A stretch of DNA of 64,000 nucleotides, taken from UHGV virus genome UHGV-0084588; one strand, given 5' to 3'. This stretch comes from a virus. The notes beneath the pieces were generated by a model, which was not told the DNA's origin, searched no databases, and saw only the letters and a list, made by a program, of their open reading frames with translations. The number at the start of each line of letters is the position of its first letter. Positions within the stretch are counted from its first letter, which is position 1. A program made the position numbers and the translations under genes. Of the stretch, positions 1-64,000 are shown piece by piece.

Positions 1-848
1 GCTCTGACCCCCAGCGAGGGGGTGGGGATCGGTGAGCGGTATTTTCCGGAAAAACCGAAATTCGTACCCGGGGTATTTCACCAGGGTAAAATCCCCACCT
101 GGGGGATCGGGTAGGGGTGTACCCGACCGGGGGTAAAACCCCATTCCCCTTTTTCGAACGTTAAAACCCTATGGTATGTTCGGAGGATTTGCGTGGGGTG
201 ATTTACAAATCCGACCACGAAGATTTTTCGGAGTTCAGGAGTTTACTGCTCACAGCTCAAACACGATTTCTGTCTGCGAAGATTCAGCAGAGCTCGAAGC
301 CCCCTGACCGGGTGTTGGTTTGGGGGTTGTTTTTTCGAGTGCATGGAATTTATTTCACCGTGTACTGGGAAAAACAAAACGTTCAGCCTAACACTGGAGT
401 TTGTTTTACTATGGGGTTTGAAAATCGATTTGCGAATCGAATTTACCCCGAGGGATTTTTGGAATCCCCAGAGTTCAGGTGCTCGGTACCGTTCCCCGAC
501 TTACGAGTGTTGGGGAGCCCGCGCTATCAGTGACGCGTGGACCACATGAGAAAATCCGAGTGAACCGTGGCAGCCTCTGGGAGCGACGTTGGCGAAAGGT
601 CCGTAGAACTTACCTGCGGGCAGCCGACGGTGGGATACGCTCCCAGAGGTGCGGCCAGAATGCGAATTACGACGTTGCGTCGAATGACCCTGCTCCAGGT
701 AGCGCTGGCAGTGTGATGTCCTCTAGCTTGACGGCTCGCAAAGACGAGAGGGGTGCGTACTCCCGTTGAGAAACGCCGGTACGCAGCTGAATTATTTTTT
801 ACGGAGTTTCCTGTTGGTGTGACACAAATCACGGCAGGAGATTTTAAT
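1..848. other. GC-rich non-coding region with G/C-tract repeats and a 12-bp inverted repeat (574-585 / 638-649); no convincing CDS
   Basis: Only short ORFs without RBS; repeated units such as gtacccggggta...aaatcccc and gtacccgaccgggggtaaaacccc in 1-170; perfect inverted repeat cctctgggagcg / cgctcccagagg. Confidence 0.4.
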
Positions 849-1166
849 ATGACTTTGAATAATACGTCCAACTTGTATCTGGTGCATTCCTCAGACGGCA
901 AGCGAACCATTCTGGTTCATGCTGAATCGCATCGCGAGGCTGGCGAGCTTTGGGATGGCGACGAACAAGTTACGTTGCAAGTCGATCGACTTCTGGGCGG
1001 TACTTACCAGTTCACAGGCTCTCCGGTAATCTTGGCTGAAGTTGATGGGGCTGTAGCCACTGCTGGTGTTATCAGCACGCAGTTTTTCGTGTATGTCCCT
1101 GACGGGAAAACGCCCACAGCAGACGGCTTATCGCTGCTACAGCAGGCCGATGTAGGAATTCTGTGA
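849..1166 (+). CDS. hypothetical protein (105 aa)
   Basis: ATG at 849 preceded by aggag RBS; stop overlaps start of next gene (TGATG). Confidence 0.5.
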   Translation: MTLNNTSNLYLVHSSDGKRTILVHAESHREAGELWDGDEQVTLQVDRLLGGTYQFTGSPVILAEVDGAVATAGVISTQFFVYVPDGKTPTADGLSLLQQADVGIL

Positions 1167-1666
1167 TGACCACGATTGTTTTTGACGGAAAGACGTTAGC
1201 TTGTGATGGCCAAGTCACCGTGGAAGACCGAAGCGCTGCCACGCAATACCGTAAGATTCACACGCCGCCTGAGGGTACGACGTGGAAGCTTTTGGGTGAA
1301 GACGTGAAAGCGATTGGTTTGGCAGGTGATGTCGCCGCATTGCAATCCGTGCGTCAAGAACTCACGCTTGAACGTTTCGGCGGCATCGAACGGGGTGGGG
1401 TTCGTTTTGAAACGACGTATCCCGAACAGATTGAATTTATCGTACTTGCTGTTTTGACAGACGGGCGTGTTATCGACGCCTCGAAGTGCAAAGACAACAA
1501 ATACGCCAGCTACGTGTTTGTAGAACCGCCGTATGCGATAGGCTCAGGTGCTCACTATGCCCTGGGTGCATTAGGCGCTGGCGTTGACGCCCCCACTGCG
1601 GTGGAAGTGGCGAAACGTTACGACCTGTACAGCGGTGGTCAAACGCAAACACTTAAGCTGTTTTGA
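1166..1666 (+). CDS. HslV-like / proteasome beta-type Ntn-hydrolase peptidase
   Basis: N-terminus M-TTIV...DGQ(V)T matches HslV TTIVSV...GDGQAT; Lys near position 30; AIGSGA motif matches HslV AIGSGG; about 166 aa, similar to HslV length. Confidence 0.7.
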   Translation: MTTIVFDGKTLACDGQVTVEDRSAATQYRKIHTPPEGTTWKLLGEDVKAIGLAGDVAALQSVRQELTLERFGGIERGGVRFETTYPEQIEFIVLAVLTDGRVIDASKCKDNKYASYVFVEPPYAIGSGAHYALGALGAGVDAPTAVEVAKRYDLYSGGQTQTLKLF

Positions 1667-1675
1667 TGTATAAAG

Positions 1676-1748
1676 ACCATTGAAGTTAGAGGAATTAACA
1701 CCCGACTAATAATCGGTTATTTCGCAGGTTCGAATCCTGTCATTGGTC
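1676..1748 (+). tRNA. tRNA-like element (73 nt), anticodon loop cu-AAU-aa, identity uncertain
   Basis: Canonical T-arm gcagg-TTCGAAT-cctgt, 7-bp acceptor stem with one U-U mismatch, D-stem gtta/taac with GG in loop; atypical A8 and weak anticodon stem. Confidence 0.45.
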
Positions 1749-2384
1749 TCCCGAATTAGAGCAGTCGTACAGTGGGTAGATTTTCCCGTCAGCCTTCAAC
1801 TGAGATACGTCTGCTCTGATAACTTCTGCTCTTGCTCACGGGTAGAAAGCTCCTTAAAAACGTGTAAACACCTACCGATTAAGTTCGGACTTACGTTTAG
1901 GGCCGTAGGGTCCTGGTAGCACGACTACCGAAACGGTTGTACGGTGGGAGGATATCCTCCCACCTGCATCCATCAAGAATTTAATTATTGGGTTTTCCCC
2001 TAAGTGTAACGTGAATACCCTGTAATGTGAATTGAGAGTTACGTGTTAACTCGACGGTACCGGTCGTTGATTTTTTAGTAAACCTTCATCGTCCCATGTC
2101 TGCTGCATTTGGCTGGTACTGAACTTTGTCGCTAAGCCTGGTGAGGTGGCTACACACCGAGGCTGGGGCTCGACACCCGTTAGCGGCACCCTTTTTGCGT
2201 TATTGTCAGTATTCTGAAGCTGTGTTCAGTGACAATAGCGTTTTTTATTCGCGTTGGCGTTTGTACCATTGCTGCCACTGCCTGCTGCGCCTCAACAAAC
2301 GGTCAACGCGTCCCACTAACCCACACGTCGGGGTATAGCGACGTACAACAGAACGAGTAGTAGTAACAGAACGAGGTAACAGAA
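1749..2384 (+). other. structured non-coding region with multiple hairpins
   Basis: No ORF with RBS; perfect hairpin ggtgggagg-atat-cctcccacc (1945-1966); tattgtcag...ctgacaata stem (2201-2238). Confidence 0.35.
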
Positions 2385-3032
2385 ATGCTTACAGTAAAAC
2401 GCATCATTAACGGCGACCGTGTCATCACTGTTCACGAACGTGTACGTTTAGGTGACAAAATGTCCCGTGTTTACAAAGAAGCACTTAAAATCGTTAACGG
2501 CGAAGATAATGAATTGTGTTTTGATAACGCGATTGATTTGCCGAGAAAACCGAAACAGGTAGGTTATACAGCTTTAACTGATATGTCCGTAGAGGAACAG
2601 AAAAGCACCTTGGCCAACCTGCATCCGTTTTTGCACAATGTGTCAGATTGGACCGTTGTCATTGGAGGTCGACCTATTCCAGAGGATGTACCACGTGTGG
2701 TGATCGTTAACCCACGTATGCCGTCCTTCGAAGAAAAGAATTCGCCAGTCGACGAAATTTATATTCCTGGCAATAATTTCTATTGCCGGTTTTGTGGCTT
2801 TACACAGCGTGAAATGACGTATGTGATGCCAGCTCAAGAAATCCAATTAGTCCGCGAGCTGATTAACGAAGATGGTGATACCTTCTATCAGAATCAGCTC
2901 CGTAGCGGTAAGCACTCGGTTGACGAGGCGATTGGCGTTTTACTCGTCGACGATGCTTACGAATTTTTCTATCCAGGGGATGTGGTTTACATCATGAACA
3001 ATGAAGGTAAAACCATTGATACCCTGCGATAA
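2385..3032 (+). CDS. hypothetical protein (215 aa)
   Basis: ATG with RBS cgaggtaacagaa; followed by terminator-like hairpins. Confidence 0.6.
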   Translation: MLTVKRIINGDRVITVHERVRLGDKMSRVYKEALKIVNGEDNELCFDNAIDLPRKPKQVGYTALTDMSVEEQKSTLANLHPFLHNVSDWTVVIGGRPIPEDVPRVVIVNPRMPSFEEKNSPVDEIYIPGNNFYCRFCGFTQREMTYVMPAQEIQLVRELINEDGDTFYQNQLRSGKHSVDEAIGVLLVDDAYEFFYPGDVVYIMNNEGKTIDTLR

Positions 3033-3135
3033 CCAGTTTAGCTCCGCCGAAAGCTAAAAGCCCACCCTTCGAGAACGCCCATTCTCATGCCCTGAAGGGT
3101 TTTAATCCTGTAGTTTCATTGCCGATGACAGGGAA

Positions 3136-3176
3136 CGTACCTACCTCCGAAAGGGGGTAGGTATATTCTTTTTTAT
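3136..3176 (+). terminator. rho-independent terminator
   Basis: hairpin cctacc-tccgaaaggg-ggtagg followed by T-run. Confidence 0.55.
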
Positions 3177-3187
3177 CGCAAATTTTT

Positions 3188-3205
3188 AGAGATAGATGTT
3201 ACCTG
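3188..3205 (+). promoter_or_regulatory. candidate phage promoter, ATATATTACCT-family variant (agagatagatgttacctg)
   Basis: Resembles the 27-mer at 54336 and 62590; about 50 bp upstream of CDS 3257. Confidence 0.35.
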
Positions 3206-3256
3206 TATGAACGTTGGTACTAAGCGTTTTAATTCGACTTTTTAGGAGCAGGTAAA

Positions 3257-3697
3257 ATGAAAATAGATGCCATTGAAGGTTTGATGTGTTTGGGGTATTC
3301 GTTTGATGAAGCGGCTGTTATTCGACCGTTTTTGTCACGCCATTTCTCAGTGTGGCAAGCATTACCCAATGATGGTCCGACTGGTAAATTAGTAGAACGA
3401 TTTGTTGAGCGGGTGTTGAATCGTAATCGGAATGAATTTAGTTTACGGTGGGCGGATGGGAAAGAACGCAAGCACTTAAACCCAAGCCCTTGGTGTATGT
3501 TGGTGTTTCGTTGTGATGACGAAGAATTTACGTTCCCAGCTATTGAATTTGTAAGGCGGTACGGGTTAGCAATTTACACAGAGTTAGGAACAAACGGCGC
3601 AGGTCGGGTATTAGTTTACGACCGAGGCGAGCTACGGATTAAAACGAAACAGTTGGCGGAGCTTTACCACGAGCGTCACGCCGTAGAATTAGTATAA
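3257..3697 (+). CDS. hypothetical protein (146 aa)
   Basis: ATG with RBS aggagcaggtaaa; terminator downstream. Confidence 0.6.
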   Translation: MKIDAIEGLMCLGYSFDEAAVIRPFLSRHFSVWQALPNDGPTGKLVERFVERVLNRNRNEFSLRWADGKERKHLNPSPWCMLVFRCDDEEFTFPAIEFVRRYGLAIYTELGTNGAGRVLVYDRGELRIKTKQLAELYHERHAVELV

Positions 3698-3723
3698 CTA
3701 TAAATCAGCTATAGAGGGTGATT

Positions 3724-3750
3724 AGGGGACTATACGTCCCCTTTTTTTTG
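3724..3750 (+). terminator. rho-independent terminator
   Basis: hairpin ggggac-tata-cgtcccc followed by TTTTTTTT. Confidence 0.65.
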
Positions 3751-3790
3751 ATTTTTACGGTACTGGTATGTATTTATAGGAGGTGGTACC

Positions 3791-4195
3791 GTGAACGTCG
3801 AAGAACCACATTACGATTTTTATAGTTTGTTAGAGAACAACATCTTTCCAGAACGGATTTTAGTTCGCAGTCGTTTAGACGATTTGATTCTGTATACGCT
3901 CTTGCCTATACTGGCAAATCACCCTGAGTTTAAAGCATGGCTTACTGAAATGAAATCCATTGACGAACCTGCTTTGCTACTAAACGATGAGGTTCCGGTA
4001 ATACGCACGAATTACCACCTTACGCGAACGGAGGTCCATGCGATTACCCCGAAACTAGTTAATTCGTTTATGTGTGAATTAGCCAACGGGATAAAACGTC
4101 AACAGATACCGTTAGTTGAAGCTTTCTCTGTGTTATTGGATGCGGTATACAGTTTCCAGTACCAGGCAACCAATAAGCTGTCAAATATCCATTGA
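3791..4195 (+). CDS. hypothetical protein (134 aa), GTG start
   Basis: GTG preceded by ataggaggtggtacc RBS. Confidence 0.55.
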   Translation: MNVEEPHYDFYSLLENNIFPERILVRSRLDDLILYTLLPILANHPEFKAWLTEMKSIDEPALLLNDEVPVIRTNYHLTRTEVHAITPKLVNSFMCELANGIKRQQIPLVEAFSVLLDAVYSFQYQATNKLSNIH

Positions 4196-4214
4196 GTTAT
4201 AGTGGGAGAGAAAA

Positions 4215-4595
4215 ATGAATACTACACTGCGTCCACTGGACGTGATTTTGGTGCATCCGGACGCATTGAGTAAAATTAAGATTCGGAGCCAGCTCGACGA
4301 GAAGCTGCTTTCGTCTTTGGAATGGGGTTTTGTAATGCACCCCGGTGAGTATAAAAACACGCGATACAATGATGTTCCAGAAGGTAGCGTGATAGATTGG
4401 TCTGTGCCGGAAGGGTTTGAAGATGTCGTTCAGTACATGGCTGAAATGACGGTGCCCTACACGTTACCGATTGCGGGACCTGCGGAGAATATCATTAGCC
4501 TACGCAGATTGGTGAATGCACAACCTGAAAACATCCGTAATGGGGTGGCGTGGACGACAGGAACGGCATGTCATTTGAAGAATATGTTGCAGTGA
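4215..4595 (+). CDS. hypothetical protein (126 aa)
   Basis: ATG with RBS gggagagaaaa. Confidence 0.6.
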   Translation: MNTTLRPLDVILVHPDALSKIKIRSQLDEKLLSSLEWGFVMHPGEYKNTRYNDVPEGSVIDWSVPEGFEDVVQYMAEMTVPYTLPIAGPAENIISLRRLVNAQPENIRNGVAWTTGTACHLKNMLQ

Positions 4596-4602
4596 AAGAA
4601 TA

Positions 4603-4649
4603 GTACCCACTACTCGTTTCGGAGTAGTGGGTAGGTTTTCTTTTTTTTT
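4603..4649 (+). terminator. rho-independent terminator
   Basis: hairpin acccactactc-gtttcg-gagtagtgggt followed by a long T-run. Confidence 0.7.
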
Positions 4650-4650
4650 G

Positions 4651-5463
4651 TTACGATTTGAAACGACCGCCTGACATGTAGTTGTAACGGTTGCCCGAGT
4701 CGTCGTTGTGCACCATCGCACGTTGCAGACGTGGTAAATTGTCGTTGAACATTTCACCCGCATCGGAATAGCCTTCGATGACATTTTTAAACGCACCGAA
4801 TTCCATACCATTTTCGAGACGACCAGAATCCATGTCGAAAATCATTTTGTTGTAGATATACTGTTTTGTGGCGTAAAGTGCCATATCCGCAACAACCGGA
4901 TAGAAAGCCGGTTTGATTTCGTTTAAGTCTTCGGACATTTCGAATTTAACCTGGAGTTTGGTCGCATAAACGAACATGCCGGGGTCTTTGATTTTAATAG
5001 TGTTAGGTCCAAGCTTTTTCACCTCAGGTGAAGAAATGCGCGGCATTGCGGATTGACTATCCACCACCTGTTGAGTGGAGGCTAGTACACCAGACGTTGC
5101 ACCATCTAGATAAGACCCGGCAGGTGGTAAGGTATAGGCTTGTCCTGCCACTGGCGTGACGGCCATATGGACATCAAGTATTGGACGCCCGCCGGTTTTC
5201 ATATCGTCCAGGTAATAGATACGTGAGTAATAGTCCTGGGTGTCGTTTTCAAAAGGGAGACCCTGTAAATCGATCTCAGTATACTGACCTAAACGAGAGA
5301 CTTCTGGAATTAAGTATTCTCGAAAAACCTTTTGAGTGATTTCATTATCCAACGAACTGGCAACACCAAAGTTGCGAAGATTTTGAGGTACAAAAGCCGC
5401 ACGAAGAATCGGTTCGGGAATTTCACGACGTATTCTCCGTAGACAGTAGTCGATGACGCTCAT
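4651..5463 (-). CDS. hypothetical protein (270 aa)
   Basis: Minus-strand ORF with aggag RBS upstream of ATG (reverse complement of 5464-5480). Confidence 0.55.
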   Translation of the reverse strand: MSVIDYCLRRIRREIPEPILRAAFVPQNLRNFGVASSLDNEITQKVFREYLIPEVSRLGQYTEIDLQGLPFENDTQDYYSRIYYLDDMKTGGRPILDVHMAVTPVAGQAYTLPPAGSYLDGATSGVLASTQQVVDSQSAMPRISSPEVKKLGPNTIKIKDPGMFVYATKLQVKFEMSEDLNEIKPAFYPVVADMALYATKQYIYNKMIFDMDSGRLENGMEFGAFKNVIEGYSDAGEMFNDNLPRLQRAMVHNDDSGNRYNYMSGGRFKS

Positions 5464-5584
5464 TGCGTGCTCCTAATAGGCTCTGTAAAACGGTTCATAG
5501 GATCGGGTAATAGTCCAACCCTGCCTTACTAAAAAATACACTCTGTGCCCTTCCTGTGCGCACTATACTCGAATAATTTTTGTA

Positions 5585-5597
5585 TAGATATTATCTT
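5585..5597 (+). promoter_or_regulatory. palindromic TAGATATTATCT motif (candidate promoter/operator)
   Basis: Same motif family as 13388, 13468 and 27097; 33 bp upstream of CDS 5630. Confidence 0.4.
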
Positions 5598-5629
5598 AAT
5601 GATGTTCCCTTAAAGGAGTATTAACGTTA

Positions 5630-5953
5630 ATGACGCGCGTGCTATTTGGTTTTCTGCTAGACTCTAGCCATTCAGTTCGCTATCGTCCTGAGGAGATTTT
5701 AGAAGCGATACAAGAACTGATTTTTCCGGGTGTTCACAATTTACCTGGAGATCGCTTGAAGGTGGCAGAAAGATATTTTGGTTCGGATGCGTGGTTTATG
5801 ATCAGTGCGTTGGGTCGTGACCACAATAGTCCTTTCTCTTATAAAAATGGAGTTGTGCAAACGTGGTCAAAATACACTTCAATCCAGCTACAGTTTATCA
5901 TAACTTCTGGACAGCGATGGAAAAAACATCCTACGCTTCCGCTTTGCGGATGA
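5630..5953 (+). CDS. hypothetical protein (107 aa)
   Basis: ATG preceded by conserved taaaggagtatta RBS context; stop overlaps next start (ATGA). Confidence 0.55.
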   Translation: MTRVLFGFLLDSSHSVRYRPEEILEAIQELIFPGVHNLPGDRLKVAERYFGSDAWFMISALGRDHNSPFSYKNGVVQTWSKYTSIQLQFIITSGQRWKKHPTLPLCG

Positions 5954-6489
5954 CAGTAAAAGAAAAACAGGCCGTTACTGTACAACTGATACACACAGCA
6001 TTAGAGGATATTTTTCACTCAATCCCCAGAATGCCGAATAGTCGGCTGCCGGATTTTTTAGACCAGTTCACGGATGCTTACACCCTAACGAATTTACTGG
6101 TTGCAGATGGTCGTGTAAAACCACCTAAAACAGTGAAGTGTCGTCAGGTTCTTGTCCATCGTTCAGCGTTTGGTGAAGTTGCAACAGAACAAGAGCGTGA
6201 GGTTTGTGTGCTACGTTCGAAAACATATCTCTTGGGATTGGCGTTTGATGACTGCTACGACGTTTTGTTGTGTGAGGTCGAATCTTTAGTTAGGGAAGGG
6301 TTTGAGGCTGTCGGGGAAGTTTTCAATCCTTATTTAACGGTTGAGATTGAACCACACCTTACGCCGAGAGGTCAAATTGCGATGATGGAGCTTCGTCTTG
6401 GAGAAGATATCCGATTTATCCACTACCGGAACTGTTTCCCGGATAAAAGATACGATCCGGATTACCTTACTCGATCACGTGACGTATAA
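5950..6489 (+). CDS. hypothetical protein (about 179 aa); start chosen at the ATGA overlap rather than ORF-track start 5863
   Basis: In-frame ATG at 5950 overlapping upstream stop; translational coupling pattern. Confidence 0.5.
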   Translation: MTVKEKQAVTVQLIHTALEDIFHSIPRMPNSRLPDFLDQFTDAYTLTNLLVADGRVKPPKTVKCRQVLVHRSAFGEVATEQEREVCVLRSKTYLLGLAFDDCYDVLLCEVESLVREGFEAVGEVFNPYLTVEIEPHLTPRGQIAMMELRLGEDIRFIHYRNCFPDKRYDPDYLTRSRDV

Positions 6490-6829
6490 GGCGTATCAAC
6501 GTATACTCGCGGACGAAAGGTTGTCATCGTATTCAGGGACAGATGCTGAACAGTTAAAATATGTCATACTGTCCCTACTGGAGTATCTCATTCCTAATTT
6601 TACGGAATCGGGAATGTGGGATGCTAACTGTGCTGCAACGATAGTACGGTCTTATCGACCTCGGTCTACAGAGGAAGATGTTCGTCTGATAACGTCTTAC
6701 GTCCGTGGTGCACTGTGTGAGGAAATGGGCATTCCTCCCAAAGGGTGGCGTTTTTATTATCGGATAGACGGACATTTTCTTCGTTTTATTCCAAAGAAGG
6801 TAACGGATATTTATGACGATCTTTATTGA
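6398..6829 (+). CDS. hypothetical protein; true start uncertain (possible GTG near 6479)
   Basis: ORF overlaps upstream gene by about 90 nt if started at 6398. Confidence 0.4.
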   Translation: MEKISDLSTTGTVSRIKDTIRITLLDHVTYKAYQRILADERLSSYSGTDAEQLKYVILSLLEYLIPNFTESGMWDANCAATIVRSYRPRSTEEDVRLITSYVRGALCEEMGIPPKGWRFYYRIDGHFLRFIPKKVTDIYDDLY

Positions 6830-7214
6830 GTTTCCGTGGACAACCGCAGAAATTCTGAAGGTAGTAAAACGAGCCGCCTATCTTCAATACCTGGATGTTT
6901 CGGATACAGTAGATTATTACGTAGAACAGCTCGTTAGGCTGGAGGTGTTACGTCGAAAGTATTGCATCGACGAACTTACAGTACGTGAGCTGTTTGCTGA
7001 TATTATTCGTCGGTATCCGATTGTAGAATCGGAGAGTCCGAACAGTTACTGTATTAATCAAGTTATTGAAGTTGAGCTTCTGAATTCAGTGTCGTTATGG
7101 GCGCGACTTGAAGAGGAAGTGGTCGTTTTACCGAATGAAGGTTTTCTTCTGTTCCACACAGGTTCTGGCGTTTGGCGAATGTTTACAACAGGAGGGGTAG
7201 CGTATGGGGCGTGA
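6813..7214 (+). CDS. hypothetical protein (133 aa)
   Basis: ATG overlapping upstream stop; part of a run of coupled small genes. Confidence 0.5.
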   Translation: MTIFIEFPWTTAEILKVVKRAAYLQYLDVSDTVDYYVEQLVRLEVLRRKYCIDELTVRELFADIIRRYPIVESESPNSYCINQVIEVELLNSVSLWARLEEEVVVLPNEGFLLFHTGSGVWRMFTTGGVAYGA

Positions 7215-7713
7215 GAGCTATTTTATCATACCTGACTACCAATTTATTTGCGGACCGCTGACGGAGTTTGATCCGAACGCGATATTGCGCGAAATCTGTA
7301 CCGATTTAAATACGGTACTGAATTATGTTTGGGAGTATGCGTTAACGGGGCACTTCCCGGAGTTAAATCGTTACGCGTTACAAGGAACGTTTGATTTTAT
7401 TGGACGGGAACTTAACAGCCATGGCGTTTTGTTGGAGGGTGAGCGTGCGCTGGAATATGTAAGAGCGACGCAGGAGGTAGCGAAGGCTTTTGTGACAGCG
7501 GTGTCGACGGAGCCGTACTGGTTTACACGATACGGCCAGTGGGTAGGTGCACGTTATTGTGCACAAAAGCCTGGCGCGGTAGAGTTCCTTGTAAGGTATG
7601 AACAGGTGAAGTATCCGGAATACGAGGAACCCGCTTTGTTACAACAAATGACCCCAAAATTGCAAACGCTTACAGAAATGTTGCTGGGTAATCTGGCTGG
7701 GAAGGTCTTATAA
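7204..7713 (+). CDS. hypothetical protein (169 aa)
   Basis: ATG with RBS ggagggg; stop overlaps next start (TAATG). Confidence 0.55.
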   Translation: MGRESYFIIPDYQFICGPLTEFDPNAILREICTDLNTVLNYVWEYALTGHFPELNRYALQGTFDFIGRELNSHGVLLEGERALEYVRATQEVAKAFVTAVSTEPYWFTRYGQWVGARYCAQKPGAVEFLVRYEQVKYPEYEEPALLQQMTPKLQTLTEMLLGNLAGKVL

Positions 7714-8219
7714 TGCAGTATGTTTATTACGTCGCACAAGAGGTACAAAGTTACGGCAGAACCCGTTTTTACGAAGCAGTACGGGACGTGTTAGTGGACG
7801 TTTTAGAAACGAATCGTTTAGACGTTTTCGAGCACGATATTCGGCGACTCTATGAGGATTTCGGTACCGCATACATCATTGCGGCGAAGTCCTATAATCC
7901 TGAGTTGTTAAAAGAACTGCTTACCGTCACTGCATACGACGAAAATGTTATTCCTGGCGAAACCGTAGAAAGTATCACGTTTCTTTCTACGATAGGTGAT
8001 GAAGATAGCCATCTTGCGGCAATTTGTCACGCGGCGGATATTCTACAGCGTGAGCTCCAGTCGCAGACAGGATTGGCTGCGTTAATTAATTCTATGTTTC
8101 CTGGTTCACTGACGCGTTGGATTGGGGAAACATTCAGCGATCTGGTGTTGGTCTGCTATGAAACTGTTTATGGAAATTTCGGAAGTGTATCTCCCGGAAC
8201 GCCTACATTCGCGGGTTGA
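7713..8219 (+). CDS. hypothetical protein (168 aa)
   Basis: ATG at TAATG junction. Confidence 0.55.
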   Translation: MQYVYYVAQEVQSYGRTRFYEAVRDVLVDVLETNRLDVFEHDIRRLYEDFGTAYIIAAKSYNPELLKELLTVTAYDENVIPGETVESITFLSTIGDEDSHLAAICHAADILQRELQSQTGLAALINSMFPGSLTRWIGETFSDLVLVCYETVYGNFGSVSPGTPTFAG

Positions 8220-8589
8220 GAATGCGGATATTGGTTCGGTAGCACCATATATGGCGTATTGGTTCCTGGCGAAGTACGCAGAGGAATCTGTACGTTCAGT
8301 GGTACGTCGTTTGGGTGAGGGTGAAACGTTTCTGACGTTCATCCCACCCAATCACCAATTTATTTTCACACAACTAGCACAACTGTTCTCAGTCGATGAA
8401 GTGCGTATATTCTCCCATTCTTTGTTGCAGTTTGAAATAGAAAAGGATGTGGACTATTTTCGTATCCGTAATCTGGTCGAATCACTCTGGCAACAGTCTG
8501 GGTTAACGCTGGAAGAAGGATCGAAGAAAACCAAAGTATCTTTGTTTATGAATGAGATTGGGAGTGGTTTTATTTGCATAGAGGTTTGA
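8158..8589 (+). CDS. hypothetical protein; start uncertain (8122 or 8158)
   Basis: ORF overlapping the 3' end of the upstream gene. Confidence 0.4.
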   Translation: MKLFMEISEVYLPERLHSRVENADIGSVAPYMAYWFLAKYAEESVRSVVRRLGEGETFLTFIPPNHQFIFTQLAQLFSVDEVRIFSHSLLQFEIEKDVDYFRIRNLVESLWQQSGLTLEEGSKKTKVSLFMNEIGSGFICIEV

Positions 8590-9204
8590 ATGTACAAAGT
8601 ACGGGGTGATCACTTCATCCGTCCGAACTTAGGGTTACTGGAATACGCCACAGATGGCGATTTCTATAAAGATAAGTTAGTAAGAACCCTAATGCGCTTT
8701 CGCTGTATGCGAGTGTCTTTTCCTACAACGATAGAGACGGCGGATGAAGCAACGCGGTATATCAATACCGCGATTAGCGAGTTATCGAAAGCGTGTAACT
8801 TTCCTGGCAATAAAAGGGAACTGAAAGAGTTAGACAGTTACCTGAAACGGTTAAACGATGAATACCGGCAGTGGAAATTTAACTCAATGATGGAAACCAG
8901 TTATACGGAAGACATGATTGAGGATATGCGTCCCCTTCTGGAAATCTATGAGTTATGTAAAATACAAGGCGGGTCTTCTTGGGATGTGTTGCGTGAACAC
9001 GCGATAGAAATTCTTCGCGATAATATTCTCCAGATTTACGAGAATGATTGTCTACCCGCTATCCAGCTCTTTCGTGCCGCACACAAATGTGGTATTGAGA
9101 GCCTGTGTTTAAACTTATCGTTACACGATGACCTAGGTACCGTTTCAGGCGTTTACGTTACGTTCCATCTGGACATCACAATGTTGAGGAGTGATAATGT
9201 TTGA
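8590..9204 (+). CDS. hypothetical protein (204 aa)
   Basis: ATG immediately after upstream stop (TGAATG). Confidence 0.55.
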   Translation: MYKVRGDHFIRPNLGLLEYATDGDFYKDKLVRTLMRFRCMRVSFPTTIETADEATRYINTAISELSKACNFPGNKRELKELDSYLKRLNDEYRQWKFNSMMETSYTEDMIEDMRPLLEIYELCKIQGGSSWDVLREHAIEILRDNILQIYENDCLPAIQLFRAAHKCGIESLCLNLSLHDDLGTVSGVYVTFHLDITMLRSDNV

Positions 9205-9610
9205 TTTTAGTAACATTGAACCAGGGTCTATCGTAAATATTGTTTACGATACTCCGTTAAAAGGTAATGAAACGCGAGTGCGTGTACTCGCGTCTAAAGT
9301 CGGCTATGAGTTTGCAAAAACCGCAGGCGAAGACCTGGCTGCTATCCAGAAGAACATTTATTCGTCATTAGTAGCACAACCTTCAAATGACCTCACTGCG
9401 TATAACTATATGCTGTTCCGCGACTCTACAGGTAAGGTAGGCGTTGCGGCAGATGCGTGGGTGCGCGAAGTAAGGGTAATTACCAGTTTGACAGCACGTT
9501 TTGTTGTACAGCTCGATAACAAGCAAGAGAAAGAAGACCTGGAAGCTGCGTTGGCAGCACGTGGGTTTAATGATGTGGAAATCGAGATCATTGAAAACGC
9601 TGCGGGTTAA
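9197..9610 (+). CDS. hypothetical protein (about 137 aa)
   Basis: ATG at 9197 with gaggag RBS; terminator follows. Confidence 0.55.
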   Translation: MFDFSNIEPGSIVNIVYDTPLKGNETRVRVLASKVGYEFAKTAGEDLAAIQKNIYSSLVAQPSNDLTAYNYMLFRDSTGKVGVAADAWVREVRVITSLTARFVVQLDNKQEKEDLEAALAARGFNDVEIEIIENAAG

Positions 9611-9616
9611 TCGAAA

Positions 9617-9659
9617 AATGTCCTCTCTTCGGAGAGGACATACTTCTTTCTTTTTTTTT
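9617..9659 (+). terminator. rho-independent terminator
   Basis: hairpin tgtcctctc-ttcg-gagaggaca followed by T-run. Confidence 0.7.
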
Positions 9660-9713
9660 CACGTTACCCACCCTCCTTATAGCCGAGTTAAACTGCCTTT
9701 TTAGAGGTCAGCC

Positions 9714-12026
9714 GTGGAATACATTTCTCCTTTTCGTTTAACGGTAGATGAATACCATCGTGATATTGATGTCAATGATGCCTACCGCGAACAGGTCGCG
9801 TTATACATTCATAACGTGACAGCACAAAAATACCCTTTAGAATTTTGTCGTCAGGAAGTCGATGCTCTTATTGCTCCTGGCGGTGAGTTAGCAACCGAAT
9901 CACCCGTGTGTAAGATGTGGGTGCGAAATCAGAAAACGGGCGATCGTGAGGAAAAATACACTACCGTCGATAAGCTATTTAAAACCGTCATTGACAAACA
10001 GATTATCTCCGCACCTTCGTTAACTTTTTATTTGCCCGAACACGTCAAACGTTCTAAGTTGTCTGAATTCACAGCAGCTAACGTAGCGAAACGTGCTGCG
10101 GTAAAAAAGGAAATGTTTGCAGCAGCAGCAGCGGGCAATGAAGTATTAAAGATCAACAAAAAGAACGAACAGAATGCGGTCAAGACGCTGAACAACGGTA
10201 TGTCTGGTGCATTCTCCTCTCCGTACACGATTATTTTCAACCAGTCTTCACACTCCGTACTGACGTCCACTTGCCGTACTGCAACTTCGTTCGGCAATGC
10301 TGGAAACGAACGTTTATTAGGAGGTAATCGTCATTACGATACCCCGTCACGCATTATTGATCATTTCTTATCTATCGGTACTTTAACCGATTGGAATAGC
10401 TTTAAGAAATGTATGGAGACGTATGAGCTTCATTACCCGTCGGTAGAAGAGGTGATGGAAGTTATTCACTATTCTGCTGATTTCTACTTTAAGAACGAAG
10501 AGGGGATGGAGTTCGTTGAGCATTACGTTAGTAATGTATCACCGTTGACGCGTGCCGCGTTTGTTTACATGGGTGATTTTTTCCACCTGGCTAAATACAA
10601 CGATAAGTTCATGCGCGACTTTATTGGTGCATTAATTACCCCTGAAGCGCGAGTTGATACTGAGGGCTGGACTGATACGGACTGGGTTGCTGCTGAGAAG
10701 ACCATCGATGGTGATATGCAGATTATTATCTCACAGTTCCGTACCGACGTAGTACCGATGGGTAAAGCGTTCAGTGACGTTAAGAAACTTGACGGTAATA
10801 AAAAACCCTTGCCGTGGGATCAGCAGGATGGCTATAAAGAACTAATTCGTTCCGCGCTGTTCTTACAGAAAACGATCGGTAAATACGCACTACTGATTCG
10901 TAATATTCTTACCACGAAAAACTTACCAATCAACATTGCTCGAATGCCGGATGTGGTTCGTCGTGTAGGCGTAGTATCTGATACTGACTCTACAATGATG
11001 ACTGCGCAATGGTGGGCAATCTGGTACACCGGTAAACATTACGGTGAGATAGCGACCCGCGTTTCCAATGCGATGATCTATATTGCGACACAGCACTTAC
11101 GGCATTTGATGGCGAGTATGTCAGCAAACATCGGCGTGGCGAAGGAGCGCTTGTTCCTGTATGCAATGAAGAACGAATTTAAGTTTGATTCGTTTGCATT
11201 GACTACCAAAGCAAAACATTACTTCTCACTGATTACCGGTCAGGAAGGCCAGCTGAAAAAAGATCCCGAGCTGGAAGTAAAAGGTGTGTCTTTACGCACA
11301 TCTAACATTCCTCCGATTATCATGAAGGAATTTAAGAACACTATCAAAGGGCTATGTGAAGTTGTTGCCCGTGGTGATCAGATCGAAATCATTCCGTTAC
11401 TGGAAAAGGTTGCCCAAATCGAACACACGATTATGGATTCTATTCGTTCTGGAAATCCAGGGTATTTGAAAACGACGAACATCAAGGAACGTAGCGCTTA
11501 TAACGAGAAGGATGAGAAGAACTACCATTACCATCGAATGTATAATGCTATCTTTGGTCCGAAGTTTGGTTATTTGGAAGAACCGCCGTACGATGCTGTG
11601 AAACTTCCGGTAACACTGGAAAACAAAACGAAGATTAAAGAATGGATTGACGGTATCGAAGATCCGATCATCAAGAACGGCGCATCGGCGTGGTTTGAGG
11701 AGACAAACTTCCGTAAATATAAAACATTGATTCTACCAGAACACTTGGTGGAAAACTACGGTATCCCTAAAGAGCTTATCGATATCGCAGATATCCGTCG
11801 TACTGCTTTCTCTACGGTTGAACCGTACTATCACATTCTCGAATGCTTAGGTGTGTTCATGATGGATAAAAACAGGATGAGGTTGTTGTCAGATTTCTAC
11901 GATAAAACCGAGGAGAAAGACGAACTGTATAAGGAATTAGCGGAAGTACAATACGTTAAGAAATCGGAGAGGGCAGGGGATGACGAAGAAGACGATGACG
12001 AAGAAGAGGTTTTTGACGACGAATGA
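9714..12026 (+). CDS. putative family-B DNA polymerase, C-terminal (polymerase) fragment, with acidic C-terminal tail
   Basis: Motif B-like KTLNNGMSGAF, motif C VVSDTDS, KKRY-like KAKHY; no exonuclease motifs or motif A in this ORF; GTG start with agagg RBS; B-to-C spacing is unusually long. Confidence 0.45.
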   Translation: MEYISPFRLTVDEYHRDIDVNDAYREQVALYIHNVTAQKYPLEFCRQEVDALIAPGGELATESPVCKMWVRNQKTGDREEKYTTVDKLFKTVIDKQIISAPSLTFYLPEHVKRSKLSEFTAANVAKRAAVKKEMFAAAAAGNEVLKINKKNEQNAVKTLNNGMSGAFSSPYTIIFNQSSHSVLTSTCRTATSFGNAGNERLLGGNRHYDTPSRIIDHFLSIGTLTDWNSFKKCMETYELHYPSVEEVMEVIHYSADFYFKNEEGMEFVEHYVSNVSPLTRAAFVYMGDFFHLAKYNDKFMRDFIGALITPEARVDTEGWTDTDWVAAEKTIDGDMQIIISQFRTDVVPMGKAFSDVKKLDGNKKPLPWDQQDGYKELIRSALFLQKTIGKYALLIRNILTTKNLPINIARMPDVVRRVGVVSDTDSTMMTAQWWAIWYTGKHYGEIATRVSNAMIYIATQHLRHLMASMSANIGVAKERLFLYAMKNEFKFDSFALTTKAKHYFSLITGQEGQLKKDPELEVKGVSLRTSNIPPIIMKEFKNTIKGLCEVVARGDQIEIIPLLEKVAQIEHTIMDSIRSGNPGYLKTTNIKERSAYNEKDEKNYHYHRMYNAIFGPKFGYLEEPPYDAVKLPVTLENKTKIKEWIDGIEDPIIKNGASAWFEETNFRKYKTLILPEHLVENYGIPKELIDIADIRRTAFSTVEPYYHILECLGVFMMDKNRMRLLSDFYDKTEEKDELYKELAEVQYVKKSERAGDDEEDDDEEEVFDDE

Positions 12027-12171
12027 GATTAATTCGATCCCGTGTAACGAGCGTTGGTTCCGACTGAAGCCCGTTGTCAATTTCGAAATCTATTACGATG
12101 ATCCGTTAAACGGGTGGTTAGCACACGTAACCGGACAGAATGTTTTTGTCATGGGATACGAATTACGGTAA
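11980..12171 (+). CDS. small hypothetical ORF (63 aa), doubtful
   Basis: Overlaps the acidic tail coding region of the upstream gene; no clear RBS. Confidence 0.2.
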   Translation: MTKKTMTKKRFLTTNEINSIPCNERWFRLKPVVNFEIYYDDPLNGWLAHVTGQNVFVMGYELR

Positions 12172-12258
12172 AAAGAAAGTAAACGTTGCACCAAAGTGCA
12201 ACGTTTTAACTCTATTATATGGGGATTCGAAAGAATCCTCAGCGGGGGAGAGTAAGTC

Positions 12259-13320
12259 TTAATTTTCTAATGCTTGATATAATGGTAAAATTAACTCGTG
12301 TCGGTAATAGTTTCTAGCCGACCGTGTAAGTTTTTCCAATATCTTCGCATCTTCGAATCTGGCTATACGCACCATTAAATTGGATTTGTATTTGCTCATG
12401 CTCGAGTTGTCGAACTGTAAGCAGAACAACGCCCAATACCAGTTCACGATGTTTCGATGCCAACTACCTTGAATGGTTGAGCCTGGGTCTTTAAAAAGGA
12501 TACGGTCTACCGCAGTGGTAGGGTGTGTCGGATCATCAAAGAACTGTGGAATGTGTGCCATGACCACACCAGGTAAAGGTTTACCTGCACGGAGTGCTTT
12601 ACAAACTTGCGTTGCGTGTTTAATTGAAAGTTCACGCAAAGGCGGTGTAGGAACAACACGAAGTGGCGTTTCGGGTTCGACTTCTTTACCTGTTGCGACA
12701 GCGCGATGAATATTTAAAAAAGCGATATTCATGTAGCTAGGTAGCATACGGTAAATGATGTGTCGTTGCGCGTAAACTACACGGTTAATCGGTTCGGGTT
12801 GTGTTCTGTAATATTGTTCTGCAAGAACATATTGCCAAAGTAACGCAACCAGATTGATTTCGATAATACTGATGCCTCGGGGTTTGCCGTTCCCGAGACC
12901 CCAGTTAAGATTCGTGTACTCGTGATAAAGATAAACTGCAGGTGTGTAGTCACGAAAAGACAGTTCAGGATCAATAGGACGTGCGACGAGTGAAATAATC
13001 TCATCTTGCCCTTCGATAAAGATCCCGTTGAAAACTTGACCATACTCCCCCACAGAAGTTAGGTGTAGCGCATTACCGATATCGGAAAGCTTGCGTCGAC
13101 ATGCCCACTCGATCTCTTCGTAGCTGGGTTCACCCGCATATCCGATAGCCGCTAAGATTTTGAGTACCAGATGGCCTGAAACAACACGGGTTTGAATGGA
13201 CTCTAAATAGTTGCGAATGCGCTGATTATTATTTTTTACGGCACTGACCAATTGTATAGCGGAAGGGTCTTCGAATTTACCCTTTATGGCTGCTTGGTTT
13301 AACTCGGCTTGACTGAACAT
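12259..13320 (-). CDS. hypothetical protein (353 aa)
   Basis: Minus-strand ORF with aaggag RBS; divergent from the 13529 gene. Confidence 0.6.
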   Translation of the reverse strand: MFSQAELNQAAIKGKFEDPSAIQLVSAVKNNNQRIRNYLESIQTRVVSGHLVLKILAAIGYAGEPSYEEIEWACRRKLSDIGNALHLTSVGEYGQVFNGIFIEGQDEIISLVARPIDPELSFRDYTPAVYLYHEYTNLNWGLGNGKPRGISIIEINLVALLWQYVLAEQYYRTQPEPINRVVYAQRHIIYRMLPSYMNIAFLNIHRAVATGKEVEPETPLRVVPTPPLRELSIKHATQVCKALRAGKPLPGVVMAHIPQFFDDPTHPTTAVDRILFKDPGSTIQGSWHRNIVNWYWALFCLQFDNSSMSKYKSNLMVRIARFEDAKILEKLTRSARNYYRHELILPLYQALEN

Positions 13321-13374
13321 GACTTACTCCTTGGGGTTACACATAGGAAACGGTCACAGTCTAACTCACATTGA

Positions 13375-13405
13375 AAAATATCTTAGCTAGATATTATCTA
13401 TGTGA
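13375..13405 (+). repeat. 31-bp direct repeat copy 1 containing palindromic TAGATATTATCTA
   Basis: aaaatatcttagctagatattatctatgtga, near-identical to 13455-13485. Confidence 0.8.
13388..13400. promoter_or_regulatory. candidate promoter/operator TAGATATTATCTA (perfect 6-bp inverted repeat with 1-bp spacer)
   Basis: Palindrome TAGATA-T-TATCTA in divergent intergenic region. Confidence 0.45.
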
Positions 13406-13454
13406 TGGTTCGGTAGTTAATCATTTTAAGCTATGTGTGTTTTACGTGTATTCT

Positions 13455-13485
13455 AAAATATCTTAGCTAGATATTATCTACGTGA
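13455..13485 (+). repeat. 31-bp direct repeat copy 2 containing palindromic TAGATATTATCTA
   Basis: aaaatatcttagctagatattatctacgtga, one mismatch to copy 1; 44 bp upstream of ATG 13529. Confidence 0.8.
13468..13480. promoter_or_regulatory. candidate promoter/operator TAGATATTATCTA, second copy
   Basis: Identical palindrome about 48 bp upstream of the codon-optimised gene 13529. Confidence 0.45.
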
Positions 13486-13528
13486 ACCAACACTACAATT
13501 GTATTAAACCTTATAAGGATTAAGTAAA

Positions 13529-15376
13529 ATGGCTAAAGAGTTTATTGACAATCAAAACGACGTTGTGACTGGTGCTGCTGGTTCTGCTGCAGATCCAATT
13601 CCGTCTTTCGGTGGCGCGGGAGCTGCTACTGTGGATAATACCAATGCGGCCAACGCTTTTGGTGGGATGTCTAAAAACATCTCCACTTTCGATAAAGCTT
13701 TCGGATACATGTCTTTCGTGTCCACTGCTTCTCAGTTCACTAGCCTGATTGAGAAGATGGCGGAGAAGAACACATACCTGCGTAACTTCCGTTGGGGTGT
13801 CATTGACGGCATCAACTCTGAAATGGGTTCTGCTGCATACGTGGCTGGTCCGTCCGGCGATAACCATAACGAATGGCTCTACGGCATCCTGTTCTTTGAA
13901 CATGGCCAGTCCATCCGTTTCTACGAAATCAACGGTAAAGAAAACTACTACACCCTGGCGCAGCTGTTCAGTCAAGAAGGTGTGATGAACAACATCACTA
14001 ACCAGATTGCAACTCAACACAATCTGCCGAGCGTACAGTTCATGGTAATGAACTGCGTACCGGAACTGGGTAAAACCATGAACGAAGAATGGGCTAACCA
14101 GCTCATGGGCCAGATTGCACTGGGTATCTTCGGTCGTCATTCTGGCTACCTGGGCTACCTGAAAATGACCCGTTCTGATCGCTTCACCGCGCAAGTTAGC
14201 GTAGTTGAAGAAGGTTCTGTAACTGACGTTAACGGTTCCGCACAGCGTGCTGACCTGATGGTTGTGGTTGACCATACTCGTACCGGCAACAACGATAATA
14301 ACCCGACGCTGTTCTCTTCTGAACGCCTCCAGAATTATCCGAGCGTTGCAGGTGTTGGTTACATCAACCTCCGCCATAAAGGTAAACCTCAGACTCTGAC
14401 CAACGGTACTCAGGACCTGCGTCAGCTGGAAGCCGAAGTGGTTGTTTCCCTGATGGATTCTCAGTCCTCTGGGGCAATGGCACCTATCGAGCGTCAGCTG
14501 ATTGAACTGGCCGCGTTCGCACAAATCGCCACTATCGGTGGCTGGCGTGAACGTTTCATGCAGTCGCTGAACAAAACCGATCGCCGCTTCTCCCGCGTTC
14601 TGGAGTATGTAGAATGGGGCAGCGAAAAACCTGACCTGAGCAAAATCGACGGTAACCGTGAAGTTATCGAGAAATGCCTGGACACCTTCGCTAACCCGAC
14701 TGCAGCTCTGGTGGTGAACCATCGTGCAGGTAACGGTATCGGTGGTCTGTCTACTCTCCTGAGCGAAATCGGGATGGGTAACACCAACGCACTGTACACC
14801 CTGTTCAACATCCTGGATAACATGGCCAGCAACGGTGCGACTAAGTTCAGCACTCGCTTCAAAGCACTGCTGGGCAATGTCACCAACTTCGAGTGCAAAC
14901 ACGTTGTTATTGCCGGTTGCCCGACCATCTCTGGCCAGTATTTCAGCAACAGCCAGAAACGTAGCTTCCAGGATATGGACTTGGTTTCCGCTCTGACTAA
15001 AGTGGGTGACAACCAACGCGATGCGATCGACTACATCAGTGCACAGTCCTACTCTCACCGCTATCTGAATGCGCGTGACCAGCGTCTGTACCTGCTGAAA
15101 ATGGCTGCGTCCATGTTCGGTAGCAAACAGCCGCAGGTAACGGGTGAAGCGTCTGACCTGGCGATCAATCCGTTGTTTGGTAAGGCACTGGTGGAATACA
15201 TCACCGAAAACTGCAACTTCCAGGTGAACGGTGTTACCGCAGCGAACAGCCTCACTCACTCTGTGTTTGTTAACACGGGTAATGAGAACTTCGCTCTGTC
15301 TGGTAGCGGTCCTAACGCATTTGGTAGCGATTTCGGTATGTCCTTCGCTGCAACTGACTGGCGTCCGACTTTCTAA
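13529..15376 (+). CDS. abundant 615-aa protein; candidate phage nuclear-shell (chimallin-like) protein, alternatively a major capsid protein
   Basis: Strong bias to E. coli-type optimal codons; tandem promoter repeats upstream; strong terminator downstream; lies directly upstream of the RNAP beta-prime N-terminal gene, which from memory matches the phiKZ gp54-gp55 arrangement. Confidence 0.45.
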   Translation: MAKEFIDNQNDVVTGAAGSAADPIPSFGGAGAATVDNTNAANAFGGMSKNISTFDKAFGYMSFVSTASQFTSLIEKMAEKNTYLRNFRWGVIDGINSEMGSAAYVAGPSGDNHNEWLYGILFFEHGQSIRFYEINGKENYYTLAQLFSQEGVMNNITNQIATQHNLPSVQFMVMNCVPELGKTMNEEWANQLMGQIALGIFGRHSGYLGYLKMTRSDRFTAQVSVVEEGSVTDVNGSAQRADLMVVVDHTRTGNNDNNPTLFSSERLQNYPSVAGVGYINLRHKGKPQTLTNGTQDLRQLEAEVVVSLMDSQSSGAMAPIERQLIELAAFAQIATIGGWRERFMQSLNKTDRRFSRVLEYVEWGSEKPDLSKIDGNREVIEKCLDTFANPTAALVVNHRAGNGIGGLSTLLSEIGMGNTNALYTLFNILDNMASNGATKFSTRFKALLGNVTNFECKHVVIAGCPTISGQYFSNSQKRSFQDMDLVSALTKVGDNQRDAIDYISAQSYSHRYLNARDQRLYLLKMAASMFGSKQPQVTGEASDLAINPLFGKALVEYITENCNFQVNGVTAANSLTHSVFVNTGNENFALSGSGPNAFGSDFGMSFAATDWRPTF

Positions 15377-15403
15377 TAAGTTGGTAAGTAGTAAGCAGTA
15401 GTT

Positions 15404-15447
15404 GAGGGACAGGGGAAAACCCCCTGTCCCTTCCCTCTCTTTTTTTG
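15404..15447 (+). terminator. rho-independent terminator
   Basis: hairpin gagggacagggg-aaaa-cccctgtccc followed by T-run. Confidence 0.7.
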
Positions 15448-15460
15448 TTGAGGATTCGGC

Positions 15461-16828
15461 GTGGAACATAAACTAGAATATTACGGGATTTCAGGGCGAC
15501 TAATTAGTCACGATAAAATGCTACGTGACTGTATACAAGAAGCGGAGGAAAAAGGCTACAAACCCCCGATTATTATCAATGACGTTGCTGCAACGATGGA
15601 TACCATCGAAGCGTCAGAGATGATTAACCAAATACTTCAAAACCGAATCGTTGATGAAACACTCAACTCGGCTCCTATTTGCAGTCTGACCTGCGAATCA
15701 CCTATTACCCATCGTTATAATCTTGGGTTACGTTGCCCACATTGTGGTCATGTTGTTTCTGAACATCGGATTACGTCCGAAGTTTGGCTACGTGCACCCG
15801 ATGAGATAGGTAACTTTATCAATCCACGTTTTTGGTCTCTCTTTAATGCTTTCTTTGGCTCTAAGCTGAAAAAATTTAATCGTAACAAAGTGACGGTAGA
15901 GCGTGGTTCTGATTTGCTGCTATGGCTAATCGATCCGTACTACCATCCAGAAAAGGACGAAGGAACACGTGCTCGTGTGGTGAAAAGAATCCTCAGCGAA
16001 CATGGTTTCGAACGGGGAATTCGAAACTTTATCGACCACCATCGAACCGTCTTTAATATCCTTACGTCCCCGGAAGCTTGGAAGGAGATTTATCCACCGA
16101 CGAAAAACAACCGTTATGAGAGTGAACGCGTACGCTTAGAATGGCGTGAGTTCTTTCAGGAACAATCGTTCTCATTCTTTCCAAGACACCTTCCGATTAT
16201 TTCATCGAAACTGATCGTTACAGAGGAGCGCCGACAAGGTATCTTTATCGATCCCGTTTACACCAGTGCCATCGATGCAGTAAAAAATGTGGCGTTGTTG
16301 TACACGAATGCACGTCGTATCGAACCACGATTTATTATTCGTCGCGCGATCAAAGCGAATCGACAACTTGCGTATTTCTATATTGACCATCGTCAGGAAG
16401 TGATGGAAGGTAAACCTGGGTTCTATCGGGCAAAACTCGGGTCAACGCACGTACCGTGGGGCGGACGTGTGACTATCTCTCCTATCTCTGAACCTCACGA
16501 TGCGTTGAAAGTTATTGCGCCTTGGCGTTGGTTAGTTCCGTTGGCGAGTGTTCACATTGAGAACAAGTTAGGTCGACGTGACTACACACCTCGACAGTGT
16601 GAACGAATTATTGCATTCGCGGCAATGCAGTATGTACCGTTGGTACATGAAATTATTAATGAGCTGATTAAAGAATCCCCCGGCGGATTCGGTTTAATGT
16701 TGGAAGTTCTACGTAACCCAACATTGGTTCAGCTTTCTATTCAGACATTGTTTATCTCGGCGGTACTGACAGATGTAACACAATGTTCTCTGCGTATTTC
16801 TGATCGCGTCATCAAAGCACCTAATGCT
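15461..16828 (+). CDS. RNA polymerase beta-prime-like subunit, N-terminal fragment, exon 1
   Basis: Zn-ribbon C-x4-C...C-x2-CG; GKPGFYRAKLG...GGRVTISP matches [41 protein letters not shown] matches NRAPTLHRLGIQAF; ends ...KAPNA where bacterial beta-prime has YNA|DFDGD; GTG start. Confidence 0.75.
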
Positions 16829-17178
16829 AAATACTGGCCCACTAGACGGGAAACCTCTAGTGCGTATCCCTCGAATTGCTGGGAACTCCTAAAGCTTACG
16901 ATCCCGACAGGGTGGCGAAAGTCAGAAACAATTCGTAAGATAGCCTATGCTAACCAATAATGCTAAGGGTTGAGATAATGGATAACCAGCAGCGATGAAA
17001 ATCGTTCAACGACTATCGAAAGGGTAAAACCGAGTAGAGTAGCTGCTTAGTTTAGCGGCGAAGTGGGGGAGACCTACGGGTAGCAATACCTACGGTTATG
17101 ATATAGTCTGTGCCCATGTGAAAGCATGGGAGGGTGTCATTGCACACCTGCTCCAAAAGGAATGGGGTGGACAAACAG
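16829..17178 (+). ncRNA. group I self-splicing intron (350 nt, no internal ORF) interrupting the NADFDGD motif
   Basis: Exon 1 ends in U and intron ends in G; joining gives ...APNA-DFDGDQ...; core-like elements (consensus from memory): P aattgctgggaa (16874-16885), Q aaccagcagc (16984-16993), R gttcaacgacta (17004-17015), S gatatagtc (about 17100-17108). Confidence 0.75.
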
Positions 17179-17418
17179 GATTTCGATGGCGATCAGTTAC
17201 AATGCAGATTGGCAATCGACCAGATTGAAATGGAACTGGGCATGGCTTATCGTCCAGACAACGGGTTTATGTCAAGCACGAATGTGGATGAGGTTTCGAG
17301 CTGCATGATTCTCCATAACGAGAACATCAGCAACATAAACCGTTTCTTCCAGGATACTGAAGAGGACCTGGAGGCCGGTATCGCGCTTGACTCGGAATTA
17401 TTAAAAATGGCGGGGTAA
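17179..17418 (+). CDS. RNA polymerase beta-prime-like subunit, N-terminal fragment, exon 2
   Basis: Begins DFDGDQ...; ...MSSTN matches bacterial ...MMSTNN; same frame as ORF 17134..17418, whose apparent GTG start has no spaced RBS. Confidence 0.7.
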   Translation, partial: DFDGDQLQCRLAIDQIEMELGMAYRPDNGFMSSTNVDEVSSCMILHNENISNINRFFQDTEEDLEAGIALDSELLKMAG

Positions 17419-17424
17419 TGAAAC

Positions 17425-18012
17425 ATGGGCATGTGGAACTTAGGCGGAACCATCTGGACGCGACAAACTGAAAATAGTGGGATGTATCGCTATTTCAGAG
17501 ACAATTTCGATATTAACGCCTTTGCTCCTGACATGATCGAAAGCGTTAAACGAAAATGTAATGAGTTAATTTCATTAGAGCGTTTCCGTGAGATGTATGC
17601 AGCCGCACGCAAAGTACAGCACAGCGATGCGACTGACGTTGTACGACAATTGGAGAAGATAGGACAATTCCAGTTTGCAAACGCAACCTTACAGCCGTTG
17701 CTAATGGCAATGCCGGAATATCGACAATTGTACAATAACAACATGGCGACCGGTTATGAAAACGGGTATTCGAAAATCGATAACTTCCGTGGTTCGGCGT
17801 ATATGCATACGGACGATAACTTCCGCGAAGTAACGTCGGGTATGTCCAACGAGTACGATGAAGATCGTATTTGGAACTGGGTATCCAACGAAGATCGATC
17901 CAACAAACTCACTCGTGTAGAGCAAGTTGACATGCAAATCAACTGGGCACGTATGCGGAATTTTGATTGGGAAGACGAAGATCCGTGTTCTGAACTCGGC
18001 GCTTCGTGTTAA
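17425..18012 (+). CDS. hypothetical protein (195 aa)
   Basis: ATG 6 nt after upstream stop; terminator downstream. Confidence 0.55.
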   Translation: MGMWNLGGTIWTRQTENSGMYRYFRDNFDINAFAPDMIESVKRKCNELISLERFREMYAAARKVQHSDATDVVRQLEKIGQFQFANATLQPLLMAMPEYRQLYNNNMATGYENGYSKIDNFRGSAYMHTDDNFREVTSGMSNEYDEDRIWNWVSNEDRSNKLTRVEQVDMQINWARMRNFDWEDEDPCSELGASC

Positions 18013-18018
18013 TCGAAA

Positions 18019-18050
18019 AGAAGGGGATTGGGCACCCCCTTCTTTTTTCT
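18019..18050 (+). terminator. rho-independent terminator
   Basis: hairpin gaagggg-attgggcac-ccccttc followed by TTTTTT. Confidence 0.6.
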
Positions 18051-18089
18051 TATTTACAGCAGCAGCTATCAATGTGATAGGAGTAGTAA

Positions 18090-18473
18090 ATGGCGATTGC
18101 AGTAGGCACGGTTTCTACACGCGGCTGGGCAAAAACGCCCCGCGAACGTATTCGTGAGATGATGAATCATTACACGGAAGCAGGGTATAGCCAATCGCAA
18201 ATTTATCAAGGTAATGTCCGGTCACTTGCGAAAGCGAAGCAAATGTTTGCTCAAGATCCCGACGGCTTAGCCAATCGGGTGAAAACAGACTTAACTACGC
18301 TTTACGAACATATTTTTCCTGAAGGGGTTGAAGTAGAGACAACCTGGGAATATTTACCGGATACCGATGTACGCTATCGTATCATTATCCAAGCTCGCGT
18401 TATGTCGGGTGGGGTGTGGTATGATGTGGAACGATATGTTGAAACTGAAACATCAGTTATTGAGGATGAGTAA
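18090..18473 (+). CDS. hypothetical protein (127 aa)
   Basis: ATG with taggag RBS. Confidence 0.6.
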   Translation: MAIAVGTVSTRGWAKTPRERIREMMNHYTEAGYSQSQIYQGNVRSLAKAKQMFAQDPDGLANRVKTDLTTLYEHIFPEGVEVETTWEYLPDTDVRYRIIIQARVMSGGVWYDVERYVETETSVIEDE

Positions 18474-18475
18474 GG

Positions 18476-19144
18476 ATGGATCAAGAACCGGGAAAATTTA
18501 ATGGGGTGCCCATTGAAGAACTTTCTGGCCGTGCTAAGTTTGAGTTTGAGAAACTTCTTGAAATGGAAGAGATGCTTAAACAGGGCCAGGGTGTGTGCAG
18601 CGTGTTTACTGAATCGATGTTCCGTCGACAAGGTTTACCGCTGTTGTCGGGGATGCTGGATGGTACGTTTAACGAAGATACCTGGACGGATTATGTAGGG
18701 AGCGCTTTCGTTCCGTTACAGATTGTTTCGGATTCGGATAATTCAAAACTGCTCTTTACGATCCCGCCTCTGCTTAATACCGGTCGGTCACTTCAACATG
18801 TTGACGGTCAGCCATCGCTCACCGAAGAAACAGAGATGATTCGCCAGCAAGCCGATATCATTTCCGAGGTCGGTGAACGGCAGATGTATCAGATGATCGA
18901 TTATACGCTGGATGGTATCGAACAGTTATCGTACGAAGAAAATGCACTTCGTGCAAAACAGGTTATCGATCTGTTAAACTGGATCTTCCGTCGTTATAAC
19001 GTATCAGGGCAATTACCTTATCCTGAAGGACTTGAAGAATTGTGCAACCGTATCCAAGGACGAAAGAAACCTGCAACGGCGGCACAACCTGAACAGTCCT
19101 CCCCTGCTAAGGGAAGAAGAATCATCGATGAAGAGGATTACTAA
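18476..19144 (+). CDS. hypothetical protein (222 aa)
   Basis: ATG with taagg RBS immediately after upstream stop. Confidence 0.55.
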   Translation: MDQEPGKFNGVPIEELSGRAKFEFEKLLEMEEMLKQGQGVCSVFTESMFRRQGLPLLSGMLDGTFNEDTWTDYVGSAFVPLQIVSDSDNSKLLFTIPPLLNTGRSLQHVDGQPSLTEETEMIRQQADIISEVGERQMYQMIDYTLDGIEQLSYEENALRAKQVIDLLNWIFRRYNVSGQLPYPEGLEELCNRIQGRKKPATAAQPEQSSPAKGRRIIDEEDY

Positions 19145-20276
19145 TCCGCCACCGAAACCAGTTGGCGTCAAACGCATTTTCTCAACGGGCGATGTACATT
19201 TACTGCACCGTCGTGTACCGACGTGGCATATTGTTAACGTGCTCAAGGAAACCTTAGAACGGTTCGATAATACGATTGACGCTATTTATATAGCTGGCGA
19301 TTTATTTGATGATTCCCGGCATTTGCGGCAAGAAGATTCTCAAGAAGCCATAGGGTTTTTAACCTGGTTATTGCTCTGGGCCAAACAGACGAATACCGCT
19401 ATTCGTGTCTTGGAAGGAACACCCTCCCACGATCATAAACAATCGAAAATCGTTGAAGAGTTAAATCAGGCGGTGAGTGCAGATTGTTTGTATCTGGATA
19501 AGATTGGGGTGTTTTACGACGAGGCGTTAGGAGCGACTATCGGTTGGGTCCAGGACGAGTATAAAGCCCTGGGTTCTGAGTCTATTGATGCTGCCGCAAC
19601 AGAACAGGAAATGGCTGAATTATTAGCCACGCGCGGTATACAGCAGATGGATTTCTGCTTTATGCATGGCTGCTTTCAGTTCCAAGTTCCCGTTGAGTCT
19701 ACCCGCTTTTTCCATACAGATTTTTGGGAACCGTTAGTCAAGCATTTGATTATCATCCACCACGATCATCGTAGGAAACAATTGGGTAAGATTCGTGTAC
19801 CAGGCAGCCCCGATCGCCTGGCAATGGGTGAAGAAGAGGACAAAGGCTTTGCTATTGTCGATTTCACTCCTGATTTAGCCAGGGATTATTTCTTGGTTAA
19901 TGAACGCGCTTGCCCGCAGGTTAAAATTGCTGCGGAGGAGGACTACGAATCGCAGTACGCGAAATGTCTCTCTGCGCTTGAGTATATTGATACTCATCCG
20001 TCCTCGGTAATAGGACGATTGGAAATTGAATATTATCCCGATTCTCCATTGGCGGAAGCCATTACTCGGTGGAAATCGCAATATTCATTCCATATTTCAG
20101 GTACGCGTATACGTACGCCTGAAGAGGAGCAAATTCTCGCAGCCGGTTTTGCTATCGACGCAGAGGTCGAGGAAACCATCTCTGAAGAGAATGTTGAAGC
20201 GATTTTGTTAGAAGCATTAGTGCCGTTTAAATACGATGCACAAATTGTCACTGACATTATCAGGAGCATCAAATGA
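19128..20276 (+). CDS. calcineurin-like metallophosphoesterase, Mre11/SbcD-like nuclease candidate
   Basis: Motifs GDVHLL (D-x-H), AGDLFDD (GDxxD), GTPSHD (GNHD-like) in canonical order; start taken at in-frame ATG 19128. Confidence 0.5.
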   Translation: MKRITNPPPKPVGVKRIFSTGDVHLLHRRVPTWHIVNVLKETLERFDNTIDAIYIAGDLFDDSRHLRQEDSQEAIGFLTWLLLWAKQTNTAIRVLEGTPSHDHKQSKIVEELNQAVSADCLYLDKIGVFYDEALGATIGWVQDEYKALGSESIDAAATEQEMAELLATRGIQQMDFCFMHGCFQFQVPVESTRFFHTDFWEPLVKHLIIIHHDHRRKQLGKIRVPGSPDRLAMGEEEDKGFAIVDFTPDLARDYFLVNERACPQVKIAAEEDYESQYAKCLSALEYIDTHPSSVIGRLEIEYYPDSPLAEAITRWKSQYSFHISGTRIRTPEEEQILAAGFAIDAEVEETISEENVEAILLEALVPFKYDAQIVTDIIRSIK

Positions 20277-21109
20277 CCCCAATCAGTGTTGATCGCACGT
20301 TTGGGTTTTATCAAATGTCAATTGCTACATCGTTGGCTTTTGAAGGGCTTCTCCATGAAGGAGAATATGCCGATTGGAAGGGTCCTGTCCCTATCCACAA
20401 GTATCAGGATATTTACCTGAATCTACGGACGTTGTTCCGTAACGCGTTTTACGCGTTTGAAACGAATCGTGAACGATTAACACCTGAAGTGTTGCTGGCA
20501 TCGATTGAAGAAGATATTGCTTCTATTAACGCTACCGCGAAAGCGGTAGCGCCTTCGGTGCTATGTGTCCCCTATATCTGTACGTATAAAAGTGCGAACA
20601 GAGTCTTTCCAGAAGCAGCGTTCCGTACGATCGCAGGCGGGCAGGAAAAGATGACACCTAACCAGCATCACTTTAATGCGTTAGAACACGATACGTTAAA
20701 GTTATACGGTGAAAAATATCCTGAACAATTCAAAAGCTTTGATGTGTTTCCGAAAGGACAGCACGACACGTTGATTTTAACCCATTACCCTGCCGATCTG
20801 CTGGCCTACAAAGATTTCCCGCTGTTGAATTTGTTAGAATCACACACGGGGAAAATTAAAGGTCGGTTAGAATGGTACACGAAGCTTTACGGTAAACCCG
20901 AACAGATCCCGTTTAACAAAGCGTTCCTAACGCTATTTGGCGATGGGTATATGTTCTCCCCACTTGACAGAAAGGTTCGTAAGGTGGTGTTGAATACTGC
21001 CGAGAAATACCACTGGCGACAAGATACGACCATGGATCGTATTTACAGTTGCTTGAAGTTGGTTAACGAACCCTTTGTCATTGAGTTCCTTCGTAGATTG
21101 TCTCGCTAA
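20273..21109 (+). CDS. hypothetical protein (278 aa)
   Basis: ATGA overlap with upstream gene; caggag RBS. Confidence 0.55.
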   Translation: MTPISVDRTFGFYQMSIATSLAFEGLLHEGEYADWKGPVPIHKYQDIYLNLRTLFRNAFYAFETNRERLTPEVLLASIEEDIASINATAKAVAPSVLCVPYICTYKSANRVFPEAAFRTIAGGQEKMTPNQHHFNALEHDTLKLYGEKYPEQFKSFDVFPKGQHDTLILTHYPADLLAYKDFPLLNLLESHTGKIKGRLEWYTKLYGKPEQIPFNKAFLTLFGDGYMFSPLDRKVRKVVLNTAEKYHWRQDTTMDRIYSCLKLVNEPFVIEFLRRLSR

Positions 21110-21167
21110 TTTTACAGATCGTTTTGTTAGTTTGAGCACTCCGAAAATGTAAAAATAGGATAAGTAA

Positions 21168-21812
21168 ATGGTCAATAAAAACTTCCTTAAAGAGAAATGG
21201 CTTTACCCACAGACTGAGCCGGATCAACAGGGCCGTACCCGTAAACTGGGCATTGAATTGAACGAATTCAATGGTGATGTGGAACTGATGAAATTCCACT
21301 ACTCCTTTGGTAAAGGCGAAGGTCTTTATTTCACCGCAGGCTATACTGTTTGCGTTGATATCTTTGAAACCCTGCGTACGGTGATGCAGAAACCCGAAAA
21401 AGTCGTTTTCAAATGGGAAGATGCAAAAGGTAAGAAGGCACCGGTTAGCTTACACGTAGGTCGTGATGAAAACCTGACACCGTTCTTTGCACTGAGCGGC
21501 GAGATCCCAGGGGTTGGTGCGCGTCAGAAGAAATTCTATTTCACTTATCCGAAAGGTTATCGTGTTTTCCGTAATGGACAACTGGTCTCCGATCTGGAAC
21601 TGGCAGAGCGTCAACTACGCGCGTTCCTGAAAAATGCGGATGTATTCCTGGAAGATTTCCGTGACAACTACAAACCGCGCGAGTTTAATAACGCGGGTGG
21701 TGGTAGTTACGGTCGCGGAGGTTACAATAACGGCGGCAATGGCGGCGGTTATAACAACCAGTCTGGTGCAAAAGCCCCAACACCAACTAACGATTTTGAC
21801 GATATTATTTAA
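21168..21812 (+). CDS. putative ssDNA-binding protein, or nucleic-acid-binding protein with an RGG/Gly-Tyr low-complexity linker
   Basis: C-terminal Gly-rich linker GGGSYGRGGYNNGGNGGGYNN and acidic tip NDFDDII resembling E. coli SSB tail DFDDDIPF; strongly optimised codons. Confidence 0.4.
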   Translation: MVNKNFLKEKWLYPQTEPDQQGRTRKLGIELNEFNGDVELMKFHYSFGKGEGLYFTAGYTVCVDIFETLRTVMQKPEKVVFKWEDAKGKKAPVSLHVGRDENLTPFFALSGEIPGVGARQKKFYFTYPKGYRVFRNGQLVSDLELAERQLRAFLKNADVFLEDFRDNYKPREFNNAGGGSYGRGGYNNGGNGGGYNNQSGAKAPTPTNDFDDII

Positions 21813-21831
21813 ATAACGTAAAACTATAACA

Positions 21832-21862
21832 TAGCCCCAGGATATCCTGGGGCTCTTTATCG
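21832..21862 (+). terminator. terminator-like hairpin
   Basis: agccccagg-atat-cctggggct followed by a short T-rich stretch. Confidence 0.5.
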
Positions 21863-21894
21863 TGTATGTGTGTAGAATACAGTCGAAGTTATCT

Positions 21895-21911
21895 GAGATA
21901 GATTTTATCTT
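21895..21911 (+). promoter_or_regulatory. candidate promoter/operator, TAGAT-TTT-ATCT palindromic variant
   Basis: gagatagattttatctt about 35 bp upstream of ATG 21946. Confidence 0.3.
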
Positions 21912-21945
21912 AGTGCACGACTATGCTATTCCTGGAGATTTTAAA

Positions 21946-23574
21946 ATGCGTATTGAAAAGAATCGTGACCGTTTAGTGATAAAATACGGTGAAAAGGAGG
22001 TCGCGTTTAATGGTTTCCGAAACGGACGTAAAGACGTGAATGTGCCAGACGTACGCGATAGTTTCGGACAGATCGTAACGCATGATAAAATCATGTTCAT
22101 GGAAATCGATCGTTATTGGTCAACTTTAACGCCCGAAGAGAAAAGCGAACTGTTTTCAGTTTACGAAGAATTAGAGTTGTTAGCTAATGAACCCCCAGAA
22201 GTTATTCGTGAACACGTTCCCACACTCGTCGCGAGAATTGCTAAATTTCATCACGCAGATAGATTCCGCCAGCTTTATCCACACGGCTCGGTGTGGATTC
22301 CTCAAAACGTCCACGAAACGTACGAAGAGATGTCGTCGAATTATCCAAAAGAGATGACGTATATTGTACAAGATTATTACGAACTGGTGATTTTGTCTTT
22401 GATGACAAAACCGTTTATTCCAGTATTCTTGATTTTGGACGCTTTTCCTGCAACACGTGCTTCTGTTGAGTCGAAGCGCAAAAGTGTTTATAACCTGACC
22501 TACTGCATGGAGCTATTGTCGGATACCGAGATTGCCACGCTGCCTGCCATTACAAAGTTGCGTGAGTTTTTAGTGTCGGTGATTTCGAAAGTTCAAGACG
22601 GGGGCAGTAAAGGACCCAATACTGCAAATCTTACCGTCCTGGCATCTATCTGCGGCTACGGCACGGATATGGTAGAGGAATACATCGTAGCGTTCGCTGT
22701 TATCCGTTTAATTGCGATGAAGTTAATCGGTGCCGAGCTACCACCGGGTACGATGGTTGAAAACAACATCGTGGCGGGAATGTATTTCAATATTCGACAA
22801 GAAATTGAAACTGGCTTCGCGGGAAAAATTTCCGGTCAAAACGTGATGCTAAAAGCGAATCCTGAGAAAATCATGTTCAACGGCGAGAAGGGGAAAACTT
22901 CGTCGATTGACTTGGTTCAGGCTCGGACTAAAGCACCGATGAAAGAATTCGTTCGTACCCAAGAATTCTTTAATGACTACCGTCGTGCGGTGCGTGCTTT
23001 GAATCTCGATATTGCTCCCGCAGATGTGAAAGTGCTGATAGATTCTATCAACATTAATCATCAGTATCCGTTCTACGAACTCTACGAATGGTTGGTGGCG
23101 GCAGTGATGCACCGATTTGCAGATCGTCGTACATACAAGGAAATCGACTCGGAAGCATTTAAGAACGCGATGGGTATATCCCAAGCCGTTTACATCTATT
23201 ACGGAATGCCTGAGATTGCGCAGCTGTTAAGTTGTGAGATGATCCGGGCACCGCTAAATGGCGGGTATCCTATCGAACCGATCGATAATGAGATTAAAAT
23301 AAAAACGGATAGATATTATCCACAGGCATACCGTAAGCATCGTAATACTTACGAACAGTCAACGTTGAAGGATTCTCTCAGCTTGTTGGTTCGTGAGCAT
23401 ATTGCACCGTTCAACTTCAATCTCAGGGCAACACCGGAAGCAGCCAGAATGTTACGGTGTGGGACAGTGATGTTGGACTATTCGCCTCATCCGCGACTTC
23501 AGAACATGTTAGCAGAATTTCTGTTAATTCAAAACAGAAAGAAATGTGAAGAAGTGGCATGGTTTAATCAATAA
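21946..23574 (+). CDS. hypothetical protein (about 542 aa)
   Basis: ATG at 21946 with ggag RBS, chosen over ORF-track start 21862. Confidence 0.5.
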   Translation: MRIEKNRDRLVIKYGEKEVAFNGFRNGRKDVNVPDVRDSFGQIVTHDKIMFMEIDRYWSTLTPEEKSELFSVYEELELLANEPPEVIREHVPTLVARIAKFHHADRFRQLYPHGSVWIPQNVHETYEEMSSNYPKEMTYIVQDYYELVILSLMTKPFIPVFLILDAFPATRASVESKRKSVYNLTYCMELLSDTEIATLPAITKLREFLVSVISKVQDGGSKGPNTANLTVLASICGYGTDMVEEYIVAFAVIRLIAMKLIGAELPPGTMVENNIVAGMYFNIRQEIETGFAGKISGQNVMLKANPEKIMFNGEKGKTSSIDLVQARTKAPMKEFVRTQEFFNDYRRAVRALNLDIAPADVKVLIDSININHQYPFYELYEWLVAAVMHRFADRRTYKEIDSEAFKNAMGISQAVYIYYGMPEIAQLLSCEMIRAPLNGGYPIEPIDNEIKIKTDRYYPQAYRKHRNTYEQSTLKDSLSLLVREHIAPFNFNLRATPEAARMLRCGTVMLDYSPHPRLQNMLAEFLLIQNRKKCEEVAWFNQ

Positions 23575-23604
23575 TTTTCGGCTTGACCTAAAGGAGTATT
23601 TACA

Positions 23605-25311
23605 ATGGCAATGAAACTTTTGAAACTGCAAATGTATCCGGTGTACGAAATCCCAGAGCAGATTCGTCGTCGTATCGGGTTCTTTGAATCGCAGCACGCT
23701 TTGGATGAGTTAGTGGATGTGGTCGCAGAGCACGGTGATAAAGCAACAGGTTCTCGGGCTTATCAAGAAGCCCTGGGTCAGATTGTGGGCTTCGATAATA
23801 CTCCAACCGGTATTGAACGCCCATTCATTAACGTGAGCGATAATGAATCACAGCCAATCCACTTTGCGTATAACTCTCGCGATACGGGTGTGTATAACTT
23901 CGTGGCGATTATTGTTTCGAACTCGTTAAATGACACACGGACTCAAGAAACGCGTTATGTTGTTTCTGGGTATACATCTCAGGCAGAGCGGTCTATGTTT
24001 AATCACCTGCCGGATGACATGGTTCTGTATATCAACGAAATATACGGATTACAATGTACGTATATCACCGATGCGTTTGGTGGGCGTCGTATCAACCCGG
24101 ATTCTTTCCGTCTGATAGACAACTATGTGTTGTCCAAGACACTAACTGCGGACAGTTATGTGGAACACACCATCGACGTTATTTCTACCGCGAAAGCGGC
24201 TGATATGGTACGTAAAGTGGTGAAGGCAGGCGAACAGATTGAGCTGGATAATAACACGGTTATCTCCGCTAATTGCCAGCGTGCGCCACAGTTGATGTCT
24301 AGTCAATTAACCCGACCGGAATCTTTCGTGACGGCAATCTCCAATTCCTTTATTAACACCATGGGGATTGAAACGGAGCTGAGCGCAGTAGATAGTTTCT
24401 TCGCAGGAGATCATTCTCTTGGGGTAGAATCTGAACTTAGTCAGATCGGCGTGATGCGTAACTTCAATAGTTACGAATTGGTGAAGGCGTTTAGAACAGC
24501 CATATCCAACGCCACGTCAGATATGACTAGTGGTTGGAACGTTGCGAACCGTGCAGCATTTAAACTGTGTGACTTGCGTAATGCGGTGGTTAATCCCGAA
24601 GATGTGGATGCTGCAATTGCGCACTCGCTGGCTGTCGCGGCCCGTCGTGGTTTTGGTGAAATTGAACGCACCGATGATTGGGTAGGGCGTAATAACTATT
24701 CTACTCAGGGTTCATTAGTGGCGTTTGATTTAGCCATGTTACTGGGGCCTGTGGTCACCCGTAATCTTATCGGTGAAGTGACTTTCTTCTACGATAACCG
24801 TATGGCGGATATTGCAACACCTCCTCTGCTGCAAGTGTCAAAACACAACGTTGGGGCATTAACTGAAGACGGATTACCGGATGTGTTAGCACGTCGCTTC
24901 TTAAGTGACTTACAAGGCGTATTCTTGCAAGTGACTAAACATAACCGTATTCGTTGTAAGATGACTGTAACGTGTATCGTTGGGGTGGTTTCGCGTATTG
25001 AAATCGAAATCGATGGCGAGCTGCCTGAGTATTATACACATGCGTCGTTCATGAAAGCACGTCTGCATTGCGGTACAACAACTGACCTTCAGTACACGAA
25101 CCAGTTAGCTGCAGAAACAGCACAGCTGATGAATAAAGTGGAAGAAGGGTACCAAGAATTCAACCGTGGTCAGAACCGTTCGAATATCCTGTCGAATATT
25201 CCAACTGCCCCTGTGTCTGCGCCTACAAGCCTGGGTAGTTTCGGTAGCTTTGGCGGCAGCGATATGTCAACGCCTGTGCCAGTGTCTGGCTTTGGTGCAT
25301 TCGGCGAGTAA
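23605..25311 (+). CDS. hypothetical protein (568 aa) with C-terminal FG-repeat tail
   Basis: Conserved RBS context ctaaaggagtattta; C-terminus SLGSFGSFGGSDMSTPVPVSGFGAFGE. Confidence 0.6.
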   Translation: MAMKLLKLQMYPVYEIPEQIRRRIGFFESQHALDELVDVVAEHGDKATGSRAYQEALGQIVGFDNTPTGIERPFINVSDNESQPIHFAYNSRDTGVYNFVAIIVSNSLNDTRTQETRYVVSGYTSQAERSMFNHLPDDMVLYINEIYGLQCTYITDAFGGRRINPDSFRLIDNYVLSKTLTADSYVEHTIDVISTAKAADMVRKVVKAGEQIELDNNTVISANCQRAPQLMSSQLTRPESFVTAISNSFINTMGIETELSAVDSFFAGDHSLGVESELSQIGVMRNFNSYELVKAFRTAISNATSDMTSGWNVANRAAFKLCDLRNAVVNPEDVDAAIAHSLAVAARRGFGEIERTDDWVGRNNYSTQGSLVAFDLAMLLGPVVTRNLIGEVTFFYDNRMADIATPPLLQVSKHNVGALTEDGLPDVLARRFLSDLQGVFLQVTKHNRIRCKMTVTCIVGVVSRIEIEIDGELPEYYTHASFMKARLHCGTTTDLQYTNQLAAETAQLMNKVEEGYQEFNRGQNRSNILSNIPTAPVSAPTSLGSFGSFGGSDMSTPVPVSGFGAFGE

Positions 25312-25333
25312 AAGATTAATCAAGGACTCTTAA

Positions 25334-26713
25334 ATGAAAATTATTGAATTCTATAAATCGTTTCTTAAATCACAAGGATTCGATTTTGAAAACGATTTAC
25401 TCACTCGTGACGGTGGTGAACCGGCAGAGTTTACGTACAACAAAGTGAAGCGCCGTTTGGCGCTTCCTACCCCAGCGATGATTAAGCGCGGTATGGAAGA
25501 CGATGATGGGCGTGAATGTCAGGCTTTTCATCCGCTGTGCGAATCGGTGCTGGCAGGCGAATCAGGGACAATTCGTTTTCTGAAGAAATCCATTAATGCG
25601 AACCTGTTCATTCGTTCCTTTGCATTAATCGACGCGATTCTGGAAACGGGGGCAAGTGGCAAAGCAGTACGTTCAGCTTCCTACAAGAAGTTCTTAACAG
25701 AACAGATTTGCGAAGGGATGAAAGATCCGACGTTCGACGAACGTTTGGTGAAATCCTGGGAAGCGGTGAAAGCGTTCGTCTATGGGCAATTGGAAAAAGA
25801 TAAAAAGCACAAGATCACCCAGCTTTTTATTGCATCTGATTTAGTTATCGACGGCGTGAAGTTTAACCGTGTAGCTAATTATCGGAATATGTTCGAAGAA
25901 GAATCGTTAGATGGTACTGCAATGTACTTCTCTGCGAAGCTTCAACGTAAACAAGACAAAATCATTATCCATCGTTTATTGACCACTGTGTTCGGTTGGT
26001 ATCCGAGCGTAACGGGGTCTAATGATTCGCGTCCGTATTTCGGTTGCTTAGCACGTGGTTGGGCGCAGTACGTTGTGAATTATAACAACGTCGTTAAGGG
26101 ATTGCGCGACCACACATCTTTACGTCCGTTGGAAGATGAATGGATTTCTCAGCTGGACAATATGGATATTTACGATAACGTCATTCAGACTTTACCGTAT
26201 AACACCGGCCCACGTTCTGACAGCCCTGAACGTGATACCACGGCGCATGATTTCCGTATCGATCGTGCGCAGGCTCCGCAGCAGATTCCACAAAAACGTG
26301 CGTCGGATGCAGATAAAGCGGATAAGTCCGATCCGATGGAATTCTTCCGTGCTCGTGAACGTAACATGGCCACGCATAGTCCTTATGGGAATTTGACGCC
26401 AGCGATGCAACGTTACGCCGAGCAGCACGGAACAACTAACCCTGCCAACGGTATGGTAAGTCGAATTTCTGTTGTGGATGCGTTTGGTGGAGAGCGCAAG
26501 GTGTCACCTTTCGGTGGTCAGAGTAACTTCGGTGTAGGGAATACCGGAGGTTCTTTGGCAAGTACCTTTGGCGGAGGGAATAATTCTTTCAGCGGGAATG
26601 TAGGAGGGACTAGCGCGTTTAGCACGAGTTCAGCATTTGCAACGAATAGCAGTTTTGGCGGGCAGCCGCAAAGCAGCTTCGGTGGATTTGCAACTTCGCC
26701 ATTTACGCGCTAA
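25334..26713 (+). CDS. hypothetical protein (459 aa) with about 110-aa C-terminal FG/GFG-repeat low-complexity tail
   Basis: Tail: AFGG, PFGG, NFGV, TFGGG, SFSG, SSFGG, SFGGF separated by Ser/Thr/Asn/Gly spacers. Confidence 0.6.
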   Translation: MKIIEFYKSFLKSQGFDFENDLLTRDGGEPAEFTYNKVKRRLALPTPAMIKRGMEDDDGRECQAFHPLCESVLAGESGTIRFLKKSINANLFIRSFALIDAILETGASGKAVRSASYKKFLTEQICEGMKDPTFDERLVKSWEAVKAFVYGQLEKDKKHKITQLFIASDLVIDGVKFNRVANYRNMFEEESLDGTAMYFSAKLQRKQDKIIIHRLLTTVFGWYPSVTGSNDSRPYFGCLARGWAQYVVNYNNVVKGLRDHTSLRPLEDEWISQLDNMDIYDNVIQTLPYNTGPRSDSPERDTTAHDFRIDRAQAPQQIPQKRASDADKADKSDPMEFFRARERNMATHSPYGNLTPAMQRYAEQHGTTNPANGMVSRISVVDAFGGERKVSPFGGQSNFGVGNTGGSLASTFGGGNNSFSGNVGGTSAFSTSSAFATNSSFGGQPQSSFGGFATSPFTR

Positions 26714-26719
26714 GTGAAG

Positions 26720-26752
26720 TAAAAAGAAGGGACCGAGTCCCTTCTTTTTTTA
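26720..26752. terminator. bidirectional terminator between convergent genes
   Basis: hairpin aagaagggac-cgag-tcccttctt flanked by A-run and T-run. Confidence 0.65.
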
Positions 26753-27073
26753 ATCATTACCGATGGTGCTAATAATCTCACTAACCGTTCCGACGTCGGG
26801 TACGATTAGTTGCGTGATTTCAGGGGTGAAATTCATGGGGTCTTCTAGCCCGTTTAATAGCATCATTGGATAGATAATGATATCGGCGTAACCTTTGAGT
26901 TTACAGTAGGCGTAGAAATTGTGGACCTCAGGCCAACTGTAGCGTGGGTCAACATTTTCTATTTTAGTTTTCGGGTGTTTACGCAGATAGTCTGTGTAAT
27001 CGTGCATCACTTTCCACGTCGTGGTGTAAGGCGCAGGTATGAATTCTTCTAGGGTAATAAAATTGTCTAACAT
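26750..27073 (-). CDS. hypothetical protein (107 aa), lone minus-strand gene
   Basis: Minus-strand ORF with aggaa RBS. Confidence 0.5.
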   Translation of the reverse strand: MLDNFITLEEFIPAPYTTTWKVMHDYTDYLRKHPKTKIENVDPRYSWPEVHNFYAYCKLKGYADIIIYPMMLLNGLEDPMNFTPEITQLIVPDVGTVSEIISTIGND

Positions 27074-27096
27074 AATCGTTCCTAAAATAAGTGAGA

Positions 27097-27108
27097 TAGA
27101 TATTATCC
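27097..27108 (+). promoter_or_regulatory. TAGATATTATCC motif (candidate promoter/operator)
   Basis: Same family as 5585, 13388 and 13468; about 30 bp upstream of ATG 27137. Confidence 0.4.
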
Positions 27109-27136
27109 TACTGATTCAACCTAAAGGAGTATTAAA

Positions 27137-29374
27137 ATGAAAACGCCAGTAGAGCTAATGAGCAGTGTGGCTGACCGTGAGATTAATATCACCGAAGTAT
27201 CAGGTGCAAGGGCATCGATGGTAGGCAACCATATGAAGTCTGCGGTCCCTATCGACAATCCTGAACCATCGCCACATTTTACAGGGGCAGATATAAACTA
27301 CCACGATTTTCTGTTCAATGACGTTGTAGAAGATCCCGGTAGCATCTGCCACTATATGACCAAAGACGGTCGTCAGCGCCGTGCGACATTTACACGTTAT
27401 GGTCGTCGTGGGGATTCTAAAGCGTTGGAACATGCTATCTTCTTCCGCCGTGCAGAAATGAAGGGCGGTAAAACCATGATAGATGTGTTGGAGATTAACT
27501 TCTATACTAACCACGACAACATCTTCTCATCTGAGAAACGTGAGTCGATGAAACTGCGTAGTATTTTACGTGGTGAAACCGATCAGTTGGAAAAGGATGA
27601 AATTCTTACAACAATGTCGTGTATGGTGGAAGGTGAGTACGCTGATAGCGTCGTGCTACCAACCGTTACGATTTCGCATCCTGATATTATCGAGGATTCT
27701 TACACCATCTCTGAGTACGCCGCCCAAAAGCTCCACGGCTACGGTTTGAAAATCGTTGAAAAGACGCTACGCGAAGACGAGTTTTTACTGGATACTTACG
27801 GTTATATCGATCCGAATGGTAATCGTGTCCCACGCTATTTCCCGGATGTGGGGGAAGCTATTCGTGATGATGGGCTGGTCATTGCATCACGTCGTTTCGA
27901 TGAGCTTTACGGTGCGATTGATGCGTCGCTTGGGGAAACCCAACACGTCTCCCCGTTCTTTGATAGTTGCGAATATGTGGATGCCGATCCCGTCCATTAT
28001 AAAGCACGCCTTGCGGGCGACAAAGAACTGATGGAGAGTAGCGGTACACGCATCGTCGATATCCAGGTGTGGCGTGATGAAACGTCTTGCGCGAATGGTA
28101 CCAACAATATTTCTTGTACCGAAGAGAACAAACGAGAACTGGATAAATACGCATTAGCATTGAAAGACTATTACAATGCCATTGTACGTTTCTATTTCTC
28201 GATGTCTCGTGACAAAAATATTATCTGGTCACCGAAGGCGTGTGTGCTGTTGGAAAAAGCCTTCGCTTCCGAAACGTACGAAGTCTATCACGAGTTTCGT
28301 GAAGAGATTCGCGTAGTGATTGATGAAGCGATTCGTCGTGGTGAATATGGTAAAGAAAATGTCAGTCAGCAAATTCTTTCTAAGTTGACCGCACCAGTAC
28401 AGCGTGGACTCAGCGATCCCATCAACACGTATACCATTCGTATTGCTGTTCGTTATCCGATCCCGGTAACGGTGTCGTCTAAGATTACTGACCGTTCGGG
28501 TACGAAAGGGATTGTTGGACGCGTGTTACCCGTTGAACAGATGCCGATTAACGAATTCGGTGAACGTGTTCACGTTTTACGTTCGATGAACGCTGTAATT
28601 CGTCGCTCGACTTATGCAGCACTATTCCACATGTATTGGTCAGCTGCGTCTGAGCAGTTGAAGATGCGTCTTAAACCAATGCTGGACGAAGGCCGTATCA
28701 GTGAATGTTGGGAAATCCTGATGGATTATCTGTCACGTTATAATCCTGAATGGGCCAACACACTACAGGTAACACATCCTACGGAGGATTTACAACGCGA
28801 ACTCTTTAAAGAGATTTACGATTTTACAATACGTATTTACTTGCCACATGAACTTGACGACACGCCAGTCGATATCAGTGAACGGTTGGGTGAATTTAAA
28901 CCACGTAAATCAAAACTTCTACTTACTAACTTCGACGGTAAGCAGGAATGGACAAAAGATGAATTTTACGTAGGTGGTGTGGAAACATTGCGTCTGGATA
29001 AAACAGGTCGTGAGTTTTCCAGTATCTCGTCAATGTATCTGAATTATCTGGGTACGATAGACGCATCTAACCAAGGTCGTGGCTCGTATCCGATAAACTA
29101 TAAAACGCTAAAATGGGCTGGTCCTTCGGAAGAACGACTGTTAGCGGGTTATGGTCCAGGTAACTACGAAGAAGTTCACGATAGGGCAAATAACCCTGCG
29201 GTACATCGTGAGATTTTAGTAGGGCTTTATCGATCTCAAACCCCATCTAATCCGGGTCCATTAGTAGACCGGAATAAATTCCCGTTAGGGGATTCGCAGA
29301 TTGACAGGATGATGAAAAACATCCACAACTGTGAAGGGTTTGAATTGGTGAAAATGAAAAGGGGCGATGAATAA
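27137..29374 (+). CDS. RNA polymerase beta-like subunit, C-terminal fragment
   Basis: ARASMVGNHMKSAVP matches ANRALMGANMQRQAVP; IIEDSYTISE matches YNFEDSILVSE; GTRIVDIQVWRDE matches GTVIDVQVFTRDG; DRSGTKGIVGRVLPVEQMP...SMN matches GRHGNKGVISKINPIEDMP...SRMN. Confidence 0.75.
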   Translation: MKTPVELMSSVADREINITEVSGARASMVGNHMKSAVPIDNPEPSPHFTGADINYHDFLFNDVVEDPGSICHYMTKDGRQRRATFTRYGRRGDSKALEHAIFFRRAEMKGGKTMIDVLEINFYTNHDNIFSSEKRESMKLRSILRGETDQLEKDEILTTMSCMVEGEYADSVVLPTVTISHPDIIEDSYTISEYAAQKLHGYGLKIVEKTLREDEFLLDTYGYIDPNGNRVPRYFPDVGEAIRDDGLVIASRRFDELYGAIDASLGETQHVSPFFDSCEYVDADPVHYKARLAGDKELMESSGTRIVDIQVWRDETSCANGTNNISCTEENKRELDKYALALKDYYNAIVRFYFSMSRDKNIIWSPKACVLLEKAFASETYEVYHEFREEIRVVIDEAIRRGEYGKENVSQQILSKLTAPVQRGLSDPINTYTIRIAVRYPIPVTVSSKITDRSGTKGIVGRVLPVEQMPINEFGERVHVLRSMNAVIRRSTYAALFHMYWSAASEQLKMRLKPMLDEGRISECWEILMDYLSRYNPEWANTLQVTHPTEDLQRELFKEIYDFTIRIYLPHELDDTPVDISERLGEFKPRKSKLLLTNFDGKQEWTKDEFYVGGVETLRLDKTGREFSSISSMYLNYLGTIDASNQGRGSYPINYKTLKWAGPSEERLLAGYGPGNYEEVHDRANNPAVHREILVGLYRSQTPSNPGPLVDRNKFPLGDSQIDRMMKNIHNCEGFELVKMKRGDE

Positions 29375-31473
29375 TGAAGGGCACTCCAGTTCACGTGCGT
29401 GATCTGTGTAAACTGAACTCGGATCAGGTGTGGCTATTGCGCGGCAGATATGAAGTGACGTTTGATGACGGGGTAACCTTAAACATGTCAGGACGTCACA
29501 TTAAAATCAGTTGGCCTTATTGGGGGCTAACACGATTTTATCCGCAGATCCCAATCAGTTCGCAAATGGCGTATAAACATGGCGATACCGCTACAGACGA
29601 CGCACATCTGAAGTTTATGTCATTGGCAGCTGTAGCGGCTCGTAAAGCGGGTGTGGATTTAGCAGACACCCGTTATTTATTACAGCAGCACGTTTATGCG
29701 GATGCGTTTAATTTATCGGTGAAAAATCTGTTATCGTATTGCGTCACGATTGACTACGATACGATGATGGAAATTTACCAACACCGAAACTTTACGCAGA
29801 TTCATCAGTGGGCACAAATGTATCCTACTGGGTACGACGAAGAAGGTCGGGATATGGTTGAGGAAGCGTATCTTCTTATCGAAGATATCTTCAAAGACCC
29901 ACAACTTTGTTTAAACCCCGTGGTGATGTCGGTCTTGGATAAGACCATCAAAATGAACCAGGTTCTTCAGGCGTATATACGCGGGAAAACATCGGAGATT
30001 GATTCTCGTGTTTATTCTAACCAGGTATGGGAAGGTTTCTTCACGGGCCTACATTCTGTAATTAGCCGTCTGAAAGAAGCAGGTGCAACGTCACGTTCTC
30101 ACCTGTATAACACCGATAAAATCGCTGATGCGGAATATGCGTCACGTAAGCTACAGTTAGCAGCTAACGTGTTAATGTATTTCGAATACGACGATTGTGG
30201 TACGCATCACGTTCATCGTCACACGTTTACAGAAAGTAAACTGGAGCGTAAGAAGTACGATGCGATGGTGGGAATGCGTTATCGTTTTGAAGGTGTGGGT
30301 GGCCCGTGGCTACGATTCGAGAAAGGGGAGTTTGAGAAAGTCTTAGGCAAACCTATTGAGTTTCGTACCGCGATGTGTTGTAAGGGGATGGCACGTCAAA
30401 GCATTTGTGCAACCTGCATGGGTGATTTGATTTATAACCTTTCGCCGGGAACGTCCCCAGGTCACTTGGCCTCAACCTCGATATCTGAAAAGGGTACACA
30501 GGGGATTCTCTCAACGAAACACTTGGACTTCTTACGCTATCTGCTGAATCTGGTGCTGACTCCAAGAATGCGGGATTATCTTGGTGAGTATAAACACAAC
30601 TCCGTAAAAGGATTGAGTTTACGGGAGAAACCGCAGTACGGTAATTGGGATGAATACCAACTCGTTATTTCTGATGAAGTTTATTCTGAAATCAGCCAAA
30701 TCGCGTATCATGACGATTTGGAAGTGATCGACGAAACGGCATTGCCGGAGATTAACGAACTGACCTTTTTGCGGTTGGATGAAGCTGGGAATGTGTTGGC
30801 TGAAGATCCCATTGACGTCCGTATGGGGGTTTGTGGTAACTTCTCGAAAGCCTTCTTGCATTTCTTCTTGAAGCAGCGTGATAACATTACATTCCCGTCG
30901 AAGAAACTGGTACGGATTCCCCTGAAAGGATGGAAACCGAGTTGGCCGATACTAATTTATACGAATCGGTCTGAATCTATGGCGGAGTTTGTAGCAGGGT
31001 TAGAATTGAAACTTCGTTCGGTTGCGTCTGATAAATCGGATACTTTCGAACAGTTCTCTGATGACTCAATGCGTTTGAGCAAGAAGTCGGGTAAGGTAAA
31101 ACCAACGACACTGGTTCAGATGCGCGGTGCTACGGAGAAACAATGTACGCACGCGTTATTTGATGTGTTTAAATATATCCAACGTAAGCTCGGTGGTATT
31201 CCGATGACACACATCGCGATTATGCTGGCGATATCACGCGTTGAATCACCGACCAATCCTTTCCCGGCGGTTGGGTTTGATAGTGAAGATGCTGATGTGA
31301 TGGATGGCAAACGTTTCGAGGATCACAACACGTTGATTGCGATGCGTTCAGCTGTACCGATGTTGTTATTCGAAGGCCAACAGAAAAACCTGGACAACGT
31401 GCGTTTCTACACGTCGCGTAAACGTCCGGCGTCGTTATACGACAATACGGTGGCCGCGACTATCATTGAGTAA
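29374..31473 (+). CDS. RNA polymerase beta-prime-like subunit, C-terminal fragment
   Basis: FEYDDCGTHH matches VTEDDCGTHEG; CATCMGDL...SISEKGTQGILSTKHL matches CAHCYGRDL...SIGEPGTQLTMRTFH; TAATG overlap with the beta gene. Confidence 0.7.
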   Translation: MKGTPVHVRDLCKLNSDQVWLLRGRYEVTFDDGVTLNMSGRHIKISWPYWGLTRFYPQIPISSQMAYKHGDTATDDAHLKFMSLAAVAARKAGVDLADTRYLLQQHVYADAFNLSVKNLLSYCVTIDYDTMMEIYQHRNFTQIHQWAQMYPTGYDEEGRDMVEEAYLLIEDIFKDPQLCLNPVVMSVLDKTIKMNQVLQAYIRGKTSEIDSRVYSNQVWEGFFTGLHSVISRLKEAGATSRSHLYNTDKIADAEYASRKLQLAANVLMYFEYDDCGTHHVHRHTFTESKLERKKYDAMVGMRYRFEGVGGPWLRFEKGEFEKVLGKPIEFRTAMCCKGMARQSICATCMGDLIYNLSPGTSPGHLASTSISEKGTQGILSTKHLDFLRYLLNLVLTPRMRDYLGEYKHNSVKGLSLREKPQYGNWDEYQLVISDEVYSEISQIAYHDDLEVIDETALPEINELTFLRLDEAGNVLAEDPIDVRMGVCGNFSKAFLHFFLKQRDNITFPSKKLVRIPLKGWKPSWPILIYTNRSESMAEFVAGLELKLRSVASDKSDTFEQFSDDSMRLSKKSGKVKPTTLVQMRGATEKQCTHALFDVFKYIQRKLGGIPMTHIAIMLAISRVESPTNPFPAVGFDSEDADVMDGKRFEDHNTLIAMRSAVPMLLFEGQQKNLDNVRFYTSRKRPASLYDNTVAATIIE

Positions 31474-31475
31474 AC

Positions 31476-31503
31476 GAGAGGGGCCTGCGCCCCTCTTTTT
31501 TTG
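31476..31503 (+). terminator. rho-independent terminator
   Basis: hairpin gagaggggc-ctgc-gcccctct followed by T-run. Confidence 0.7.
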
Positions 31504-31515
31504 TAAGAGGGGAGC

Positions 31516-33225
31516 ATGTACGAATTCCACATGACCTTTACGAGTATGGGCGTGAGGGTCGAAGTCCCTTGTCGGCCCATAGAGTCGGCAATTTTAAAGT
31601 GGGCAGAAGAGAATATGCACGCCCCGAAAATGGGCAAACAATACGGAAGAATCATCACCGAACGTGGCGATCCGTATTACGCACATATTCCTTCTATCCG
31701 TACCTTTATATTCCACCGGAATTTTTCCGAACGTTTACGAATCATTATTAACCGAACGGCCGCTGAGTTTGCAATTGACTTCAAACTCTACGAGCACCAC
31801 TTAACCCAGGGAACACCTTACCGTTGTACGTTTGAAAACTATGGCTTTAAGATGATAGAAGAAGATGAATCGTCGCGCTTCTTTTATCAGAACGGCGTTG
31901 TAGAAACGGCGTGCCAGCCGAACCGGCTGCAAACCATCTTTGAGATTGGTACAGGGATGGGTAAGTCGAAGACGAACATGAAAGTGATGGTTCGTAAAGG
32001 GGTAAGAACGTTATTGATCCATCGACCCACGTACATTTCTAAATGGTTATTCGACTTAACGGAAGATCCCACCGGACTTCGTGAATCGAAAGAAGACGTC
32101 TTGGTTATACAGGGCGTACAAGCGGTCTACGAAGCGCTAGAAATGGGTGAAAGTGGTGAGTTGGATAAACGTGGCATCAAAGTTATTATCGTCTCTACAG
32201 TGACGCTACAGCGGTTTTTGAAAGAGTATATCAATACCGCCGCGACTAATCCGGTGAATATCGACGATTTCTATAACACGTTAGGTGTTGGGTTTTTATC
32301 GATGGATGAAGTGCATGAACATTTCCACTTGGTGTACATGGCTGGAATTATGTTGAATCCGCCACCCTCTGTTGAAATGTCGGCTACACTCCAACCGGGT
32401 GAATCGAAAGCGTTCTTGGCAGAACGGTATAAAGAACGTTTCCCACAAGAGGCACGTATCACCATTCCGATTATTCCTGCGGTACACGTGAAAGCGTTGT
32501 ATTACCGGATTGAGAATAAACGGTTTGCGTGGTGGGCATCGAAAATGACCCCGTACAACCACAAACTATTTGAAGGGAAGTTGATTAGCGAAAACCTTCA
32601 TCAGTCGTACGCGGATATGGTCTGGGATGTAATAGAACGCACGTATCTGGCAGGGTATCAACCTGGTCAGAAAGTGTTGGTGTTGTTTGCAACTGTCGCG
32701 ATGTGCGAGTTCTTTACGGAGTATGTGCGAGAGAAGCTTGCACAATCCGATAAGTTCCACGCTTTGATGGTTGCGAAATATAACGCAGGAGATTCGTATG
32801 ACGACTTCATTCAAGCGGATTTCTCTATTTCAACACCAGGGAAAGCGGGTACTGCGGTTGACAAACCGGGGTTGGTTCACATGTACATTACCACCCCTGT
32901 GGAAGACCAGCAGTTAAACCGTCAGATGGCCGGACGCCCACGTAAGATCCTCCACAACGACTGGGGTGAACTCGATCCCGTTGTGTGGTTATTCCATTCT
33001 TACTCGATACCGAAGCATTGTAATTACTTGAATGCGCGTCAAAAATCACTGAGTGATTCTGTGTTGTCGTTTAAGATAGCCACCTCACCGTATATTGTAA
33101 GGAAAGCTGATGTTACTACCGCCGCAGCCAACAGAGCCAACCGCGCCGTATGCCGGTCTGAACTTAGCAAGTTTTCTCGAAAAAGTTTTAAAGGCGTATC
33201 CCGACGTTTTAGACGTCGTAAATAA
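31516..33225 (+). CDS. SF2 (DEAH-type) helicase/ATPase
   Basis: Walker A GTGMGKSKT, Walker B/motif II DEVH, motif III SAT, motif VI QMAGRPRK in canonical order; 3' end overlaps next ORF so true stop region is uncertain. Confidence 0.65.
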   Translation: MYEFHMTFTSMGVRVEVPCRPIESAILKWAEENMHAPKMGKQYGRIITERGDPYYAHIPSIRTFIFHRNFSERLRIIINRTAAEFAIDFKLYEHHLTQGTPYRCTFENYGFKMIEEDESSRFFYQNGVVETACQPNRLQTIFEIGTGMGKSKTNMKVMVRKGVRTLLIHRPTYISKWLFDLTEDPTGLRESKEDVLVIQGVQAVYEALEMGESGELDKRGIKVIIVSTVTLQRFLKEYINTAATNPVNIDDFYNTLGVGFLSMDEVHEHFHLVYMAGIMLNPPPSVEMSATLQPGESKAFLAERYKERFPQEARITIPIIPAVHVKALYYRIENKRFAWWASKMTPYNHKLFEGKLISENLHQSYADMVWDVIERTYLAGYQPGQKVLVLFATVAMCEFFTEYVREKLAQSDKFHALMVAKYNAGDSYDDFIQADFSISTPGKAGTAVDKPGLVHMYITTPVEDQQLNRQMAGRPRKILHNDWGELDPVVWLFHSYSIPKHCNYLNARQKSLSDSVLSFKIATSPYIVRKADVTTAAANRANRAVCRSELSKFSRKSFKGVSRRFRRRK

Positions 33226-33493
33226 ACTCTGCACTGATCCTGTAATGGGTGGCGCATTTCACTATTACATGGTGAATGAACACTTCGCAGGAATGCAGAT
33301 TTTCCAACGTGGTAAATGTTATTACATCACACGTAACTCCAGTATTCGTAATACCTCGTCTTATGAATTGTACAGCTGGGTTCTGTGGTCTGAAAACCCC
33401 GCAGGTAACGTAGACCAAAACCCGAAAGTGGCTTATCGGTTATACTCCGAGAAATGGCACAGTTGGGTAACCGTTCCTCATGATAACGGTTAA
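33110..33493 (+). CDS. hypothetical protein (127 aa)
   Basis: ATG with aagga RBS; overlaps the helicase 3' end by about 115 nt. Confidence 0.45.
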   Translation: MLLPPQPTEPTAPYAGLNLASFLEKVLKAYPDVLDVVNKLCTDPVMGGAFHYYMVNEHFAGMQIFQRGKCYYITRNSSIRNTSSYELYSWVLWSENPAGNVDQNPKVAYRLYSEKWHSWVTVPHDNG

Positions 33494-33504
33494 AAAGAAC
33501 AGAA

Positions 33505-33538
33505 CGGGTGTATAATGTGTACACCCTTTCTTTTTTTG
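33505..33538 (+). terminator. rho-independent terminator
   Basis: hairpin gggtgta-taatgt-gtacaccc followed by T-run. Confidence 0.65.
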
Positions 33539-33555
33539 CTAAAGGAATATAAAAA

Positions 33556-34128
33556 ATGTCACGTCGTAAAAAGAAACCCGCTTATAACCCACGTGCTCTG
33601 GCGAAGAAAACCCTTCGTGAAAGCGTGAAGAACGTGTATAAACTGGTCATTCTGTTCGAAGACCAAATGAAAATTTTGGCTGAGCGTATCGACAAAGAAC
33701 GCGAGATTCTGGACGCGCTGCAAGAACCAGAATATAAAGAATTTGCCATTAACGCGTTAGATGAAGCGAAAGCGGCTTTCGTGGGTCTGATGGCAGAGGG
33801 GAAAGAAAAGCTGGGTGCCAAATTGATTGCGATCGATGAAGTGGCAACCAAAACCAAAACGATGTTGGAAAGCACGAATTGGTCCAACGTCAAAGAGCAA
33901 TATGAACTGGATACTTTGCTGGTGACTAACCTGGAAACTGATGCGATGTTCCTGGGTAAAGATATCCAGGGTGCCGCGATTGAGATCTTGTCACTGTACA
34001 ATAGTCGCGCCGATTTCGTAAAACGTGCAATGCAGCAAGGTAGCACGTTCGCTGAAGCGTACGAACTTCTACAGCAGGCCGAGCAGGCTGTAAAACAACC
34101 AGACACCGTCGTTGAAGCAGAGGGTTAA
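33556..34128 (+). CDS. hypothetical coiled-coil protein (190 aa), basic N-terminus
   Basis: ATG with aaagga RBS; Lys/Glu/Ala-rich heptad-like sequence. Confidence 0.55.
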   Translation: MSRRKKKPAYNPRALAKKTLRESVKNVYKLVILFEDQMKILAERIDKEREILDALQEPEYKEFAINALDEAKAAFVGLMAEGKEKLGAKLIAIDEVATKTKTMLESTNWSNVKEQYELDTLLVTNLETDAMFLGKDIQGAAIEILSLYNSRADFVKRAMQQGSTFAEAYELLQQAEQAVKQPDTVVEAEG

Positions 34129-34131
34129 TTA

Positions 34132-36090
34132 ATGTCAGATACTTTAGACCAACGCCCAGGCAATGGGCGTCGTCGGGCTCAGGAAGACGCACCTCATGTC
34201 GTCGTGCCCGAGGTTGACTTGTCTACGATGTCCGCCGACGATGGGATTATGGCAATCAAGCGCAGTAATCCCCAATTTTCATTCGCTCAAGCAGAAGAGA
34301 TGTATCACAATCTCGTAAAAGCGAAACCTGCTGAAGAACCCGTTCTACCTAAACCGGTTTATGAAGAAGAACCTGCTCCGGTAGTGACAATTACCGAGCC
34401 TGAACCCGTTGTCGTTGAGCCAGTTATTCAGCAAACTGGTGCTGCCCCTGCCGCACACAAACCTGAGCCTGCGGTAGAAAAGAAAGTCGAAGAACCTTAC
34501 GTTCCTCAGGCGATTGAAGGTTCGCAGATTGCCGCTGATCACGAACCTGAAGCGTCACCGGCAGTGAAAGAACAACCGGCTGAACACCATGTGAATTTCG
34601 GTACGCAAGCACCGCACGAAGAGATCAGTGAATTGCCCGAAGACGACCCAGGTCGGGTTCTGACAGAGTTCAATACACTGATTGGTTTACGTGAAGACCC
34701 TAATCTCATCGGTAGCGAGCTGAAGAAATTCTTTTCCAGCGTTCCGCGTGGTAATGACGGTCGACTCCTGTTTAAATCGGAAGAACAGCGTGACCTGTAC
34801 GAGCGTTTGTATCGTGCATTGAACATGATGCCGCCGCGTTTACAAAACCAACAGCAAGCGTTCGATGGTGCATTGTCTCGTGAAGATACCGCCTGGGAAC
34901 AGCGTGTGCAGTTGCCGGGAATGTCTAAGCCGGTCGGCTTCATTACACCGCGTAACAGCCAGCACACTGGTGCTATTGCGGCACTTCGTCGTCGCCGTAA
35001 ATCAGGTATCCCTAACTGGGTATGGCTACCCGCAACAGGCATCTTTGTAGGTTTCCGTGCACCATTAGAACGCGAAATCTGCGATTTTGATATTCAGCTG
35101 ACCCTGGAAACTGCAAAAATCGGTATGCAGACTTACGGCCTGATGTTATCCGCGTCTTCAGGTATCTATTTAAGCCATATGGTTGAATTTGCGTTACGCT
35201 TCGTCACCGACTGCACGTTGGATTGCGAAGGGAACGACATGAAGACCGTGCTGTTGGATACTATCGATCTTGCGGATTATTGGCTGTTGCTGATTGGCGT
35301 GATGCAAGCGAAATATCCGGGTGGTTTGCCGTGGACGTTAATCTGTGGTCATGAGGGTTGCGGCTATCAGGAAGATATTCGCCTGAACCTGGCCCGTTGT
35401 ATCCGCATGGGTACGTCACTTTACACAGATATGCAGCGTAGCCTGTGGGCCCAGCAGCGTGGTAAAGAAGACGTTACGATCAGTCGTTTGGAACAACGTA
35501 AGTTTGTTGAAGAACATCTGAAAGATCCGTCTGCGACATTCGTAAGCGACGGCATTACCGTTAAATTCGGTCGTTCGACGTTAGGCAAGTTCTTTGACAA
35601 TACGGAACGTTGGGTCGAAGAGAACAACACCGCGTCCACATCTGCGTTGGCTGAGAAAGGTACCGAACGCGAGCGTGAAGATCATCTCCGTCTCATTACC
35701 GAAGCACGTCGCCTAACACGTTATGCGTATATGGTGGAATCCATTACAGTAACTGAAGAAGTTGTGCAGGACGATGAAGTTCGTGAGGTAAGCACCACAG
35801 AAACGGATACCGATAAGATTATCCAGATTCTGGAGGAGCTGTCTTCCGATCGTCATTATGTGTATGAGTTTGAGGCGGCTGCGGCGAACTATAACGAACG
35901 TAGTCGTTTGGCGGTGTTCGGATATATGGGACAGAAATGTCCGTCGTGCGGCAAAACGCATGAAGGCGAGAAAGAAGGCACTTACCGTGGTATCGTGACG
36001 ATCTCACCGGACCGCGTTTTTTTCGAGCTATCTCGAGTGGTGTCCGAGATTCAGCGGTATCTGAGGGATCAATACGCCGTTATTGGCTAG
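34132..36090 (+). CDS. hypothetical protein (652 aa) with Pro/Glu-rich low-complexity N-terminal region and C-terminal CxxC cluster
   Basis: PEPVVVEPV / EEPAPVV repeats; C-terminal CPSCGKTHEG. Confidence 0.55.
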   Translation: MSDTLDQRPGNGRRRAQEDAPHVVVPEVDLSTMSADDGIMAIKRSNPQFSFAQAEEMYHNLVKAKPAEEPVLPKPVYEEEPAPVVTITEPEPVVVEPVIQQTGAAPAAHKPEPAVEKKVEEPYVPQAIEGSQIAADHEPEASPAVKEQPAEHHVNFGTQAPHEEISELPEDDPGRVLTEFNTLIGLREDPNLIGSELKKFFSSVPRGNDGRLLFKSEEQRDLYERLYRALNMMPPRLQNQQQAFDGALSREDTAWEQRVQLPGMSKPVGFITPRNSQHTGAIAALRRRRKSGIPNWVWLPATGIFVGFRAPLEREICDFDIQLTLETAKIGMQTYGLMLSASSGIYLSHMVEFALRFVTDCTLDCEGNDMKTVLLDTIDLADYWLLLIGVMQAKYPGGLPWTLICGHEGCGYQEDIRLNLARCIRMGTSLYTDMQRSLWAQQRGKEDVTISRLEQRKFVEEHLKDPSATFVSDGITVKFGRSTLGKFFDNTERWVEENNTASTSALAEKGTEREREDHLRLITEARRLTRYAYMVESITVTEEVVQDDEVREVSTTETDTDKIIQILEELSSDRHYVYEFEAAAANYNERSRLAVFGYMGQKCPSCGKTHEGEKEGTYRGIVTISPDRVFFELSRVVSEIQRYLRDQYAVIG

Positions 36091-36206
36091 ACCCGAACGA
36101 GATTCCTTCGGATCACGTCATTAATACGCTTAAGCTTGATACCACCTCACTGTTCAAACAACGTAGCACGCGCCCGATAACTTATCAGGAAGCCCACGAT
36201 GAGCTT

Positions 36207-36512
36207 TTGGGTGCGTACGATTTATCGGTCGGACTAGATACCGGGACGAGACATGTTGGCTTATCAGATTTCGAAAACCCCGAATATGGGAGTTTGTATG
36301 AAATCTGGATGGAAGTGTATCTGCGCGAGCAGATAGGTGAGCATTTCAGAATGACCTTCGACGAGTGGTTAAATCGACCACGGTGGGAGATTTTGATGAT
36401 GCTCCGTGTGCTTAATCGTCGTAAAGCTGCGATTAAGAAAGTCATGAGTGACGTTACTGCCGGTGATCCAGAGCTACAAGGTTTGGAGAAAGAACTTAAG
36501 CTGAAAAATTAA
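36207..36512 (+). CDS. small hypothetical ORF, TTG start or later start; doubtful
   Basis: No ATG with good RBS at the 5' end. Confidence 0.3.
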   Translation: MGAYDLSVGLDTGTRHVGLSDFENPEYGSLYEIWMEVYLREQIGEHFRMTFDEWLNRPRWEILMMLRVLNRRKAAIKKVMSDVTAGDPELQGLEKELKLKN

Positions 36513-36514
36513 GT

Positions 36515-36558
36515 ATAAGGGAGTCGTAAAGACTCCCTTAGCTTTTTCTTTTTTTTTC
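36515..36558 (+). terminator. rho-independent terminator
   Basis: hairpin taagggagtc-gtaaa-gactccctta followed by a long T-run. Confidence 0.7.
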
Positions 36559-36593
36559 GCTTTTGGTATGAACCCCTTGTATTGGAAAAGGCT

Positions 36594-37448
36594 ATGATTG
36601 ACATTTATACCGATTACGCCGCCGTTCTTACCGTCAATCGTGCGGAAGAACGTGCTGCGCCTTTCCTGGACTTAGTAACGCTGTGCATGGATTACGGTTA
36701 CGATGTTGCGTTAAGCGATGTGTATTGGCAACCGTCGTCTGATCCTGCCGACGAAACCGTAAGACTGGAAGGGATTATTGTAAAATGCGCAGTGGCGTTA
36801 GGTAACCGTTTAGGCGTTGCTTTAAACCCACAAGAAGTTTTCCGTAAACCGAAAGAGACCGTACGTATTCTAGACGGCATTACGTCTAAATTCGAAGAGT
36901 TCGAAGACACCGATACGTTATACGGTCTTGTGATGTCTGGAGAAACGCCAGAGTTTATCCTGGAAAGTATCTGCCGTTACGTGTACGGTGACGATAATAT
37001 CCATTTTGAAGATTTGGTCATTCGTGTTTCACCCCGTGTAATGACAGTGATGCGTAATTATCTCTCAGCTATGGTTGTGGATGAGCAACTCGCTGTAGGT
37101 AACGATGTACGTCTGACGCGTATTGCAGAATACTTGCGTCTTTATCCGCAAAATCCCTCTGCGTTCGTATTCTTAAACTTACCTGAAGATCCTGATTTGA
37201 CGGTTGTCCAACAATCGTTAGTCTTTGACGTCGAGGATTACAGCGAAACAGAATTGCTCGAGATGTATACGGTAGGACTTTCGATTATCGATAACGATGA
37301 CTTCGATGACGCGTATGCTGATCTTTCGACGAACTTAGAGAAACTTAATAATGATGGGTTACAACCCATTACTGTTTTACAACCTGCTTTAAAAAGCCTA
37401 CGGGTGATTTATCGGGTTGAGGAGGCAGAGCACGATGACGAGGTTTGA
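36594..37448 (+). CDS. hypothetical protein (about 284 aa)
   Basis: ATG at 36594 with ggaaaagg RBS (ORF track begins at TTG 36582). Confidence 0.5.
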   Translation: MIDIYTDYAAVLTVNRAEERAAPFLDLVTLCMDYGYDVALSDVYWQPSSDPADETVRLEGIIVKCAVALGNRLGVALNPQEVFRKPKETVRILDGITSKFEEFEDTDTLYGLVMSGETPEFILESICRYVYGDDNIHFEDLVIRVSPRVMTVMRNYLSAMVVDEQLAVGNDVRLTRIAEYLRLYPQNPSAFVFLNLPEDPDLTVVQQSLVFDVEDYSETELLEMYTVGLSIIDNDDFDDAYADLSTNLEKLNNDGLQPITVLQPALKSLRVIYRVEEAEHDDEV

Positions 37449-38736
37449 GTTCTTAGTAGCGGCATGTAAAGCCGAAGCATGGCGTCGCTTGGTTTGGCGC
37501 ATTGCTATCTTTAACATGTCGGTGTTTCCAACTGGGCGTGAAGAACCCGAAGCGTTTGATATTACGTACATTGACGGCTTACCGCATTATTACGCTGTAG
37601 AAGACGGCAAGGGCAGTTGGGAACCGATTACCGACGGTGTAAAGGATCAGGAGCTGTTTATCCCTGAAGAACAGTTCGAACTCCGTCCCGACGACTATCC
37701 CGGTCTAGAAGGTCCTATCCCCACGACAGTAGGGCGATACGTTTTTAACTGGATTGTTATCTGGTATGCTTTTGGTACACGTTTACCTTATCTGGCGATT
37801 TCACAAAACCCGTTGGAATACCGCAAAGAGATGCATCGGCGCTGTTTAGACCATGAATCCGATGAGCCAGAAAACGAAGGTGCGATTCGTCCGAGTATGA
37901 TTGAACGCTTTGTAAGCGGCTTACACGAACTCGCTCCTCTCACGTCAGGTATTGCACCAACCGGTACGTTACGAAGCCTTACGGTGCATCCTGATGCGTA
38001 TAAAATTCGCGATGCGTTGCTGTTGAAGCATAAGGATGAATTAGACGATCCTGCCGTTATCGTTAAGATTGAAAAAGCGTTGGATGAGTTAGACAAAGAG
38101 TGGTTGTCAGGTGACCAATCTATTGAGTTTTATAACTCGCCGAAATCACGGATGCGTCGTCGTAAATTAATGTTGATGTACGGTATTGAGTCGTCTTTTC
38201 AGGAAGGGGGACATTACACGCTCATTCCGAACGCGTTAGTTGAAGTTGATAAGGCGGGGATGGAAAACCTGGTTGCGAAATTCAACTCTATCCGTGAAGG
38301 TTCATTCTCTCGTGGTGCAGAAACAGCGAAAGGGGGTGAGCAGGTACGTATTATCCAGATGATTTTCCAGAACCATCGAATCGTCCCTGGTGACTGTGGA
38401 ACGAAACTAACGTATCCGGTTGTGATTACCGAAGATAACGTAAAACGTTACGTTGGGATGAATGCGATGGTTAATGGTAAACTGACGCCACTGACTGAGG
38501 AATATTTAAAGCAGCAGTTAGGTAAGGTGGTGCGGTTACGCCGACCCATCTTATGTCAGTATGGCCACATCGACACCTGCACAGCGTGTTCGTCAGCGAA
38601 TAAAGGGGAAGAACCTCGTGCAATCGCTGCGGATATATCCTCGGCGTTCTCTAACGTTATGTCCGTGGCAATGGCCGCGATGCACGGTAAAGAGACTGTG
38701 GTACACGAATTTAATCCATCGATCCACATTACGTAA
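37435..38736 (+). CDS. second RNA polymerase beta-prime-like C-terminal fragment (paralog of 29374-31473)
   Basis: SFQEG...REGSFSRGAETAKGG matches NFREG...HGARKGLADTALKTANSG; IVPGDCGT matches VVTEDDCGT; CTACSSANKGEEPRAIAADISSAF matches CAHCYG...NKGEAIGVIAAQSIGE; same 65-aa DCGT-to-CxxC spacing as 29374. Confidence 0.55.
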   Translation: MTRFEFLVAACKAEAWRRLVWRIAIFNMSVFPTGREEPEAFDITYIDGLPHYYAVEDGKGSWEPITDGVKDQELFIPEEQFELRPDDYPGLEGPIPTTVGRYVFNWIVIWYAFGTRLPYLAISQNPLEYRKEMHRRCLDHESDEPENEGAIRPSMIERFVSGLHELAPLTSGIAPTGTLRSLTVHPDAYKIRDALLLKHKDELDDPAVIVKIEKALDELDKEWLSGDQSIEFYNSPKSRMRRRKLMLMYGIESSFQEGGHYTLIPNALVEVDKAGMENLVAKFNSIREGSFSRGAETAKGGEQVRIIQMIFQNHRIVPGDCGTKLTYPVVITEDNVKRYVGMNAMVNGKLTPLTEEYLKQQLGKVVRLRRPILCQYGHIDTCTACSSANKGEEPRAIAADISSAFSNVMSVAMAAMHGKETVVHEFNPSIHIT

Positions 38737-38749
38737 GGATTATTAGCCA

Positions 38750-39259
38750 ATGGCAACTAAAGATATTACGACACAAGACGAGCGTACGTCAGCTGTAAGA
38801 CGTGCTGAGGAAAATACGGTAAATTACAGCCAAGATGACGCGTACCAGGTGCGACTTATTGCTACTCAGCTCGATGAGGCTGGCGCGGCAATTAGCCAAA
38901 ATAAACCGAAAGATACTCCAGAAGCTGACGATGCTTTCCGTAAGCTGCATCAATCGTTCCGTTCGTTATTTGAACTACGCGGTCAGGCGTTCATTGATGC
39001 TTTCAACGTGTTCGTTGAAGCTGCAATTAAACACAAGCGCGGTATCTTCTACTATCCGAATGTAAACTACCATTTAGATTGGTTTTACGATTCCGCCGAA
39101 CGTGAAACATACGTCGTGTTCATCAATATGTTAGTACGTTTCGCAAATTCCCAGGATAAAGCAAATTTCGCTCAGCGTGACAACGTTGGACGTTTGGTAC
39201 AACGTGTGACCGATCCAGAGCTGCAACACTTACTGGCTTACTGCTTCAACGCGGCATAA
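38750..39259 (+). CDS. hypothetical protein (169 aa)
   Basis: ATG with aagga RBS. Confidence 0.55.
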   Translation: MATKDITTQDERTSAVRRAEENTVNYSQDDAYQVRLIATQLDEAGAAISQNKPKDTPEADDAFRKLHQSFRSLFELRGQAFIDAFNVFVEAAIKHKRGIFYYPNVNYHLDWFYDSAERETYVVFINMLVRFANSQDKANFAQRDNVGRLVQRVTDPELQHLLAYCFNAA

Positions 39260-39261
39260 AA

Positions 39262-39309
39262 GTATTACCCTACTCCCATCGGGAGTAGGGTAACGTTTAT
39301 TTTTTTTTA
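39262..39309. terminator. bidirectional terminator; hairpin nearly identical to 44622-44669
   Basis: ttaccctactccc-atc-gggagtagggtaa flanked by A/T runs, between convergent genes. Confidence 0.7.
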
Positions 39310-41088
39310 CTTTGCGGCTTTGATGTATTCAAAAGGATCGGTAATTGCTTCTCCTTGTCGACGTAGAAAGGCTTCTAAGACGTCGTTTTTATCGGGTAAT
39401 AGGAAGAAATCTGTCGCGATCTCCATTGCGTTAACGCGACCTGCAGTAAGGTTAATACCGACGCGACGCCGTACTTCTTCAGGAACACCGTGAATGCTTA
39501 ATAACTCGATTAACGTCGTCTCACGAGACTGGTTCATCATGTTTGTTGCGGATGGGTATGCCTGGGTTAAGTCAGCATCTGCGGTTTGACCACGGAAAGC
39601 CGTGTAGAAATCATCAACCTCCTTGATGATGTTTCGTAGGCCATTCTCTGCGTTCATACACGCGGTCAATGTAACAATCCAACCGTCTGTCCCAATGACT
39701 TCATTGTCAAAATCGTTACGCATCGCGCTACCCACACAGCCGATAACCAGACCTTGTTCGTAGAGGTAGTACGTGTACGCAATACAGATTCGCTTCGGCA
39801 GTGAAGGGAAGATATCGTACATCGAATAACCTGCCAACACTGAAATAGCAGAAGACAGATCGTTCGTCTTTTTATCAAGCAGAACAATCATCAGGTTATC
39901 GAAGATGTTATAAACGCAGTATTCTAACGGGAAATCTTTCTGTGCCTTTAAGTGCCATTCCAATTTTTCCTCGTAGGGTAAATCCGGTAAGTCTAACTTG
40001 TTTAAACCCAACTCGGTTTCCAGTATCGCGTTAAGTTTGTAAGAAGGACGTTGCCCTTCGTGTACACGCAATGAACGGAATAGACACATCGCATCTACAC
40101 AGTAGAATGACGCCGTACAATAAAGAATGTGCCACTGCTGTGAAGGTGCTTTTGTTAGTGACTTTGATTCCGTTTTCTTCGATGCTTCGTCTTTCTTAAA
40201 GTAGACACGACGGTACTGTTTCGGCACGTCTGGATGACAGAAGACGTCTTCCGGTGGAATGCCCGCTGCTTCTAAAGCTTCTAACATACGTGAAATATCG
40301 AACTCGTGGTTCCATGCGACAAGTAAGTCAGGGAGACGAGGGTGAATTTCCTCAAACATCCGTTGAATACAACAGCCCGAATTGAGACATTCGTAAACGA
40401 AGATTTTGTAACCGTCGATAACGTTTTTGTATTTAACGATAGGATTGTCGTTCTCGTCTTTTCCACGAAAAGCGATTTTAGAAAGCAATTCCTGAGCACG
40501 ATTGACGAGTCGCGCTTCAAAGTTTTCGCGTCCGCAGCGTGTGACGTAGTCTTTCGTAGCAAAGAAATGAATCTCGTCGTCTAAAACAAAACTCATAATC
40601 CAGGGGTCTCGAGATTTGTCTTCTTCTCGAGTTTCCACGTCGTATACACAGATGCGGTTGGGTGAAACAGCATTAGGCCATTTACGCATGTACTTTTCTT
40701 TAATCCAGCTCGTAATGGGCAAATCGGCCCAGTAAACAAACGGTGAAGTACAAACTTGGCGGAGTGGTTTCTTTTTGTCGGGAAAACGAATCCCCAAACC
40801 CATCTGTATGGTTGAGGACATCATTACATCCGTTGTTAAATATTCCTGACACTTACTACGTTCCTCGTATTCCTTCTTTTCCTTGTGGTTACGATGTTGT
40901 GGTAAAGTAATGTAGATGGGACGTTTCAGATTTTCACGCATGACAATTCGTGGGATATATCTGCCATCTTTAGTATGGACGACCTCCTTTATGAGCACGA
41001 AGTCGTTTTCTTTCTGCTGATCGGTTGCGTAAGAAACAAACTTGCACTCCTTGGCAATAACGTCTTCCGGTGCGTAATAGTTATTCAT
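39307..41088 (-). CDS. putative family-B DNA polymerase, N-terminal fragment (3'-5' exonuclease domain plus motif A)
   Basis: Exo I YDVETRE, Exo II AWNHEFD, Exo III-like FYCVDA, motif A-like DLTQAYPSA in canonical order; start at internal ATG 41088 with RBS. Confidence 0.45.
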   Translation of the reverse strand: MNNYYAPEDVIAKECKFVSYATDQQKENDFVLIKEVVHTKDGRYIPRIVMRENLKRPIYITLPQHRNHKEKKEYEERSKCQEYLTTDVMMSSTIQMGLGIRFPDKKKPLRQVCTSPFVYWADLPITSWIKEKYMRKWPNAVSPNRICVYDVETREEDKSRDPWIMSFVLDDEIHFFATKDYVTRCGRENFEARLVNRAQELLSKIAFRGKDENDNPIVKYKNVIDGYKIFVYECLNSGCCIQRMFEEIHPRLPDLLVAWNHEFDISRMLEALEAAGIPPEDVFCHPDVPKQYRRVYFKKDEASKKTESKSLTKAPSQQWHILYCTASFYCVDAMCLFRSLRVHEGQRPSYKLNAILETELGLNKLDLPDLPYEEKLEWHLKAQKDFPLEYCVYNIFDNLMIVLLDKKTNDLSSAISVLAGYSMYDIFPSLPKRICIAYTYYLYEQGLVIGCVGSAMRNDFDNEVIGTDGWIVTLTACMNAENGLRNIIKEVDDFYTAFRGQTADADLTQAYPSATNMMNQSRETTLIELLSIHGVPEEVRRRVGINLTAGRVNAMEIATDFFLLPDKNDVLEAFLRRQGEAITDPFEYIKAAK

Positions 41089-41159
41089 GATTTCACTCTC
41101 AAATCTAGCGGCTGCTATACTGATTTGTGGGTAATGTAATTTCTCAAAAGGAAACACAA

Positions 41160-42494
41160 ATGGGATATTGGCAAAATCACATTGCATCAGTTGCGGATGC
41201 AAAGGTTGTAGCCGCAGAATCGATTAAATTCCAAGACAAAAAGAAGCTGGCAGAATTGGCTGATGTTATTGCTAAGTTTCGTGGGGCAGGCGATTTCAGT
41301 CCTGCGGGCTACGAAAGTGCCGGGGTTTCGGATTGGGTATTTAAGAATATCGGCATTACGATTCACTTTAAGAACGGTGGCGAACTGGGTCTTGCTGACG
41401 TTGCTTTTGCAGGTGTAGAACCACCGAAATTGGATGCAAACAGCCCAATCATCGCATCGATGACTCGTGCACTGTACGCAGGTAACAAAGACCTGGATAT
41501 GTACAGTAAGTTCATCAAAGAAAACGAGTTAAACACAACAATCGATGACAGCAGTGCAAAAATCAGTGGTGACCTGAGCAAAGTGGGTTCTCCGCTTTAC
41601 CTTACCCCGGTGCTGCTGGAAAAACTAAACTTGACCGATTTGGAGATCGCTTCGGTGATTCTTCACGAGGTGGGTCACATCTACTATTATTTCCGTACGC
41701 TGATGCGCACTGTAGTGACTGATTTGCTGGCAGATGCTGCGGCTAACCGCATTATGGAAACGGAAGACCAAACTGTCCGCCTGCGTATCGTTAAAGACGT
41801 GGAAAAGATGCTGAACACGAAAGTGAATCAGCCGGAAACGATTTGTACTGAGTACAAAAAAGAAAACGTCTATATGCACTTAGTCACACAGCTGTTATTA
41901 GATCGTCCGTACATTAGCGGCAGTCAAGGTTTTGCTAACAGGACATGGGAACGTGCTGCGGATGATTTTGCTTCCCGCTTTGGCGGCGCTCCTTATCTGG
42001 CCTCGGCACTGTATAAAATGGAAACCAGCCCGTTCTATTTGCTGCGGAACTCAGCGTATATGAACATGGGTGTCCATTTGACACTAGAGCTTTTCCGCGT
42101 GACCGCACTGATAGTTTCTTCTACGATTCCAATTATTCCAGTGATCTCTGTGACATTCGGAATGATCTTAAATGACCCGGATAACACCATTTACGATCCG
42201 CCGCAGCAGCGTTTTGAGGCGATGCGTCGTACACTCGTTGAAGAACTCAATACGATTAAAGACAAGAATACGAAAGCTGCTAACGAACAACGTAAACGTA
42301 TTCTGGATGGTATTGCGGTTATCGACAAGTTGTTAGAAACGGTAAAAGACAAAGATAATCTGTATCAGTTTATCTGGAATACCTTGACGCCGAAGGGTCG
42401 TCGTTCACGTGCTGCTGTGGACTATCAGCGTGCAATCGGGAAGTACATGTCGAATGACCTTCGTATTGCTTCAGCCATGTTTAATGTCGAATAA
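41160..42494 (+). CDS. hypothetical protein with HExxH zinc-metallopeptidase-like motif
   Basis: ILHEVGHIYYY; ATG at 41160 with aaagga RBS. Confidence 0.4.
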   Translation: MGYWQNHIASVADAKVVAAESIKFQDKKKLAELADVIAKFRGAGDFSPAGYESAGVSDWVFKNIGITIHFKNGGELGLADVAFAGVEPPKLDANSPIIASMTRALYAGNKDLDMYSKFIKENELNTTIDDSSAKISGDLSKVGSPLYLTPVLLEKLNLTDLEIASVILHEVGHIYYYFRTLMRTVVTDLLADAAANRIMETEDQTVRLRIVKDVEKMLNTKVNQPETICTEYKKENVYMHLVTQLLLDRPYISGSQGFANRTWERAADDFASRFGGAPYLASALYKMETSPFYLLRNSAYMNMGVHLTLELFRVTALIVSSTIPIIPVISVTFGMILNDPDNTIYDPPQQRFEAMRRTLVEELNTIKDKNTKAANEQRKRILDGIAVIDKLLETVKDKDNLYQFIWNTLTPKGRRSRAAVDYQRAIGKYMSNDLRIASAMFNVE

Positions 42495-42508
42495 GTAAAG
42501 GTAAAATC

Positions 42509-42952
42509 ATGACGCATAAAGTTTCTTTAAACTCCTTAGTTCTGGACTTTAAACGTACGAACGAGGGTAAGGGAGTACAGGCACAGCGTGCTCTGACTGG
42601 CCTGGTTGCATTCACACTGGCGTATAACGCCGATATGCCCGATAATGGACCGCTGGGAGCGAATGAGGTAGCACAACTTAAACTTCGTCCGCTGATGAAA
42701 AACGTTGTGTCCGATGTGAATGAACTCTATTGTGTCGACCTGGGCAGCATCGAAGATTTGACCGTTGGGCTATTCTGCAACCGTTACGACAGTGCTTGGG
42801 GCGGTCGTCGCGCTATTGAGAATTTCTCTGTTCGTGAGATTTTCAATGAAGCGCTGGGCGATGATGTATGGGATACCGTTAACCTGTGGCTGGAACGCTT
42901 CATGGAAACGGTGAAATTCTATATGGATGAAACGCGAGGCAAACTGGTATGA
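42509..42952 (+). CDS. hypothetical protein (147 aa)
   Basis: ATG with RBS; ATGA overlap with next gene. Confidence 0.55.
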   Translation: MTHKVSLNSLVLDFKRTNEGKGVQAQRALTGLVAFTLAYNADMPDNGPLGANEVAQLKLRPLMKNVVSDVNELYCVDLGSIEDLTVGLFCNRYDSAWGGRRAIENFSVREIFNEALGDDVWDTVNLWLERFMETVKFYMDETRGKLV

Positions 42953-44619
42953 GCATGGAGATGATGGCAAACATTGCGCAACCGCAGTGGAAACTCGATG
43001 AACTTCCTGCGTTATTAGAACAACGTATGGAAGAACGAATCGATTCTGTTAGCCAACTCAATCTCTACATGCAGCGTAATGAAGCAGACCTGATCTACGG
43101 TTCTCGTCTTATCGCACAGATTGAAGCGATTCTGCGTGAAATCCGTAAAGCAGGATTGAACCGTGATGTTGCTGTAGCGACTGAATCTTTGCGTCCTGGC
43201 ACGATCCCGAAGGCTGTACAAAGTGTACTGACGTCGAATTATTCCAAAACACACCAGAAAGAAACGGTGGTGGCGTTAGAGTCTTACGCTAATTTCGGTA
43301 AGATTAGCCTTATCGTGATGGTGATGATGGGGATAATGAAAATCCTCAGTTGGATTATCAGCAACGCTGTTCCTTTTGCGGGCGCTGCGAACATTGACGG
43401 GAACGACTATCGCGAGAAACTGGAAGAGAAGTTGGCCGATGTTCCTTTCACAGAGCGCTTGAAAACTACTGTACTGAAAGAAGTTTATCTGGTACTGTCA
43501 AAAGGTTTGAAAGACAGCGAGTTAAGCAACCTGGAGTTATCTCTTTCACTGGCCGACGATGTTTTCGTGAACATGGAAGCTGAAGAGTTTCTAAATAAAC
43601 TCGCCGCCGCGTTAGGGAAATCGCCGTTTATCGATACGTTTAAGAACCACCTTAAACGACGTCAGAATGAGCTGCAGGTTATTCAGGATCTGCTAGATAC
43701 GCTGCTACGGACGAACATCGGTTACGGTGTATTTGACTTCGGGGTTGCTGAGGAAGTCTATAATGGCTTGCCACCTGATGTGAAACGTGCTGGGGTGAAC
43801 ATTCCGTCAGATATTCAGTTCAACTTAATGAGCACGATTCTTGACAGTTTTGGCGGCGCGCTTCAGGACTTAGACCAGTCGCTGAAAGACATCAAAACTT
43901 ACTACCTGTCAAATAACCCGAAGGTAGGGACGTCGCAAGAGAACCAAGTTGCTGCGGTGCATCTGGTCCGTGCGTTAGGTGAGATCAACGGTCGAATCGA
44001 ATATTCTGCTACGGAGTTCGGTCGACAGAAAGGTAGCCCGGGCCCAATTTTGCGTGTGAAAGACAAGGTTGAGCTTCTCGGTTATACCACACGTGAATTA
44101 GACAACGGTTGGATGATTGCATCAATCGGCGCTAACTCTTTCTTTGGCTCCACAACAAACCTGGAGATGATGCGCCAGGAGTTGAGCTTAAGTAACGGCG
44201 ACTATCGTGAGCTGTTAGCATGTCTGATTACGCTGGCACGTAGTGGTATCTCGGACGGTGTGGCGAATACTGCGCTGGACAAGTATAAGGTGTTGGAAAA
44301 ACGTGTCGATCAGGTTGTAAAAACGCTGAAAGAGATGGCGCGTCAGTCACGTTCTGGTGTTGACACTGAGAAATGGCAGGCGATGGAACAGGCGTTTAAA
44401 GACCAGGTGACGCGAGGGGAAAATTTTAACCTTCACGGTCGTGAATTGACCACGATGATGGTGTTAAACCCTGACCGTAATGTCTGGGATTCTGTTGCGC
44501 ACAGTGCAAACATGATTAACATGTGGTGCAAGGCTGCAGGGTCTATGGCAACGGTGTTGAAACGCGCCAAGTCCAACCCACTTGTAAAAGGCGGGAAGTT
44601 CAATAAATTAGTTGATTAA
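42949..44619 (+). CDS. hypothetical protein (556 aa) with one predicted transmembrane segment
   Basis: Hydrophobic stretch ISLIVMVMMGIMKILSWIISNAVPFAGAA. Confidence 0.5.
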   Translation: MSMEMMANIAQPQWKLDELPALLEQRMEERIDSVSQLNLYMQRNEADLIYGSRLIAQIEAILREIRKAGLNRDVAVATESLRPGTIPKAVQSVLTSNYSKTHQKETVVALESYANFGKISLIVMVMMGIMKILSWIISNAVPFAGAANIDGNDYREKLEEKLADVPFTERLKTTVLKEVYLVLSKGLKDSELSNLELSLSLADDVFVNMEAEEFLNKLAAALGKSPFIDTFKNHLKRRQNELQVIQDLLDTLLRTNIGYGVFDFGVAEEVYNGLPPDVKRAGVNIPSDIQFNLMSTILDSFGGALQDLDQSLKDIKTYYLSNNPKVGTSQENQVAAVHLVRALGEINGRIEYSATEFGRQKGSPGPILRVKDKVELLGYTTRELDNGWMIASIGANSFFGSTTNLEMMRQELSLSNGDYRELLACLITLARSGISDGVANTALDKYKVLEKRVDQVVKTLKEMARQSRSGVDTEKWQAMEQAFKDQVTRGENFNLHGRELTTMMVLNPDRNVWDSVAHSANMINMWCKAAGSMATVLKRAKSNPLVKGGKFNKLVD

Positions 44620-44621
44620 AA

Positions 44622-44669
44622 AAGATTACCCTACTCCTCCGGGAGTAGGGTAACTTTTATTATTTTTTC
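44622..44669. terminator. bidirectional terminator; hairpin nearly identical to 39262-39309
   Basis: ttaccctactcc-tcc-gggagtagggtaa flanked by A/T runs. Confidence 0.7.
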
Positions 44670-47624
44670 TTAATCGGCGGTAGTATCGTGGCGGTTATAA
44701 ACAATAACGATATCGTCTTTAAGCCCGATGTCGCCGCTGGCCTCAATGTCCAGCTTTTTACCTATAGTTGCTCTTGATGCTTCTGAGACAACGGTAAAGA
44801 GACGCATGTCTTTATCTGGCCCCATAGCATCGAGTTCAACACCGATAATAGACGCATCGAGGGTTTCACTCAACGCATTACCGATTTCTGTTGCAGAGAT
44901 TGTTAGATGGCTACCCAAGTAATCGTTGATAACCTGAGAAGTTTTCTTACGAATCTGCGTTAAGAGCTCGGTGTTATTGCGGTTAGCAGCTGTTAGGTAA
45001 TAGCGTACTGTGAATTGGTTTTCCGCAGGGACAGGTGTTACTACCCCGTCCTCTGTACGAGCGTCGATATACCCCATTGTTGTAATCGGCACAAAGTAAC
45101 CTTCGGTGCGTTCTAACAACATAGGCTTCAAAGTCGGGAGTATTACCGTGACGTAGTTAACGATGTTTTCGATAACTTCATTCAGATACGATTTTGCAGA
45201 AGGTGTCGTCGCGAATTTATATCGCGCATCGAACACTGCCATCTCACTCCGGAATTTGATAGAACGTGACTTCGCAATTTTCGGATTACCAAACTCGTCT
45301 TTAACTAAGTCGCCTTCACGATGTAGGACGATCTGTTCTCCAGCTTCGTCGAGTTTAGGATCGCCTTTACGATGCTCGTACGTAATCTGAAGTGGTGGAG
45401 TGCGGCCTGCATCGTAAGTATAGATTGGTACACCATTCTCATCGCGTTTAACAACATCGATCTCCCACGTTGCCATCACGTCTTGTTCGTAATACTGGTA
45501 GTTAATGCTGTCAGTAACAGCACGCGCTTTACGCCAGTAGTACGTCATTGCCTTACCCAATTCGATTTTGAAAATTTCATGGGTAATACCAATCGCGTCA
45601 CGTGATGGGGCAGTGATTAACGCATCCATTTCCGCACGTTCGTAATTGCCAGGGTAGTAACCCGTGCAGCCGTAGAACAGGTTGAAATCTGTTGTCAGTG
45701 GTACAGGCGTTTCCGTTGGCGTGCTACTACTAATACGCGTATTCGTTAGTACCAATTCGTCATTACGGTCAACGTCCAGGTTGGTTTCCAGTAGGAACTC
45801 CCATACACGTTCGCTACCCTGCTTACCGACTAACGTACCGTTGATGTACGCTAAAGTATTGTCTGCGTTACGCGGACGGAACGATAGCTGCGCAAAAACT
45901 TGGTCGTCAGTCAGTGCTTGATAAGGTGCCTCCGACTTCGTTACGGTACGCAAAACATAACCGGCTTCGGTCTTTTCGATAGTGTAGTCAGCCGTTACCA
46001 CACTGAGTTCCGTACTTACGTTAGTAGCAATAAAGCGTTTGGAGTTTAACGTCGGTTTATCTAATTGATAAATACGAACGTCGATGGCTTTATTGTTGAT
46101 ATCCACAACGTAATGGAATGGCGTAAAGAGATAACGATTAGCGTTGGCCGCGTTAATCAAATCTTCTTTACGCATGGTTTTTGCTAAGACCGTCATTTCA
46201 GCATCAACCGTCAGGCTGGTGTCGGTGAATCGATAAAGCGTATCAGGAAGAATCGTCAAGCGATTACCGTTAACCTTTACCGTCGGCAGATTAACCAATT
46301 CATTCCAGGAGAAATAGAACGGTGCCGTGATTGTCCCGATGGGAGAACTGACATTGGGAATTGTCGAATCGAGCATCGGTGCCGTTAAGAAGTATGTACG
46401 GCTAGTAACATAGTCGTTTGGTTTCGACAACGTTAGGCCGTAATCGGAAACCGTTGCTTCTAATTGCTTCTCCGTAACAGGGAGTTTTCGTGCACCTACA
46501 GCGTTATTGACCACACGTGTACGCAAGTCTTCGAACGTGAGCTGGCTACGACCACCTGATAACATTTTACCCGCTTTTGCAGCCATCTGTTTGATGGAAA
46601 AACTCTTAATCGGGTTAACGTAGTTTTCGTCGTACTCACCGTTTAAATCACGCAATGTGAACGTGTACTCATCAGACGGATAAGCCGAGATATCGACACT
46701 CAAAGGCCCTAAGGTCGTGTAGATATCCATACGAATTTCGCCACTTACCAAATTCTTCGCCATGTAGATCGAAGGGATGGTACACCGTATAACACCGTCA
46801 CCGACCTGAATCAACGCCGTTGGGGTGTTGGGGTCGTAAACGTCACGACTGTGCGTATGTTGAATTTCAACCCACTTGTTATCGTTGGTTGATTTCATCC
46901 ACACCCTTACGTAGAAAAATTTGTTAGTGTAGTGGCGGGTCATGACAAAGGTATTTTTCCCCGCAACGGTGTCACTTTCGTTCTTCACCGCATACTGCAT
47001 GACGGGGATATGGATTGCCAGCAGTTGTGAAGCCGTGGTGTTAGACGATGTCAATTCCCAGTCCAGTGCATTCGTCGAGACAGGAGAAATAGGTGACTGT
47101 GTTTCGGTAATCCATAGAACCTGAAAAGCTGGGTTTTCATTGGTGCCGTAAGGAAGTACCCTGATTTCAATCGGGTATTGGATGGCGAAGGTGTAACCTG
47201 AAACCGTGAAAATTGTGTCTCGTGGGATAACAACCTTACGCACACCCGCTATTTGCAAAGGGTACGCCTTGGAGATTAAACTGTCAACATCGATTAATAA
47301 CAACAACTCGGTGGTCGAAGGTTGGGCGAACACATCAACATAGTCTACATCGGACATATGTCGGAACAGGTCATCGTACGTTTGCGCCATCGATGGAAAA
47401 GTCTTTGGTACCGATTCTTGCAAACCCATGAGCGTCGCATGACCTAACATTGTCCCCATTTCCGCCAAGTAAACAACAGGGTCTGTTGGGTCACGTAACA
47501 GTATTTGGCCTTCGGCGTCTTCTACATCCAGAAGCTGATTCAAGAGCAGTGTTTGCATCGCTGCCGGATGGTGGGCAAACAACAGTATGTTCTTTGCCAA
47601 AGTATCGTAAGTCGTAGAACTCAT
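44670..47624 (-). CDS. large hypothetical protein (984 aa); possibly a virion structural protein
   Basis: Long minus-strand ORF, ATGA-coupled to the upstream minus gene; no recognisable enzymatic motifs. Confidence 0.55.
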   Translation of the reverse strand: MSSTTYDTLAKNILLFAHHPAAMQTLLLNQLLDVEDAEGQILLRDPTDPVVYLAEMGTMLGHATLMGLQESVPKTFPSMAQTYDDLFRHMSDVDYVDVFAQPSTTELLLLIDVDSLISKAYPLQIAGVRKVVIPRDTIFTVSGYTFAIQYPIEIRVLPYGTNENPAFQVLWITETQSPISPVSTNALDWELTSSNTTASQLLAIHIPVMQYAVKNESDTVAGKNTFVMTRHYTNKFFYVRVWMKSTNDNKWVEIQHTHSRDVYDPNTPTALIQVGDGVIRCTIPSIYMAKNLVSGEIRMDIYTTLGPLSVDISAYPSDEYTFTLRDLNGEYDENYVNPIKSFSIKQMAAKAGKMLSGGRSQLTFEDLRTRVVNNAVGARKLPVTEKQLEATVSDYGLTLSKPNDYVTSRTYFLTAPMLDSTIPNVSSPIGTITAPFYFSWNELVNLPTVKVNGNRLTILPDTLYRFTDTSLTVDAEMTVLAKTMRKEDLINAANANRYLFTPFHYVVDINNKAIDVRIYQLDKPTLNSKRFIATNVSTELSVVTADYTIEKTEAGYVLRTVTKSEAPYQALTDDQVFAQLSFRPRNADNTLAYINGTLVGKQGSERVWEFLLETNLDVDRNDELVLTNTRISSSTPTETPVPLTTDFNLFYGCTGYYPGNYERAEMDALITAPSRDAIGITHEIFKIELGKAMTYYWRKARAVTDSINYQYYEQDVMATWEIDVVKRDENGVPIYTYDAGRTPPLQITYEHRKGDPKLDEAGEQIVLHREGDLVKDEFGNPKIAKSRSIKFRSEMAVFDARYKFATTPSAKSYLNEVIENIVNYVTVILPTLKPMLLERTEGYFVPITTMGYIDARTEDGVVTPVPAENQFTVRYYLTAANRNNTELLTQIRKKTSQVINDYLGSHLTISATEIGNALSETLDASIIGVELDAMGPDKDMRLFTVVSEASRATIGKKLDIEASGDIGLKDDIVIVYNRHDTTAD

Positions 47625-48922
47625 CAGTTATTACCCGTCGGTAGTGAAGCGGCATTAGCGTTATCTAGTAATCCCGCTTTCTTGAGAATATGTTGGTAGT
47701 CTGCTTGGTAAACATACCAGGTAAGTTTGCGTCGTACGGAATCGATGTGTGGATAACCGTAATAGTTGAATAACGGCAGTAGTTGTGGCGCGATGGGCAC
47801 TAATTGATCACTGGCAATCGGGATAAAGTTGCCCGACTGGATAGAACCAGGTTGCGGTAACATATCCGGATTAAAAATGGAGACGGTGCGGTTAAACATT
47901 TCCATGTATAACGGATCGTTAAACCGCGCACCGATAGCTTGCCAGTTAATAGTAATCGTAACGTCATCGTTTAACTGCGGTTTGGAGTTATCAACGTTCG
48001 CCATTTGACCCGCGTTATCGTTCATTGGCCACGCGACACAAATCGTCCAGAAACGGGTGATGTTTCCCAGAGCATCGTAACGCATCCCGTAAATTCGTGA
48101 CTGATAATCGATTCTGCGTTGAATGGAGTTGCGCATCTTCGGACGGAATTTACCCATCTTCACGCCAGACATATACTCTAGCCACACGCCCATCATTTTC
48201 ATTAACGGGTCACCATAAGGGTTGTTTAATGACATGCTGATGGAAAAGCTATTGTTAACTTCGTGGGTAGAGTCAACCATCCCCCATTGTTCACGCATTA
48301 AACCTTCACTTGCCATCCAGTTATCAATCGATTGATCGGGTGCACCACTAAGGCTGATCAGTTGCGTACTGAGTATTGGTATGAACGCTTGTAGATTATC
48401 GAATTTTACTTGAGGCATAAACGGCGTACCTAAGCGATTCTTTCGTCTACCGTTTTCCATAGGTGCGTCTGTAAACCCGAGTTCAAAATCAGGGTCAAGC
48501 GCAGCTAAAATCGAATAATCTATGGAGTCCTTTGGCTGCATTGCCATGTTCGACATTTTACGTGACTTAGCAATGTTGTCGTAGCACAGGTTAAAATCGG
48601 GCCGGGTAATAAAAGTTAGTCCACCATATTCTCGGTTGATTGGCGTGGGGTTAGACGCCATCATATGGTTGAACCCCATGTAGGGGTTGGTCAAACGCTG
48701 CGCAGCAAGACCCAAACCTACAGTAAGACGGATACGATCGTTCCATGCCGTAAGTTCAGTATTAGCGTCGTAAGGCGTCGGAGGGTTAGCATTACTAATC
48801 CGTCCGTCGAAATATCCTGCGACCGAAGGCACCGCGTCCGCGTTATTCGGATTGTGGAGAGAATCGTCGTAGTCAGTATTCGGGTCATACCCCGGATCGT
48901 TCTTATCTGTCTCGTCACTCAT
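47624..48922 (-). CDS. hypothetical protein (432 aa), first gene of a minus-strand pair
   Basis: ATG with ggag RBS (reverse complement), divergent from 48949. Confidence 0.55.
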   Translation of the reverse strand: MSDETDKNDPGYDPNTDYDDSLHNPNNADAVPSVAGYFDGRISNANPPTPYDANTELTAWNDRIRLTVGLGLAAQRLTNPYMGFNHMMASNPTPINREYGGLTFITRPDFNLCYDNIAKSRKMSNMAMQPKDSIDYSILAALDPDFELGFTDAPMENGRRKNRLGTPFMPQVKFDNLQAFIPILSTQLISLSGAPDQSIDNWMASEGLMREQWGMVDSTHEVNNSFSISMSLNNPYGDPLMKMMGVWLEYMSGVKMGKFRPKMRNSIQRRIDYQSRIYGMRYDALGNITRFWTICVAWPMNDNAGQMANVDNSKPQLNDDVTITINWQAIGARFNDPLYMEMFNRTVSIFNPDMLPQPGSIQSGNFIPIASDQLVPIAPQLLPLFNYYGYPHIDSVRRKLTWYVYQADYQHILKKAGLLDNANAASLPTGNN

Positions 48923-48948
48923 CTTTAACTCCGGAGTTCATTAGGAAA

Positions 48949-50055
48949 ATGTTAGAAAAAACGTTTGAGACAAGCGTTGTCTCTTTCCTCTCCAGACTTC
49001 CCATGCTGTTTCGTTCGCGTGCGGAGTCGATGGAGGAATTTAACTCAGTGCTCTATAACGAGCACATTACCTTAGTCGAACAAAGCCTGCTGGGTTTAGA
49101 TTACCTTCCGGGAATTCTGGAGAAAATCCAAATTTTGCTGGCAGGAAACCAATTAACGGCTATCTCACTGTTAACCGGTGTACCGGATGTTGACATTATC
49201 GGTACCCTGGATCAGGTCAGCACACGTCGTAGTGCGCTTGATAACGCAGTCCGCACCGGTTCCCGCTTAGCAGCGCTTGCAGTCGGCGAATCTGCCCGTT
49301 ATGGTTTACCATCATACGATAAAATCGGCATTGCAGTCGGCGAATCTGCCCGACGGGTCGCCCAGGAATCAAAAGGTTCGGTCAGTGGCGGGAAAGGTGA
49401 TCCGATTAAACAGCTTTTCGATCAAGAAGGGTTGTCCAACGGGAAGATGTTCTCAGTAACATTCGAACGTGACGGTAATAAAGTCGAACTCCCAATGCGC
49501 CTACGTTTGGATGTGAAATCCTTACCGACCGAACAAATTGAAACGCTGATTGCGTTCAGTGACCAGACGAAAACATTCTGGGAACGCTGGCTGCGTGCAC
49601 GTGTTGGCGCGTTGAGTTACGTAAAAGACATCGCGTTCTGTAACGACCTGGTAGAAGAATATCGTAAGAACCGTTATCGCGATAAGTCCGGTTATTACCG
49701 TAAGATGATGGAGAAGAAGAACGGTAACTGGTTGTCTGGTTTGCTGTCTCTGGCACCGTCTATCAATAACGCTTCTTCCGTCATGGTGGTCTCTCAAGAC
49801 ACAATCGACGGCTTGACCGCACAGCTAGGTGGCGAATTCGACGATTTCAATATTCGTCAACGTGTATTCAAAGACACCCTGACTGTCTACTATGTTGTTG
49901 TGGACACCACCTGGAATCGTGTCACTATTTATACCCGTGGTCAGAATGGCTCTCAGGAACTCGATAAATCTGACTTTAGTAAATCGAAGTCTGGTAGCGC
50001 CGATGTGAATAAAATCATCGAAGCGTATCGCTCTGGCGCTCAGCCAGTTCTTTAA
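48949..50055 (+). CDS. hypothetical protein (368 aa) with internal AVGESAR direct repeat
   Basis: ATG with agga RBS; 21-bp direct repeat gcagtcggcgaatctgcccg at about 49277 and 49331. Confidence 0.55.
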   Translation: MLEKTFETSVVSFLSRLPMLFRSRAESMEEFNSVLYNEHITLVEQSLLGLDYLPGILEKIQILLAGNQLTAISLLTGVPDVDIIGTLDQVSTRRSALDNAVRTGSRLAALAVGESARYGLPSYDKIGIAVGESARRVAQESKGSVSGGKGDPIKQLFDQEGLSNGKMFSVTFERDGNKVELPMRLRLDVKSLPTEQIETLIAFSDQTKTFWERWLRARVGALSYVKDIAFCNDLVEEYRKNRYRDKSGYYRKMMEKKNGNWLSGLLSLAPSINNASSVMVVSQDTIDGLTAQLGGEFDDFNIRQRVFKDTLTVYYVVVDTTWNRVTIYTRGQNGSQELDKSDFSKSKSGSADVNKIIEAYRSGAQPVL

Positions 50056-50065
50056 GGGGTAAGGC

Positions 50066-51001
50066 ATGGCAATCCCGAATATGCTCGCTATGTTGTTGCC
50101 GAGCTTTGAAGCAACAAACTTGAAAAACCAGCTCTCATCAAACTGTGATGCGATTGGTGAACAACTTTTACCGCGTTTCCAGTCTCTGCAAGAGCTGGTA
50201 GCGTCGAAAGAAGGCAAGCCGTTTAAATCGAAAACGGTGCAGGACATGTCGGATGATTTGGTTAAGTACCTGCGGAATTCCGGTCTGGAAGCCAAAGGTC
50301 TCCGTAATCCTTCGATGCTGGAATACATCGTTGCCTCGATGGAAAACACGCTACAATTGCGTTCTTTCTTAGACCAATGTATTACACGTGACATTGGTAA
50401 AGCGTTAGTCACGTCTTCAATGACGTTTAATAAATTAACGGTGCTCAGACTGCTTGACCTGATTGATTTCTTTACAGGCTACAGTGCCACCTTACTTAAC
50501 TACGTAACCGCAGAAGAAATAGCCGCCGTAGAAGGCTCGAATATTGAAGTAAAAGGCGTCGGTCCGAATGACCTTCAATACCTCAATACTCGTTCTATTT
50601 CTTACTGCATTGCTGTCCGTGTGCTGGCAACGCCGCTGAATAAACTGAAAGCGGATTATGCGGAAATTCCTGAAGCGATCTTTAACGACGAAACTTACGG
50701 TGAGTTGGCGCAACAGTTCGGTTCGAGCTCCGTTGACCCACTGGGAATGAGCAGTGTACCGTTCCCAATCTCACTGATACTGCGCGTACGTTTAAATATC
50801 GCTGAACGGCAGATGGATAAGTACGACGAGTGTGTAGAAGCGGCGAAAGCGGCGGAACTGCGTATCTTACTTTACAAAAAGCAAGTCGCAGAAGGTAAGG
50901 GTGATGCCCACATTGAGAAACTGATTGAAATCAGTGAAAAGCATCTGATGGAACTCAAGCACAAGCGTGAGCGTCTTGAAAAGAAATACGGTTTAGCGTA
51001 A
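50066..51001 (+). CDS. hypothetical protein (311 aa)
   Basis: ATG with taagg RBS. Confidence 0.55.
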   Translation: MAIPNMLAMLLPSFEATNLKNQLSSNCDAIGEQLLPRFQSLQELVASKEGKPFKSKTVQDMSDDLVKYLRNSGLEAKGLRNPSMLEYIVASMENTLQLRSFLDQCITRDIGKALVTSSMTFNKLTVLRLLDLIDFFTGYSATLLNYVTAEEIAAVEGSNIEVKGVGPNDLQYLNTRSISYCIAVRVLATPLNKLKADYAEIPEAIFNDETYGELAQQFGSSSVDPLGMSSVPFPISLILRVRLNIAERQMDKYDECVEAAKAAELRILLYKKQVAEGKGDAHIEKLIEISEKHLMELKHKRERLEKKYGLA

Positions 51002-51018
51002 ACCGTTAGGAGAGGCGA

Positions 51019-51579
51019 ATGTTTGAGCACGATAGTCCAGAATTTAATGTTGCTGTAGAGCGCATTAAATCCTACATGTCGATTTTATCGAAAAACCCAA
51101 TCGACACACACGATGACGAAGTTATTCACAAAACGCTGGAAGCCGCCGCCGTTGTTTTACCGTATTTTCGTCTGATGGCTGCGGATTCTTTGCAGCAAGT
51201 ATTATATGACGAATATCCGCAGGTCGGATTTACCTTTAATACGTTTTATAACGAAAGCGTAGCCTTCCTGCTGGATGGTAAGCGACGTAATGTGACGTTA
51301 GGGCAGTGGTCGACTTTGCTGTCGTCGTATATGAACGATGTTCGTAACACGAAGAATGTTGAACAGACGGGTGCATTAGGCTCGCGTCTGTTAGCTGCTG
51401 CGTTTGGTCGCCGAGGTACTGTACGTAATATGGGCTCCGCTCACCAATCCATTGAGTGTAGCAAACGTCTTTTATCTTATGCAGACCATGAACTGCTGGC
51501 ACGCTGGATGACACGCCCGAACGGGTTGTCCGACATGATCTCGTCGTTAGCAGTGTTTTTGAAAATCGCACGTCCCTAA
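51019..51579 (+). CDS. hypothetical protein (186 aa)
   Basis: ATG with aggagagg RBS. Confidence 0.55.
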   Translation: MFEHDSPEFNVAVERIKSYMSILSKNPIDTHDDEVIHKTLEAAAVVLPYFRLMAADSLQQVLYDEYPQVGFTFNTFYNESVAFLLDGKRRNVTLGQWSTLLSSYMNDVRNTKNVEQTGALGSRLLAAAFGRRGTVRNMGSAHQSIECSKRLLSYADHELLARWMTRPNGLSDMISSLAVFLKIARP

Positions 51580-51610
51580 GGGGGCCCCTCATTCTAGGGG
51601 CGTGTAATTG

Positions 51611-51622
51611 GGTTATATAACC
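51611..51622. promoter_or_regulatory. perfect 12-bp palindrome GGTTATATAACC (candidate promoter/operator)
   Basis: 17 bp upstream of ATG 51639; AT core TATATAAC resembles the TATATTAC element. Confidence 0.3.
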
Positions 51623-51638
51623 AAAGGAAATAAACGAA

Positions 51639-52910
51639 ATGGCAAATTTCGCAAAAACTCGCGCCGCTCGTGAATCGATGGAAGCGGCCGATGAAGTAAT
51701 CGACGGTATCAGCAACGTTGAACCGGCAGAAGAGAACCTGGACGTCCAACTTGCGGACGTTGCATCTATCGACGGTCAGCTCGATCAGCTGGAAACCGAC
51801 GGTGAAACCCTGGCTGCCGATACCGAGCGTACTGAAGACGCTATCGAACAGGCGGAAGAAGCCGTTGCTAACGGTGAAGAAATGCCGGAAGAAGCGGTTG
51901 CCCTGCACGAAGTGGCACAGGAATCCATCGCACGTCGTTGGTGCCTGGAACGTACTAAACTGGCTCGCGAATCCTATCGTCGTGGTCGTGGTATGACTGC
52001 TGCTGCCCAGGAAGGTTGGAAAGAAACCCTGAAAGATCTTTACGATCGTTTCATTCAGTTCTGTAAAGAAGTGATTGCGAAGATCAAAGACCTGAAACTG
52101 AAATATTTCAACGTCGGTAAGACTGCACAGAAACGTGCGAAGAAATATCAGGAAATGCTGCGTAAGCTGGGCAAACAGAAGAAAGATGAGATCTCCGGTG
52201 GCTTTATCACCAAGCTGTCCATCGAAGGTAAATTCGATGCTGCTGGCTCCATCGCTATTGCGAAAGAAGTTACCGCTGGTAAAGCTAAAGGTTCCATCAG
52301 TGTTCTGGAAAAACAAGCTGGCGAAGCTGTAACTGCTGTTGCCAAAGGTGACGATGACGCATTCAAAGCGATGCGTGGCGATCAGCCGGTAGAACTGTTT
52401 GGTAAAGCTGCGTCTAAACTGCGCTCTCTGCCGAACTTTGAAAAAGGTGATGCGTCTAAACTGCTGGCTCTGCCGGGTAACGCATACGTCCAGGCTGGTA
52501 CTAAAGAACTGGCTGGCGGCCACAAGTTCACCGCAATTGCATTCATGAGCACTGGCGACGCTTCTGACGATAAAGACGTGAAAACTCCGTCTGTTTCTGA
52601 AATGGCTGGTGCTGCTTCTGCTCTGGAAGCGATCGGTAAAGGCTTCGAAGCTGTACTGAAAGATTTCCGTGCTTATGACGCCGAAATCGTGAAGCTGCAA
52701 CAGGCTGCTGAGAAAGCTGCTAACGCGCTGAACAACGAAAAAGACGAAAGCAAATGGGATGGCCTGCGTAACGCACGTCAAGCTGCTGATTGGTCTGTTA
52801 AGAACTACCAGACCCTGAACCGCGCCGTTAGCTATGTTGCTAACACCGTTATTAGCGGTCTGAACGGCTACCTGGGTGCTGGTATCGGTGCTTACGAAAA
52901 GTCTAAATAA
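51639..52910 (+). CDS. abundant acidic protein, paralog A (423 aa); function unknown
   Basis: Strongly optimised codons; shares N-terminus MANF..ARESME, internal RKLGKQKKDEISGGFI and C-terminus GLNGYLGAGIGAYEKSK with 52993. Confidence 0.65.
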   Translation: MANFAKTRAARESMEAADEVIDGISNVEPAEENLDVQLADVASIDGQLDQLETDGETLAADTERTEDAIEQAEEAVANGEEMPEEAVALHEVAQESIARRWCLERTKLARESYRRGRGMTAAAQEGWKETLKDLYDRFIQFCKEVIAKIKDLKLKYFNVGKTAQKRAKKYQEMLRKLGKQKKDEISGGFITKLSIEGKFDAAGSIAIAKEVTAGKAKGSISVLEKQAGEAVTAVAKGDDDAFKAMRGDQPVELFGKAASKLRSLPNFEKGDASKLLALPGNAYVQAGTKELAGGHKFTAIAFMSTGDASDDKDVKTPSVSEMAGAASALEAIGKGFEAVLKDFRAYDAEIVKLQQAAEKAANALNNEKDESKWDGLRNARQAADWSVKNYQTLNRAVSYVANTVISGLNGYLGAGIGAYEKSK

Positions 52911-52992
52911 TAATTTAGATTCGTAGTTCCGTACAGTTCTTGAAATAAATCATCAGGGGAACAACGCGTTCCCCTTAGAGGAAAAGCTTAAA

Positions 52993-54258
52993 ATGGCGAA
53001 TTTCTACAAAAACAAAATTGCTCGTGAGTCTATGGAGTCTACCGCTACTGTAGTTCCAGACGGCATCGAACTGCCAGCAGAATCCGTAGAAGGTACTCTG
53101 GCCGATATCGAGCATGACACCAAACCGATCGAAGCCCTGGACGCTGACGCTGAACTGCTGGCAGAAGACGGCGACGAAACTGACGCTCAGCTGGATGTTC
53201 TGGATGAAGCTCAGGCCGCTGCTGACGGTGAAGGTGCTGGCGAAGACGGCGAAGACCCGATGGACGCCGAAGAAGATATGCCGGACGACGCTGCGACCGC
53301 GCTGGACGTTGCTCAGGAATCTATCCGTTCTCGTTGGAACTTCGAACACCGTTCTTCTGTTGCTCACGAATCTTACGGTTCTCGTAACCGTCGCCAGGTG
53401 GCTCGTGAATCCCTGTGGGAAGACATTAAAGCCTTCCTGGGCCGTATTCTCGATTGGCTGAAAGAACAAGGCCGTAAACTGAAAGATCGCTGGCTGAAAT
53501 TCCACAACCAGGGTAAATCTATCCAGGCGCGTGCTAAGAAATACGATGAAGTTATTCGTAAGCTGGGCAAACAGAAGAAAGATGAGATCTCTGGTGGCTT
53601 CATCAAGTCTCTGTCTATCGATGGCAAGTTCGTCGGTGATAATATTCCGAAACTGAAAGGTATCCTTAACCAGGTTTCCACATTCTATAGCGCTAAGATG
53701 CCTGCCATGGCCTCTAAAGCTGCTGAAGTGGTTTCCGATGTTACCAAAGGTAACGGTGTTAAAGTTGAAAAACTGAAAGCCGACTTTACCGAACTGTCCA
53801 AACAAGACAGTCTCCAAAACTTCAAACTCGGTAACATGGCAGTGAAAACCGAGTATGACAACGAAGGCGGCTTCAGCTCCACTTTTGTTGAAGCTGAAAA
53901 TAGCGTTGAAACTAGCGTGAAAACTCCGTCTGTTGGCGAACTGGCTAAAATCAATGCTCTCTTCAACGAAGTGGGTAAACAGATCGAGAAGAACGTTCAG
54001 GATTATCGTAAAGTCGAAAGCGCGCGGAAAACTTTTGAAGATAATATCGATAAGCTCCTGAAAGAAGTCGATAAAGTTAAGATCGACGAAAAACCGGAAC
54101 TGACCGAAGGTGTACGTGCTGCCCGTCGTTTCATCACCAGCGTTAACCAGGGCCTGTCTCTGGGTGAGAAGGTTATTGCTTCTACTCAGAAACACCTGGC
54201 CGGTGGTCTGAACGGCTACCTGAGTGCTGGTATCGGCGCTTACGAAAAATCTAAATAA
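52993..54258 (+). CDS. abundant acidic protein, paralog B (421 aa); function unknown
   Basis: Same conserved blocks as paralog A; acidic D/E-rich N-terminal region. Confidence 0.65.
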   Translation: MANFYKNKIARESMESTATVVPDGIELPAESVEGTLADIEHDTKPIEALDADAELLAEDGDETDAQLDVLDEAQAAADGEGAGEDGEDPMDAEEDMPDDAATALDVAQESIRSRWNFEHRSSVAHESYGSRNRRQVARESLWEDIKAFLGRILDWLKEQGRKLKDRWLKFHNQGKSIQARAKKYDEVIRKLGKQKKDEISGGFIKSLSIDGKFVGDNIPKLKGILNQVSTFYSAKMPAMASKAAEVVSDVTKGNGVKVEKLKADFTELSKQDSLQNFKLGNMAVKTEYDNEGGFSSTFVEAENSVETSVKTPSVGELAKINALFNEVGKQIEKNVQDYRKVESARKTFEDNIDKLLKEVDKVKIDEKPELTEGVRAARRFITSVNQGLSLGEKVIASTQKHLAGGLNGYLSAGIGAYEKSK

Positions 54259-54275
54259 TCTCTGATTGTTTAGTA

Positions 54276-54323
54276 AGAGAACCACCCTGTAATGGGGTGG
54301 TTCTCTCTTTTCTTTTTTTTTTC
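54276..54323 (+). terminator. rho-independent terminator
   Basis: hairpin gagaaccaccc-tgtaat-ggggtggttctc followed by a long T-run. Confidence 0.75.
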
Positions 54324-54335
54324 GATTAAAAACAA

Positions 54336-54362
54336 TTTCAGATATATATTACCTAGGTGAGA
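54336..54362 (+). promoter_or_regulatory. candidate strong phage promoter, 27-mer TTTCAGATATATATTACCTAGGTGAGA
   Basis: Identical 27-mer at 62590-62616; contains TATATTAC; about 50 bp upstream of ATG 54413. Confidence 0.55.
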
Positions 54363-54412
54363 TTACACAGTAATCTCTTTACGACTTGTTTATTACGTTT
54401 AGGAGAAATATC

Positions 54413-55054
54413 ATGAGCCGCATTAATTTAACTGATTTCGTTGATGGTGTTGTGTCTATGGAGAAAGGCACCGTTACGATGGTGGCACCGAATAGTAAAG
54501 TTGTTATTTTAAATCCGGTAGAACTGATTTCTATTTCTACCTGGTTGCGTTTACTTTCTGATAAGAAACCTAAAGACCAAGCGAAGGGCGGGTTGTTAGT
54601 AGGTCCACGCGAGTTTGTTTTCAAAGACATAACCCAAGATAAACTGGACAGTATTGCTAAAGAACTGAACGGCAAGCATAAAACCCGCGACATCGGGAGT
54701 ACCGAACATGACGGTGTAACGTACCATGCATTTCTTGATAGTCACGTAGCATTGCGTGAAAAAGAAAATGGGGTGTACGAATCAGTTTGTTTCTTTCATT
54801 TAATCGCACCAACAGAAAACGATGCTGTGTATGGCACTGTTGAAAAATCGGCGGAAGCTGTTATGGAAACGGTGTCAGAACTTGTAGAAGGGATGAAAAG
54901 AATCCCACGTGTGTTGAAGGTTACTGATGGTGCTATCGATTGTTTTAAATTATTGCCCTTAATAGCTAGTAAAGAATACGAAGTTGAGAACACGTTTGGG
55001 CTATTCGAAATTAGTCTTTCGGAAGCAGTTGTTACTTTCTTCGAAGCTTTATAA
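54413..55054 (+). CDS. hypothetical protein (213 aa)
   Basis: ATG at 54413 with aggag RBS downstream of the conserved 27-mer. Confidence 0.55.
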   Translation: MSRINLTDFVDGVVSMEKGTVTMVAPNSKVVILNPVELISISTWLRLLSDKKPKDQAKGGLLVGPREFVFKDITQDKLDSIAKELNGKHKTRDIGSTEHDGVTYHAFLDSHVALREKENGVYESVCFFHLIAPTENDAVYGTVEKSAEAVMETVSELVEGMKRIPRVLKVTDGAIDCFKLLPLIASKEYEVENTFGLFEISLSEAVVTFFEAL

Positions 55055-55055
55055 T

Positions 55056-55089
55056 CAGAAAGCCCTCCGTAGAGGGCTTTATTTTTTCG
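55056..55089 (+). terminator. rho-independent terminator
   Basis: hairpin agaaagccctc-cgta-gagggcttt followed by T-run. Confidence 0.6.
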
Positions 55090-55107
55090 ACCTTTAGGAG
55101 AATAGAA

Positions 55108-55659
55108 ATGAACAAATTTAATATCTTAGACGCTGAAGTCGTATCTGAAACCAGCCTACAGCAGGAAATTTTCCGCATTCAGTTTGGCGATAAAACCCTT
55201 ATCGTCCCACGACCGGTAATGATTGGACTGGCTATTTTTATTAACTGCGCGCATTGTAATGGTTCTCAACTTTCCACGCTCACTTACGGCAATTACGAAT
55301 TCTATATTCCAGAGCACCTGGAATATAATCGTTTCATCGCTTTACGTCCGTTCTACAAGTTTATGTTAGACGCAGGTTATTCTACACTGACGAAAACATA
55401 CATTCGTGATTATTCGAAGCTGGAAACGTTCTATCGTCGTCGTAGTTATCGTGTTCCTGAGCCTATTGACGGTTTTCAAACCCGTGTTGTATTACTTAAA
55501 CCGCTAGAAAAAGAACTGGCTTGCTATAAACTTGATATTGAGCAGAAGTTACTGCGTGAGGATTTGTTGAATTTATACAACCAACTTTCAGTTGTACCGA
55601 AAGCCACAGTAGAAAACATTCTACCTGATTACGGAATTAGACAATATCAGGAAGGTTAA
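55108..55659 (+). CDS. hypothetical protein (183 aa)
   Basis: ATG with taggag RBS. Confidence 0.55.
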   Translation: MNKFNILDAEVVSETSLQQEIFRIQFGDKTLIVPRPVMIGLAIFINCAHCNGSQLSTLTYGNYEFYIPEHLEYNRFIALRPFYKFMLDAGYSTLTKTYIRDYSKLETFYRRRSYRVPEPIDGFQTRVVLLKPLEKELACYKLDIEQKLLREDLLNLYNQLSVVPKATVENILPDYGIRQYQEG

Positions 55660-55660
55660 A

Positions 55661-55966
55661 ATGAAACTCAAAGCCGATGCGATATGTGTTGTTAAGTTGC
55701 CGGAAAGTAATGTGGTGTACTGCGTAAAACGGCTGGACATCCGATTACTGATACCGAGACTTAATGAACCTGGTTGGAATGGGGATTTGATGATTCCACT
55801 GATCAGACCACTTCCTACGAACGATGGTAATATAACGCATTTGCACATGGAAGCCAAAGGGCGGTACATCACCGTTTACCATTTGGCCGATCAGTACAAA
55901 ACGAGTCGGTATACCCGAAGGGATTTTATACGGCATTTAAGGGGCTCACTGGAGATAGAGAAATGA
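55661..55966 (+). CDS. hypothetical protein (101 aa)
   Basis: ATG 2 nt after upstream stop; ATGA overlap with DHFR gene. Confidence 0.5.
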   Translation: MKLKADAICVVKLPESNVVYCVKRLDIRLLIPRLNEPGWNGDLMIPLIRPLPTNDGNITHLHMEAKGRYITVYHLADQYKTSRYTRRDFIRHLRGSLEIEK

Positions 55967-56499
55967 CAATTACAGTTTCGATGATAGCTGCTGCTGGGTT
56001 GAATAACGAAATTGGGAAAGACAATAAACTACCGTGGCGTATTCCCGACGACTTAAAGAATTTTAAGGCACTTACATCAGGTAAAGTTATCGTGATGGGA
56101 AGCAAGACATGGGAATCGTTAGGGTATAAACCCCTACCCAATCGTCACCACGTTGTGTTAACGAGAAGACCTGGTGGTGTGCCAGAAATCGATGGGGTGC
56201 TTAACCTTAAGGGTGAAATGGGTTCGATTATTGAATTCCTCAAAACCGAGGTTGAGAAAAAGGGTTATCCTAAGGAAATCTTTATTATCGGTGGCGCAGA
56301 AATTTACCATCAGGCGTTACCTTACGTGGATAAGATTTACTTGTCACGTGTGGAGGTTAAAGTTGATGGTGCAGATGCGTTCTTTCCTGAAATCGATCGT
56401 AGCAAGTTTGGACTGGTTTATAACTTAACACACGCTTCCAAACCGGATAGCGATGTTCCACGTTGGCATTATCAGATTTGGAAAAGAGATGGGCACTGA
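55963..56499 (+). CDS. folA: dihydrofolate reductase
   Basis: SMIAAAGLNNEIGKDNKLPWRIPDDLKNFKALTSGKVIVMGSKTWESLGYKPLPNRHHVVLTR matches the DHFR N-terminal signature; 178 aa. Confidence 0.9.
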   Translation: MTITVSMIAAAGLNNEIGKDNKLPWRIPDDLKNFKALTSGKVIVMGSKTWESLGYKPLPNRHHVVLTRRPGGVPEIDGVLNLKGEMGSIIEFLKTEVEKKGYPKEIFIIGGAEIYHQALPYVDKIYLSRVEVKVDGADAFFPEIDRSKFGLVYNLTHASKPDSDVPRWHYQIWKRDGH

Positions 56500-56785
56500 G
56501 TTTGCAACCTTAGAAAAGCTCTTTTTAGGTAGCGTTGCGAAAAGGAAAATAGCGCGCTTCTCTTGGTATCCTTCCCCTGCAAAACACGCGTTCATACGTC
56601 GTTTACATCAAGAGAAAAGTGTCAGGCTGGTCTTGATAGTGTTGTTCGAAAACAGCCGTGGGTTGTTGATTAACAACCACCGTTTTGCGGCAGAGATTTG
56701 GGCAACCACATCTGGGGGCGAGGAAGCGTCTGTTGGCTTCGCTAACGACGAGATTATCTTTGAAGGTATACCTTATCTGTTATAG
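56489..56785 (+). CDS. hypothetical protein (about 98 aa)
   Basis: ATG at 56489 with RBS, overlapping the DHFR stop. Confidence 0.4.
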   Translation: MGTEFATLEKLFLGSVAKRKIARFSWYPSPAKHAFIRRLHQEKSVRLVLIVLFENSRGLLINNHRFAAEIWATTSGGEEASVGFANDEIIFEGIPYLL

Positions 56786-56798
56786 GTAGTTTAAACGT

Positions 56799-56833
56799 AA
56801 AAGGGGACTTCGGTTCCCTTTTATTTTTTTTTC
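56799..56833 (+). terminator. rho-independent terminator
   Basis: hairpin aaggggac-ttcg-gttccctt followed by a long T-run. Confidence 0.65.
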
Positions 56834-56874
56834 ATTTCGCGCCTGTGATATGACTATAACGAAGGAACAAGCCA

Positions 56875-58383
56875 ATGCAACAGTATTTTGAAATTCCGTC
56901 GTTAGACGCGACCATTCGCAAACCAATAATCGATGGTGTTATACAACGTGTACTTAATGAGTCTGGTATCGATACAGCAGCGGTTGTTTTCCTCGATGAA
57001 TTCAATAGCGCCCATCAACCAGATTCCACGTTAGGTGACGGTACTGATGTAGAGTACAGTTCACCTGAAAAGGTTTACGTTGAAGTAGAAGAAGAACGCG
57101 ATGAGTGGGCAAGAATCAACCGTCAGGTTGGTCAGCAGGCTGAACCGTACTTCTTTGAGAACCATGTCGATCAGGTACGCGCCTGGCCCGTTAGAACGAT
57201 GTATAACGTAACAGTAACGTTACGACGTACCAGTGCCTCACGTGATGAGTTATTGCGCTGGACGAACCGTTTAGACTCGTTAGTGGACATGGGTCGTTAT
57301 TCGACCATGACGGAGTCAGAAGCGTTCTATTATATCCCTAAACCTGCTTTAAAATTGTTGAATGCCTGCTACGTTGCTGCGGGAACGCGAGTACCAACGT
57401 TTGGCGATTTTAAAGCCTATTTGAAAGCGTATTTTACGCCCGATGTATTTCGCGCAGCTAATGTTGCTGGCGGTCAGGAAACCATTGCGGTACGTTACGC
57501 ACCTACGCGTTTAGAAACGGTATATGATGTTCAAACACCGGCCTGGGATAAAGATGAAAACCGCTGGGAAGCAACGTTCGTTATCCGTTTCTCTTATCAG
57601 CGTCCTGAGGAGATTGTGGTTTCGTATCCGTATATCATCAATCAGACACCACTGCCTGATGAATATTGGCCGGAGATAGATCCTCCGTGGGTATCTAACG
57701 AGGAGTTAGTTTACCGCCATCCTCAGCAACGCAATCTGGATTCGACCTGGTGGATTAACGAAACTCGTCAGTATATTCGTCTCCCGTATTTGTTATCCCC
57801 CACGGAACAGTTCCATCGTACACACTCTCCGCTTAAAGATAAACTCTTACCGATTTTTGGTACAGATGTTGTTTTTGAACCGGACAACATGTTATCGCCG
57901 AAGGTGATGTCTACGGAAGATTTACCCTACGAGTGGAACGAAGCGTTGCTGCCGTATATCGAACATTGTCGTGCGATAGACCCGACAGGACAGACGGGCG
58001 TATTCCGTGTCGAGCTGTTCGAAGAGGGACAGATTATCGAACCGCGTTTCTACCATTGGGAAGGAAATACGTTTTCGCTTAAAGGTCGTGACCTGAAAGT
58101 AAATAAGGGTTATTACTTAACCGAATCGGTTATGTTTGACTGGCGTGGAATGAACCTCTGGCCATTACAGTTATATCCGCAGGCAGCGAAAGTGTTAATT
58201 GAATGGTTGTTCCCGAAATGGGACGTTCCTGATTGGTGGTGGGATAAGCCGGTGTTACCGCCGAGTGTTATCGATGACATTAATAAACTGATTCCGAACG
58301 TAGAAGCCCGTGTGTTACTGACGATGCTGAACTCGACCATTATTACCATGCGAGGAACAGAGAATGCTCAAAGCGAAGCGTGA
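56875..58383 (+). CDS. hypothetical protein (502 aa)
   Basis: ATG with gaagga RBS; first of a run of coupled genes. Confidence 0.6.
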   Translation: MQQYFEIPSLDATIRKPIIDGVIQRVLNESGIDTAAVVFLDEFNSAHQPDSTLGDGTDVEYSSPEKVYVEVEEERDEWARINRQVGQQAEPYFFENHVDQVRAWPVRTMYNVTVTLRRTSASRDELLRWTNRLDSLVDMGRYSTMTESEAFYYIPKPALKLLNACYVAAGTRVPTFGDFKAYLKAYFTPDVFRAANVAGGQETIAVRYAPTRLETVYDVQTPAWDKDENRWEATFVIRFSYQRPEEIVVSYPYIINQTPLPDEYWPEIDPPWVSNEELVYRHPQQRNLDSTWWINETRQYIRLPYLLSPTEQFHRTHSPLKDKLLPIFGTDVVFEPDNMLSPKVMSTEDLPYEWNEALLPYIEHCRAIDPTGQTGVFRVELFEEGQIIEPRFYHWEGNTFSLKGRDLKVNKGYYLTESVMFDWRGMNLWPLQLYPQAAKVLIEWLFPKWDVPDWWWDKPVLPPSVIDDINKLIPNVEARVLLTMLNSTIITMRGTENAQSEA

Positions 58384-59734
58384 TAAACCGTCTTCTTTCG
58401 AACCGGTGGAACGCCCGATACCTGAGTTGAATAAACCGCAAGACGGCGTGAAGGAAACCACGAACGTGGTGACACAGCCGACCCGTACAACGGTGACGGA
58501 TTTAGAGCGTATACCGAAGCAGTACCTGATGAAATACCTGGAAGGGTCTTCCTGGACTGTTGATTTCTTTAACTTCTTGAAAGGACGTAACGACGCGAAG
58601 AAATTCTTCGATTCGAAGGTGCTTACGCCTGACCAACAAGTAGAGAAAATCATCGGGTTAGAATTGCGTGTCACTACACCGTTAGATCGTTCTCAGGACA
58701 CAACAAACAAAACGTTCACCATGTCCGGTGCCGCAACAATGGCGAACTCGGTGATTCCCAATGAAGGGTGTTTTTTCGTTGCCCCGATTGGAGACGGACG
58801 GTTTGCGTTGTTCAACGTCACTAACGTCGTGCGGATGTCCAATAACAAAATTGCAACGTATAACATCGAGTATACATTGCTGTTTGAAGTTGATCCGGGC
58901 GTTGCAGAAACCATTCGTCGCTGTACGGTTCGTGAGTATTATTACGTTTCTGAACGTGCCTGGACGGGCGGTGATACGTTACTGACACCGAAAGAATACC
59001 GTGCGTTTTTGAAAGTTGTTGATGCTATTGCGGATATTGAACAGACTTACGTAAAACGGTTTTACGATGGGGAAACGGCAACGTTGCTTTTCCCCCACGA
59101 TCGTCACAGCGATGGGTTGCGTAGTCGCGCGTATTACGATGTGTTCTTGGCACAGTTTGTACGCTCTGTAGGCTTACGGACCGTCGGTAAAGATATTCAA
59201 ATCTACCCGCACCCACCAATGCGTGTGGAAGATATTGAAACGGTCTGGACAGCATTGTTAAATCAATCGCCAACGTTCTTAGCGGATTACAAACGTGATT
59301 CCAGTGTCTGGCAGGTAAAAACCTTCCGCACGATGCAGCATCGGAATTCTGTGACCTGGTCATTAATTTCGGATACCCGATTCTTTACCGATGAATTAAA
59401 ACCGGGTTATGGGATGGCACAACGTTTTCCTGGACAGTGGCCGAAGTGGACGGAGTTTGAACCGGTTGAAGTGGAGAACTATCGGGGTAACGAAGGCGAA
59501 TCGATCCCTGCGTTTTTACCGCTGACCTACAAGCCGTATTTGTTAAGCCCAACGTTTTACGAGGGCTCGTACAGTTCGTTATTAGAATACGGTTTATATC
59601 TCTATCTGAATAAGCGACCACTGTCGACGGTAATTGCGTTGCGGTTGTTTGAAGAAGTTTACCGTTTGCCGAAGGATGCGCAATTCTATTACATCCCGAT
59701 GGTGTATTTGTTGTTACGGTATGCGAGGGATTAA
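58364..59734 (+). CDS. hypothetical protein (456 aa)
   Basis: ATG with gaggaacagag RBS, overlapping upstream gene by 20 nt. Confidence 0.55.
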   Translation: MLKAKRDKPSSFEPVERPIPELNKPQDGVKETTNVVTQPTRTTVTDLERIPKQYLMKYLEGSSWTVDFFNFLKGRNDAKKFFDSKVLTPDQQVEKIIGLELRVTTPLDRSQDTTNKTFTMSGAATMANSVIPNEGCFFVAPIGDGRFALFNVTNVVRMSNNKIATYNIEYTLLFEVDPGVAETIRRCTVREYYYVSERAWTGGDTLLTPKEYRAFLKVVDAIADIEQTYVKRFYDGETATLLFPHDRHSDGLRSRAYYDVFLAQFVRSVGLRTVGKDIQIYPHPPMRVEDIETVWTALLNQSPTFLADYKRDSSVWQVKTFRTMQHRNSVTWSLISDTRFFTDELKPGYGMAQRFPGQWPKWTEFEPVEVENYRGNEGESIPAFLPLTYKPYLLSPTFYEGSYSSLLEYGLYLYLNKRPLSTVIALRLFEEVYRLPKDAQFYYIPMVYLLLRYARD

Positions 59735-59735
59735 C

Positions 59736-60275
59736 GTGGCTGAAAAACGTAGCGCAGCATTTATGCTGTTTCACAAGTGGGTAGGATGGCGTGTTCCTGA
59801 ATGGACGACGATTTCAACGTATATGTCTCAGGAACATGGGTTGTTCTTACCGGAAGACGAGAAAAAAGCACGCGCGATACTGCTAAATAAAAAGACCGTA
59901 TACATGCGACCTTTCGAAGTTGCGGTTTATGCAGAAACGGGTGCGGCATTAGACGTCCACGACCCACATGACGGGATTATCGTGTACGGGTATATCATGG
60001 AGCACTTAGCCGATTGGCTAAACTACATGCAGACCCCACACTTAACAACACGTAAAGTCCCTATGGAGGGCTTACGTCAGTTTAATGCGTTAGCGCGTAA
60101 ACTGTTCCCGGTAGCGAACCGTTACGGTTACTTTAAGAAACCTGAAGTAACCATGGTGGTTTCCGTACAAGCGTTATTTGGCGAAGTCCGATTGGAAACA
60201 GAACGGCATCAGTTCAACGATACGATTATGCACCGTATTGAACAGATATACCGTAGACGTGGAGGAATTCTGTAA
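59736..60275 (+). CDS. hypothetical protein (about 180 aa), GTG start
   Basis: In-frame GTG directly after upstream stop with gagg RBS; ORF-track start 59634 would overlap by 100 nt. Confidence 0.45.
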   Translation: MAEKRSAAFMLFHKWVGWRVPEWTTISTYMSQEHGLFLPEDEKKARAILLNKKTVYMRPFEVAVYAETGAALDVHDPHDGIIVYGYIMEHLADWLNYMQTPHLTTRKVPMEGLRQFNALARKLFPVANRYGYFKKPEVTMVVSVQALFGEVRLETERHQFNDTIMHRIEQIYRRRGGIL

Positions 60276-61594
60276 TGTCGTTTGGTCGGTTACAGAACAT
60301 AGCAAACGTGCACATTGCACAAGCGGCGGGATTACCGGCCATCGACTACGTACCCCTTATTACAGTTCGTGGGGTGACGATCGACGTTTACAAAACCATG
60401 TCGATAATCCATGCCAGTAATTTCGCTCAGGATTTAACGACTATCACACATCTCAGTGTGGTAATTCCACTGAGCCAGCAACGTATTCTTACGTCGTCGG
60501 CAGAAGGGGATTTATCAGTTAAAATCCTGATGCGGACAATGAACAAGAAAACCATTGCTCAACTGAACTACCGAGGAATCGTGGTTAACAATCACGATCC
60601 CGATATGGAATCGCCCACGATGTTCTTGGGTGAGTCTGACCAAAAAGGGTTGGGCGTGGTGACGTTGGAACTGATGGACGAATCGATGTGGTTCCTTCGC
60701 TGTCGGCAGGTAGGAGGGATTTACCACGAAACAGACGGATTAAGTGTCGTTCGTGCATTGCTTGCTGATACGTTACCTACTGGGGATGCACCAGAAGGTC
60801 AGTTGGTTGGTGTGGAATACGAGGAAGAAGAACAACAGCCTTATCGTGACATTTTGATTCCCGATTCGCAAAGTTTTCTTTCGGTTTTCGATTTCATTCA
60901 GAACCGTTACGGTGTGTATAGCCAAGGATTAGGTGTCTTCTTGTATAAACACCGTTGGCATATCTTTCAACCGTGGGATTCTAAGAAATTCTCTACGGCG
61001 AAAAAGAAACTGGTGGTAATTAACCTTCCAAGAGAGAAAGTTGCCTATTTAGATAAAACGTGCCACATTGCAGGTGACGTCATTTATCTGATTTGTGGTG
61101 GCGATGTTCACACCTTCGAAGACAAAGACGCCCTTGCGCTAAATCAGGGAACGGGTTACCGCGTGGGTTCAATCCGTGCCTTAGATGGACGTGCAAGTTC
61201 TTTCTCTCCAGGCGATGTTTCGGCAACGACGTCAGATTCGTTTGTTTCAGCAGCAGACCCTACACAGTACCCTGGTGGTGTTGTTAATGCGCCTATTGAT
61301 CCAAACGAGCACTTCAGCGACACGGATAAGCCCCGTCGTTCTAAGTTGGCTGCCGCCAGAGGGACACTGACCGCAACGACCTGGAACCGTTCAGCGTATG
61401 GCTTATTGCAGCCGGGTATGGCAGTAAAATATCTGTATGCGAATAATTACGGTGTATACACTCGTTATGGGACGTTGGTTGGTGAAGTTTTCCAAGCTGC
61501 TGTTGATGGCGGTTCGATGGCGTCCCCACAATTCAATACCATTAGTCAATTGACGTTGTGGTTGACTAATGAAAAATTTACAACCGCTACGTAA
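60275..61594 (+). CDS. hypothetical protein (439 aa)
   Basis: TAATG junction; ggagg RBS. Confidence 0.6.
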   Translation: MSFGRLQNIANVHIAQAAGLPAIDYVPLITVRGVTIDVYKTMSIIHASNFAQDLTTITHLSVVIPLSQQRILTSSAEGDLSVKILMRTMNKKTIAQLNYRGIVVNNHDPDMESPTMFLGESDQKGLGVVTLELMDESMWFLRCRQVGGIYHETDGLSVVRALLADTLPTGDAPEGQLVGVEYEEEEQQPYRDILIPDSQSFLSVFDFIQNRYGVYSQGLGVFLYKHRWHIFQPWDSKKFSTAKKKLVVINLPREKVAYLDKTCHIAGDVIYLICGGDVHTFEDKDALALNQGTGYRVGSIRALDGRASSFSPGDVSATTSDSFVSAADPTQYPGGVVNAPIDPNEHFSDTDKPRRSKLAAARGTLTATTWNRSAYGLLQPGMAVKYLYANNYGVYTRYGTLVGEVFQAAVDGGSMASPQFNTISQLTLWLTNEKFTTAT

Positions 61595-61626
61595 ATTATG
61601 TTGTCCGTAACCTAAAGGATTTGTTA

Positions 61627-62427
61627 ATGAGTAATCTACTTACTTTCAGAATGTCTGGCCAAACGTTAATCCAAATCGACAAGTTCGAAGAAGAGAATTT
61701 TTCGAAACCGTCGAAGTTGTTAGAACGTTGCCTTAATGTTATTCCTGGTGGCGAACAACGCCAGTTGGATTACATCATGGCGTCCAGTGCTGACAAAACG
61801 ATTTCTGTTATTTATACCGTAGACGGTGTACAGAATTGTCGCTTATTACCAATCGAAGAAAAAGGGACGTTAGGTCACTTGTTGTTCCTGCACGCGATCA
61901 CAACTGCTGTGGTGTCTGGTGCTTTAGAAGCGCAATACGGCTTTGCTTATTGTTACTTCTATGCTCAGAAATTGGCTGCAGCGGTTACCCCAGGGCAACA
62001 GGAAACCTATCCTCAGTATATTGAACGTATTCTCCCTTCACACTTTAGTGAGTCGGAAGACTATGACTTCAATGCGTTTCGTTTTACCGTAGTGGGTGAA
62101 GCCCGCGATCCTGAATACACAACAGCGGTTCGTGCGGTGGTGCGCTATTCTGTGATTTCTACAGACAGCGGTACATCAAATAACTTTAATGAAGTGTACC
62201 CGGTCTTGCAGTTAGGTCCTTATGTGACTTTCAACAGCTACGTACCATTCAGTTGCCAGCTTGTGGGTCCGCAGGATAACGATTCTATTCTCCCTGTTGC
62301 GGAAGAAAAGTCATTGTTTATTCGCGAATCTGTAGAAGCTATTAGCGATAAGCGCTTTATGATTTCTTCGAAGACGGGCATTAGCGATCCTGAAATCGCT
62401 GTAATGGATAAGATGCAAGGTCTGTAA
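61627..62427 (+). CDS. hypothetical protein (about 267 aa)
   Basis: ATG at 61627 with aaagga RBS. Confidence 0.55.
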   Translation: MSNLLTFRMSGQTLIQIDKFEEENFSKPSKLLERCLNVIPGGEQRQLDYIMASSADKTISVIYTVDGVQNCRLLPIEEKGTLGHLLFLHAITTAVVSGALEAQYGFAYCYFYAQKLAAAVTPGQQETYPQYIERILPSHFSESEDYDFNAFRFTVVGEARDPEYTTAVRAVVRYSVISTDSGTSNNFNEVYPVLQLGPYVTFNSYVPFSCQLVGPQDNDSILPVAEEKSLFIRESVEAISDKRFMISSKTGISDPEIAVMDKMQGL

Positions 62428-62429
62428 AA

Positions 62430-62472
62430 ACTTCCCGTTACCTCTGTGGGTAACGGGAATACCTTTTATTTA
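62430..62472 (+). terminator. terminator-like hairpin
   Basis: cttcccgttacc-tctgtg-ggtaacgggaa followed by a T-rich stretch. Confidence 0.55.
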
Positions 62473-62589
62473 TCGCTAAACGCCACGCAGAAGTCATTTC
62501 ACCATTAAGGCGACTAATTACCCTTTAAAAAGAAAATCGCGTTAGAATGCGTTTTAGAGCGTTCTAGAGGGTATATGGATTCAAAAAGA

Positions 62590-62616
62590 TTTCAGATATA
62601 TATTACCTAGGTGAGA
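62590..62616 (+). promoter_or_regulatory. candidate strong phage promoter, 27-mer TTTCAGATATATATTACCTAGGTGAGA (second copy)
   Basis: Identical to 54336-54362; about 47 bp upstream of ATG 62663. Confidence 0.55.
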
Positions 62617-62662
62617 GTTTACGTAATACTCATTTATCGAATACCTAATTAGGAGTTATATC

Positions 62663-62806
62663 ATGATTTCTGTAAAACACAAAAAAGCTATCTTCGCTGT
62701 TGTTATCGCTGTTGTTCTGGGTTGCCTGTACCTGGACATCGACAAAGGCTACGACACTTGCATCGACAACGGTAATTCCGTTGCACAGTGCACTGGTCGT
62801 GGTTAA
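62663..62806 (+). CDS. small membrane protein (47 aa), not in the ORF track
   Basis: taggag RBS 7 nt upstream of ATG; MISVKHKKAIFAVVIAVVLGCLYLDIDKGYDTCIDNGNSVAQCTGRG; optimised codons; own promoter and terminator. Confidence 0.6.
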   Translation: MISVKHKKAIFAVVIAVVLGCLYLDIDKGYDTCIDNGNSVAQCTGRG

Positions 62807-62810
62807 TGTA

Positions 62811-62843
62811 TAAGGCACCTTCGGGTGCCCTTAATTTTTTTAT
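62811..62843 (+). terminator. rho-independent terminator
   Basis: hairpin aaggcacc-ttcg-ggtgcctt followed by TTTTTTT. Confidence 0.7.
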
Positions 62844-62860
62844 TAATTGGAGCATAAAAG

Positions 62861-63676
62861 ATGATTACTATTAAAGATTATTTTCCGCGTGGGCTGAGCA
62901 ATGAAAACTTCGTTCCAACTGAAGACATTGCCATCGTTGCAGAGTCTAACGATAAGTCTTTTAAACTCTACTTGAGTACAGCAGCAGGAAAATCTACTCT
63001 TATCCTTCGTGAACCTGAAGTGATAAGCATCTGCTCGTTTGGGGGCGGTGTAGAAGGAACGATTAACTGGTTGAAATCCAGAATGCATCGTTTACTTATC
63101 GTGAATACCGATCCTACGATTCGATTACAGCAATTGAAATCGTTGAATGAAGTTATCGTCGGATTATTGGAACACGAAACGTTCGGTAGTGCTGAGATTG
63201 CGGAAGCGATTAAATCTGTAGAACTGATCGAGTGGAGTGATATCGAATACGAACGTGCTGCGTTATTCGCAATGTACGGTGACGATAATCCCGTTGTGTT
63301 TGCACAAACGTTGGATAATGTTACCGTGACGGCGCGCGTATTGTTCGGCTTGCAACGTGTTGAGTTTGAACTGAAACACGTTTATGTAAGTAATACTCCA
63401 GAGATGGTGGAAACGTTGACTCGTGCGTTCGCTTACCCGTTAGACGGAGAATGGGAACAGCAGATTAATGAAGCGTTAGGCGCAATGCTGTTCTTAGCAG
63501 GCACACTAAGGAAAGAAGAGAAATTAGAAGGTCGTGTCTACCCAGAATACGATTTTGTTTGTGAAGAATGTGGAGCACAGTATCAAATACGTGTTCCTTT
63601 AACCGGCCTGACAATCCCGAAAGCCAACGTGGAATGTAAAGAATGTGGCCATGTTCAATACGTAGCGACTAAATAA
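62861..63676 (+). CDS. hypothetical protein (271 aa) with C-terminal zinc-ribbon
   Basis: CEECG...x17...CKECG; ATG with ggagcataaaag RBS. Confidence 0.6.
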   Translation: MITIKDYFPRGLSNENFVPTEDIAIVAESNDKSFKLYLSTAAGKSTLILREPEVISICSFGGGVEGTINWLKSRMHRLLIVNTDPTIRLQQLKSLNEVIVGLLEHETFGSAEIAEAIKSVELIEWSDIEYERAALFAMYGDDNPVVFAQTLDNVTVTARVLFGLQRVEFELKHVYVSNTPEMVETLTRAFAYPLDGEWEQQINEALGAMLFLAGTLRKEEKLEGRVYPEYDFVCEECGAQYQIRVPLTGLTIPKANVECKECGHVQYVATK

Positions 63677-63679
63677 AAG

Positions 63680-63730
63680 CAACCCCTAATCCCGAAAAGG
63701 ATTAGGGGTACACTTTATTTATTTTCGCAA
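63680..63730 (+). terminator. rho-independent terminator
   Basis: hairpin acccctaatcc-cgaaaa-ggattaggggt followed by a T-rich stretch. Confidence 0.65.
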
Positions 63731-63769
63731 ATTTCACTGAAAAGAGGAGTGAACACTACTAACTAATAA

Positions 63770-63885
63770 AGGAGGGGCTGTTCCAGCAGCCCCTCCTCCT
63801 CGCTTTAACTTTTCGAAAGAGAAGTTAAAGCAGTAGGGACTGTATAGGCAGTCCCTACTTAGGCGGCTAACGAACTGTTAGCCTA
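63770..63885 (+). other. cluster of four consecutive stable hairpins in an intergenic region
   Basis: aggaggggctg/cagcccctcct; gctttaactt/aagttaaagc (10 bp); gtagggactg/cagtccctac; ggctaac/gttagcc. Confidence 0.4.
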
Positions 63886-63913
63886 ACATTAAGACACTAA
63901 GTGAGGTATCAAA

Positions 63914-64000
63914 ATGCCTGATTTACGTAAGGAAGTTTTAAAGCAAACGAAATTATCACAGCTTAGGGAAAGTGAGTTCAAGGCACACATAAACGACTAT
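63914..64000 (+). CDS. hypothetical protein, 5' partial (continues beyond window)
   Basis: ATG with gtgagg RBS; open to window end. Confidence 0.45.
   Translation, partial: MPDLRKEVLKQTKLSQLRESEFKAHINDY

Follow-up and report, generated by a model that had tools for sequence, protein, structure and literature searches.

A probable self-splicing group I intron, free of ORFs, within the NADFDGD codons of a jumbo-phage non-virion RNA polymerase gene

The interrupted polymerase subunit gene

The window, which is the whole stretch of 64,000 nucleotides that was analysed, carries on its plus strand a polymerase subunit gene that is in two parts. Exon 1 (15461–16828; 456 codons, 1368 nt) ends in ...KAPNA, and the reading frame picks up at 17179 with DFDGDQLQCRL, from where exon 2 (17179–17418; 79 codons and the stop, 240 nt) runs to ...MSSTN. 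Each of the two exon lengths is divisible by three. The GTG start at 15461 is preceded by a ribosome-binding site, GAGGA (15450–15463 for the two together), and a terminator-like hairpin, GGGACAGGGG-AAAA-CCCCCUGUCCC, followed by a T-run (15406–15447), separates the polymerase gene from an upstream 615-aa gene. An SbcD-like gene (19032–20276) lies 3' of the polymerase gene, an order of genes that is alike in phiKZ.

The ORF that starts at 15461 reads ...SLRISDRVIKAPNA at the end of its exon part, after which it continues through 43 codons of the insert to a TAA at 16958–16960. In-frame stop codons within the insert rule out that it is an intein. The only ORF of at least 40 aa wholly inside the insert is one of 40 aa in the antisense orientation, which agrees with the original prediction that no homing endonuclease ORF is present.

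Joining 16828 to 17179 generates a 535-aa protein that reads ...VIKAPNADFDGDQ... across the junction (KAPNA/DFDGDQ). This protein matches phrog_2987 over the full length, junction included (E 9e-164), and matches the phiKZ gp55 chain in PDB 7ogp_A over residues 70–499 (E 6.8e-39), including ...KAPNADFDGDQL...; exon 1 is identified by the same two matches. With the uninterrupted orthologues of phages phiEaH2, Asesino, and SPN3US it gives a single-piece alignment at 67–68% identity, so that the restoration of NADFDGD on joining, as had been expected, yields a product collinear with the natural proteins. There are also weak matches to bacterial rpoC models (residues 313–469) and to Pfam RNA_pol_Rpb1_2. 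By these matches the gene is orthologous to phiKZ gp55, which encodes the beta-prime N-terminal subunit of the non-virion RNA polymerase (nvRNAP), and the phage RNAP beta-prime gene that had been proposed is in these terms a beta-prime-like subunit of the split jumbo-phage polymerase.

The upstream 615-aa ORF is in the shell-protein position. It has no match to phiKZ gp54 (BLASTP E 1.2), to the PDB, or to NCBIfam, and it was not accepted as a chimallin on its sequence, the likeness being one of gene position only. A megablast search of the gene region against the phage collection gave no match, and the relatives were found through protein search. The phage is absent from deposited isolates.

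Limits and structure of the intron

The Rfam model RF00028 (Intron_gpI) matches the window at 61.4 bits, where its curated gathering score is 50, with an E-value of 3.8e-13 over all 64 kb, and is aligned over positions 1–253 of its 253 to window positions 16819–17130. A covariance-model search was among the checks suggested with the original prediction, which had read 16829–17178 as a group I intron, and the reading is borne out by this match above threshold, by covariation over 90 base pairs, and by a guide sequence that co-varies with the exon. No second intron was found in the 64-kb window by Rfam at E up to 1 or by the family HMM, and the other three polymerase subunit genes in the window have end-to-end profile matches.

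The limits of the intron are set by natural intron-less alleles. One relative (L011), with 95.5% nucleotide identity in the exons, and two others (L140 and L142), with more than 99% nucleotide identity over 6.2 kb, are without exactly the 350 bases 16829–17178 and encode the intact 535-aa protein. Their presence fixes the junction at U16828/G17179, where it had been placed in the prediction. There is no one-base ambiguity at the boundary, and a junction moved one base either way conflicts with the intron-less alleles and also breaks the rule of a U at the exon end and a G at the intron end. Indeed base 16828 is T/U and base 17178, the terminal G (omega G) at the 3' splice site, is G, as had been noted. 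The insertion point lies within the Mg-binding motif NADFDGD, after its Ala codon and before its first Asp codon. On the plus strand, the uninterrupted site at 16828/17179 reads ...CCTAATGCT/GATTTCGAT..., the predicted exon-exon junction is ...CCUAAUGCU/GAUUUCGAU..., and the peptide predicted to span it is APNADFDGDQLQCR.

The four core elements of a group I intron, P (AAUUGCUGG, 16874–16882), Q (CCAGCAGC, 16986–16993), R (GUUCAACGACUA, 17004–17015), and S (GAUAUAGUC, 17100–17108), all on the plus strand, are placed by the Rfam alignment in the correct order that had been claimed for them. The 5' strand of P1, which contains the 5' splice site (16826–16829), pairs with the internal guide sequence UGGC (16835–16838), through a U16828:G16836 wobble and the pairs C16827:G16837, G16826:C16838, and A16829:U16835. 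P1 is short, with 4 base pairs and a loop of 5 nt. The guide co-varies with the exon in the relatives, being GCU/UGGC in the window, GGU/GCC in JN03 and SaP7, and GAU/GUC in the Vibrio phages, where the pairing of exon base -2 is C:G, G:C, and A:U, respectively.

Relatives for the covariation count were gathered with a local nucleotide profile HMM and aligned with MAFFT, which gave 31 family members in which 90 pairs were counted. Cells are paired in 78.6% of cases, compared with 62.5% in shuffles and 35–43% with slid partners, and 63 of the 90 pairs have changed on both sides; none of 500 shuffles reaches any of the observed measures. An unconstrained free-energy fold recovers P2–P6, P7.2, P8, P9, and P9.2 (z = -2.25).

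P2 (16840–16862, GAAA loop) has changes on both sides in 9/9 pairs across the family, and P3 (16867–16873 with 17064–17070) in 6/7, with 77.9% of cells paired. P4 is formed by 16877–16882, in element P, and 16986–16991, in element Q, and is paired in 98.4% of cells, in agreement with the Rfam alignment. In P5 and its extension (16887–16982) four helices have 82–97% of cells paired and many two-sided changes; the parts are P5 itself (16887–16889/16980–16982), P5a (16895–16901/16933–16939), P5b (16903–16912), P5c (16913–16924, GAAA loop), and P5d (16942–16971), whose loop holds the TAA that ends the exon 1 frame. P6 (16992–17005, GAAA loop) is paired in 77.4% of cells. P7, made of 17011–17016 (element R) and 17103–17108 (element S), is in a pseudoknot with P3 and is paired in 93.5% of cells, and its pair G17011:C17108, at the J6/7 end, is invariant in 31/31 sequences and is presumed to bind guanosine. 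It is followed by P7.1 (17017–17032), P7.2 (17042–17059; 6/6 pairs changed on both sides, 54% of cells paired in a poorly aligned region), and P8 (17072–17096, GCAA loop), the last being seen in the covariation alignment as well as in the fold. P9 (17113–17130, GAAA loop; 87.1% of cells paired, 6/7 pairs changed on both sides) ends the Rfam model, and the 3' peripheral hairpins P9.1 (17132–17149; 64.2%) and P9.2 (17150–17168; 94.5%, 5/5 pairs changed on both sides) lie beyond it. Support in the broad alignment is poor for P5b (41.9% paired), P7.1, P9.1, and outer P8, peripheral helices that MAFFT aligns badly there. The window copy retains every core helix intact. The sequence GGACAA(A/U)CAG, up to the 3' splice site, is kept in all introns at the site used in the window, and every homologous intron examined ends in G.

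P7.1 and P7.2 would correspond to the peripheral hairpins typical of subgroup IA. This architecture and the similarity to T-even introns, rather than a subgroup-specific model, suggest that the intron is IA-like, which is the usual type in phages. With the limits, the family match, and the covariation taken together, it is very probable that 16829–17178 is an ORF-less, self-splicing group I intron, apparently of IA type, inside the NADFDGD codons of a jumbo-phage nvRNAP beta-prime N gene.

Polymorphism, splicing, and rival explanations

About half of the approximately 20 contigs read have the intron. It is present in L139, L141, L143, and L144, but not in L140 and L142, although these have more than 99% nucleotide identity. 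Intron-bearing copies come from four separate metagenome assemblies, from different projects, and differ among themselves at 3 intron sites, none of which is in the conserved core. The source samples are JGI 3300045988 and ENA ERZ28566275, ERZ28644157, and ERZ27317085. A diverged relative from the same metagenome (L010) has an intron that is identical to that of the window at 343/350 positions (98%), while its exons are only 75% and 73% identical. The L010 copy is flanked by a short co-conversion tract: in comparison with an intron-less sister (L012), to which it is 98.2% identical, L010 has window-type bases only at -16, -13, -4, +3, and +6, and is of the sister type again from -28 and +15. 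The window intron is now, or was until very recently, mobile through homing-type recombination.

Scans of the 40 ORFs of at least 150 aa in the window, which is part of a 220,786-bp contig, with PHROG or Pfam found no HNH, GIY-YIG, or LAGLIDADG domain. Since the intron is without an endonuclease gene, the enzyme for homing must be supplied from elsewhere, most plausibly by the HNH/NUMOD endonucleases of sister introns at the same site. Sister introns at this site with HNH_3/NUMOD1 ORFs are found in SaP7, Proteus phage 7, and phiKp_32.

For splicing, the pre-mRNA would fold as P1–P9.2 with the P3/P7 pseudoknot, and UGGC (16835–16838) would pair with exon GCU and intron A1, leaving U16828 in wobble with G16836. 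A free guanosine bound by P7 would then attack 3' of U16828. In the following step G17178 would take over the guanosine site while a short P10 holds exon 2, as exon 2 17180–17183 (AUUU) may pair with intron 16829–16832 (AAAU), and the exons would be ligated into an mRNA that encodes the 535-aa subunit with its catalytic loop intact. We infer catalysis by the RNA of 16829–17178, and likewise the accuracy and timing of its splicing in vivo.

Unspliced RNA encodes at most a 499-aa product that is without all three catalytic aspartates, which would mean that an active polymerase depends on splicing. Given this early stop and the finding that the phiKZ gp55 orthologue is essential (PMC12571901), it may soundly be concluded that expression of the polymerase would be splicing-dependent. 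The essential role of the phiKZ orthologue also speaks for selection for function. Against splicing count the short P1, the poorly supported peripheral helices, and a long-read transcriptome study of phiKZ, in which the introns predicted at gp56, gp72, and gp179 gave no spliced reads (PMC10914365). The purified phiKZ enzyme nevertheless contains the joined gp55 chain (PMC4666361), as does the solved phiKZ structure (PDB 7ogp).

It is rather unlikely that splicing needs a protein helper, be it an RNA chaperone from the host or the phage or some maturase-like factor, which would gate expression of the polymerase. The short P1 and the large peripheral domains are in keeping with a helper, as is the general observation, drawn from T4 introns, that ORF-less phage introns often splice better with chaperones. 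The lack of spliced reads in the phiKZ long-read data, under the conditions used (PMC10914365), would also speak for a helper. On the other hand, the catalytic core is complete and conserved, as are peripheral elements of a tetraloop/receptor-like kind, in vitro self-splicing is known for close structural relatives in T-even and Twort-like phages, and there is no sign of a maturase among the ORFs scanned in the window.

That the intron is dead, with the gene inactive and the genome either defective or rescued by co-infecting intron-less relatives, is highly improbable. Intron-less strains do co-occur in the same kinds of samples, but the intron-bearing allele has been assembled independently in at least four metagenomes, in contigs of about 221–226 kb, and is carried by about half of all contigs read, with its few variable sites outside the conserved core and with intact core helices. 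A dead intron should not persist for long in a gene whose phiKZ orthologue is essential (PMC12571901).

Still less credible is a split gene, in which the 499-aa product and a second product of 83 to 94 aa, from a GTG at 17167 or 17134, are made separately and assemble unjoined. In these phages beta-prime is already made as separate N and C halves that assemble, gene callers predict the 83-aa ORF, and EC001 has a 'beta subunit 1' and a 'beta subunit 2' in GenBank. There is also an AAGGA 5–6 nt upstream of the in-frame GTG at 17167, but this Shine-Dalgarno-like sequence is in the P9.2 loop and is not kept in the introns of JN03, VB_ZK_P1, and EL. The break would be within the seven-residue Mg-binding loop, the first piece would bear a 43-residue tail encoded by the intron, and the spacer is itself a genuine group I ribozyme whose structure is under selection. 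Strains that are more than 99% identical have a single continuous gene, and in the solved phiKZ enzyme the orthologue forms an unbroken chain, both of which argue against separate products. An assembly artefact or chimera, in which an unrelated intron sequence has been put inside the gene, might be raised for any metagenome assembly but is a negligible prospect here, given the same base in four independent assemblies from different projects, the same insertion in the 75%-diverged L010, and homologous introns in the isolated, sequenced phages JN03, EC001, SaP7, and EL.

With 16829–17178 read as a group I intron, the locus should be annotated as one gene and not two. The same error is present in several GenBank jumbo-phage records, and gene calls in metagenome catalogues are affected likewise. 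In those GenBank records the exons are labelled 'beta subunit 1' and 'beta subunit 2' or 'hypothetical protein'.

It is possible, though doubtful, that the ORF-less intron is kept as a shield, which by splitting the NADFDGD DNA would remove the recognition site of the HNH enzymes from sister introns of co-infecting phages. Enzymes of this sort are able to disable an essential polymerase gene, as PhiPA3 gp210 does against phiKZ (PMC11620839). If the shield reading were the case, the NADFDGD codons would be a contested site. This would account at once for insertion points staggered by one codon among phiKZ, the window, and the Vibrio phages, for the nearly 50:50 split between the two alleles in a single phage population, for lateral transfer that leaves short co-conversion tracts, and for what looks like a double interruption in VB_ZK_P1 and phiKp_32. 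The strains of more than 99% identity with and without the intron, the L010 copy with its tract, and the sister introns with and without an HNH gene make up a clean natural system. With it one could ask how introns without ORFs spread and whether occupancy by an intron guards an essential polymerase gene from the endonucleases of rival phages, which would extend the PhiPA3/phiKZ result.

Comparison with known introns

Introns in these polymerase genes have reportedly been known since the phiKZ genome paper. They are cited as known for gp55 (PMC11512511), and the gp55 intron goes unmentioned in the phiKZ structure paper and in the 2015 enzyme paper. The window intron adds a case to a known set, in that introns at NADFDGD are already known from phiKZ and its relatives, and knowledge of group I introns or of jumbo-phage polymerases is unchanged by it.

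In phiKZ (gp55/gp56/gp56.1) the orthologous gene is split in the same NADFDGD motif. The phiKZ gene adjoins the nuclear shell protein gene, which is matched in the window by position only, and is 5' of an SbcD-like gene. The phiKZ intron has a related ribozyme core, scoring 75.6 bits with Rfam and 153 bits with the family HMM, and the mature protein is one joined chain, PDB 7ogp_A, named for PHIKZ055 and PHIKZ056.1 together. The phiKZ site is however one codon upstream (N/ADFDGD, compared with NA/DFDGD in the window), and the phiKZ intron is approximately 1.35 kb and encodes gp56, a 334-aa HNH/NUMOD endonuclease, whereas that of the window is 350 nt and ORF-less.

Homologous introns at the same site as in the window are present in SPN3US-like, Klebsiella/Raoultella, and EL phages, some with an HNH gene and some without. 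Those of the SPN3US-like phages (JN03, EC001, Lh1B, SPLA3, SPLA5c, and 1252; SaP7 and Proteus phage 7) are inserted, as in the window, after the third base of the codon before DFDGD, and their ribozymes are homologous to that of the window, with approximately 70–72% identity and Rfam scores of 52–69 bits. The JN03-type intron, of 356 nt, is ORF-less too, while SaP7 and Proteus phage 7 have a 288-aa HNH_3/NUMOD1 ORF in an extended P1 loop. SPN3US itself has a natural intron-less allele. The host genes of these phages have only 67% protein identity to that of the window, and they have a GGU (Gly) exon codon in place of GCU (Ala), a difference for which the guide sequence compensates. In the GenBank records the exons are separate genes and the intron is unannotated.

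In VB_ZK_P1 and phiKp_32 the gene is apparently interrupted twice, on either side of a 12-nt micro-exon. In VB_ZK_P1 the second insert (2874–3178 of L008) is not recognisable as a group I intron, having no Rfam match at E up to 1.

Among nucleus-forming jumbo phages, a further group I intron at invariant catalytic residues of a multisubunit RNAP gene is that of PhiPA3 gp210 (Birkholz et al. 2024, PMC11620839). This intron is a homing element aimed at the intron-less allele in related phages (PMC11620839). It differs from the window intron in being in the beta subunit of the virion RNAP rather than in the non-virion beta-prime, and in that gp210 is an active nicking HNH endonuclease, which interferes with phiKZ (PMC11620839), whereas the window intron encodes none.

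The classical phage introns of subgroup IA, in T4 td, nrdB, and sunY, in Twort, and in the SPO1 DNA polymerase gene, have the overall architecture in common with that of the window, with GNRA loops and, probably, P7.1/P7.2. By experiment these classical introns are self-splicing, and endonuclease genes are, or once were, present in most of them. T4 couples splicing to translation; in the nucleus-forming phages, by contrast, transcription and translation are apart (PMC12908238). The P6–P7 segment of the window intron has up to 95% identity over approximately 40 nt with T-even-like phage introns. Although the host genes are others than that of the window, the classical introns, like the one described here, interrupt the gene of an essential nucleic-acid enzyme in a conserved catalytic region.

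The interrupted polymerase gene and its splice sites

The reading frame at 15461-16960 (+) consists of exon 1 (15461-16828, +), which ends ...SLRISDRVIKAPNA, and 43 non-homologous codons read from the intron, closed by a TAA stop at 16958-16960 (+), while the frame DFDGDQLQCRL...MSSTN of exon 2 occupies 17179-17418 (+). Both exon lengths are divisible by three, and conceptual splicing gives 535 residues containing ...VIKAPNADFDGDQ.... The break and its resumption at 17179 are exactly where the original prediction had placed them, as are the terminal bases, with U at 16828 on the exon side and G at 17178 as the last base of the intron. The predicted lack of a homing endonuclease ORF also held, the ORF scan finding nothing of at least 40 aa inside the 350 nt intron except one antisense ORF of 40 aa.

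The identification of the host gene as phage RNA polymerase beta-prime is upheld by the spliced protein, which covers the full phrog_2987 profile ('RNA polymerase beta subunit', E 9e-164) and aligns with the phiKZ non-virion polymerase gp55 chain 7ogp_A (E 6.8e-39) through ...KAPNADFDGDQL...; residues 313-469 have weaker matches to bacterial beta-prime models. In the nearest isolated relatives, Erwinia phages phiEaH2, Stratton, and Asesino and Salmonella phage SPN3US (67-68% identity), the gene is unbroken. Three more RNA polymerase subunit genes (27137-29374, 29374-31473, and 37417-38736) are uninterrupted, and the DNA polymerase is in two separate genes 27 kb apart (9714-12026, +, phrog_2927; 39307-41202, -, phrog_3011).

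The neighbouring genes are arranged much as in phiKZ: an SbcD-like gene lies downstream, and a 615 aa ORF (13529-15376, +; phrog_8316, unknown function) takes the upstream place that the nuclear shell gene has there. Searches with this ORF detect no similarity to phiKZ gp54, any PDB chain, or any NCBIfam model, and the label 'chimallin' would therefore be one of position only. The 615 aa ORF is completely covered by a 649 aa stop-free antisense ORF (13520-15469, -), which is probably a compositional effect. Elsewhere in the window, ARAGORN calls a tRNA-Ile with anticodon AAT at 1675-1751 (+; Rfam tRNA 38.3 bits); A34 isoleucine tRNAs are unusual in bacteria and phages. At 2385-3032 (+), a 215 aa ORF matches two different phrog families by its ends only: residues 1-52 align to the central part of phrog_17697, and residues 191-215 to the C-terminus of phrog_1453. 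Either a fusion or an insertion into the gene may explain this.

An intron-less allele from IMG/VR (L011), with exons of 95.5% nucleotide identity, reads ...CCTAACGCT directly followed by GATTTCGAT... and lacks exactly 16829-17178, a gap that cannot be shifted by even one base. Two others (L140 and L142), >99% identical to the window over 6.2 kb, also have no intron and encode the intact 535 aa protein, in agreement with the predicted 16828/17179 junction. Around the 5' splice site, P1 can form with a U16828-G16836 wobble, flanked by C16827:G16837, G16826:C16838, and A16829:U16835. The exon end and guide sequence change together in the homologues, being GCU/...UGGC (slash, splice site) in the window, its diverged relative L010, VB_ZK_P1, phiKp_32, and EL, GGU/...GCC in JN03, EC001, and SaP7, and GAU/...GUC in the Vibrio and Photobacterium phages, where the insertion site is one codon downstream. 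Together, the intron-less alleles, canonical ends, and this co-variation fix the splice sites. A short P10 between AUUU of exon 2 (17180-17183) and intron bases 1-4 (AAAU) is possible.

Fold of the ribozyme and probable dependence on splicing

The proposed covariance-model search matches the entire Rfam Intron_gpI model at 16819-17130, scoring 61.4 bits where the gathering threshold is 50 (E 3.8e-13 in the 64 kb window), and there is no second intron-like match in the window up to E 1. The stretch 16829-17178 is a genuine group I intron, and its boundaries are those first proposed.

A helix map was drawn by hand from the Rfam alignment and the homologues, in intron numbering (window coordinate minus 16828). 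P1 pairs exon -3 to A1 with 7-10 and is followed by P2 (12-34), P3 (39-45/236-242), P4 (49-54/158-163), P5 and P5a-d (59-154), P6 (164-177), P7 (183-188/275-280), which is pseudoknotted with P3, P7.1 and P7.2 (189-231), P8 (244-268), P9 (285-302), P9.1 (304-321), P9.2 (322-340), and omega G at 350. All 90 of the 90 proposed pairs are standard in the window sequence. These pairs were counted across 31 dereplicated relatives, drawn with a family HMM from isolated phages and viral contigs and aligned with MAFFT. The fraction of paired cells is 78.6%; shuffling the columns lowers it to 62.5%, and sliding the partners by 1-3 columns lowers it to 35-43%. Changes on both sides are seen in 63 of the 90 pairs, and the covariation score is 0.396, compared with 0.15 after shuffling and 0.07-0.13 after sliding. 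None of 500 shuffles reached any of the observed measures. The unconstrained minimum-free-energy fold (z = -2.25) recovers P2, P3, P4, P5, P5a-d, P6, P7.2, P8, P9, and P9.2. Subgroup IA is suggested by the architecture, with its hairpins separating P7 from the 3' strand of P3, and by the resemblance of the P6-P7 segment to T-even introns.

The best-supported reading is that ordinary group I self-splicing would restore the catalytic loop. Unspliced RNA codes only for a 499 aa product without any of the three aspartates, and the phiKZ orthologue is essential (PMC12571901), from which it is inferred that an active polymerase requires splicing. In nucleus-forming phages transcription is separated from translation (PMC12908238), and Asesino is so termed by the title of a work which that review cites; were the window phage nucleus-forming like its relatives, it might be speculated that the long read-through of ribosomes into the intron would leave folding undisturbed.

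That the intron is dead and no longer splices is improbable, given its intact core and the prevalence of the intron-bearing allele. The case for the two exons making two separate polypeptides is similarly weak, considering the position of the break, the lack of conservation of the Shine-Dalgarno-like sequence, and the existence of continuous alleles. An assembly artefact is hard to reconcile with four independent assemblies and with homologous introns in isolated phages. Splicing that depends on a protein helper is less probable than the self-splicing reading, but conceivable.

Polymorphism and movement of the intron

Contig Ga0495776_060627 (220,786 bp) of JGI metagenome 3300045988 contains the window as its first 64 kb, and the intron-bearing L144 is 100% identical to the window at the same coordinates. 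Near-identical genomes of 222-226 kb are present in several ENA metagenome assemblies, and the downstream 195 aa protein is in 225 blocks of the collection according to its index listing, which indicates a widespread uncultured jumbo phage. Among the contigs read that encode an identical downstream protein, the gene is split in roughly half and intact in half; within the window population the two alleles are >99% identical, with identical flanks.

In L010, from the same JGI metagenome, the intron is identical at 343 of 350 positions, while the exons are only 75% and 73% identical. Its intron-less sister L012 has 98.2% identical exons. At the sites within 200 nt either side of the junction where the window and L012 differ, L010 has window-type bases only at -16, -13, -4, +3, and +6 and L012-type bases at all others, these returning at -28 and +15. 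By this pattern of bases the flanks are a short co-conversion tract, which indicates that DNA-level homing or recombination, not reverse splicing, moved the intron. No endonuclease gene is present in the intron, and none was found among 40 larger ORFs of the window, so that the enzyme either acts in trans or was lost; obvious candidates would be the HNH/NUMOD proteins that sister introns encode at this site.

Related introns in the NADFDGD codons and comparison with phiKZ

Homologous introns are present at exactly the site of the window, before the first D of DFDGD, in JN03, EC001, Lh1B, SPLA3, SPLA5c, and 1252 (ORF-less, 356 nt), Raoultella phage VB_ZK_P1 (ORF-less), SaP7 and Proteus phage 7 (with a 288 aa HNH_3/NUMOD1 ORF), Klebsiella phage phiKp_32 (with a 339 aa HNH ORF), and EL (whose intron ORF is labelled a replication protein); SPN3US has no intron. 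In the ORF-bearing introns (SaP7, L006:1440-2843; Proteus phage 7; phiKp_32, L009:~1425-2857; EL) the ORF lies in an extended P1 loop, downstream of the 5' splice site and ahead of the guide sequence; the remaining ribozyme is collinear with that of the window. The loop is closed by a 9-12 bp stem, as by UUAUUCUGCU with AGCAGAAUA in SaP7, which puts the 5' splice site >1 kb from its pairing sequence.

The site is NA/DFDGD in the window and many others, N/ADFDGD in phiKZ (L005, 3170-4545), and NAD/FDGD in Vibrio phage 2 TSL-2019 and Photobacterium phage PDCC-1 (L013/L014, 1950-2360). At each of the three sites U is the last exon base and G the last intron base, and the guide sequence matches in the cases inspected. 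In these phages the NADFDGD codons seem to be a target that introns enter at more than one site. In Vibrio phage 2 TSL-2019 the intron start AGCACTAACTTTAACGCT... (L013:1962-1985) re-encodes S-T-N-F-N-A, echoing the N-F-N-A at the end of exon 1; the segment can pair with a downstream GUUAAAG and looks like a duplicate copy of the target site.

In VB_ZK_P1 (L008:2862-3190), and likewise in phiKp_32, only 12 nt of exon (GAT TTT GAC GGT, DFDG) follow the first intron. The second insert of VB_ZK_P1 (~305 nt, L008:2874-3178), after which the protein resumes GAT ACC ATG TAC TGT..., is strongly structured (z = -3.88), ends in G, and opens its fold with a P1-like hairpin, CGGU/AA:UUGCCG, in which the proposed splice site falls at a U-G wobble. 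No Rfam family matches the insert up to E 1. Homologues of part of it are found in Aeromonas jumbo phages, and the insert may be a divergent group I intron beside a 12 nt micro-exon.

In GenBank the exons are annotated as separate genes ('beta subunit 1'/'beta subunit 2', 'alpha subunit', 'hypothetical protein'), the first ORF running into the intron, and there is no intron feature at this gene in the ten records with such annotation (MN445185, EC001; MT799840, JN03; OK428535; OR413581; OR413585; PP695294; OM456492; MT679221; NC_048747; NC_048821). Of the fetched loci, Goslar alone carries an Intron_gpI feature, and this is in another polymerase gene.

The gp55 gene of phiKZ is itself split in the same motif as the window gene. 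PHIKZ055 ends ...GCG CCT AAT at the splice site and is followed by PHIKZ056, an HNH/NUMOD endonuclease gene, and then by a group I core that scores 75.6 bits in Rfam; the exon 2 junction, ...AATACG/GCT GAT TTT GAC, is within PHIKZ056.1. The deposited polymerase structure has a continuous chain named 'PHIKZ055 | PHIKZ056.1', and the purified subunit is of 56 kDa, with another named 'gp71-73' (PMC4666361). Spliced reads for the phiKZ introns were not seen in a long-read study (PMC10914365), which is a caution on inferring splicing from sequence, but the phiKZ protein data show joining. Introns were drawn in polymerase genes of phiKZ-like phages by Thomas et al. 2016 (PMC5105663), those of phiKZ gp55 and gp180 were already known from prior work according to a 2024 paper (PMC11512511), and Birkholz et al. 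2024 found that the HNH endonuclease of the PhiPA3 virion polymerase intron nicks the phiKZ homologue, giving a competitive advantage (PMC11620839; reviewed in PMC12908238). The intron of the phiKZ orthologue in the same motif is thus already known, and unannotated homologues are present at the same base in deposited genomes; what the window adds is the population-level polymorphism, the signature of lateral transfer and co-conversion of an ORF-less copy, and the NADFDGD codons as an apparent multi-site target.

Follow-up and report, generated by a model that had tools for sequence, protein, structure and literature searches.

A probable ChmC/Imp6 orthologue with an SSB-like C-terminal tail in an SPN3US/phiEaH2-like nucleus-forming jumbo phage

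The gene and its neighbourhood

The window analysed here, a stretch of 64,000 nucleotides from the virus genome UHGV-0084588, contains an open reading frame (ORF) for a protein of 214 residues at exactly the coordinates given by an initial annotation made from the sequence alone (21168-21812). The product is divided into a predicted folded domain, a disordered linker and a short acidic-hydrophobic tip (Table 1). A terminator-like hairpin starts 21 nt past the stop codon; it is a consensus match only, and the region contains two such sites where 1.2 would be expected.

Table 1. Coordinates of the gene under study, its parts and its neighbours in the window
Feature	Coordinates	Strand	Remarks
SbcD-like nuclease, phiKZ gp65 counterpart	19128..20276	+	blastp 34.5% identity, E 3e-30
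gp66-like protein	20273..21109	+	PHROG 3229, as phiKZ gp66; blastp E 2e-28
AGGA ribosome-binding site	21157..21160	+	7 nt upstream of the ATG, read off the sequence
ORF, probable chmC/imp6 orthologue	21168..21812	+	214 aa and stop; ATG 21168, TAA 21810-21812
Predicted Whirly/PUR-like folded domain, residues 1-172	21168..21683	+	three strands, helix, four strands, long helix
Disordered Gly/Asn/Tyr-rich linker, residues 173-207, RGG at 183-185	21684..21788	+	pLDDT <50 for residues 174-207
Acidic-hydrophobic C-terminal tip NDFDDII, residues 208-214	21789..21809	+	clade motif, D211 invariant
Terminator-like hairpin AGCCCCAGGATATCCTGGGGCT, then CTTTAT	21833..21854	+	9 pairs, 7 G-C; consensus scan
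gp68-like non-virion RNA polymerase subunit	21946..23574	+	PHROG 3209, as phiKZ gp68
Imp1/PicA-like protein, phiKZ gp69 counterpart	23605..25311	+	PHROG 3141 for both, 7e-128 and 3e-179
gp70-like protein	25334..26713	+	PHROG 3520, as phiKZ gp70

The surrounding genes follow the arrangement seen in phiKZ. Five consecutive genes of the window match PHROGs 3229, 3284, 3209, 3141 and 3520, in an order identical to that of phiKZ gp66-gp70, and colinearity with phiKZ in blastp comparisons extends from the DNA polymerase (gp50) through to the helicase (gp75). For two of the neighbours the listed ORF is longer than the probable gene: the ATG of the SbcD-like gene lies within a TTG-initiated ORF that begins at 19032, and that of the gp68-like gene within a GTG-initiated ORF that begins at 21862, its PHROG match starting from residue 27 of the ORF. 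The SPN3US homologue of the former product is a protein of 382 aa annotated as SbcD-like. A comparable neighbourhood is found in phage SPN3US, in which the gene SPN3US_0029 (gp29) is located downstream of the SbcD-like nuclease and a hypothetical gene, among genes for RNA polymerase beta-subunits.

Relationship to the ChmC/Imp6 family

Searches with tblastn recovered the window protein in 62 phage records, all of which are jumbo phages of about 200-250 kb infecting Erwinia, Salmonella, Escherichia, Cronobacter and Proteus, the highest identities being 71% for phiEaH2 and 65% for the SPN3US group (gp29). With the latter value holding over the domain and with the same neighbours, SPN3US gp29 is a direct orthologue. 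In every matched record of the SPN3US/phiEaH2 group the protein is annotated as a "hypothetical protein", and PHROG 3284 is itself labelled as of unknown function. A megablast search with positions 20000-24000 gave no match in the phage collection, and hence the window does not represent a phage sequenced there at an identity of at least about 85% at the nucleotide level.

The more distant relationships connect the protein to Chimallin C (ChmC), a family that includes PhiPA3 gp61, phiKZ gp67, Goslar gp176 and 201phi2-1 gp123 (Enustun et al. 2024, NAR, PMC11077065). Both the window protein and phiKZ gp67 match PHROG 3284 over their full length (5e-51 and 6e-80, respectively), as do four distant relatives recovered in an exhaustive profile search. 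When a profile of the SPN3US-clade domains was compared using hhalign with one built from an alignment of 13 phiKZ-clade orthologues, they were aligned over 117 columns with a probability of 97% and an E-value of 1e-10. A profile set against the single sequence of phiKZ gp67 reached a probability of only 51%, and a direct BLASTP comparison of the two proteins was not significant, so that the homology to gp67 rests on profiles and synteny. This lack of pairwise significance also accounts for the fact that the 2016 paper on SPN3US listed no phiKZ match for gp29; that study assigned it no function either (PMC5105663), and it is by profiles and synteny that gp29 is connected to ChmC in the present analysis.

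Further support for the orthology comes from BFVD, a library of viral structure models, in which the best matches of the predicted structure are jumbo-phage proteins of the same length, for example from Eowyn, Miami and EL, and the 231-aa Eowyn match has the same length as the Eowyn orthologue that was extracted separately. The exhaustive profile search, in which just the domain was queried against 1.84 billion representatives, returned no more than 17 matches. Three of these are fragments, either truncated or scrambled, and two are weak matches to part of a long protein (P0024, 1040 aa, and P0029, 2217 aa); all the others are phage-like proteins laid out like that of the window. The same search revealed no link to OB-fold SSBs or to cellular Whirly proteins.

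Taken together, the common PHROG, the profile homology, the Whirly-like fold, the disordered tail, rich in N and G and acidic at its end (see below for the latter two), and the same placement within the conserved gp65-gp70 block, beside the genes for Imp1/PicA and the non-virion RNA polymerase, indicate that the ORF very probably encodes the ChmC/Imp6 protein of a nucleus-forming jumbo phage (Chimalliviridae) of the SPN3US/phiEaH2 type. This degree of confidence pertains to its identity as a ChmC/Imp6 orthologue, and the mechanistic details considered below are held with less. In comparison with the characterised ChmC/Imp6 proteins, that of the window is shorter by about 30-40 residues, and the identity within the domain is below 25%.

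Predicted structure and conservation of the domain

The N-terminal domain had been described in the initial annotation as not recognisably similar to bacterial SSB, and the sequence searches agree: a Pfam scan of the window protein gave no match other than a sub-threshold, low-complexity one to RhlB, and in particular none to PF00436, while a sequence search of the PDB yielded no match to the domain, just Gly-rich ones of the linker type. Membership in the plant Whirly family (PF08536) likewise finds no support at the sequence level, given that there is no Pfam Whirly match and no KGKAAL motif.

An AlphaFold2 model computed from an alignment of 11 sequences has block-mean pLDDT values of 75-95 for residues 1-172, with 102 residues at 90 or above, and disorder (pLDDT <50) from residue 174 onward. 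In a Foldseek search of the PDB with this model the top matches were human and fly Pur-alpha and SsgB, with weak scores (best E 8e-3), and neither an SSB nor any named OB-fold protein appears among the listed top matches of the two structure searches. Though moderate, the structure scores are mutually consistent, and the predicted fold of the domain is Whirly-like. The OB fold that the initial annotation had put forward for structure prediction is thus ruled out by the model and the structure searches, which return Whirly/PUR matches instead. The best structural matches belong to the superfold that unites the plant Why proteins, the MRP1/MRP2 proteins of T. brucei and Pur-alpha, whose members bind ssDNA or RNA on their beta-sheet surfaces and which are tetrameric in the case of Whirly and MRP. 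The window protein differs from these in that it lacks sequence-level membership and has a first repeat of three rather than four strands. Furthermore, we know of no Whirly, PUR or MRP family that carries a linker and tip of the SSB type.

Across an alignment of 35 family members, the positions conserved throughout are G98-R99 (with K or R in all members at R99), F123, F125 and G137, all of which lie in the second repeat. The six basic residues of PhiPA3 ChmC whose mutation abolished RNA binding (K30, K48 and K59; R35, R44 and R63) are mostly not conserved in the window protein: K30 alone has a basic counterpart (R25), and the position of R35 is taken by Glu30, although the first sheet is the least reliably aligned part. 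Several acidic residues are present in the first beta-sheet of the window's clade, and the net charge of the domain in the window protein is +4, similar to that of PhiPA3. As judged from the alignment, the surface that binds nucleic acids may be a different one in the window's clade.

An SSB-like linker and tip conserved across the family

The last 42 residues of the window protein are FNNAGGGSYGRGGYNNGGNGGGYNNQSGAKAPTPTNDFDDII, with a single RGG at 183-185, and the initial annotation correctly recognised in them a Gly/Tyr/Asn-rich linker with an RGG, followed by a tip, NDFDDII, resembling that of E. coli SSB, which ends in ...PPMDFDDDIPF. In a composition scan (with the linker counted from residue 167) the linker consists of 31% G, 21% N and 10% Y, and contains one acidic residue; in the tail, all three Asp and both Ile are found within the last six residues. 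The E. coli K-12 ssb gene product, when translated, ends in ...SNEPPMDFDDDIPF, with the tip MDFDDDIPF, and by the same measures its linker has 30% G, 19% Q, 14% P and one acidic residue.

Comparison of the tails of 35 full-length family members, with the 71 ORFs of at least 100 aa in the window serving as a control, showed that these features are not peculiar to one protein. The linkers are dominated by G, N and Q, mostly have 0-2 acidic residues and vary from 31 to 95 residues in length, a range that depends on the linker criterion chosen. At least two acidic and at least two hydrophobic or aromatic residues are present among the last eight in 32/35 members, as against 12/71 window ORFs; the members falling outside this loose definition are Goslar, XC31 and P0028, while 201phi2-1 falls inside it with a divergent end. 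Two tighter patterns account for 24 of the 35 members and for a single one of the 71 window ORFs, which is the gene under study itself. The first, [FYIM][DN][DESNG][FIMVL][ILVFM], is seen in 17 members that comprise the window's clade and its relatives; within the window's clade it takes the form [FY]-D-[DES]-[FIMV]-[ILVF], with D211, as well as G177 and G179 of the linker, invariant in the SPN3US clade. The second, [DES][DES][IVMLF]P.?[FWLM], unites seven members from other clades, with the ends GGFDSDIPF (pEa_SNUABM_37), GFDESIPF (SA002), AFDEDMPSF (phiKZ), GFDDEIPNF (PhiPA3), FDDDVPL (DT01), GDDDIPM (LucasX) and SDDIPW (RP31). The hydrophobic residues of the tail are almost restricted to the extreme C-terminus. 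The RGG was considered as a conserved functional motif and rejected, as its Arg varies between R, K, G and S among the homologues.

Thus, at the level of sequence the resemblance of the linker and tip to those of SSB is real, family-wide and conserved, and it is stronger in other clades than in that of the window, where the tip is a short DFDDII in place of the FD(D/E)(D/E)(I/M)P(x)F of the characterised ChmC/Imp6 proteins. The paper describing ChmC speaks of an "electronegative cluster" in the tail and nowhere mentions SSB (PMC11077065), and the likeness also goes unmentioned in recent reviews that discuss ChmC, such that the SSB-like tail of this family may be a new point.

The layout shared with bacterial SSB (E. 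coli Ssb, PF00436) comprises a single-strand-binding domain, then a Gly/Gln/Asn/Pro-rich linker that is nearly devoid of acidic residues, and an acidic tip with a hydrophobic end; a homotetrameric state is known for the PhiPA3 ChmC orthologue. On the other hand, the domain has a Whirly/PUR rather than an OB fold and no sequence similarity to SSB, characterised ChmC prefers RNA, and NDFDDII shares the D-F-D-D-I of the SSB tip without its P-F end. Among phage single-strand-binding proteins, T4 gp32 and T7 gp2.5 have OB folds and the PC4-like protein of T5 is just weakly similar in structure, and the published roles of ChmC, in contrast to those of these three, are in RNA and protein traffic.

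Characterised orthologues and a proposed mechanism

ChmC has been predicted to adopt a Whirly fold, followed by a disordered C-terminus that is first N/G-rich and then S/D/E-rich (PMC11077065). The PhiPA3 protein is among the most abundant early non-structural proteins, forms a homotetramer, and binds ssRNA with a Kd of 58 nM and ssDNA with a Kd of 184 nM; in eCLIP experiments ChmC was found to bind phage mRNA (PMC11077065). The abundance is in line with a hint from codon usage in the window: TTA, CTA and TCA make up two of the 215 codons of the gene under study, as compared with 28-47 per 1000 in 13 further genes, a count that leaves aside the chimallin-like and internal-head-protein genes, in which these codons do not occur. 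PhiPA3 ChmC, which was found via proximity labelling from the recombinase UvsX, is located at the shell of the phage nucleus and in the cytoplasm; its condensates need the C-terminal region, and deletion of the tail leads to loss of shell localisation (PMC11077065). In Goslar, ChmC forms puncta within the phage nucleus and along the shell, and its knockdown results in small nuclei with less DNA, trapping of mRNA in the nucleus, a lowering of all phage proteins and plaquing at about 4%; a tail-less version supports growth of the nucleus, while the titre is not rescued (PMC11077065). Proteins pulled down with GFP-ChmC include ribosomal proteins, RNA polymerase subunits, ChmB and phage RNA polymerase subunits (PMC11077065).

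In phiKZ, gp67 was found to bind Imp1 (gp69/PicA) directly, with mass photometry fitting a 2:1 complex; on account of this binding it received the name Imp6 and is regarded as a putative component of the complex for nuclear import (bioRxiv 10.1101/2024.03.27.586873). Its gene does not tolerate transposon insertions and also scored in an antisense-oligomer screen. For gp29 of SPN3US, the nearest relative with experimental data, genetic work showed that the phage requires the protein and that virions do not contain it (Thomas et al. 2016, PMC5105663). By orthology, we infer that the window protein would likewise form tetramers and condensates, bind RNA and ssDNA, localise as described and be essential. 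It was initially described as SSB-like: of this, the linker and tip layout stands, and it is very probably a single-strand nucleic-acid binder; yet it is not a classical SSB and belongs to the known ChmC/Imp6 family. Absence of both nucleic-acid binding and an OB-like fold had been named as the outcome that would speak against the initial reading; the fold is indeed not OB, whereas the PhiPA3 orthologue binds ssDNA with the affinity given above.

The mechanism that these observations make most likely is the following. By homology with PhiPA3 gp61, phiKZ gp67 and Goslar gp176, the Whirly-fold domain would assemble into a homotetramer that coats single-stranded nucleic acids, mainly phage transcripts, without sequence specificity and with a preference for RNA over DNA. 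The Gly/Asn-rich linker would mediate weak multivalent self-association, giving rise to condensates; bacterial SSB likewise forms condensates via its linker. The tail as a whole would bring the protein to the shell of the phage nucleus, where Imp1/PicA and the non-virion RNA polymerase would be its partners in export of mRNA and selective import of proteins. Given that the pattern of the tip is kept while the linker drifts, that removal of the tail abolishes shell localisation, and that a known direct partner is encoded two genes away, the conserved acidic-hydrophobic tip probably serves as a short docking motif in which the C-terminal carboxylate is free. In the manner of the SSB tip, it would either dock on a partner at the shell, most obviously Imp1/PicA, or bind the basic nucleic-acid-binding surface of its own protein. 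In the AlphaFold monomer model, the tip (pLDDT <50) shows no docking onto the domain.

Alternative interpretations of the SSB-like tail

The initial annotation had offered a role as the replication SSB of the phage, which is not what the experiments on orthologues indicate: these speak for a protein that binds RNA and takes part in exporting mRNA and importing proteins at the shell (PMC11077065; bioRxiv 10.1101/2024.03.27.586873). A broader form of this idea, that ChmC is also or instead the missing SSB of replication and recombination, merits consideration even though we regard it as unlikely. Under such a scenario, a Whirly tetramer would have displaced the OB tetramer, with the SSB linker and tip either kept or acquired convergently; inside the phage nucleus, ssDNA would be covered by ChmC, whose tip would recruit phage replication or recombination enzymes. 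No SSB has been detected in phiKZ-like phages, which was called surprising and for which non-orthologous displacement was suggested (PMC4889955), and Group 1 jumbo phages lack a classic OB-fold SSB (PMC7824862). The SSB layout of a tetramer, a G/N/Q-rich linker nearly without acidic residues and an acidic-hydrophobic tip (GFDSDIPF, GFDESIPF and AFDEDMPSF as compared with DFDDDIPF), the ssDNA binding at 184 nM and the proximity to UvsX in PhiPA3, and the location of the gene next to that for an SbcD-like nuclease and near those for the DNA polymerase (9714..12026) and helicase (31516..33225) all speak for it. The intranuclear puncta in Goslar and the smaller nuclei with less DNA upon knockdown could be similarly read, but the trapping of mRNA and the lowering of phage proteins could alone account for the reduced DNA. 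Moreover, RNA is bound three times tighter than DNA, the eCLIP targets are phage mRNAs, PhiPA3 ChmC was observed at the shell and in the cytoplasm, and the tip of the window's clade lacks Pro-Phe. That tail-less Goslar ChmC still supports growth of the nucleus implies that the tail is dispensable for bulk replication.

At the other extreme, the likeness to SSB could be a by-product of low complexity, with the tail being a condensate-forming, charge-balancing "electronegative cluster" that has no sequence-specific tip. This is the reading of the tail in the ChmC paper itself, which ascribes the tail phenotypes to loss of condensates (PMC11077065), and the three of 35 members outside the loose definition of the tip, the divergent end of 201phi2-1 and the variable Arg of the RGG are consistent with it. 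Nevertheless, we consider it decidedly unlikely: while the linker is free in length and sequence, the last 5-8 residues are positionally patterned across clades that share less than 25% identity in the domain, the two tight patterns cover 24/35 members but only 1/71 control ORFs, D211 is invariant in the clade, and the near confinement of hydrophobic residues to the very end is not something that an "electronegative cluster" requires.

The least probable alternative, related to the recruitment of host SSB-interacting proteins raised in the initial annotation, is that the tip mimics the C-terminal peptide of host SSB. It would capture or divert partners of host SSB, for example exonuclease I, RecQ, PriA, Pol III chi and topoisomerase III, and would do so as a cytoplasmic decoy or in order to bring them to the phage nucleus. 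Several family members do end nearly identically to the proteobacterial SSB tip and part of ChmC is cytoplasmic, but the window's clade ends in D-F-D-D-I-I, without the Pro-Phe end that is central to recognition of the SSB tip in structures of SSB with its partners, and acidic tails with hydrophobic ends are common among unrelated phage single-strand-binding proteins such as T4 gp32 and T7 gp2.5. The Imp system, which includes Imp6, does bring a host topoisomerase, TopA, into the phiKZ nucleus (bioRxiv 10.1101/2024.03.27.586873), but no SSB partners are present among the pull-down proteins quoted in the text of PMC11077065.

Implications

The gene in the window is therefore a further member of the ChmC/Imp6 family, and neither a classical SSB nor a new kind of protein. 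At the level of annotation, this turns a "hypothetical protein" into a ChmC/Imp6 protein and ties the essential gp29 of SPN3US to a characterised function. The comparison of tails across the family suggests that the C-terminus of ChmC is more than a condensate-forming low-complexity region, in that it combines a linker with a conserved, SSB-like docking tip. The tail also bears on the phiKZ-like phages that have no recognisable SSB, and because none has been detected in them it represents a testable lead. As a tentative and rather unlikely idea, we raise the possibility that ChmC is the long-missing SSB analogue of the phiKZ-like nucleus-forming phages. A tetramer of Whirly fold would then have adopted the layout of SSB together with a C-terminal docking peptide of the SSB type, and the tip, and not condensation as such, would link the protein to its partners. 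Candidates for these partners might be Imp1/PicA at the shell, phage replication or recombination enzymes, or hijacked partners of host SSB. If this were true, one abundant protein would tie the coating of single-stranded DNA and RNA to traffic through the shell of the phage nucleus.

Close relatives of chmC in public sequence data

Near-identical copies of chmC, the gene at 21168..21812 (+) encoding the ChmC/Imp6 orthologue, are present in public data. One database protein, P0001, differs from the window ChmC protein by a single residue. It stands at the head of a cluster with 152 member sequences, for which the source is listed as 'lgn'; this presumably denotes Logan assemblies of sequencing runs. 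A second, partial protein (P0008), 91% identical to the window protein, is labelled Escherichia coli. These copies hint that E. coli is a host of this phage or of one closely related to it, or else that one of the two is a contaminant of samples of this kind.

Another relative, P0014 from Salmonella phage SPFM9 (SPFM9_00272), was found by a block check to be an SPN3US-type ChmC sequence with its 20-residue blocks in reverse order. Such blocks would arise from 60-nt record lines written in reverse order, and the arrangement is an artefact of the public record, not biology. Judged by eye, two further related proteins, P0022 and P0023, show block scrambling resembling that of P0014.

Probable start codons of two genes near chmC

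The mechanically listed starts of two nearby genes, namely TTG 19032 for the SbcD-like gene (ORF 19032..20276, +) and GTG 21862 for the gp68-like non-virion RNA polymerase subunit (ORF 21862..23574, +), probably lie too far upstream. In the former case, the SPN3US homologue, by its size and its 17-nt overlap, favors ATG 19128; in the latter, the point at which the PHROG match begins favors ATG 21946, a codon with GGAG ahead of it.

A chimallin candidate, internal head proteins and probable codon selection

The 615-aa ORF of pair 1 (see table) is flanked by the DNA polymerase (gp50-like) and an RNA polymerase beta subunit (gp55-like), the same position that chimallin (ChmA) occupies in phiKZ. 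It matches PHROG 8316 ('unknown function'), whereas phiKZ gp54 belongs to a different family, PHROG 4795 ('nuclear shell protein'). This ORF is probably a divergent SPN3US-type chimallin that carries no such label in PHROGs. The sense ORFs of pairs 2 and 3, with full-length matches to PHROG 2497 (1e-147 and 7e-120, respectively), are internal head protein paralogues arranged in tandem.

Window genes with long antisense ORFs
Pair	Sense ORF	Antisense ORF	Family of sense ORF
1	13529..15376 (+)	13523..15469 (-)	PHROG 8316
2	51639..52910 (+)	51597..52781 (-)	PHROG 2497, internal head protein
3	52993..54258 (+)	52978..54285 (-)	PHROG 2497, internal head protein

Opposite each of the three genes runs an antisense ORF that is codon-aligned and of great length (395-649 aa). 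The plus-strand ORFs are real, as their family matches show; the PHROG comparison returned no family match for any of the antisense ORFs. These long ORFs exist because the sense genes contain no TTA, CTA or TCA codons, as against 28-47 per 1000 in the 13 other genes counted; chmC itself has just 2 in 215. The complete absence of these codons from the three genes probably reflects strong codon selection in genes with very high expression.

Follow-up and report, generated by a model that had tools for sequence, protein, structure and literature searches.

In nucleus-forming jumbo phages, the composition of the C-terminal tails of two neighboring proteins, the gp70-family protein and the import factor PicA, tracks genome by genome that of the flexible extensions at the two ends of the shell protein ChmA. 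In the phage studied here, both tails are rich in Phe-Gly (FG) dipeptides. Based on sequence comparisons, we tentatively favor the idea that such tails are fast-evolving modules for shell affinity or cohesion that are selected for their composition.

The gene block around the two open reading frames

The window, the whole stretch of 64,000 nucleotides that was analyzed (virus genome UHGV-0084588), belongs to a chimallivirus, one of the jumbo phages that form a nucleus. The two open reading frames, ORF1 and ORF2, were found at exactly 23605-25311 and 25334-26713. The features of the region are as follows.

13529-15376, + strand: chimallin (ChmA) homolog, the nuclear shell protein (HHalign, synteny with SPN3US)
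21168-21812, + strand: protein in the ChmC/Imp6 position, with a tail rich in Asn, Gly, and Tyr (synteny, tail type)
21862-23574, + strand: homolog of PhiKZ gp68, the fifth non-virion RNA polymerase subunit (phrog_3209, BLASTP, synteny)
23605-25311, + strand: ORF1, 568 aa, ortholog of PicA/Imp1 (PhiKZ gp69, PhiPA3 gp63) (phrog_3141, profile-profile comparison, synteny)
25195-25308, + strand: disordered C-terminal FG tail of the PicA/Imp1 ortholog, aa 531-568 (pLDDT<50, FG count)
25334-26713, + strand: ORF2, 459 aa, ortholog of PhiKZ gp70, PhiPA3 gp64, and 201phi2-1 gp126 (phrog_3520, BLASTP, tblastn, synteny)
25334-26194, + strand: folded N-terminal domain of the gp70 family, aa 1-287
26195-26710, + strand: disordered C-terminal region of the gp70 family, aa 288-459, including a DPxxFF motif (pLDDT<50)
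26456-26710, + strand: FG-rich low-complexity tail of the gp70 homolog, aa 375-459 (Phe, FG, and charge counts)
27137-29374, + strand: non-virion RNA polymerase beta-type subunit, in the PhiKZ gp71-73 position (Pfam RNA_pol_Rpb2_6, phrog_3295)

The initial annotation supposed that the phage may build a protein nucleus, and the window indeed encodes a nuclear shell protein. The family of the 13529-15376 product matched the chimallin family at 98.5% (E=1.9e-15, 476 columns; HHalign against a reference alignment that included 201phi2-1 gp105, PhiKZ gp54, and Goslar gp189), so that this product can be considered a ChmA homolog. It is 50% identical to the syntenic SPN3US protein, and a homolog from a relative (L035) that is 40% identical to it bears a precomputed PF25677 match; direct Pfam and PDB-HMM searches with the product itself gave no match. 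The N- and C-terminal segments of ChmA are flexible, and the NTS and CTS dock onto neighboring protomers (PMC9365700). Here, FG dipeptides are present in these extensions (aa 1-65 and aa 580-615).

ORF1 lies between homologs of gp68 and gp70 in a ChmA-encoding genome, which is the conserved location of PicA, and this order is shared with PhiPA3, SPN3US, Goslar, and PhiKZ. The upstream neighbor matched PhiKZ gp68 with an E value of 6e-9 (BLASTP) and has no low-complexity tail. ORF1 itself matched phrog_3141 (E=7e-128), and a family of 24 ORF1 sequences aligned with 12 PicA-position proteins, including PhiKZ gp69, with 99.1% probability (E=7.4e-19, 462 columns; HHalign). ORF1 is thus the ortholog of PicA/Imp1, the protein import factor of the phage nucleus. 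The homology with PhiKZ gp69, PhiPA3 gp63, and Goslar gp174 extends across the entire folded body, and gene position and co-occurrence with ChmA are the same, but the relationship is distant (15% identity over aligned profile columns). The 38-aa FG tail of ORF1 is also a difference, as no such tail has been described for the studied orthologs: PhiKZ PicA ends in FSFQVL, PhiPA3 PicA ends in ADLGLL, and the Goslar protein has no low-complexity tail. The true start of ORF1 may be Met3 at 23611, because the homolog consensus begins with MKL. PicA/Imp1 is an essential import factor that forms puncta on the shell; these puncta and the requirement for selective import are known only for the proteins of PhiKZ, PhiPA3, and Goslar (PMC11087766; bioRxiv 10.1101/2024.03.27.586873). 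Cargo selection reportedly relies on folded surfaces of PicA (PMC11087766).

ORF2 lies directly 3' of PicA and 5' of the non-virion RNA polymerase beta gene (phrog_3295 match, E=7e-251, plus Pfam RNA_pol_Rpb2_6), the gene order of the gp70 family. It matched phrog_3520 (E=6.5e-124), its aa 4-299 aligned with aa 5-293 of PhiPA3 gp64 (E=1e-18, BLASTP), and tblastn found family members in PhiPA3, Goslar, RTH11, and others. This homology of the N-terminal domain and the identical synteny show that ORF2 is the ortholog of PhiKZ gp70, PhiPA3 gp64, and 201phi2-1 gp126, a family associated with the shell. PhiPA3 gp63 and gp64, the homologs of ORF1 and ORF2, both localize to the nuclear shell, which bears out the link with the shell proposed in the initial annotation; they are labeled in proximity labeling with ChmA and RecA as baits and copurify with ChmB (PMC10643120). 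Both PhiPA3 proteins are early and shell-associated, and for gp64, early expression, shell localization, and absence from virions are reported (PMC10643120). An exclusively virion location, also considered in the initial annotation, was rejected: the homologs are reported as non-virion proteins (PMC10643120), and the records of 201phi2-1 gp125 and gp126 and of PhiKZ gp69 and gp70 hold no virion mass-spectrometry notes.

PhiKZ gp70 has been handled as an intranuclear protein, and it did not pull down Imp1 in Escherichia coli (bioRxiv 10.1101/2024.03.27.586873). As this gp70 is among the listed nuclear proteins and as the PhiKZ prohead protease cleaves ChmA beside CTS1 (PMC9365700), the tails could be signals read by the import machinery or by a protease, for example, for placing gp70 on the lumenal side or for timing its turnover. 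We consider this very improbable, because import in this family reportedly uses folded surface patches and not terminal signals (PMC11087766) and because such signals would leave the resemblance to both ChmA tails unexplained.

The FG tails and their counterparts in relatives

Both ORFs end in FG low-complexity tails, as the initial annotation described, and composition and disorder analyses confirm this. The C terminus of ORF1 reads ...TSLGSFGSFGGSDMSTPVPVSGFGAFGE, and in its last 40 aa all four Phe residues are followed by Gly (composition-preserving shuffle, P=0.0005). In ORF2, aa 375-459 contain 11 Phe residues spaced 3 to 13 aa apart, six of them as FG (shuffle, P=0.009); charged residues make up 7% of this stretch and S, T, N, Q, G, A, and P together 71%. 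The description of the ORF2 tail as dense over about 110 aa was somewhat generous: the Phe-bearing stretch is real but covers only about 75 to 85 aa inside a disordered region of 172 aa. AlphaFold2 predicted confidently folded bodies for both proteins and pLDDT values below 50 for ORF1 aa 531-568 and for most of ORF2 aa 288-459, where weak helices at aa 334-365 interrupt the low-confidence region. When every ORF of 80 aa or more in the window was scanned, only three had at least four FG dipeptides within 100 aa: ORF1, ORF2, and the shell protein. An origin of the tails by gene conversion or tandem DNA repeats was rejected, as the tails of ORF1 and ORF2 share only 13-nt matches encoding S-F-G-G. 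No mention of these FG tails was found in the literature searched.

The tails diverge faster than the bodies while retaining FG, as shown by comparison with the nearest relative, L004. The ORF1 tail is 59% identical in L004 and the body 82%, and the L004 tail keeps five FG; for ORF2, the FG tail is 46% identical and the N-terminal domain 93%, with nine FG in L004. FG tails thus do occur in a related jumbo phage, but other orthologs carry different tail types (LG, NSLLD, NPF, Q/M/P, or R/D), so FG is not conserved, and a reading of FG as the functional unit is not supported. Tails of the Leu-Gly type belong to the closest relatives, those of the Gln/Met/Pro type to PhiKZ-like phages, and those of the Arg/Asp type to many further phages; the Pseudomonas-phage gp70 proteins, for example, have Met, Gln, Pro, and Gly where ORF2 has Phe-Gly with Ser, Thr, and Asn spacers. 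The suggestion that such tails are unusual for phage proteins is not supported either. The gp70 family is present in 191 phage records (tblastn with PhiKZ gp70), and every full-length member that we read (about 60 sequences) has a long, disordered, low-complexity C-terminal region. About 80 homolog tails were low complexity, a few database entries that were scrambled or outlying excepted, and the hydrophobic or charged residue varied by lineage. Most of the SPN3US-like clade shares the DPxxFF motif at ORF2 aa 333-338, which is absent from Caitlin. PicA orthologs without a C-terminal tail are those of Deimos-Minion, PCH45, and Goslar.

The switch between Phe and Leu hits the gp70, PicA, and ChmA tails together. 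The three tails contain 1, 2, and 1 Leu residues, respectively, in this phage versus 18, 8, and 8 in SPN3US, and at the homologous position of the ChmA N-tail this lineage has PS-F-GG whereas its relatives have AP-L-GG.

The tails resemble the FG-nucleoporins of the cohesive GLFG/FG type in several respects: they are disordered and charge-poor, have Ser, Thr, Asn, and Gly spacers, have Phe preferentially followed by Gly, and sit on a folded anchor at a nuclear boundary. Kinship with nucleoporins was not supported, however, as the Pfam search gave no match and the structure search gave no informative fold match. The proteins are nonhomologous to nucleoporins, the arrays are 5 to 10 times shorter, and the phage proteins have no known transport receptors.

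Tails with FG, LG, mixed Arg/Asp charge, or a high Gln/Met content each belong to a class that self-associates in eukaryotic work. It could be argued that PicA and gp70, through their FG tails and perhaps jointly with the ChmA and ChmC tails, form a cohesive selective phase that fills or lines the import opening, in convergence with the permeability barrier of FG-nucleoporins. This would fit the disordered, charge-poor, and FG-enriched nature of the tails, the role of PicA/Imp1 as an essential import factor with shell puncta (PMC11087766; bioRxiv 10.1101/2024.03.27.586873), and the condensates formed in vitro by the adjacent ChmC tail (PMC11077065). Although the motif and spacer chemistry is nucleoporin-like, there are only four FG in ORF1 and six in ORF2, compared to dozens in nucleoporins. 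Orthologs do not conserve FG, a tail is missing from several PicA orthologs, neither Pfam nor fold searches linked the proteins to nucleoporins, and PicA cargo selection reportedly depends on folded surfaces rather than on FG-binding receptors (PMC11087766). A nucleoporin-like gate is therefore improbable in our opinion, and a true FG permeability barrier in this phage is possible but unsupported.

Co-variation of the tails with the ChmA extensions

Paired tails were collected from 22 genomes. In an 18-genome matrix, the gp70 tail matched ChmA and PicA of its own genome better than those of other genomes (permutation p<5e-5 each, values that are too optimistic because there were few evolutionary switches behind the co-variation, roughly 5 to 8 on a poorly resolved neighbor-joining tree). 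This result was unchanged when Gly was ignored.

ChmC provides a control for this pattern. The 21168-21812 product showed a weak but collinear alignment with PhiPA3 gp61 (E=0.075, pairwise BLASTP), and its position and its Asn/Gly type of tail fit ChmC (PMC11077065). ChmC/Imp6 (PhiPA3 gp61) resembles ORF1 and ORF2 in that it is a neighboring protein, made early and associated with the shell, whose low-complexity C-terminal tail is disordered and drives condensate formation in vitro (PMC11077065). Its folded part differs, being an RNA-binding Whirly fold, and its tail has one composition in all lineages (Asn/Gly plus Tyr/Trp, with an acidic end) and does not track ChmA. Because of this lack of co-variation, the tail of the protein in the ChmC position serves as a control, and it gave no own-genome effect in the 18-genome matrix (p=0.95).

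Correlations were computed over 19 genomes. The charged fraction of the gp70 tail correlated with that of the PicA tail (Spearman rho 0.82) and with that of ChmA (rho 0.68), and the Leu fraction correlated with that of ChmA (rho 0.84), whereas for both fractions rho was about 0 between gp70 and ChmC tails. The gp70 tail did not follow its own core either (rho 0.11 for charged residues and -0.14 for Leu). It did correlate with the composition of the ChmA core (rho 0.81 for Q+M+P and 0.57 for charge), so that lineage-wide bias or surface co-adaptation could account for some of the signal. We also ran the gp70-tail composition model of each genome over every ORF of its 20- to 64-kb locus, and the best non-gp70 scores belonged to PicA and ChmA. 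Of the five Arg/Asp genomes, three had these two ranked first and second of 35 to 44 ORFs (pVa-21, PCH45, and KpLz-2_45); in Xoo-sp14, ChmA ranked first and PicA fell outside the top scores, and in RSL2, the fifth, ChmA and gp70 had been left out by the ORF filter of the scan. A further IMG/VR search with a closer set of gp68 homologs returned 16 loci, mostly from reference phages.

Results that weaken genome-wide compositional bias as an explanation on its own are the ChmC control, the control with the gp70 core, and the scans over whole loci, but such bias is still partly possible because the composition of the ChmA core correlates too. The tails might also have no specific function and be entropic spacers or solubility tails, with a composition that drifts under lineage-specific mutational or expression constraints on the early genes of the shell region. 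The very fast divergence (46% identity in the ORF2 tail versus 93% in the body), the absence of a tail from some PicA orthologs, and the partial correlation with the ChmA core would be in line with this. Drift alone does not readily account for a tail on every full-length gp70 homolog examined or for FG counts that are kept or raised despite divergence. There is no parallel drift in the ChmC tail, whose gene lies in the same block, the gp70 core does not track the gp70 tail in charged or Leu content, and in most loci the tail-composition model gives no other real ORF an equally high score. We consider an absence of function unlikely.

Possible roles of the tails at the shell

The match between the tails is one of composition. 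Ordered similarity beyond composition was weak (mean z of 0.3 to 1.0, Smith-Waterman versus shuffle), with as exceptions PicA-gp70 of Caitlin (z=4.9, with a shared NSLLD motif) and PicA versus the ChmA C-tail in pVa-21 and Xoo-sp14 (z=3.4). This distinguishes ORF1 and ORF2 from the ChmA NTS, CTS1, and CTS2 and from encapsulin and microcompartment targeting peptides, which are likewise flexible terminal extensions that hold a shell together or load proteins but act by docking. The initial annotation proposed that the tails mimic the terminal segments of the shell protein; they do resemble these segments and co-vary with them, but the test for the NTS docking segment was negative. With a leave-one-out NTS matrix, gp70 ranked only 4th to 18th among locus ORFs, and it was only in Kwan and L035 that the best gp70 segment lay on or beside SLxxA-Phi-GG, the conserved gp70 motif, and the scores there were near 1, so this motif was rejected as an NTS mimic.

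It is conceivable that only a short motif at the extreme C terminus matters and that the low-complexity stretch is a flexible leash, with the motif docking into a pocket on ChmA, like CTS2 or the cargo-loading peptides of encapsulins, or onto another shell factor, such as ChmB, with which PhiPA3 gp63 and gp64 copurify (PMC10643120). The extreme C termini are aromatic or hydrophobic and alike within clades (GF-x-W/F for gp70 and GF-x-L/F/Y for PicA), both PhiPA3 proteins end in LGLL, and the 201phi2-1 pair is similar (LGLL and MGLI). With a ChmA-CTS2 matrix, the gp70 and PicA C termini ranked first and third of the 58 ORFs in the window, with scores near zero, and third and second of 18 in L035, with scores of about 0; the ranks are thus suggestive, but in several genomes they were unremarkable. 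Considering also the negative NTS test and the fact that a leash alone leaves the tracking of disordered ChmA tails by whole tails unexplained, we find a docking peptide rather unlikely.

PicA and gp70 each consist of a folded body followed by a disordered low-complexity tail. The tail sequence changes fast, while its composition is held close to that of the ChmA extensions of the same genome. If the tails are the shell-affinity or cohesion modules that we favor, many weak like-with-like contacts with the ChmA tails and linkers and with each other would hold the two proteins on the lattice or gather them at the import site. We infer both the binding to the ChmA tails and any role in localization. 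Because the tails of this lineage have the chemistry of cohesive FG repeats, they may act in a physical sense like short FG domains of nucleoporins, although the proteins are unrelated.

Further observations stand against the shell-affinity reading. Some PicA orthologs are tail-less, as noted above for three phages; PhiKZ gp70 has been treated as intranuclear and did not pull down Imp1 (bioRxiv 10.1101/2024.03.27.586873); and 201phi2-1 ChmA without its N-tail (residues 1 to 47) is incorporated into the shell unimpaired (PMC9365700), an experiment in which the readout was ChmA only.

The main question about the phage nucleus is how proteins pass across the lattice of ChmA and what retains minor components like PicA/Imp1 there. 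To our knowledge, no pore has been seen in this lattice, and we know of no recognizable fold in PicA. The pattern of matching tails provides a concrete and cheaply testable handle on both import and shell retention. Should the tails serve as modules for recruitment or cohesion, this would explain how unrelated proteins have a common shell address that differs by lineage and possibly also part of the species specificity of import. A bolder and rather improbable idea is that the ChmA, PicA, and gp70 tails together form a lineage-specific cohesive layer or plug, a fuzzy coat that recruits minor shell proteins and gates import. If true, it would be a convergent miniature of the FG-nucleoporin barrier, and the tail dialect would contribute to the known species specificity of import. 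The FG version described here would be the clearest counterpart of nucleoporin-type chemistry in a bacterial virus, and this lineage would lend itself as a model for testing whether short arrays of FG suffice for selective partitioning.

The PicA and gp70 orthologs and their gene block

The nearest cultured relatives of the window are the Erwinia phages phiEaH2, Stratton and Asesino and the Salmonella phage SPN3US, and an uncultivated 225-kb IMG/VR contig is 99% identical to it. Its gene order is that of the conserved chimallivirus block (ChmA, nvRNAP beta', SbcD, gp66 homolog, ChmC (PhiKZ gp67), gp68, gp69, gp70, nvRNAP beta).

Features in the window
13520-15469 (-): antisense ORF of 649 aa opposite ChmA, probably spurious
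13529-15376 (+): homolog of ChmA (chimallin, the nuclear shell protein), 615 aa
15461-16960: nvRNAP beta'-type gene
16961-17424: gap of ~460 nt with no ORF of at least 150 aa
17425-18012: Imp3-position protein
21168-21812 (+): ChmC/Imp6-position protein; tail Asn/Gly/Tyr-rich NNAGGGSYGRGGYNNGGNGGGYNNQ, acidic end NDFDDII
23605-25311 (+): ORF1, 568 aa, C-terminal end ...NIPTAPVSAPTSLGSFGSFGGSDMSTPVPVSGFGAFGE
25334-26713 (+): ORF2, 459 aa, C-terminal end ...VVDAFGGERKVSPFGGQSNFGVGNTGGSLASTFGGGNNSFSGNVGGTSAFSTSSAFATNSSFGGQPQSSFGGFATSPFTR
26750-27073 (-): 107-aa gene, phrog_3455
52975-54285 (-): antisense ORF of 436 aa opposite the gene 52993-54258, probably spurious; Phe/Gly-rich by chance, it surfaced in FG scans

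ORF1 and ORF2 are the orthologs of PicA/Imp1 and gp70 and members of known chimallivirus families. The ORF1 family aligned with that of PhiKZ gp69 (HHalign probability 99.1%, E=7.4e-19, 462 columns), the N-terminal domain of ORF2 with PhiPA3 gp64 (E=1e-18), and the family of the 13529-15376 protein with the chimallin family (98.5%, E=1.9e-15, 476 columns), whose alignment took in the 201phi2-1 and Goslar proteins of solved structure. The gp70 family was found in 191 phage records by tblastn with PhiKZ gp70. The gp69 protein, PicA/Imp1, is an essential, highly selective import factor with a punctate distribution on the shell (PMC11087766; bioRxiv 10.1101/2024.03.27.586873). PhiPA3 gp61, gp63 and gp64 are early, non-virion proteins localised to the nuclear shell, and ChmB co-purifies with gp63 and gp64 (PMC10643120). 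PhiKZ gp70 has been treated as a nuclear protein and gave no Imp1 pull-down in E. coli (bioRxiv 10.1101/2024.03.27.586873). The phrog_3455 gene directly follows the gp70 homolog here and in nearly every chimallivirus locus examined (SPN3US gp233, Goslar gp172, 201phi2-1 gp127 and others), and no other gene between ChmA and the nvRNAP genes lies on the reverse strand. The label it has in RTH11, "baseplate wedge protein", looks doubtful.

Disordered FG tails in the window

The tails of ORF1 and ORF2 are disordered, FG-enriched and charge-poor. Gly follows 4 of 4 Phe in the last 40 aa of ORF1 (shuffle P=0.0005) and 6 of 11 Phe in aa 375-459 of ORF2 (shuffle P=0.009), where successive Phe lie 3-13 aa from each other, charged residues amount to 7% and S/T/N/Q/G/A/P to 71%. 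AlphaFold2 models built with homolog alignments have confident bodies and disordered tails: ORF1 is folded over 1-530, its last element being a long helix (495-530), with pLDDT<50 in the tail (531-568), and ORF2 has pLDDT ~90 over 1-287 and mostly <50 over 288-459. In the whole 64-kb window, only ORF1, ORF2 and the ChmA homolog reach at least 4 FG within a stretch of 100 residues. The tails are not repeated DNA, as common matches are only 13 nt, coding S-F-G-G. Since the ORFs are real, FG exceeds compositional expectation, the tails are predicted to be disordered and DNA repetition is ruled out, the two adjacent FG tails reported in the initial annotation are confirmed at 23605-26713. The FG-bearing stretch of ORF2, put there at about 110 aa, is real but covers ~75-85 aa within a disordered region of 172 aa.

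Two further ORF2 segments may be short binding motifs. One is "DPxxFF" (aa 333-338, window 26330-26347), which occurs in most of the SPN3US-like clade and lies in the disordered region, within a helix that is only weakly predicted; the other is "(I/V)S-L/V-x-x-A-Phi-GG" (window 26456-26490), the start of the low-complexity tail, which had no similarity to the ChmA NTS docking segment by its matrix.

The FG enrichment recalls the selective barrier first proposed. However, unlike nucleoporins, the window proteins have very short FG arrays that are not conserved and no nucleoporin homology, so neither ORF is a nucleoporin, and a true nucleoporin-like gate is very unlikely.

Tail types across chimalliviruses

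Among ~80 homologs from a large protein collection, tails were low-complexity, bar a handful of database entries that are scrambled or outliers, yet the key residue varied by lineage. FG was confined to the window's own lineage, LG/LLG occurred in the phiEaH2, SPN3US, Caitlin and Kwan lineages (with an "NSLLD" motif common to PicA and gp70 tails in the Caitlin group), and F/NPF in that of CR5. When ChmA, ChmC, PicA and gp70 were taken from 22 genomes, three broad tail types emerged: Phi-Gly (SPN3US-like clade), Gln/Met/Pro(/Gly) (PhiKZ, PhiPA3, 201phi2-1, Deimos-Minion, CF8) and Arg/Asp(/Ser/Glu) (pVa-21, Xoo-sp14, PCH45, KpLz-2_45, RSL2). In most of the 22, the N- and C-terminal flexible extensions of ChmA share their type with the gp70 tail, and with the PicA tail where present; Goslar, CF8 and PhiKZ match only weakly. 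In pVa-21 all are Arg-rich (ChmA N ...RKDEGRRSDERARR..., ChmA C ...SGSRRRGSRTRYRR, PicA ...RDRDRRSPRSERRR..., gp70 RRDRRDDRRSSRRDD...). Matching segments need not be terminal, as Deimos-Minion ChmA (L013 807-2942) has an internal Gln/Met-rich insertion at aa ~348-377 (PQQQMGYQQQMMMGMNPQQ...) that resembles its own gp70 Gln/Met/Pro tail.

PicA of PCH45 (L031 18414-19883) and KpLz-2_45 (L032 18365-19888) has little or no low-complexity C-terminal tail; at aa ~145-185 it has an internal Arg-rich loop (e.g. SRRSRRGRDD) of the Arg/Asp type of their own ChmA and gp70 tails. The gp70 homolog of Pseudomonas phage Churi (OM718002.1 206613-207911) is annotated "Med15 subunit of mediator complex protein", a label almost certainly produced artificially by the low complexity of its Gln/Met-rich tail.

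Within the SPN3US-like clade, a switch between Phe and Leu is concerted in the gp70, PicA and ChmA tails.

Leu and Phe counts in tails of the SPN3US-like clade (gp70 / PicA / ChmA)
Window: Leu 1 / 2 / 1; Phe 11 / 4 / 9
L004 (nearest relative): Leu 1 / 1 / 1; Phe 11 / 5 / 9
CR5: Leu 4 / 2 / 2; Phe 8 / 4 / 9
L035 (a relative's locus): Leu 9 / 5 / 6; Phe 6 / 2 / 6
phiEaH2: Leu 14 / 9 / 9; Phe 3 / 0 / 5
SPN3US: Leu 18 / 8 / 8; Phe 1 / 0 / 7

At a homologous position of the ChmA N-tail, the window's lineage has PS-F-GG and relatives AP-L-GG. Bodies diverge much more slowly than tails: the window and L004 share 93% identity in the gp70 N-terminal domain against just 46% in the FG region. The FG count of the gp70 tail is nevertheless kept or raised (6 in the window, 9 in L004), the pattern expected from selection on composition.

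Tail type co-varies with the ChmA flexible extensions and not with the ChmC tail. ChmC (gp67, Imp6) binds RNA and forms condensates driven by its Asn/Gly-rich tail (PMC11077065). Its tail is Asn/Gly plus aromatic in every lineage of the 22 genomes and so does not follow ChmA; the window protein in this position matched PhiPA3 gp61 only at E=0.075 in pairwise BLASTP. When the gp70 tail of each genome was turned into a log-odds composition model and all ORFs of its locus were scored with it, the best non-self matches were PicA and ChmA, and also ChmC where the model was Gly-dominated. Among the five Arg/Asp genomes, PicA and ChmA took ranks 1-2 of 35-44 ORFs in three (pVa-21, PCH45, KpLz-2_45); in Xoo-sp14, ChmA ranked 1 and PicA fell outside the top matches, and RSL2 is uninformative, having lost its ChmA and gp70 to the non-overlap ORF filter. 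The filter also removed the window's ChmA, displaced by the antisense ORF 13520-15469 (-). In a cross-genome matrix of 18 genomes, which has a clear three-block structure, own-genome scores exceeded other-genome scores for ChmA and PicA (permutation p<5e-5 each), also with Gly ignored, and the ChmC control had no own-genome excess (p=0.95). Across 19 genomes, the gp70 tail correlated with PicA in charged fraction (Spearman rho 0.82) and with ChmA in charged (0.68) and Leu fraction (0.84); charged and Leu values were 0.09 and -0.05 against ChmC and 0.11 and -0.14 against the gp70 core. These co-variation p-values are too optimistic, because independent switches of tail type are few: an NJ tree of poor resolution, on which the Arg/Asp type is paraphyletic, has ~5-8 of them. 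The ChmA core also tracks the gp70 tail (rho 0.81 for Q+M+P, 0.57 for charge), as might be seen if the tails were functionless spacers drifting with lineage. Beside the flat ChmC control and the retained FG count, such drift is unlikely.

Shared composition and the nuclear shell

ChmA has flexible terminal segments and docks onto neighbouring protomers through its NTS and CTS (PMC9365700). The proposal that the tails mimic these segments holds for composition, which matches the ChmA extensions. Beyond composition, similarity in residue order is slight (a mean z of 0.3-1.0 relative to shuffled sequences), the exceptions being Caitlin PicA versus gp70 (z=4.9, due to the common NSLLD motif) and pVa-21 and Xoo-sp14 PicA versus the ChmA C tail (z=3.4). 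The NTS matrix did not single out gp70 (ranks 4-18). With a matrix of the last 8 ChmA residues (CTS2), the gp70 and PicA C-termini rank high in several genomes, with scores near zero (ranks 1 and 3 of 58 in the window, 3 and 2 of 18 in L035). What stands up to these tests is thus a shared composition.

The C-termini may still carry a short docking motif. LGLL is the C-terminus of both PicA and gp70 in PhiPA3 (L008 18368-21314), and the pair of 201phi2-1 (L029 18281-21254) has close counterparts, LGLL and MGLI. Since co-purification with ChmB is reported for PicA and gp70 of PhiPA3, such endings could be a docking motif common to the two; they differ from ChmA's own C-terminus. With the near-zero CTS2 scores, it is quite unlikely that the tails are passive leashes for a terminal docking peptide, and a self-targeting or turnover signal is highly improbable.

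As the likeliest of these readings, we tentatively infer that the tails act as modules for shell affinity or cohesion. They would make multivalent, weak, like-with-like contacts with the ChmA tails and linkers and with one another, and these contacts might keep both PicA and gp70 attached to the lattice or gather them at the import site. FG would then be the chemistry that these modules happen to have in the window's phage.

Neither the PicA/Imp1 or gp70 tails nor their match to the ChmA tails is mentioned in the primary papers (PMC11087766; bioRxiv 10.1101/2024.03.27.586873; PMC10643120; PMC11077065; PMC9365700) or in reviews up to June 2026 (PMC12908238; PMC13282480). Full-text searches on FG repeats in connection with the phage nucleus or chimallin brought up no mention of the tails either. 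Within the literature covered, the tails are a feature of known proteins that had not been described before, and they come with a family-wide, directly testable pattern.
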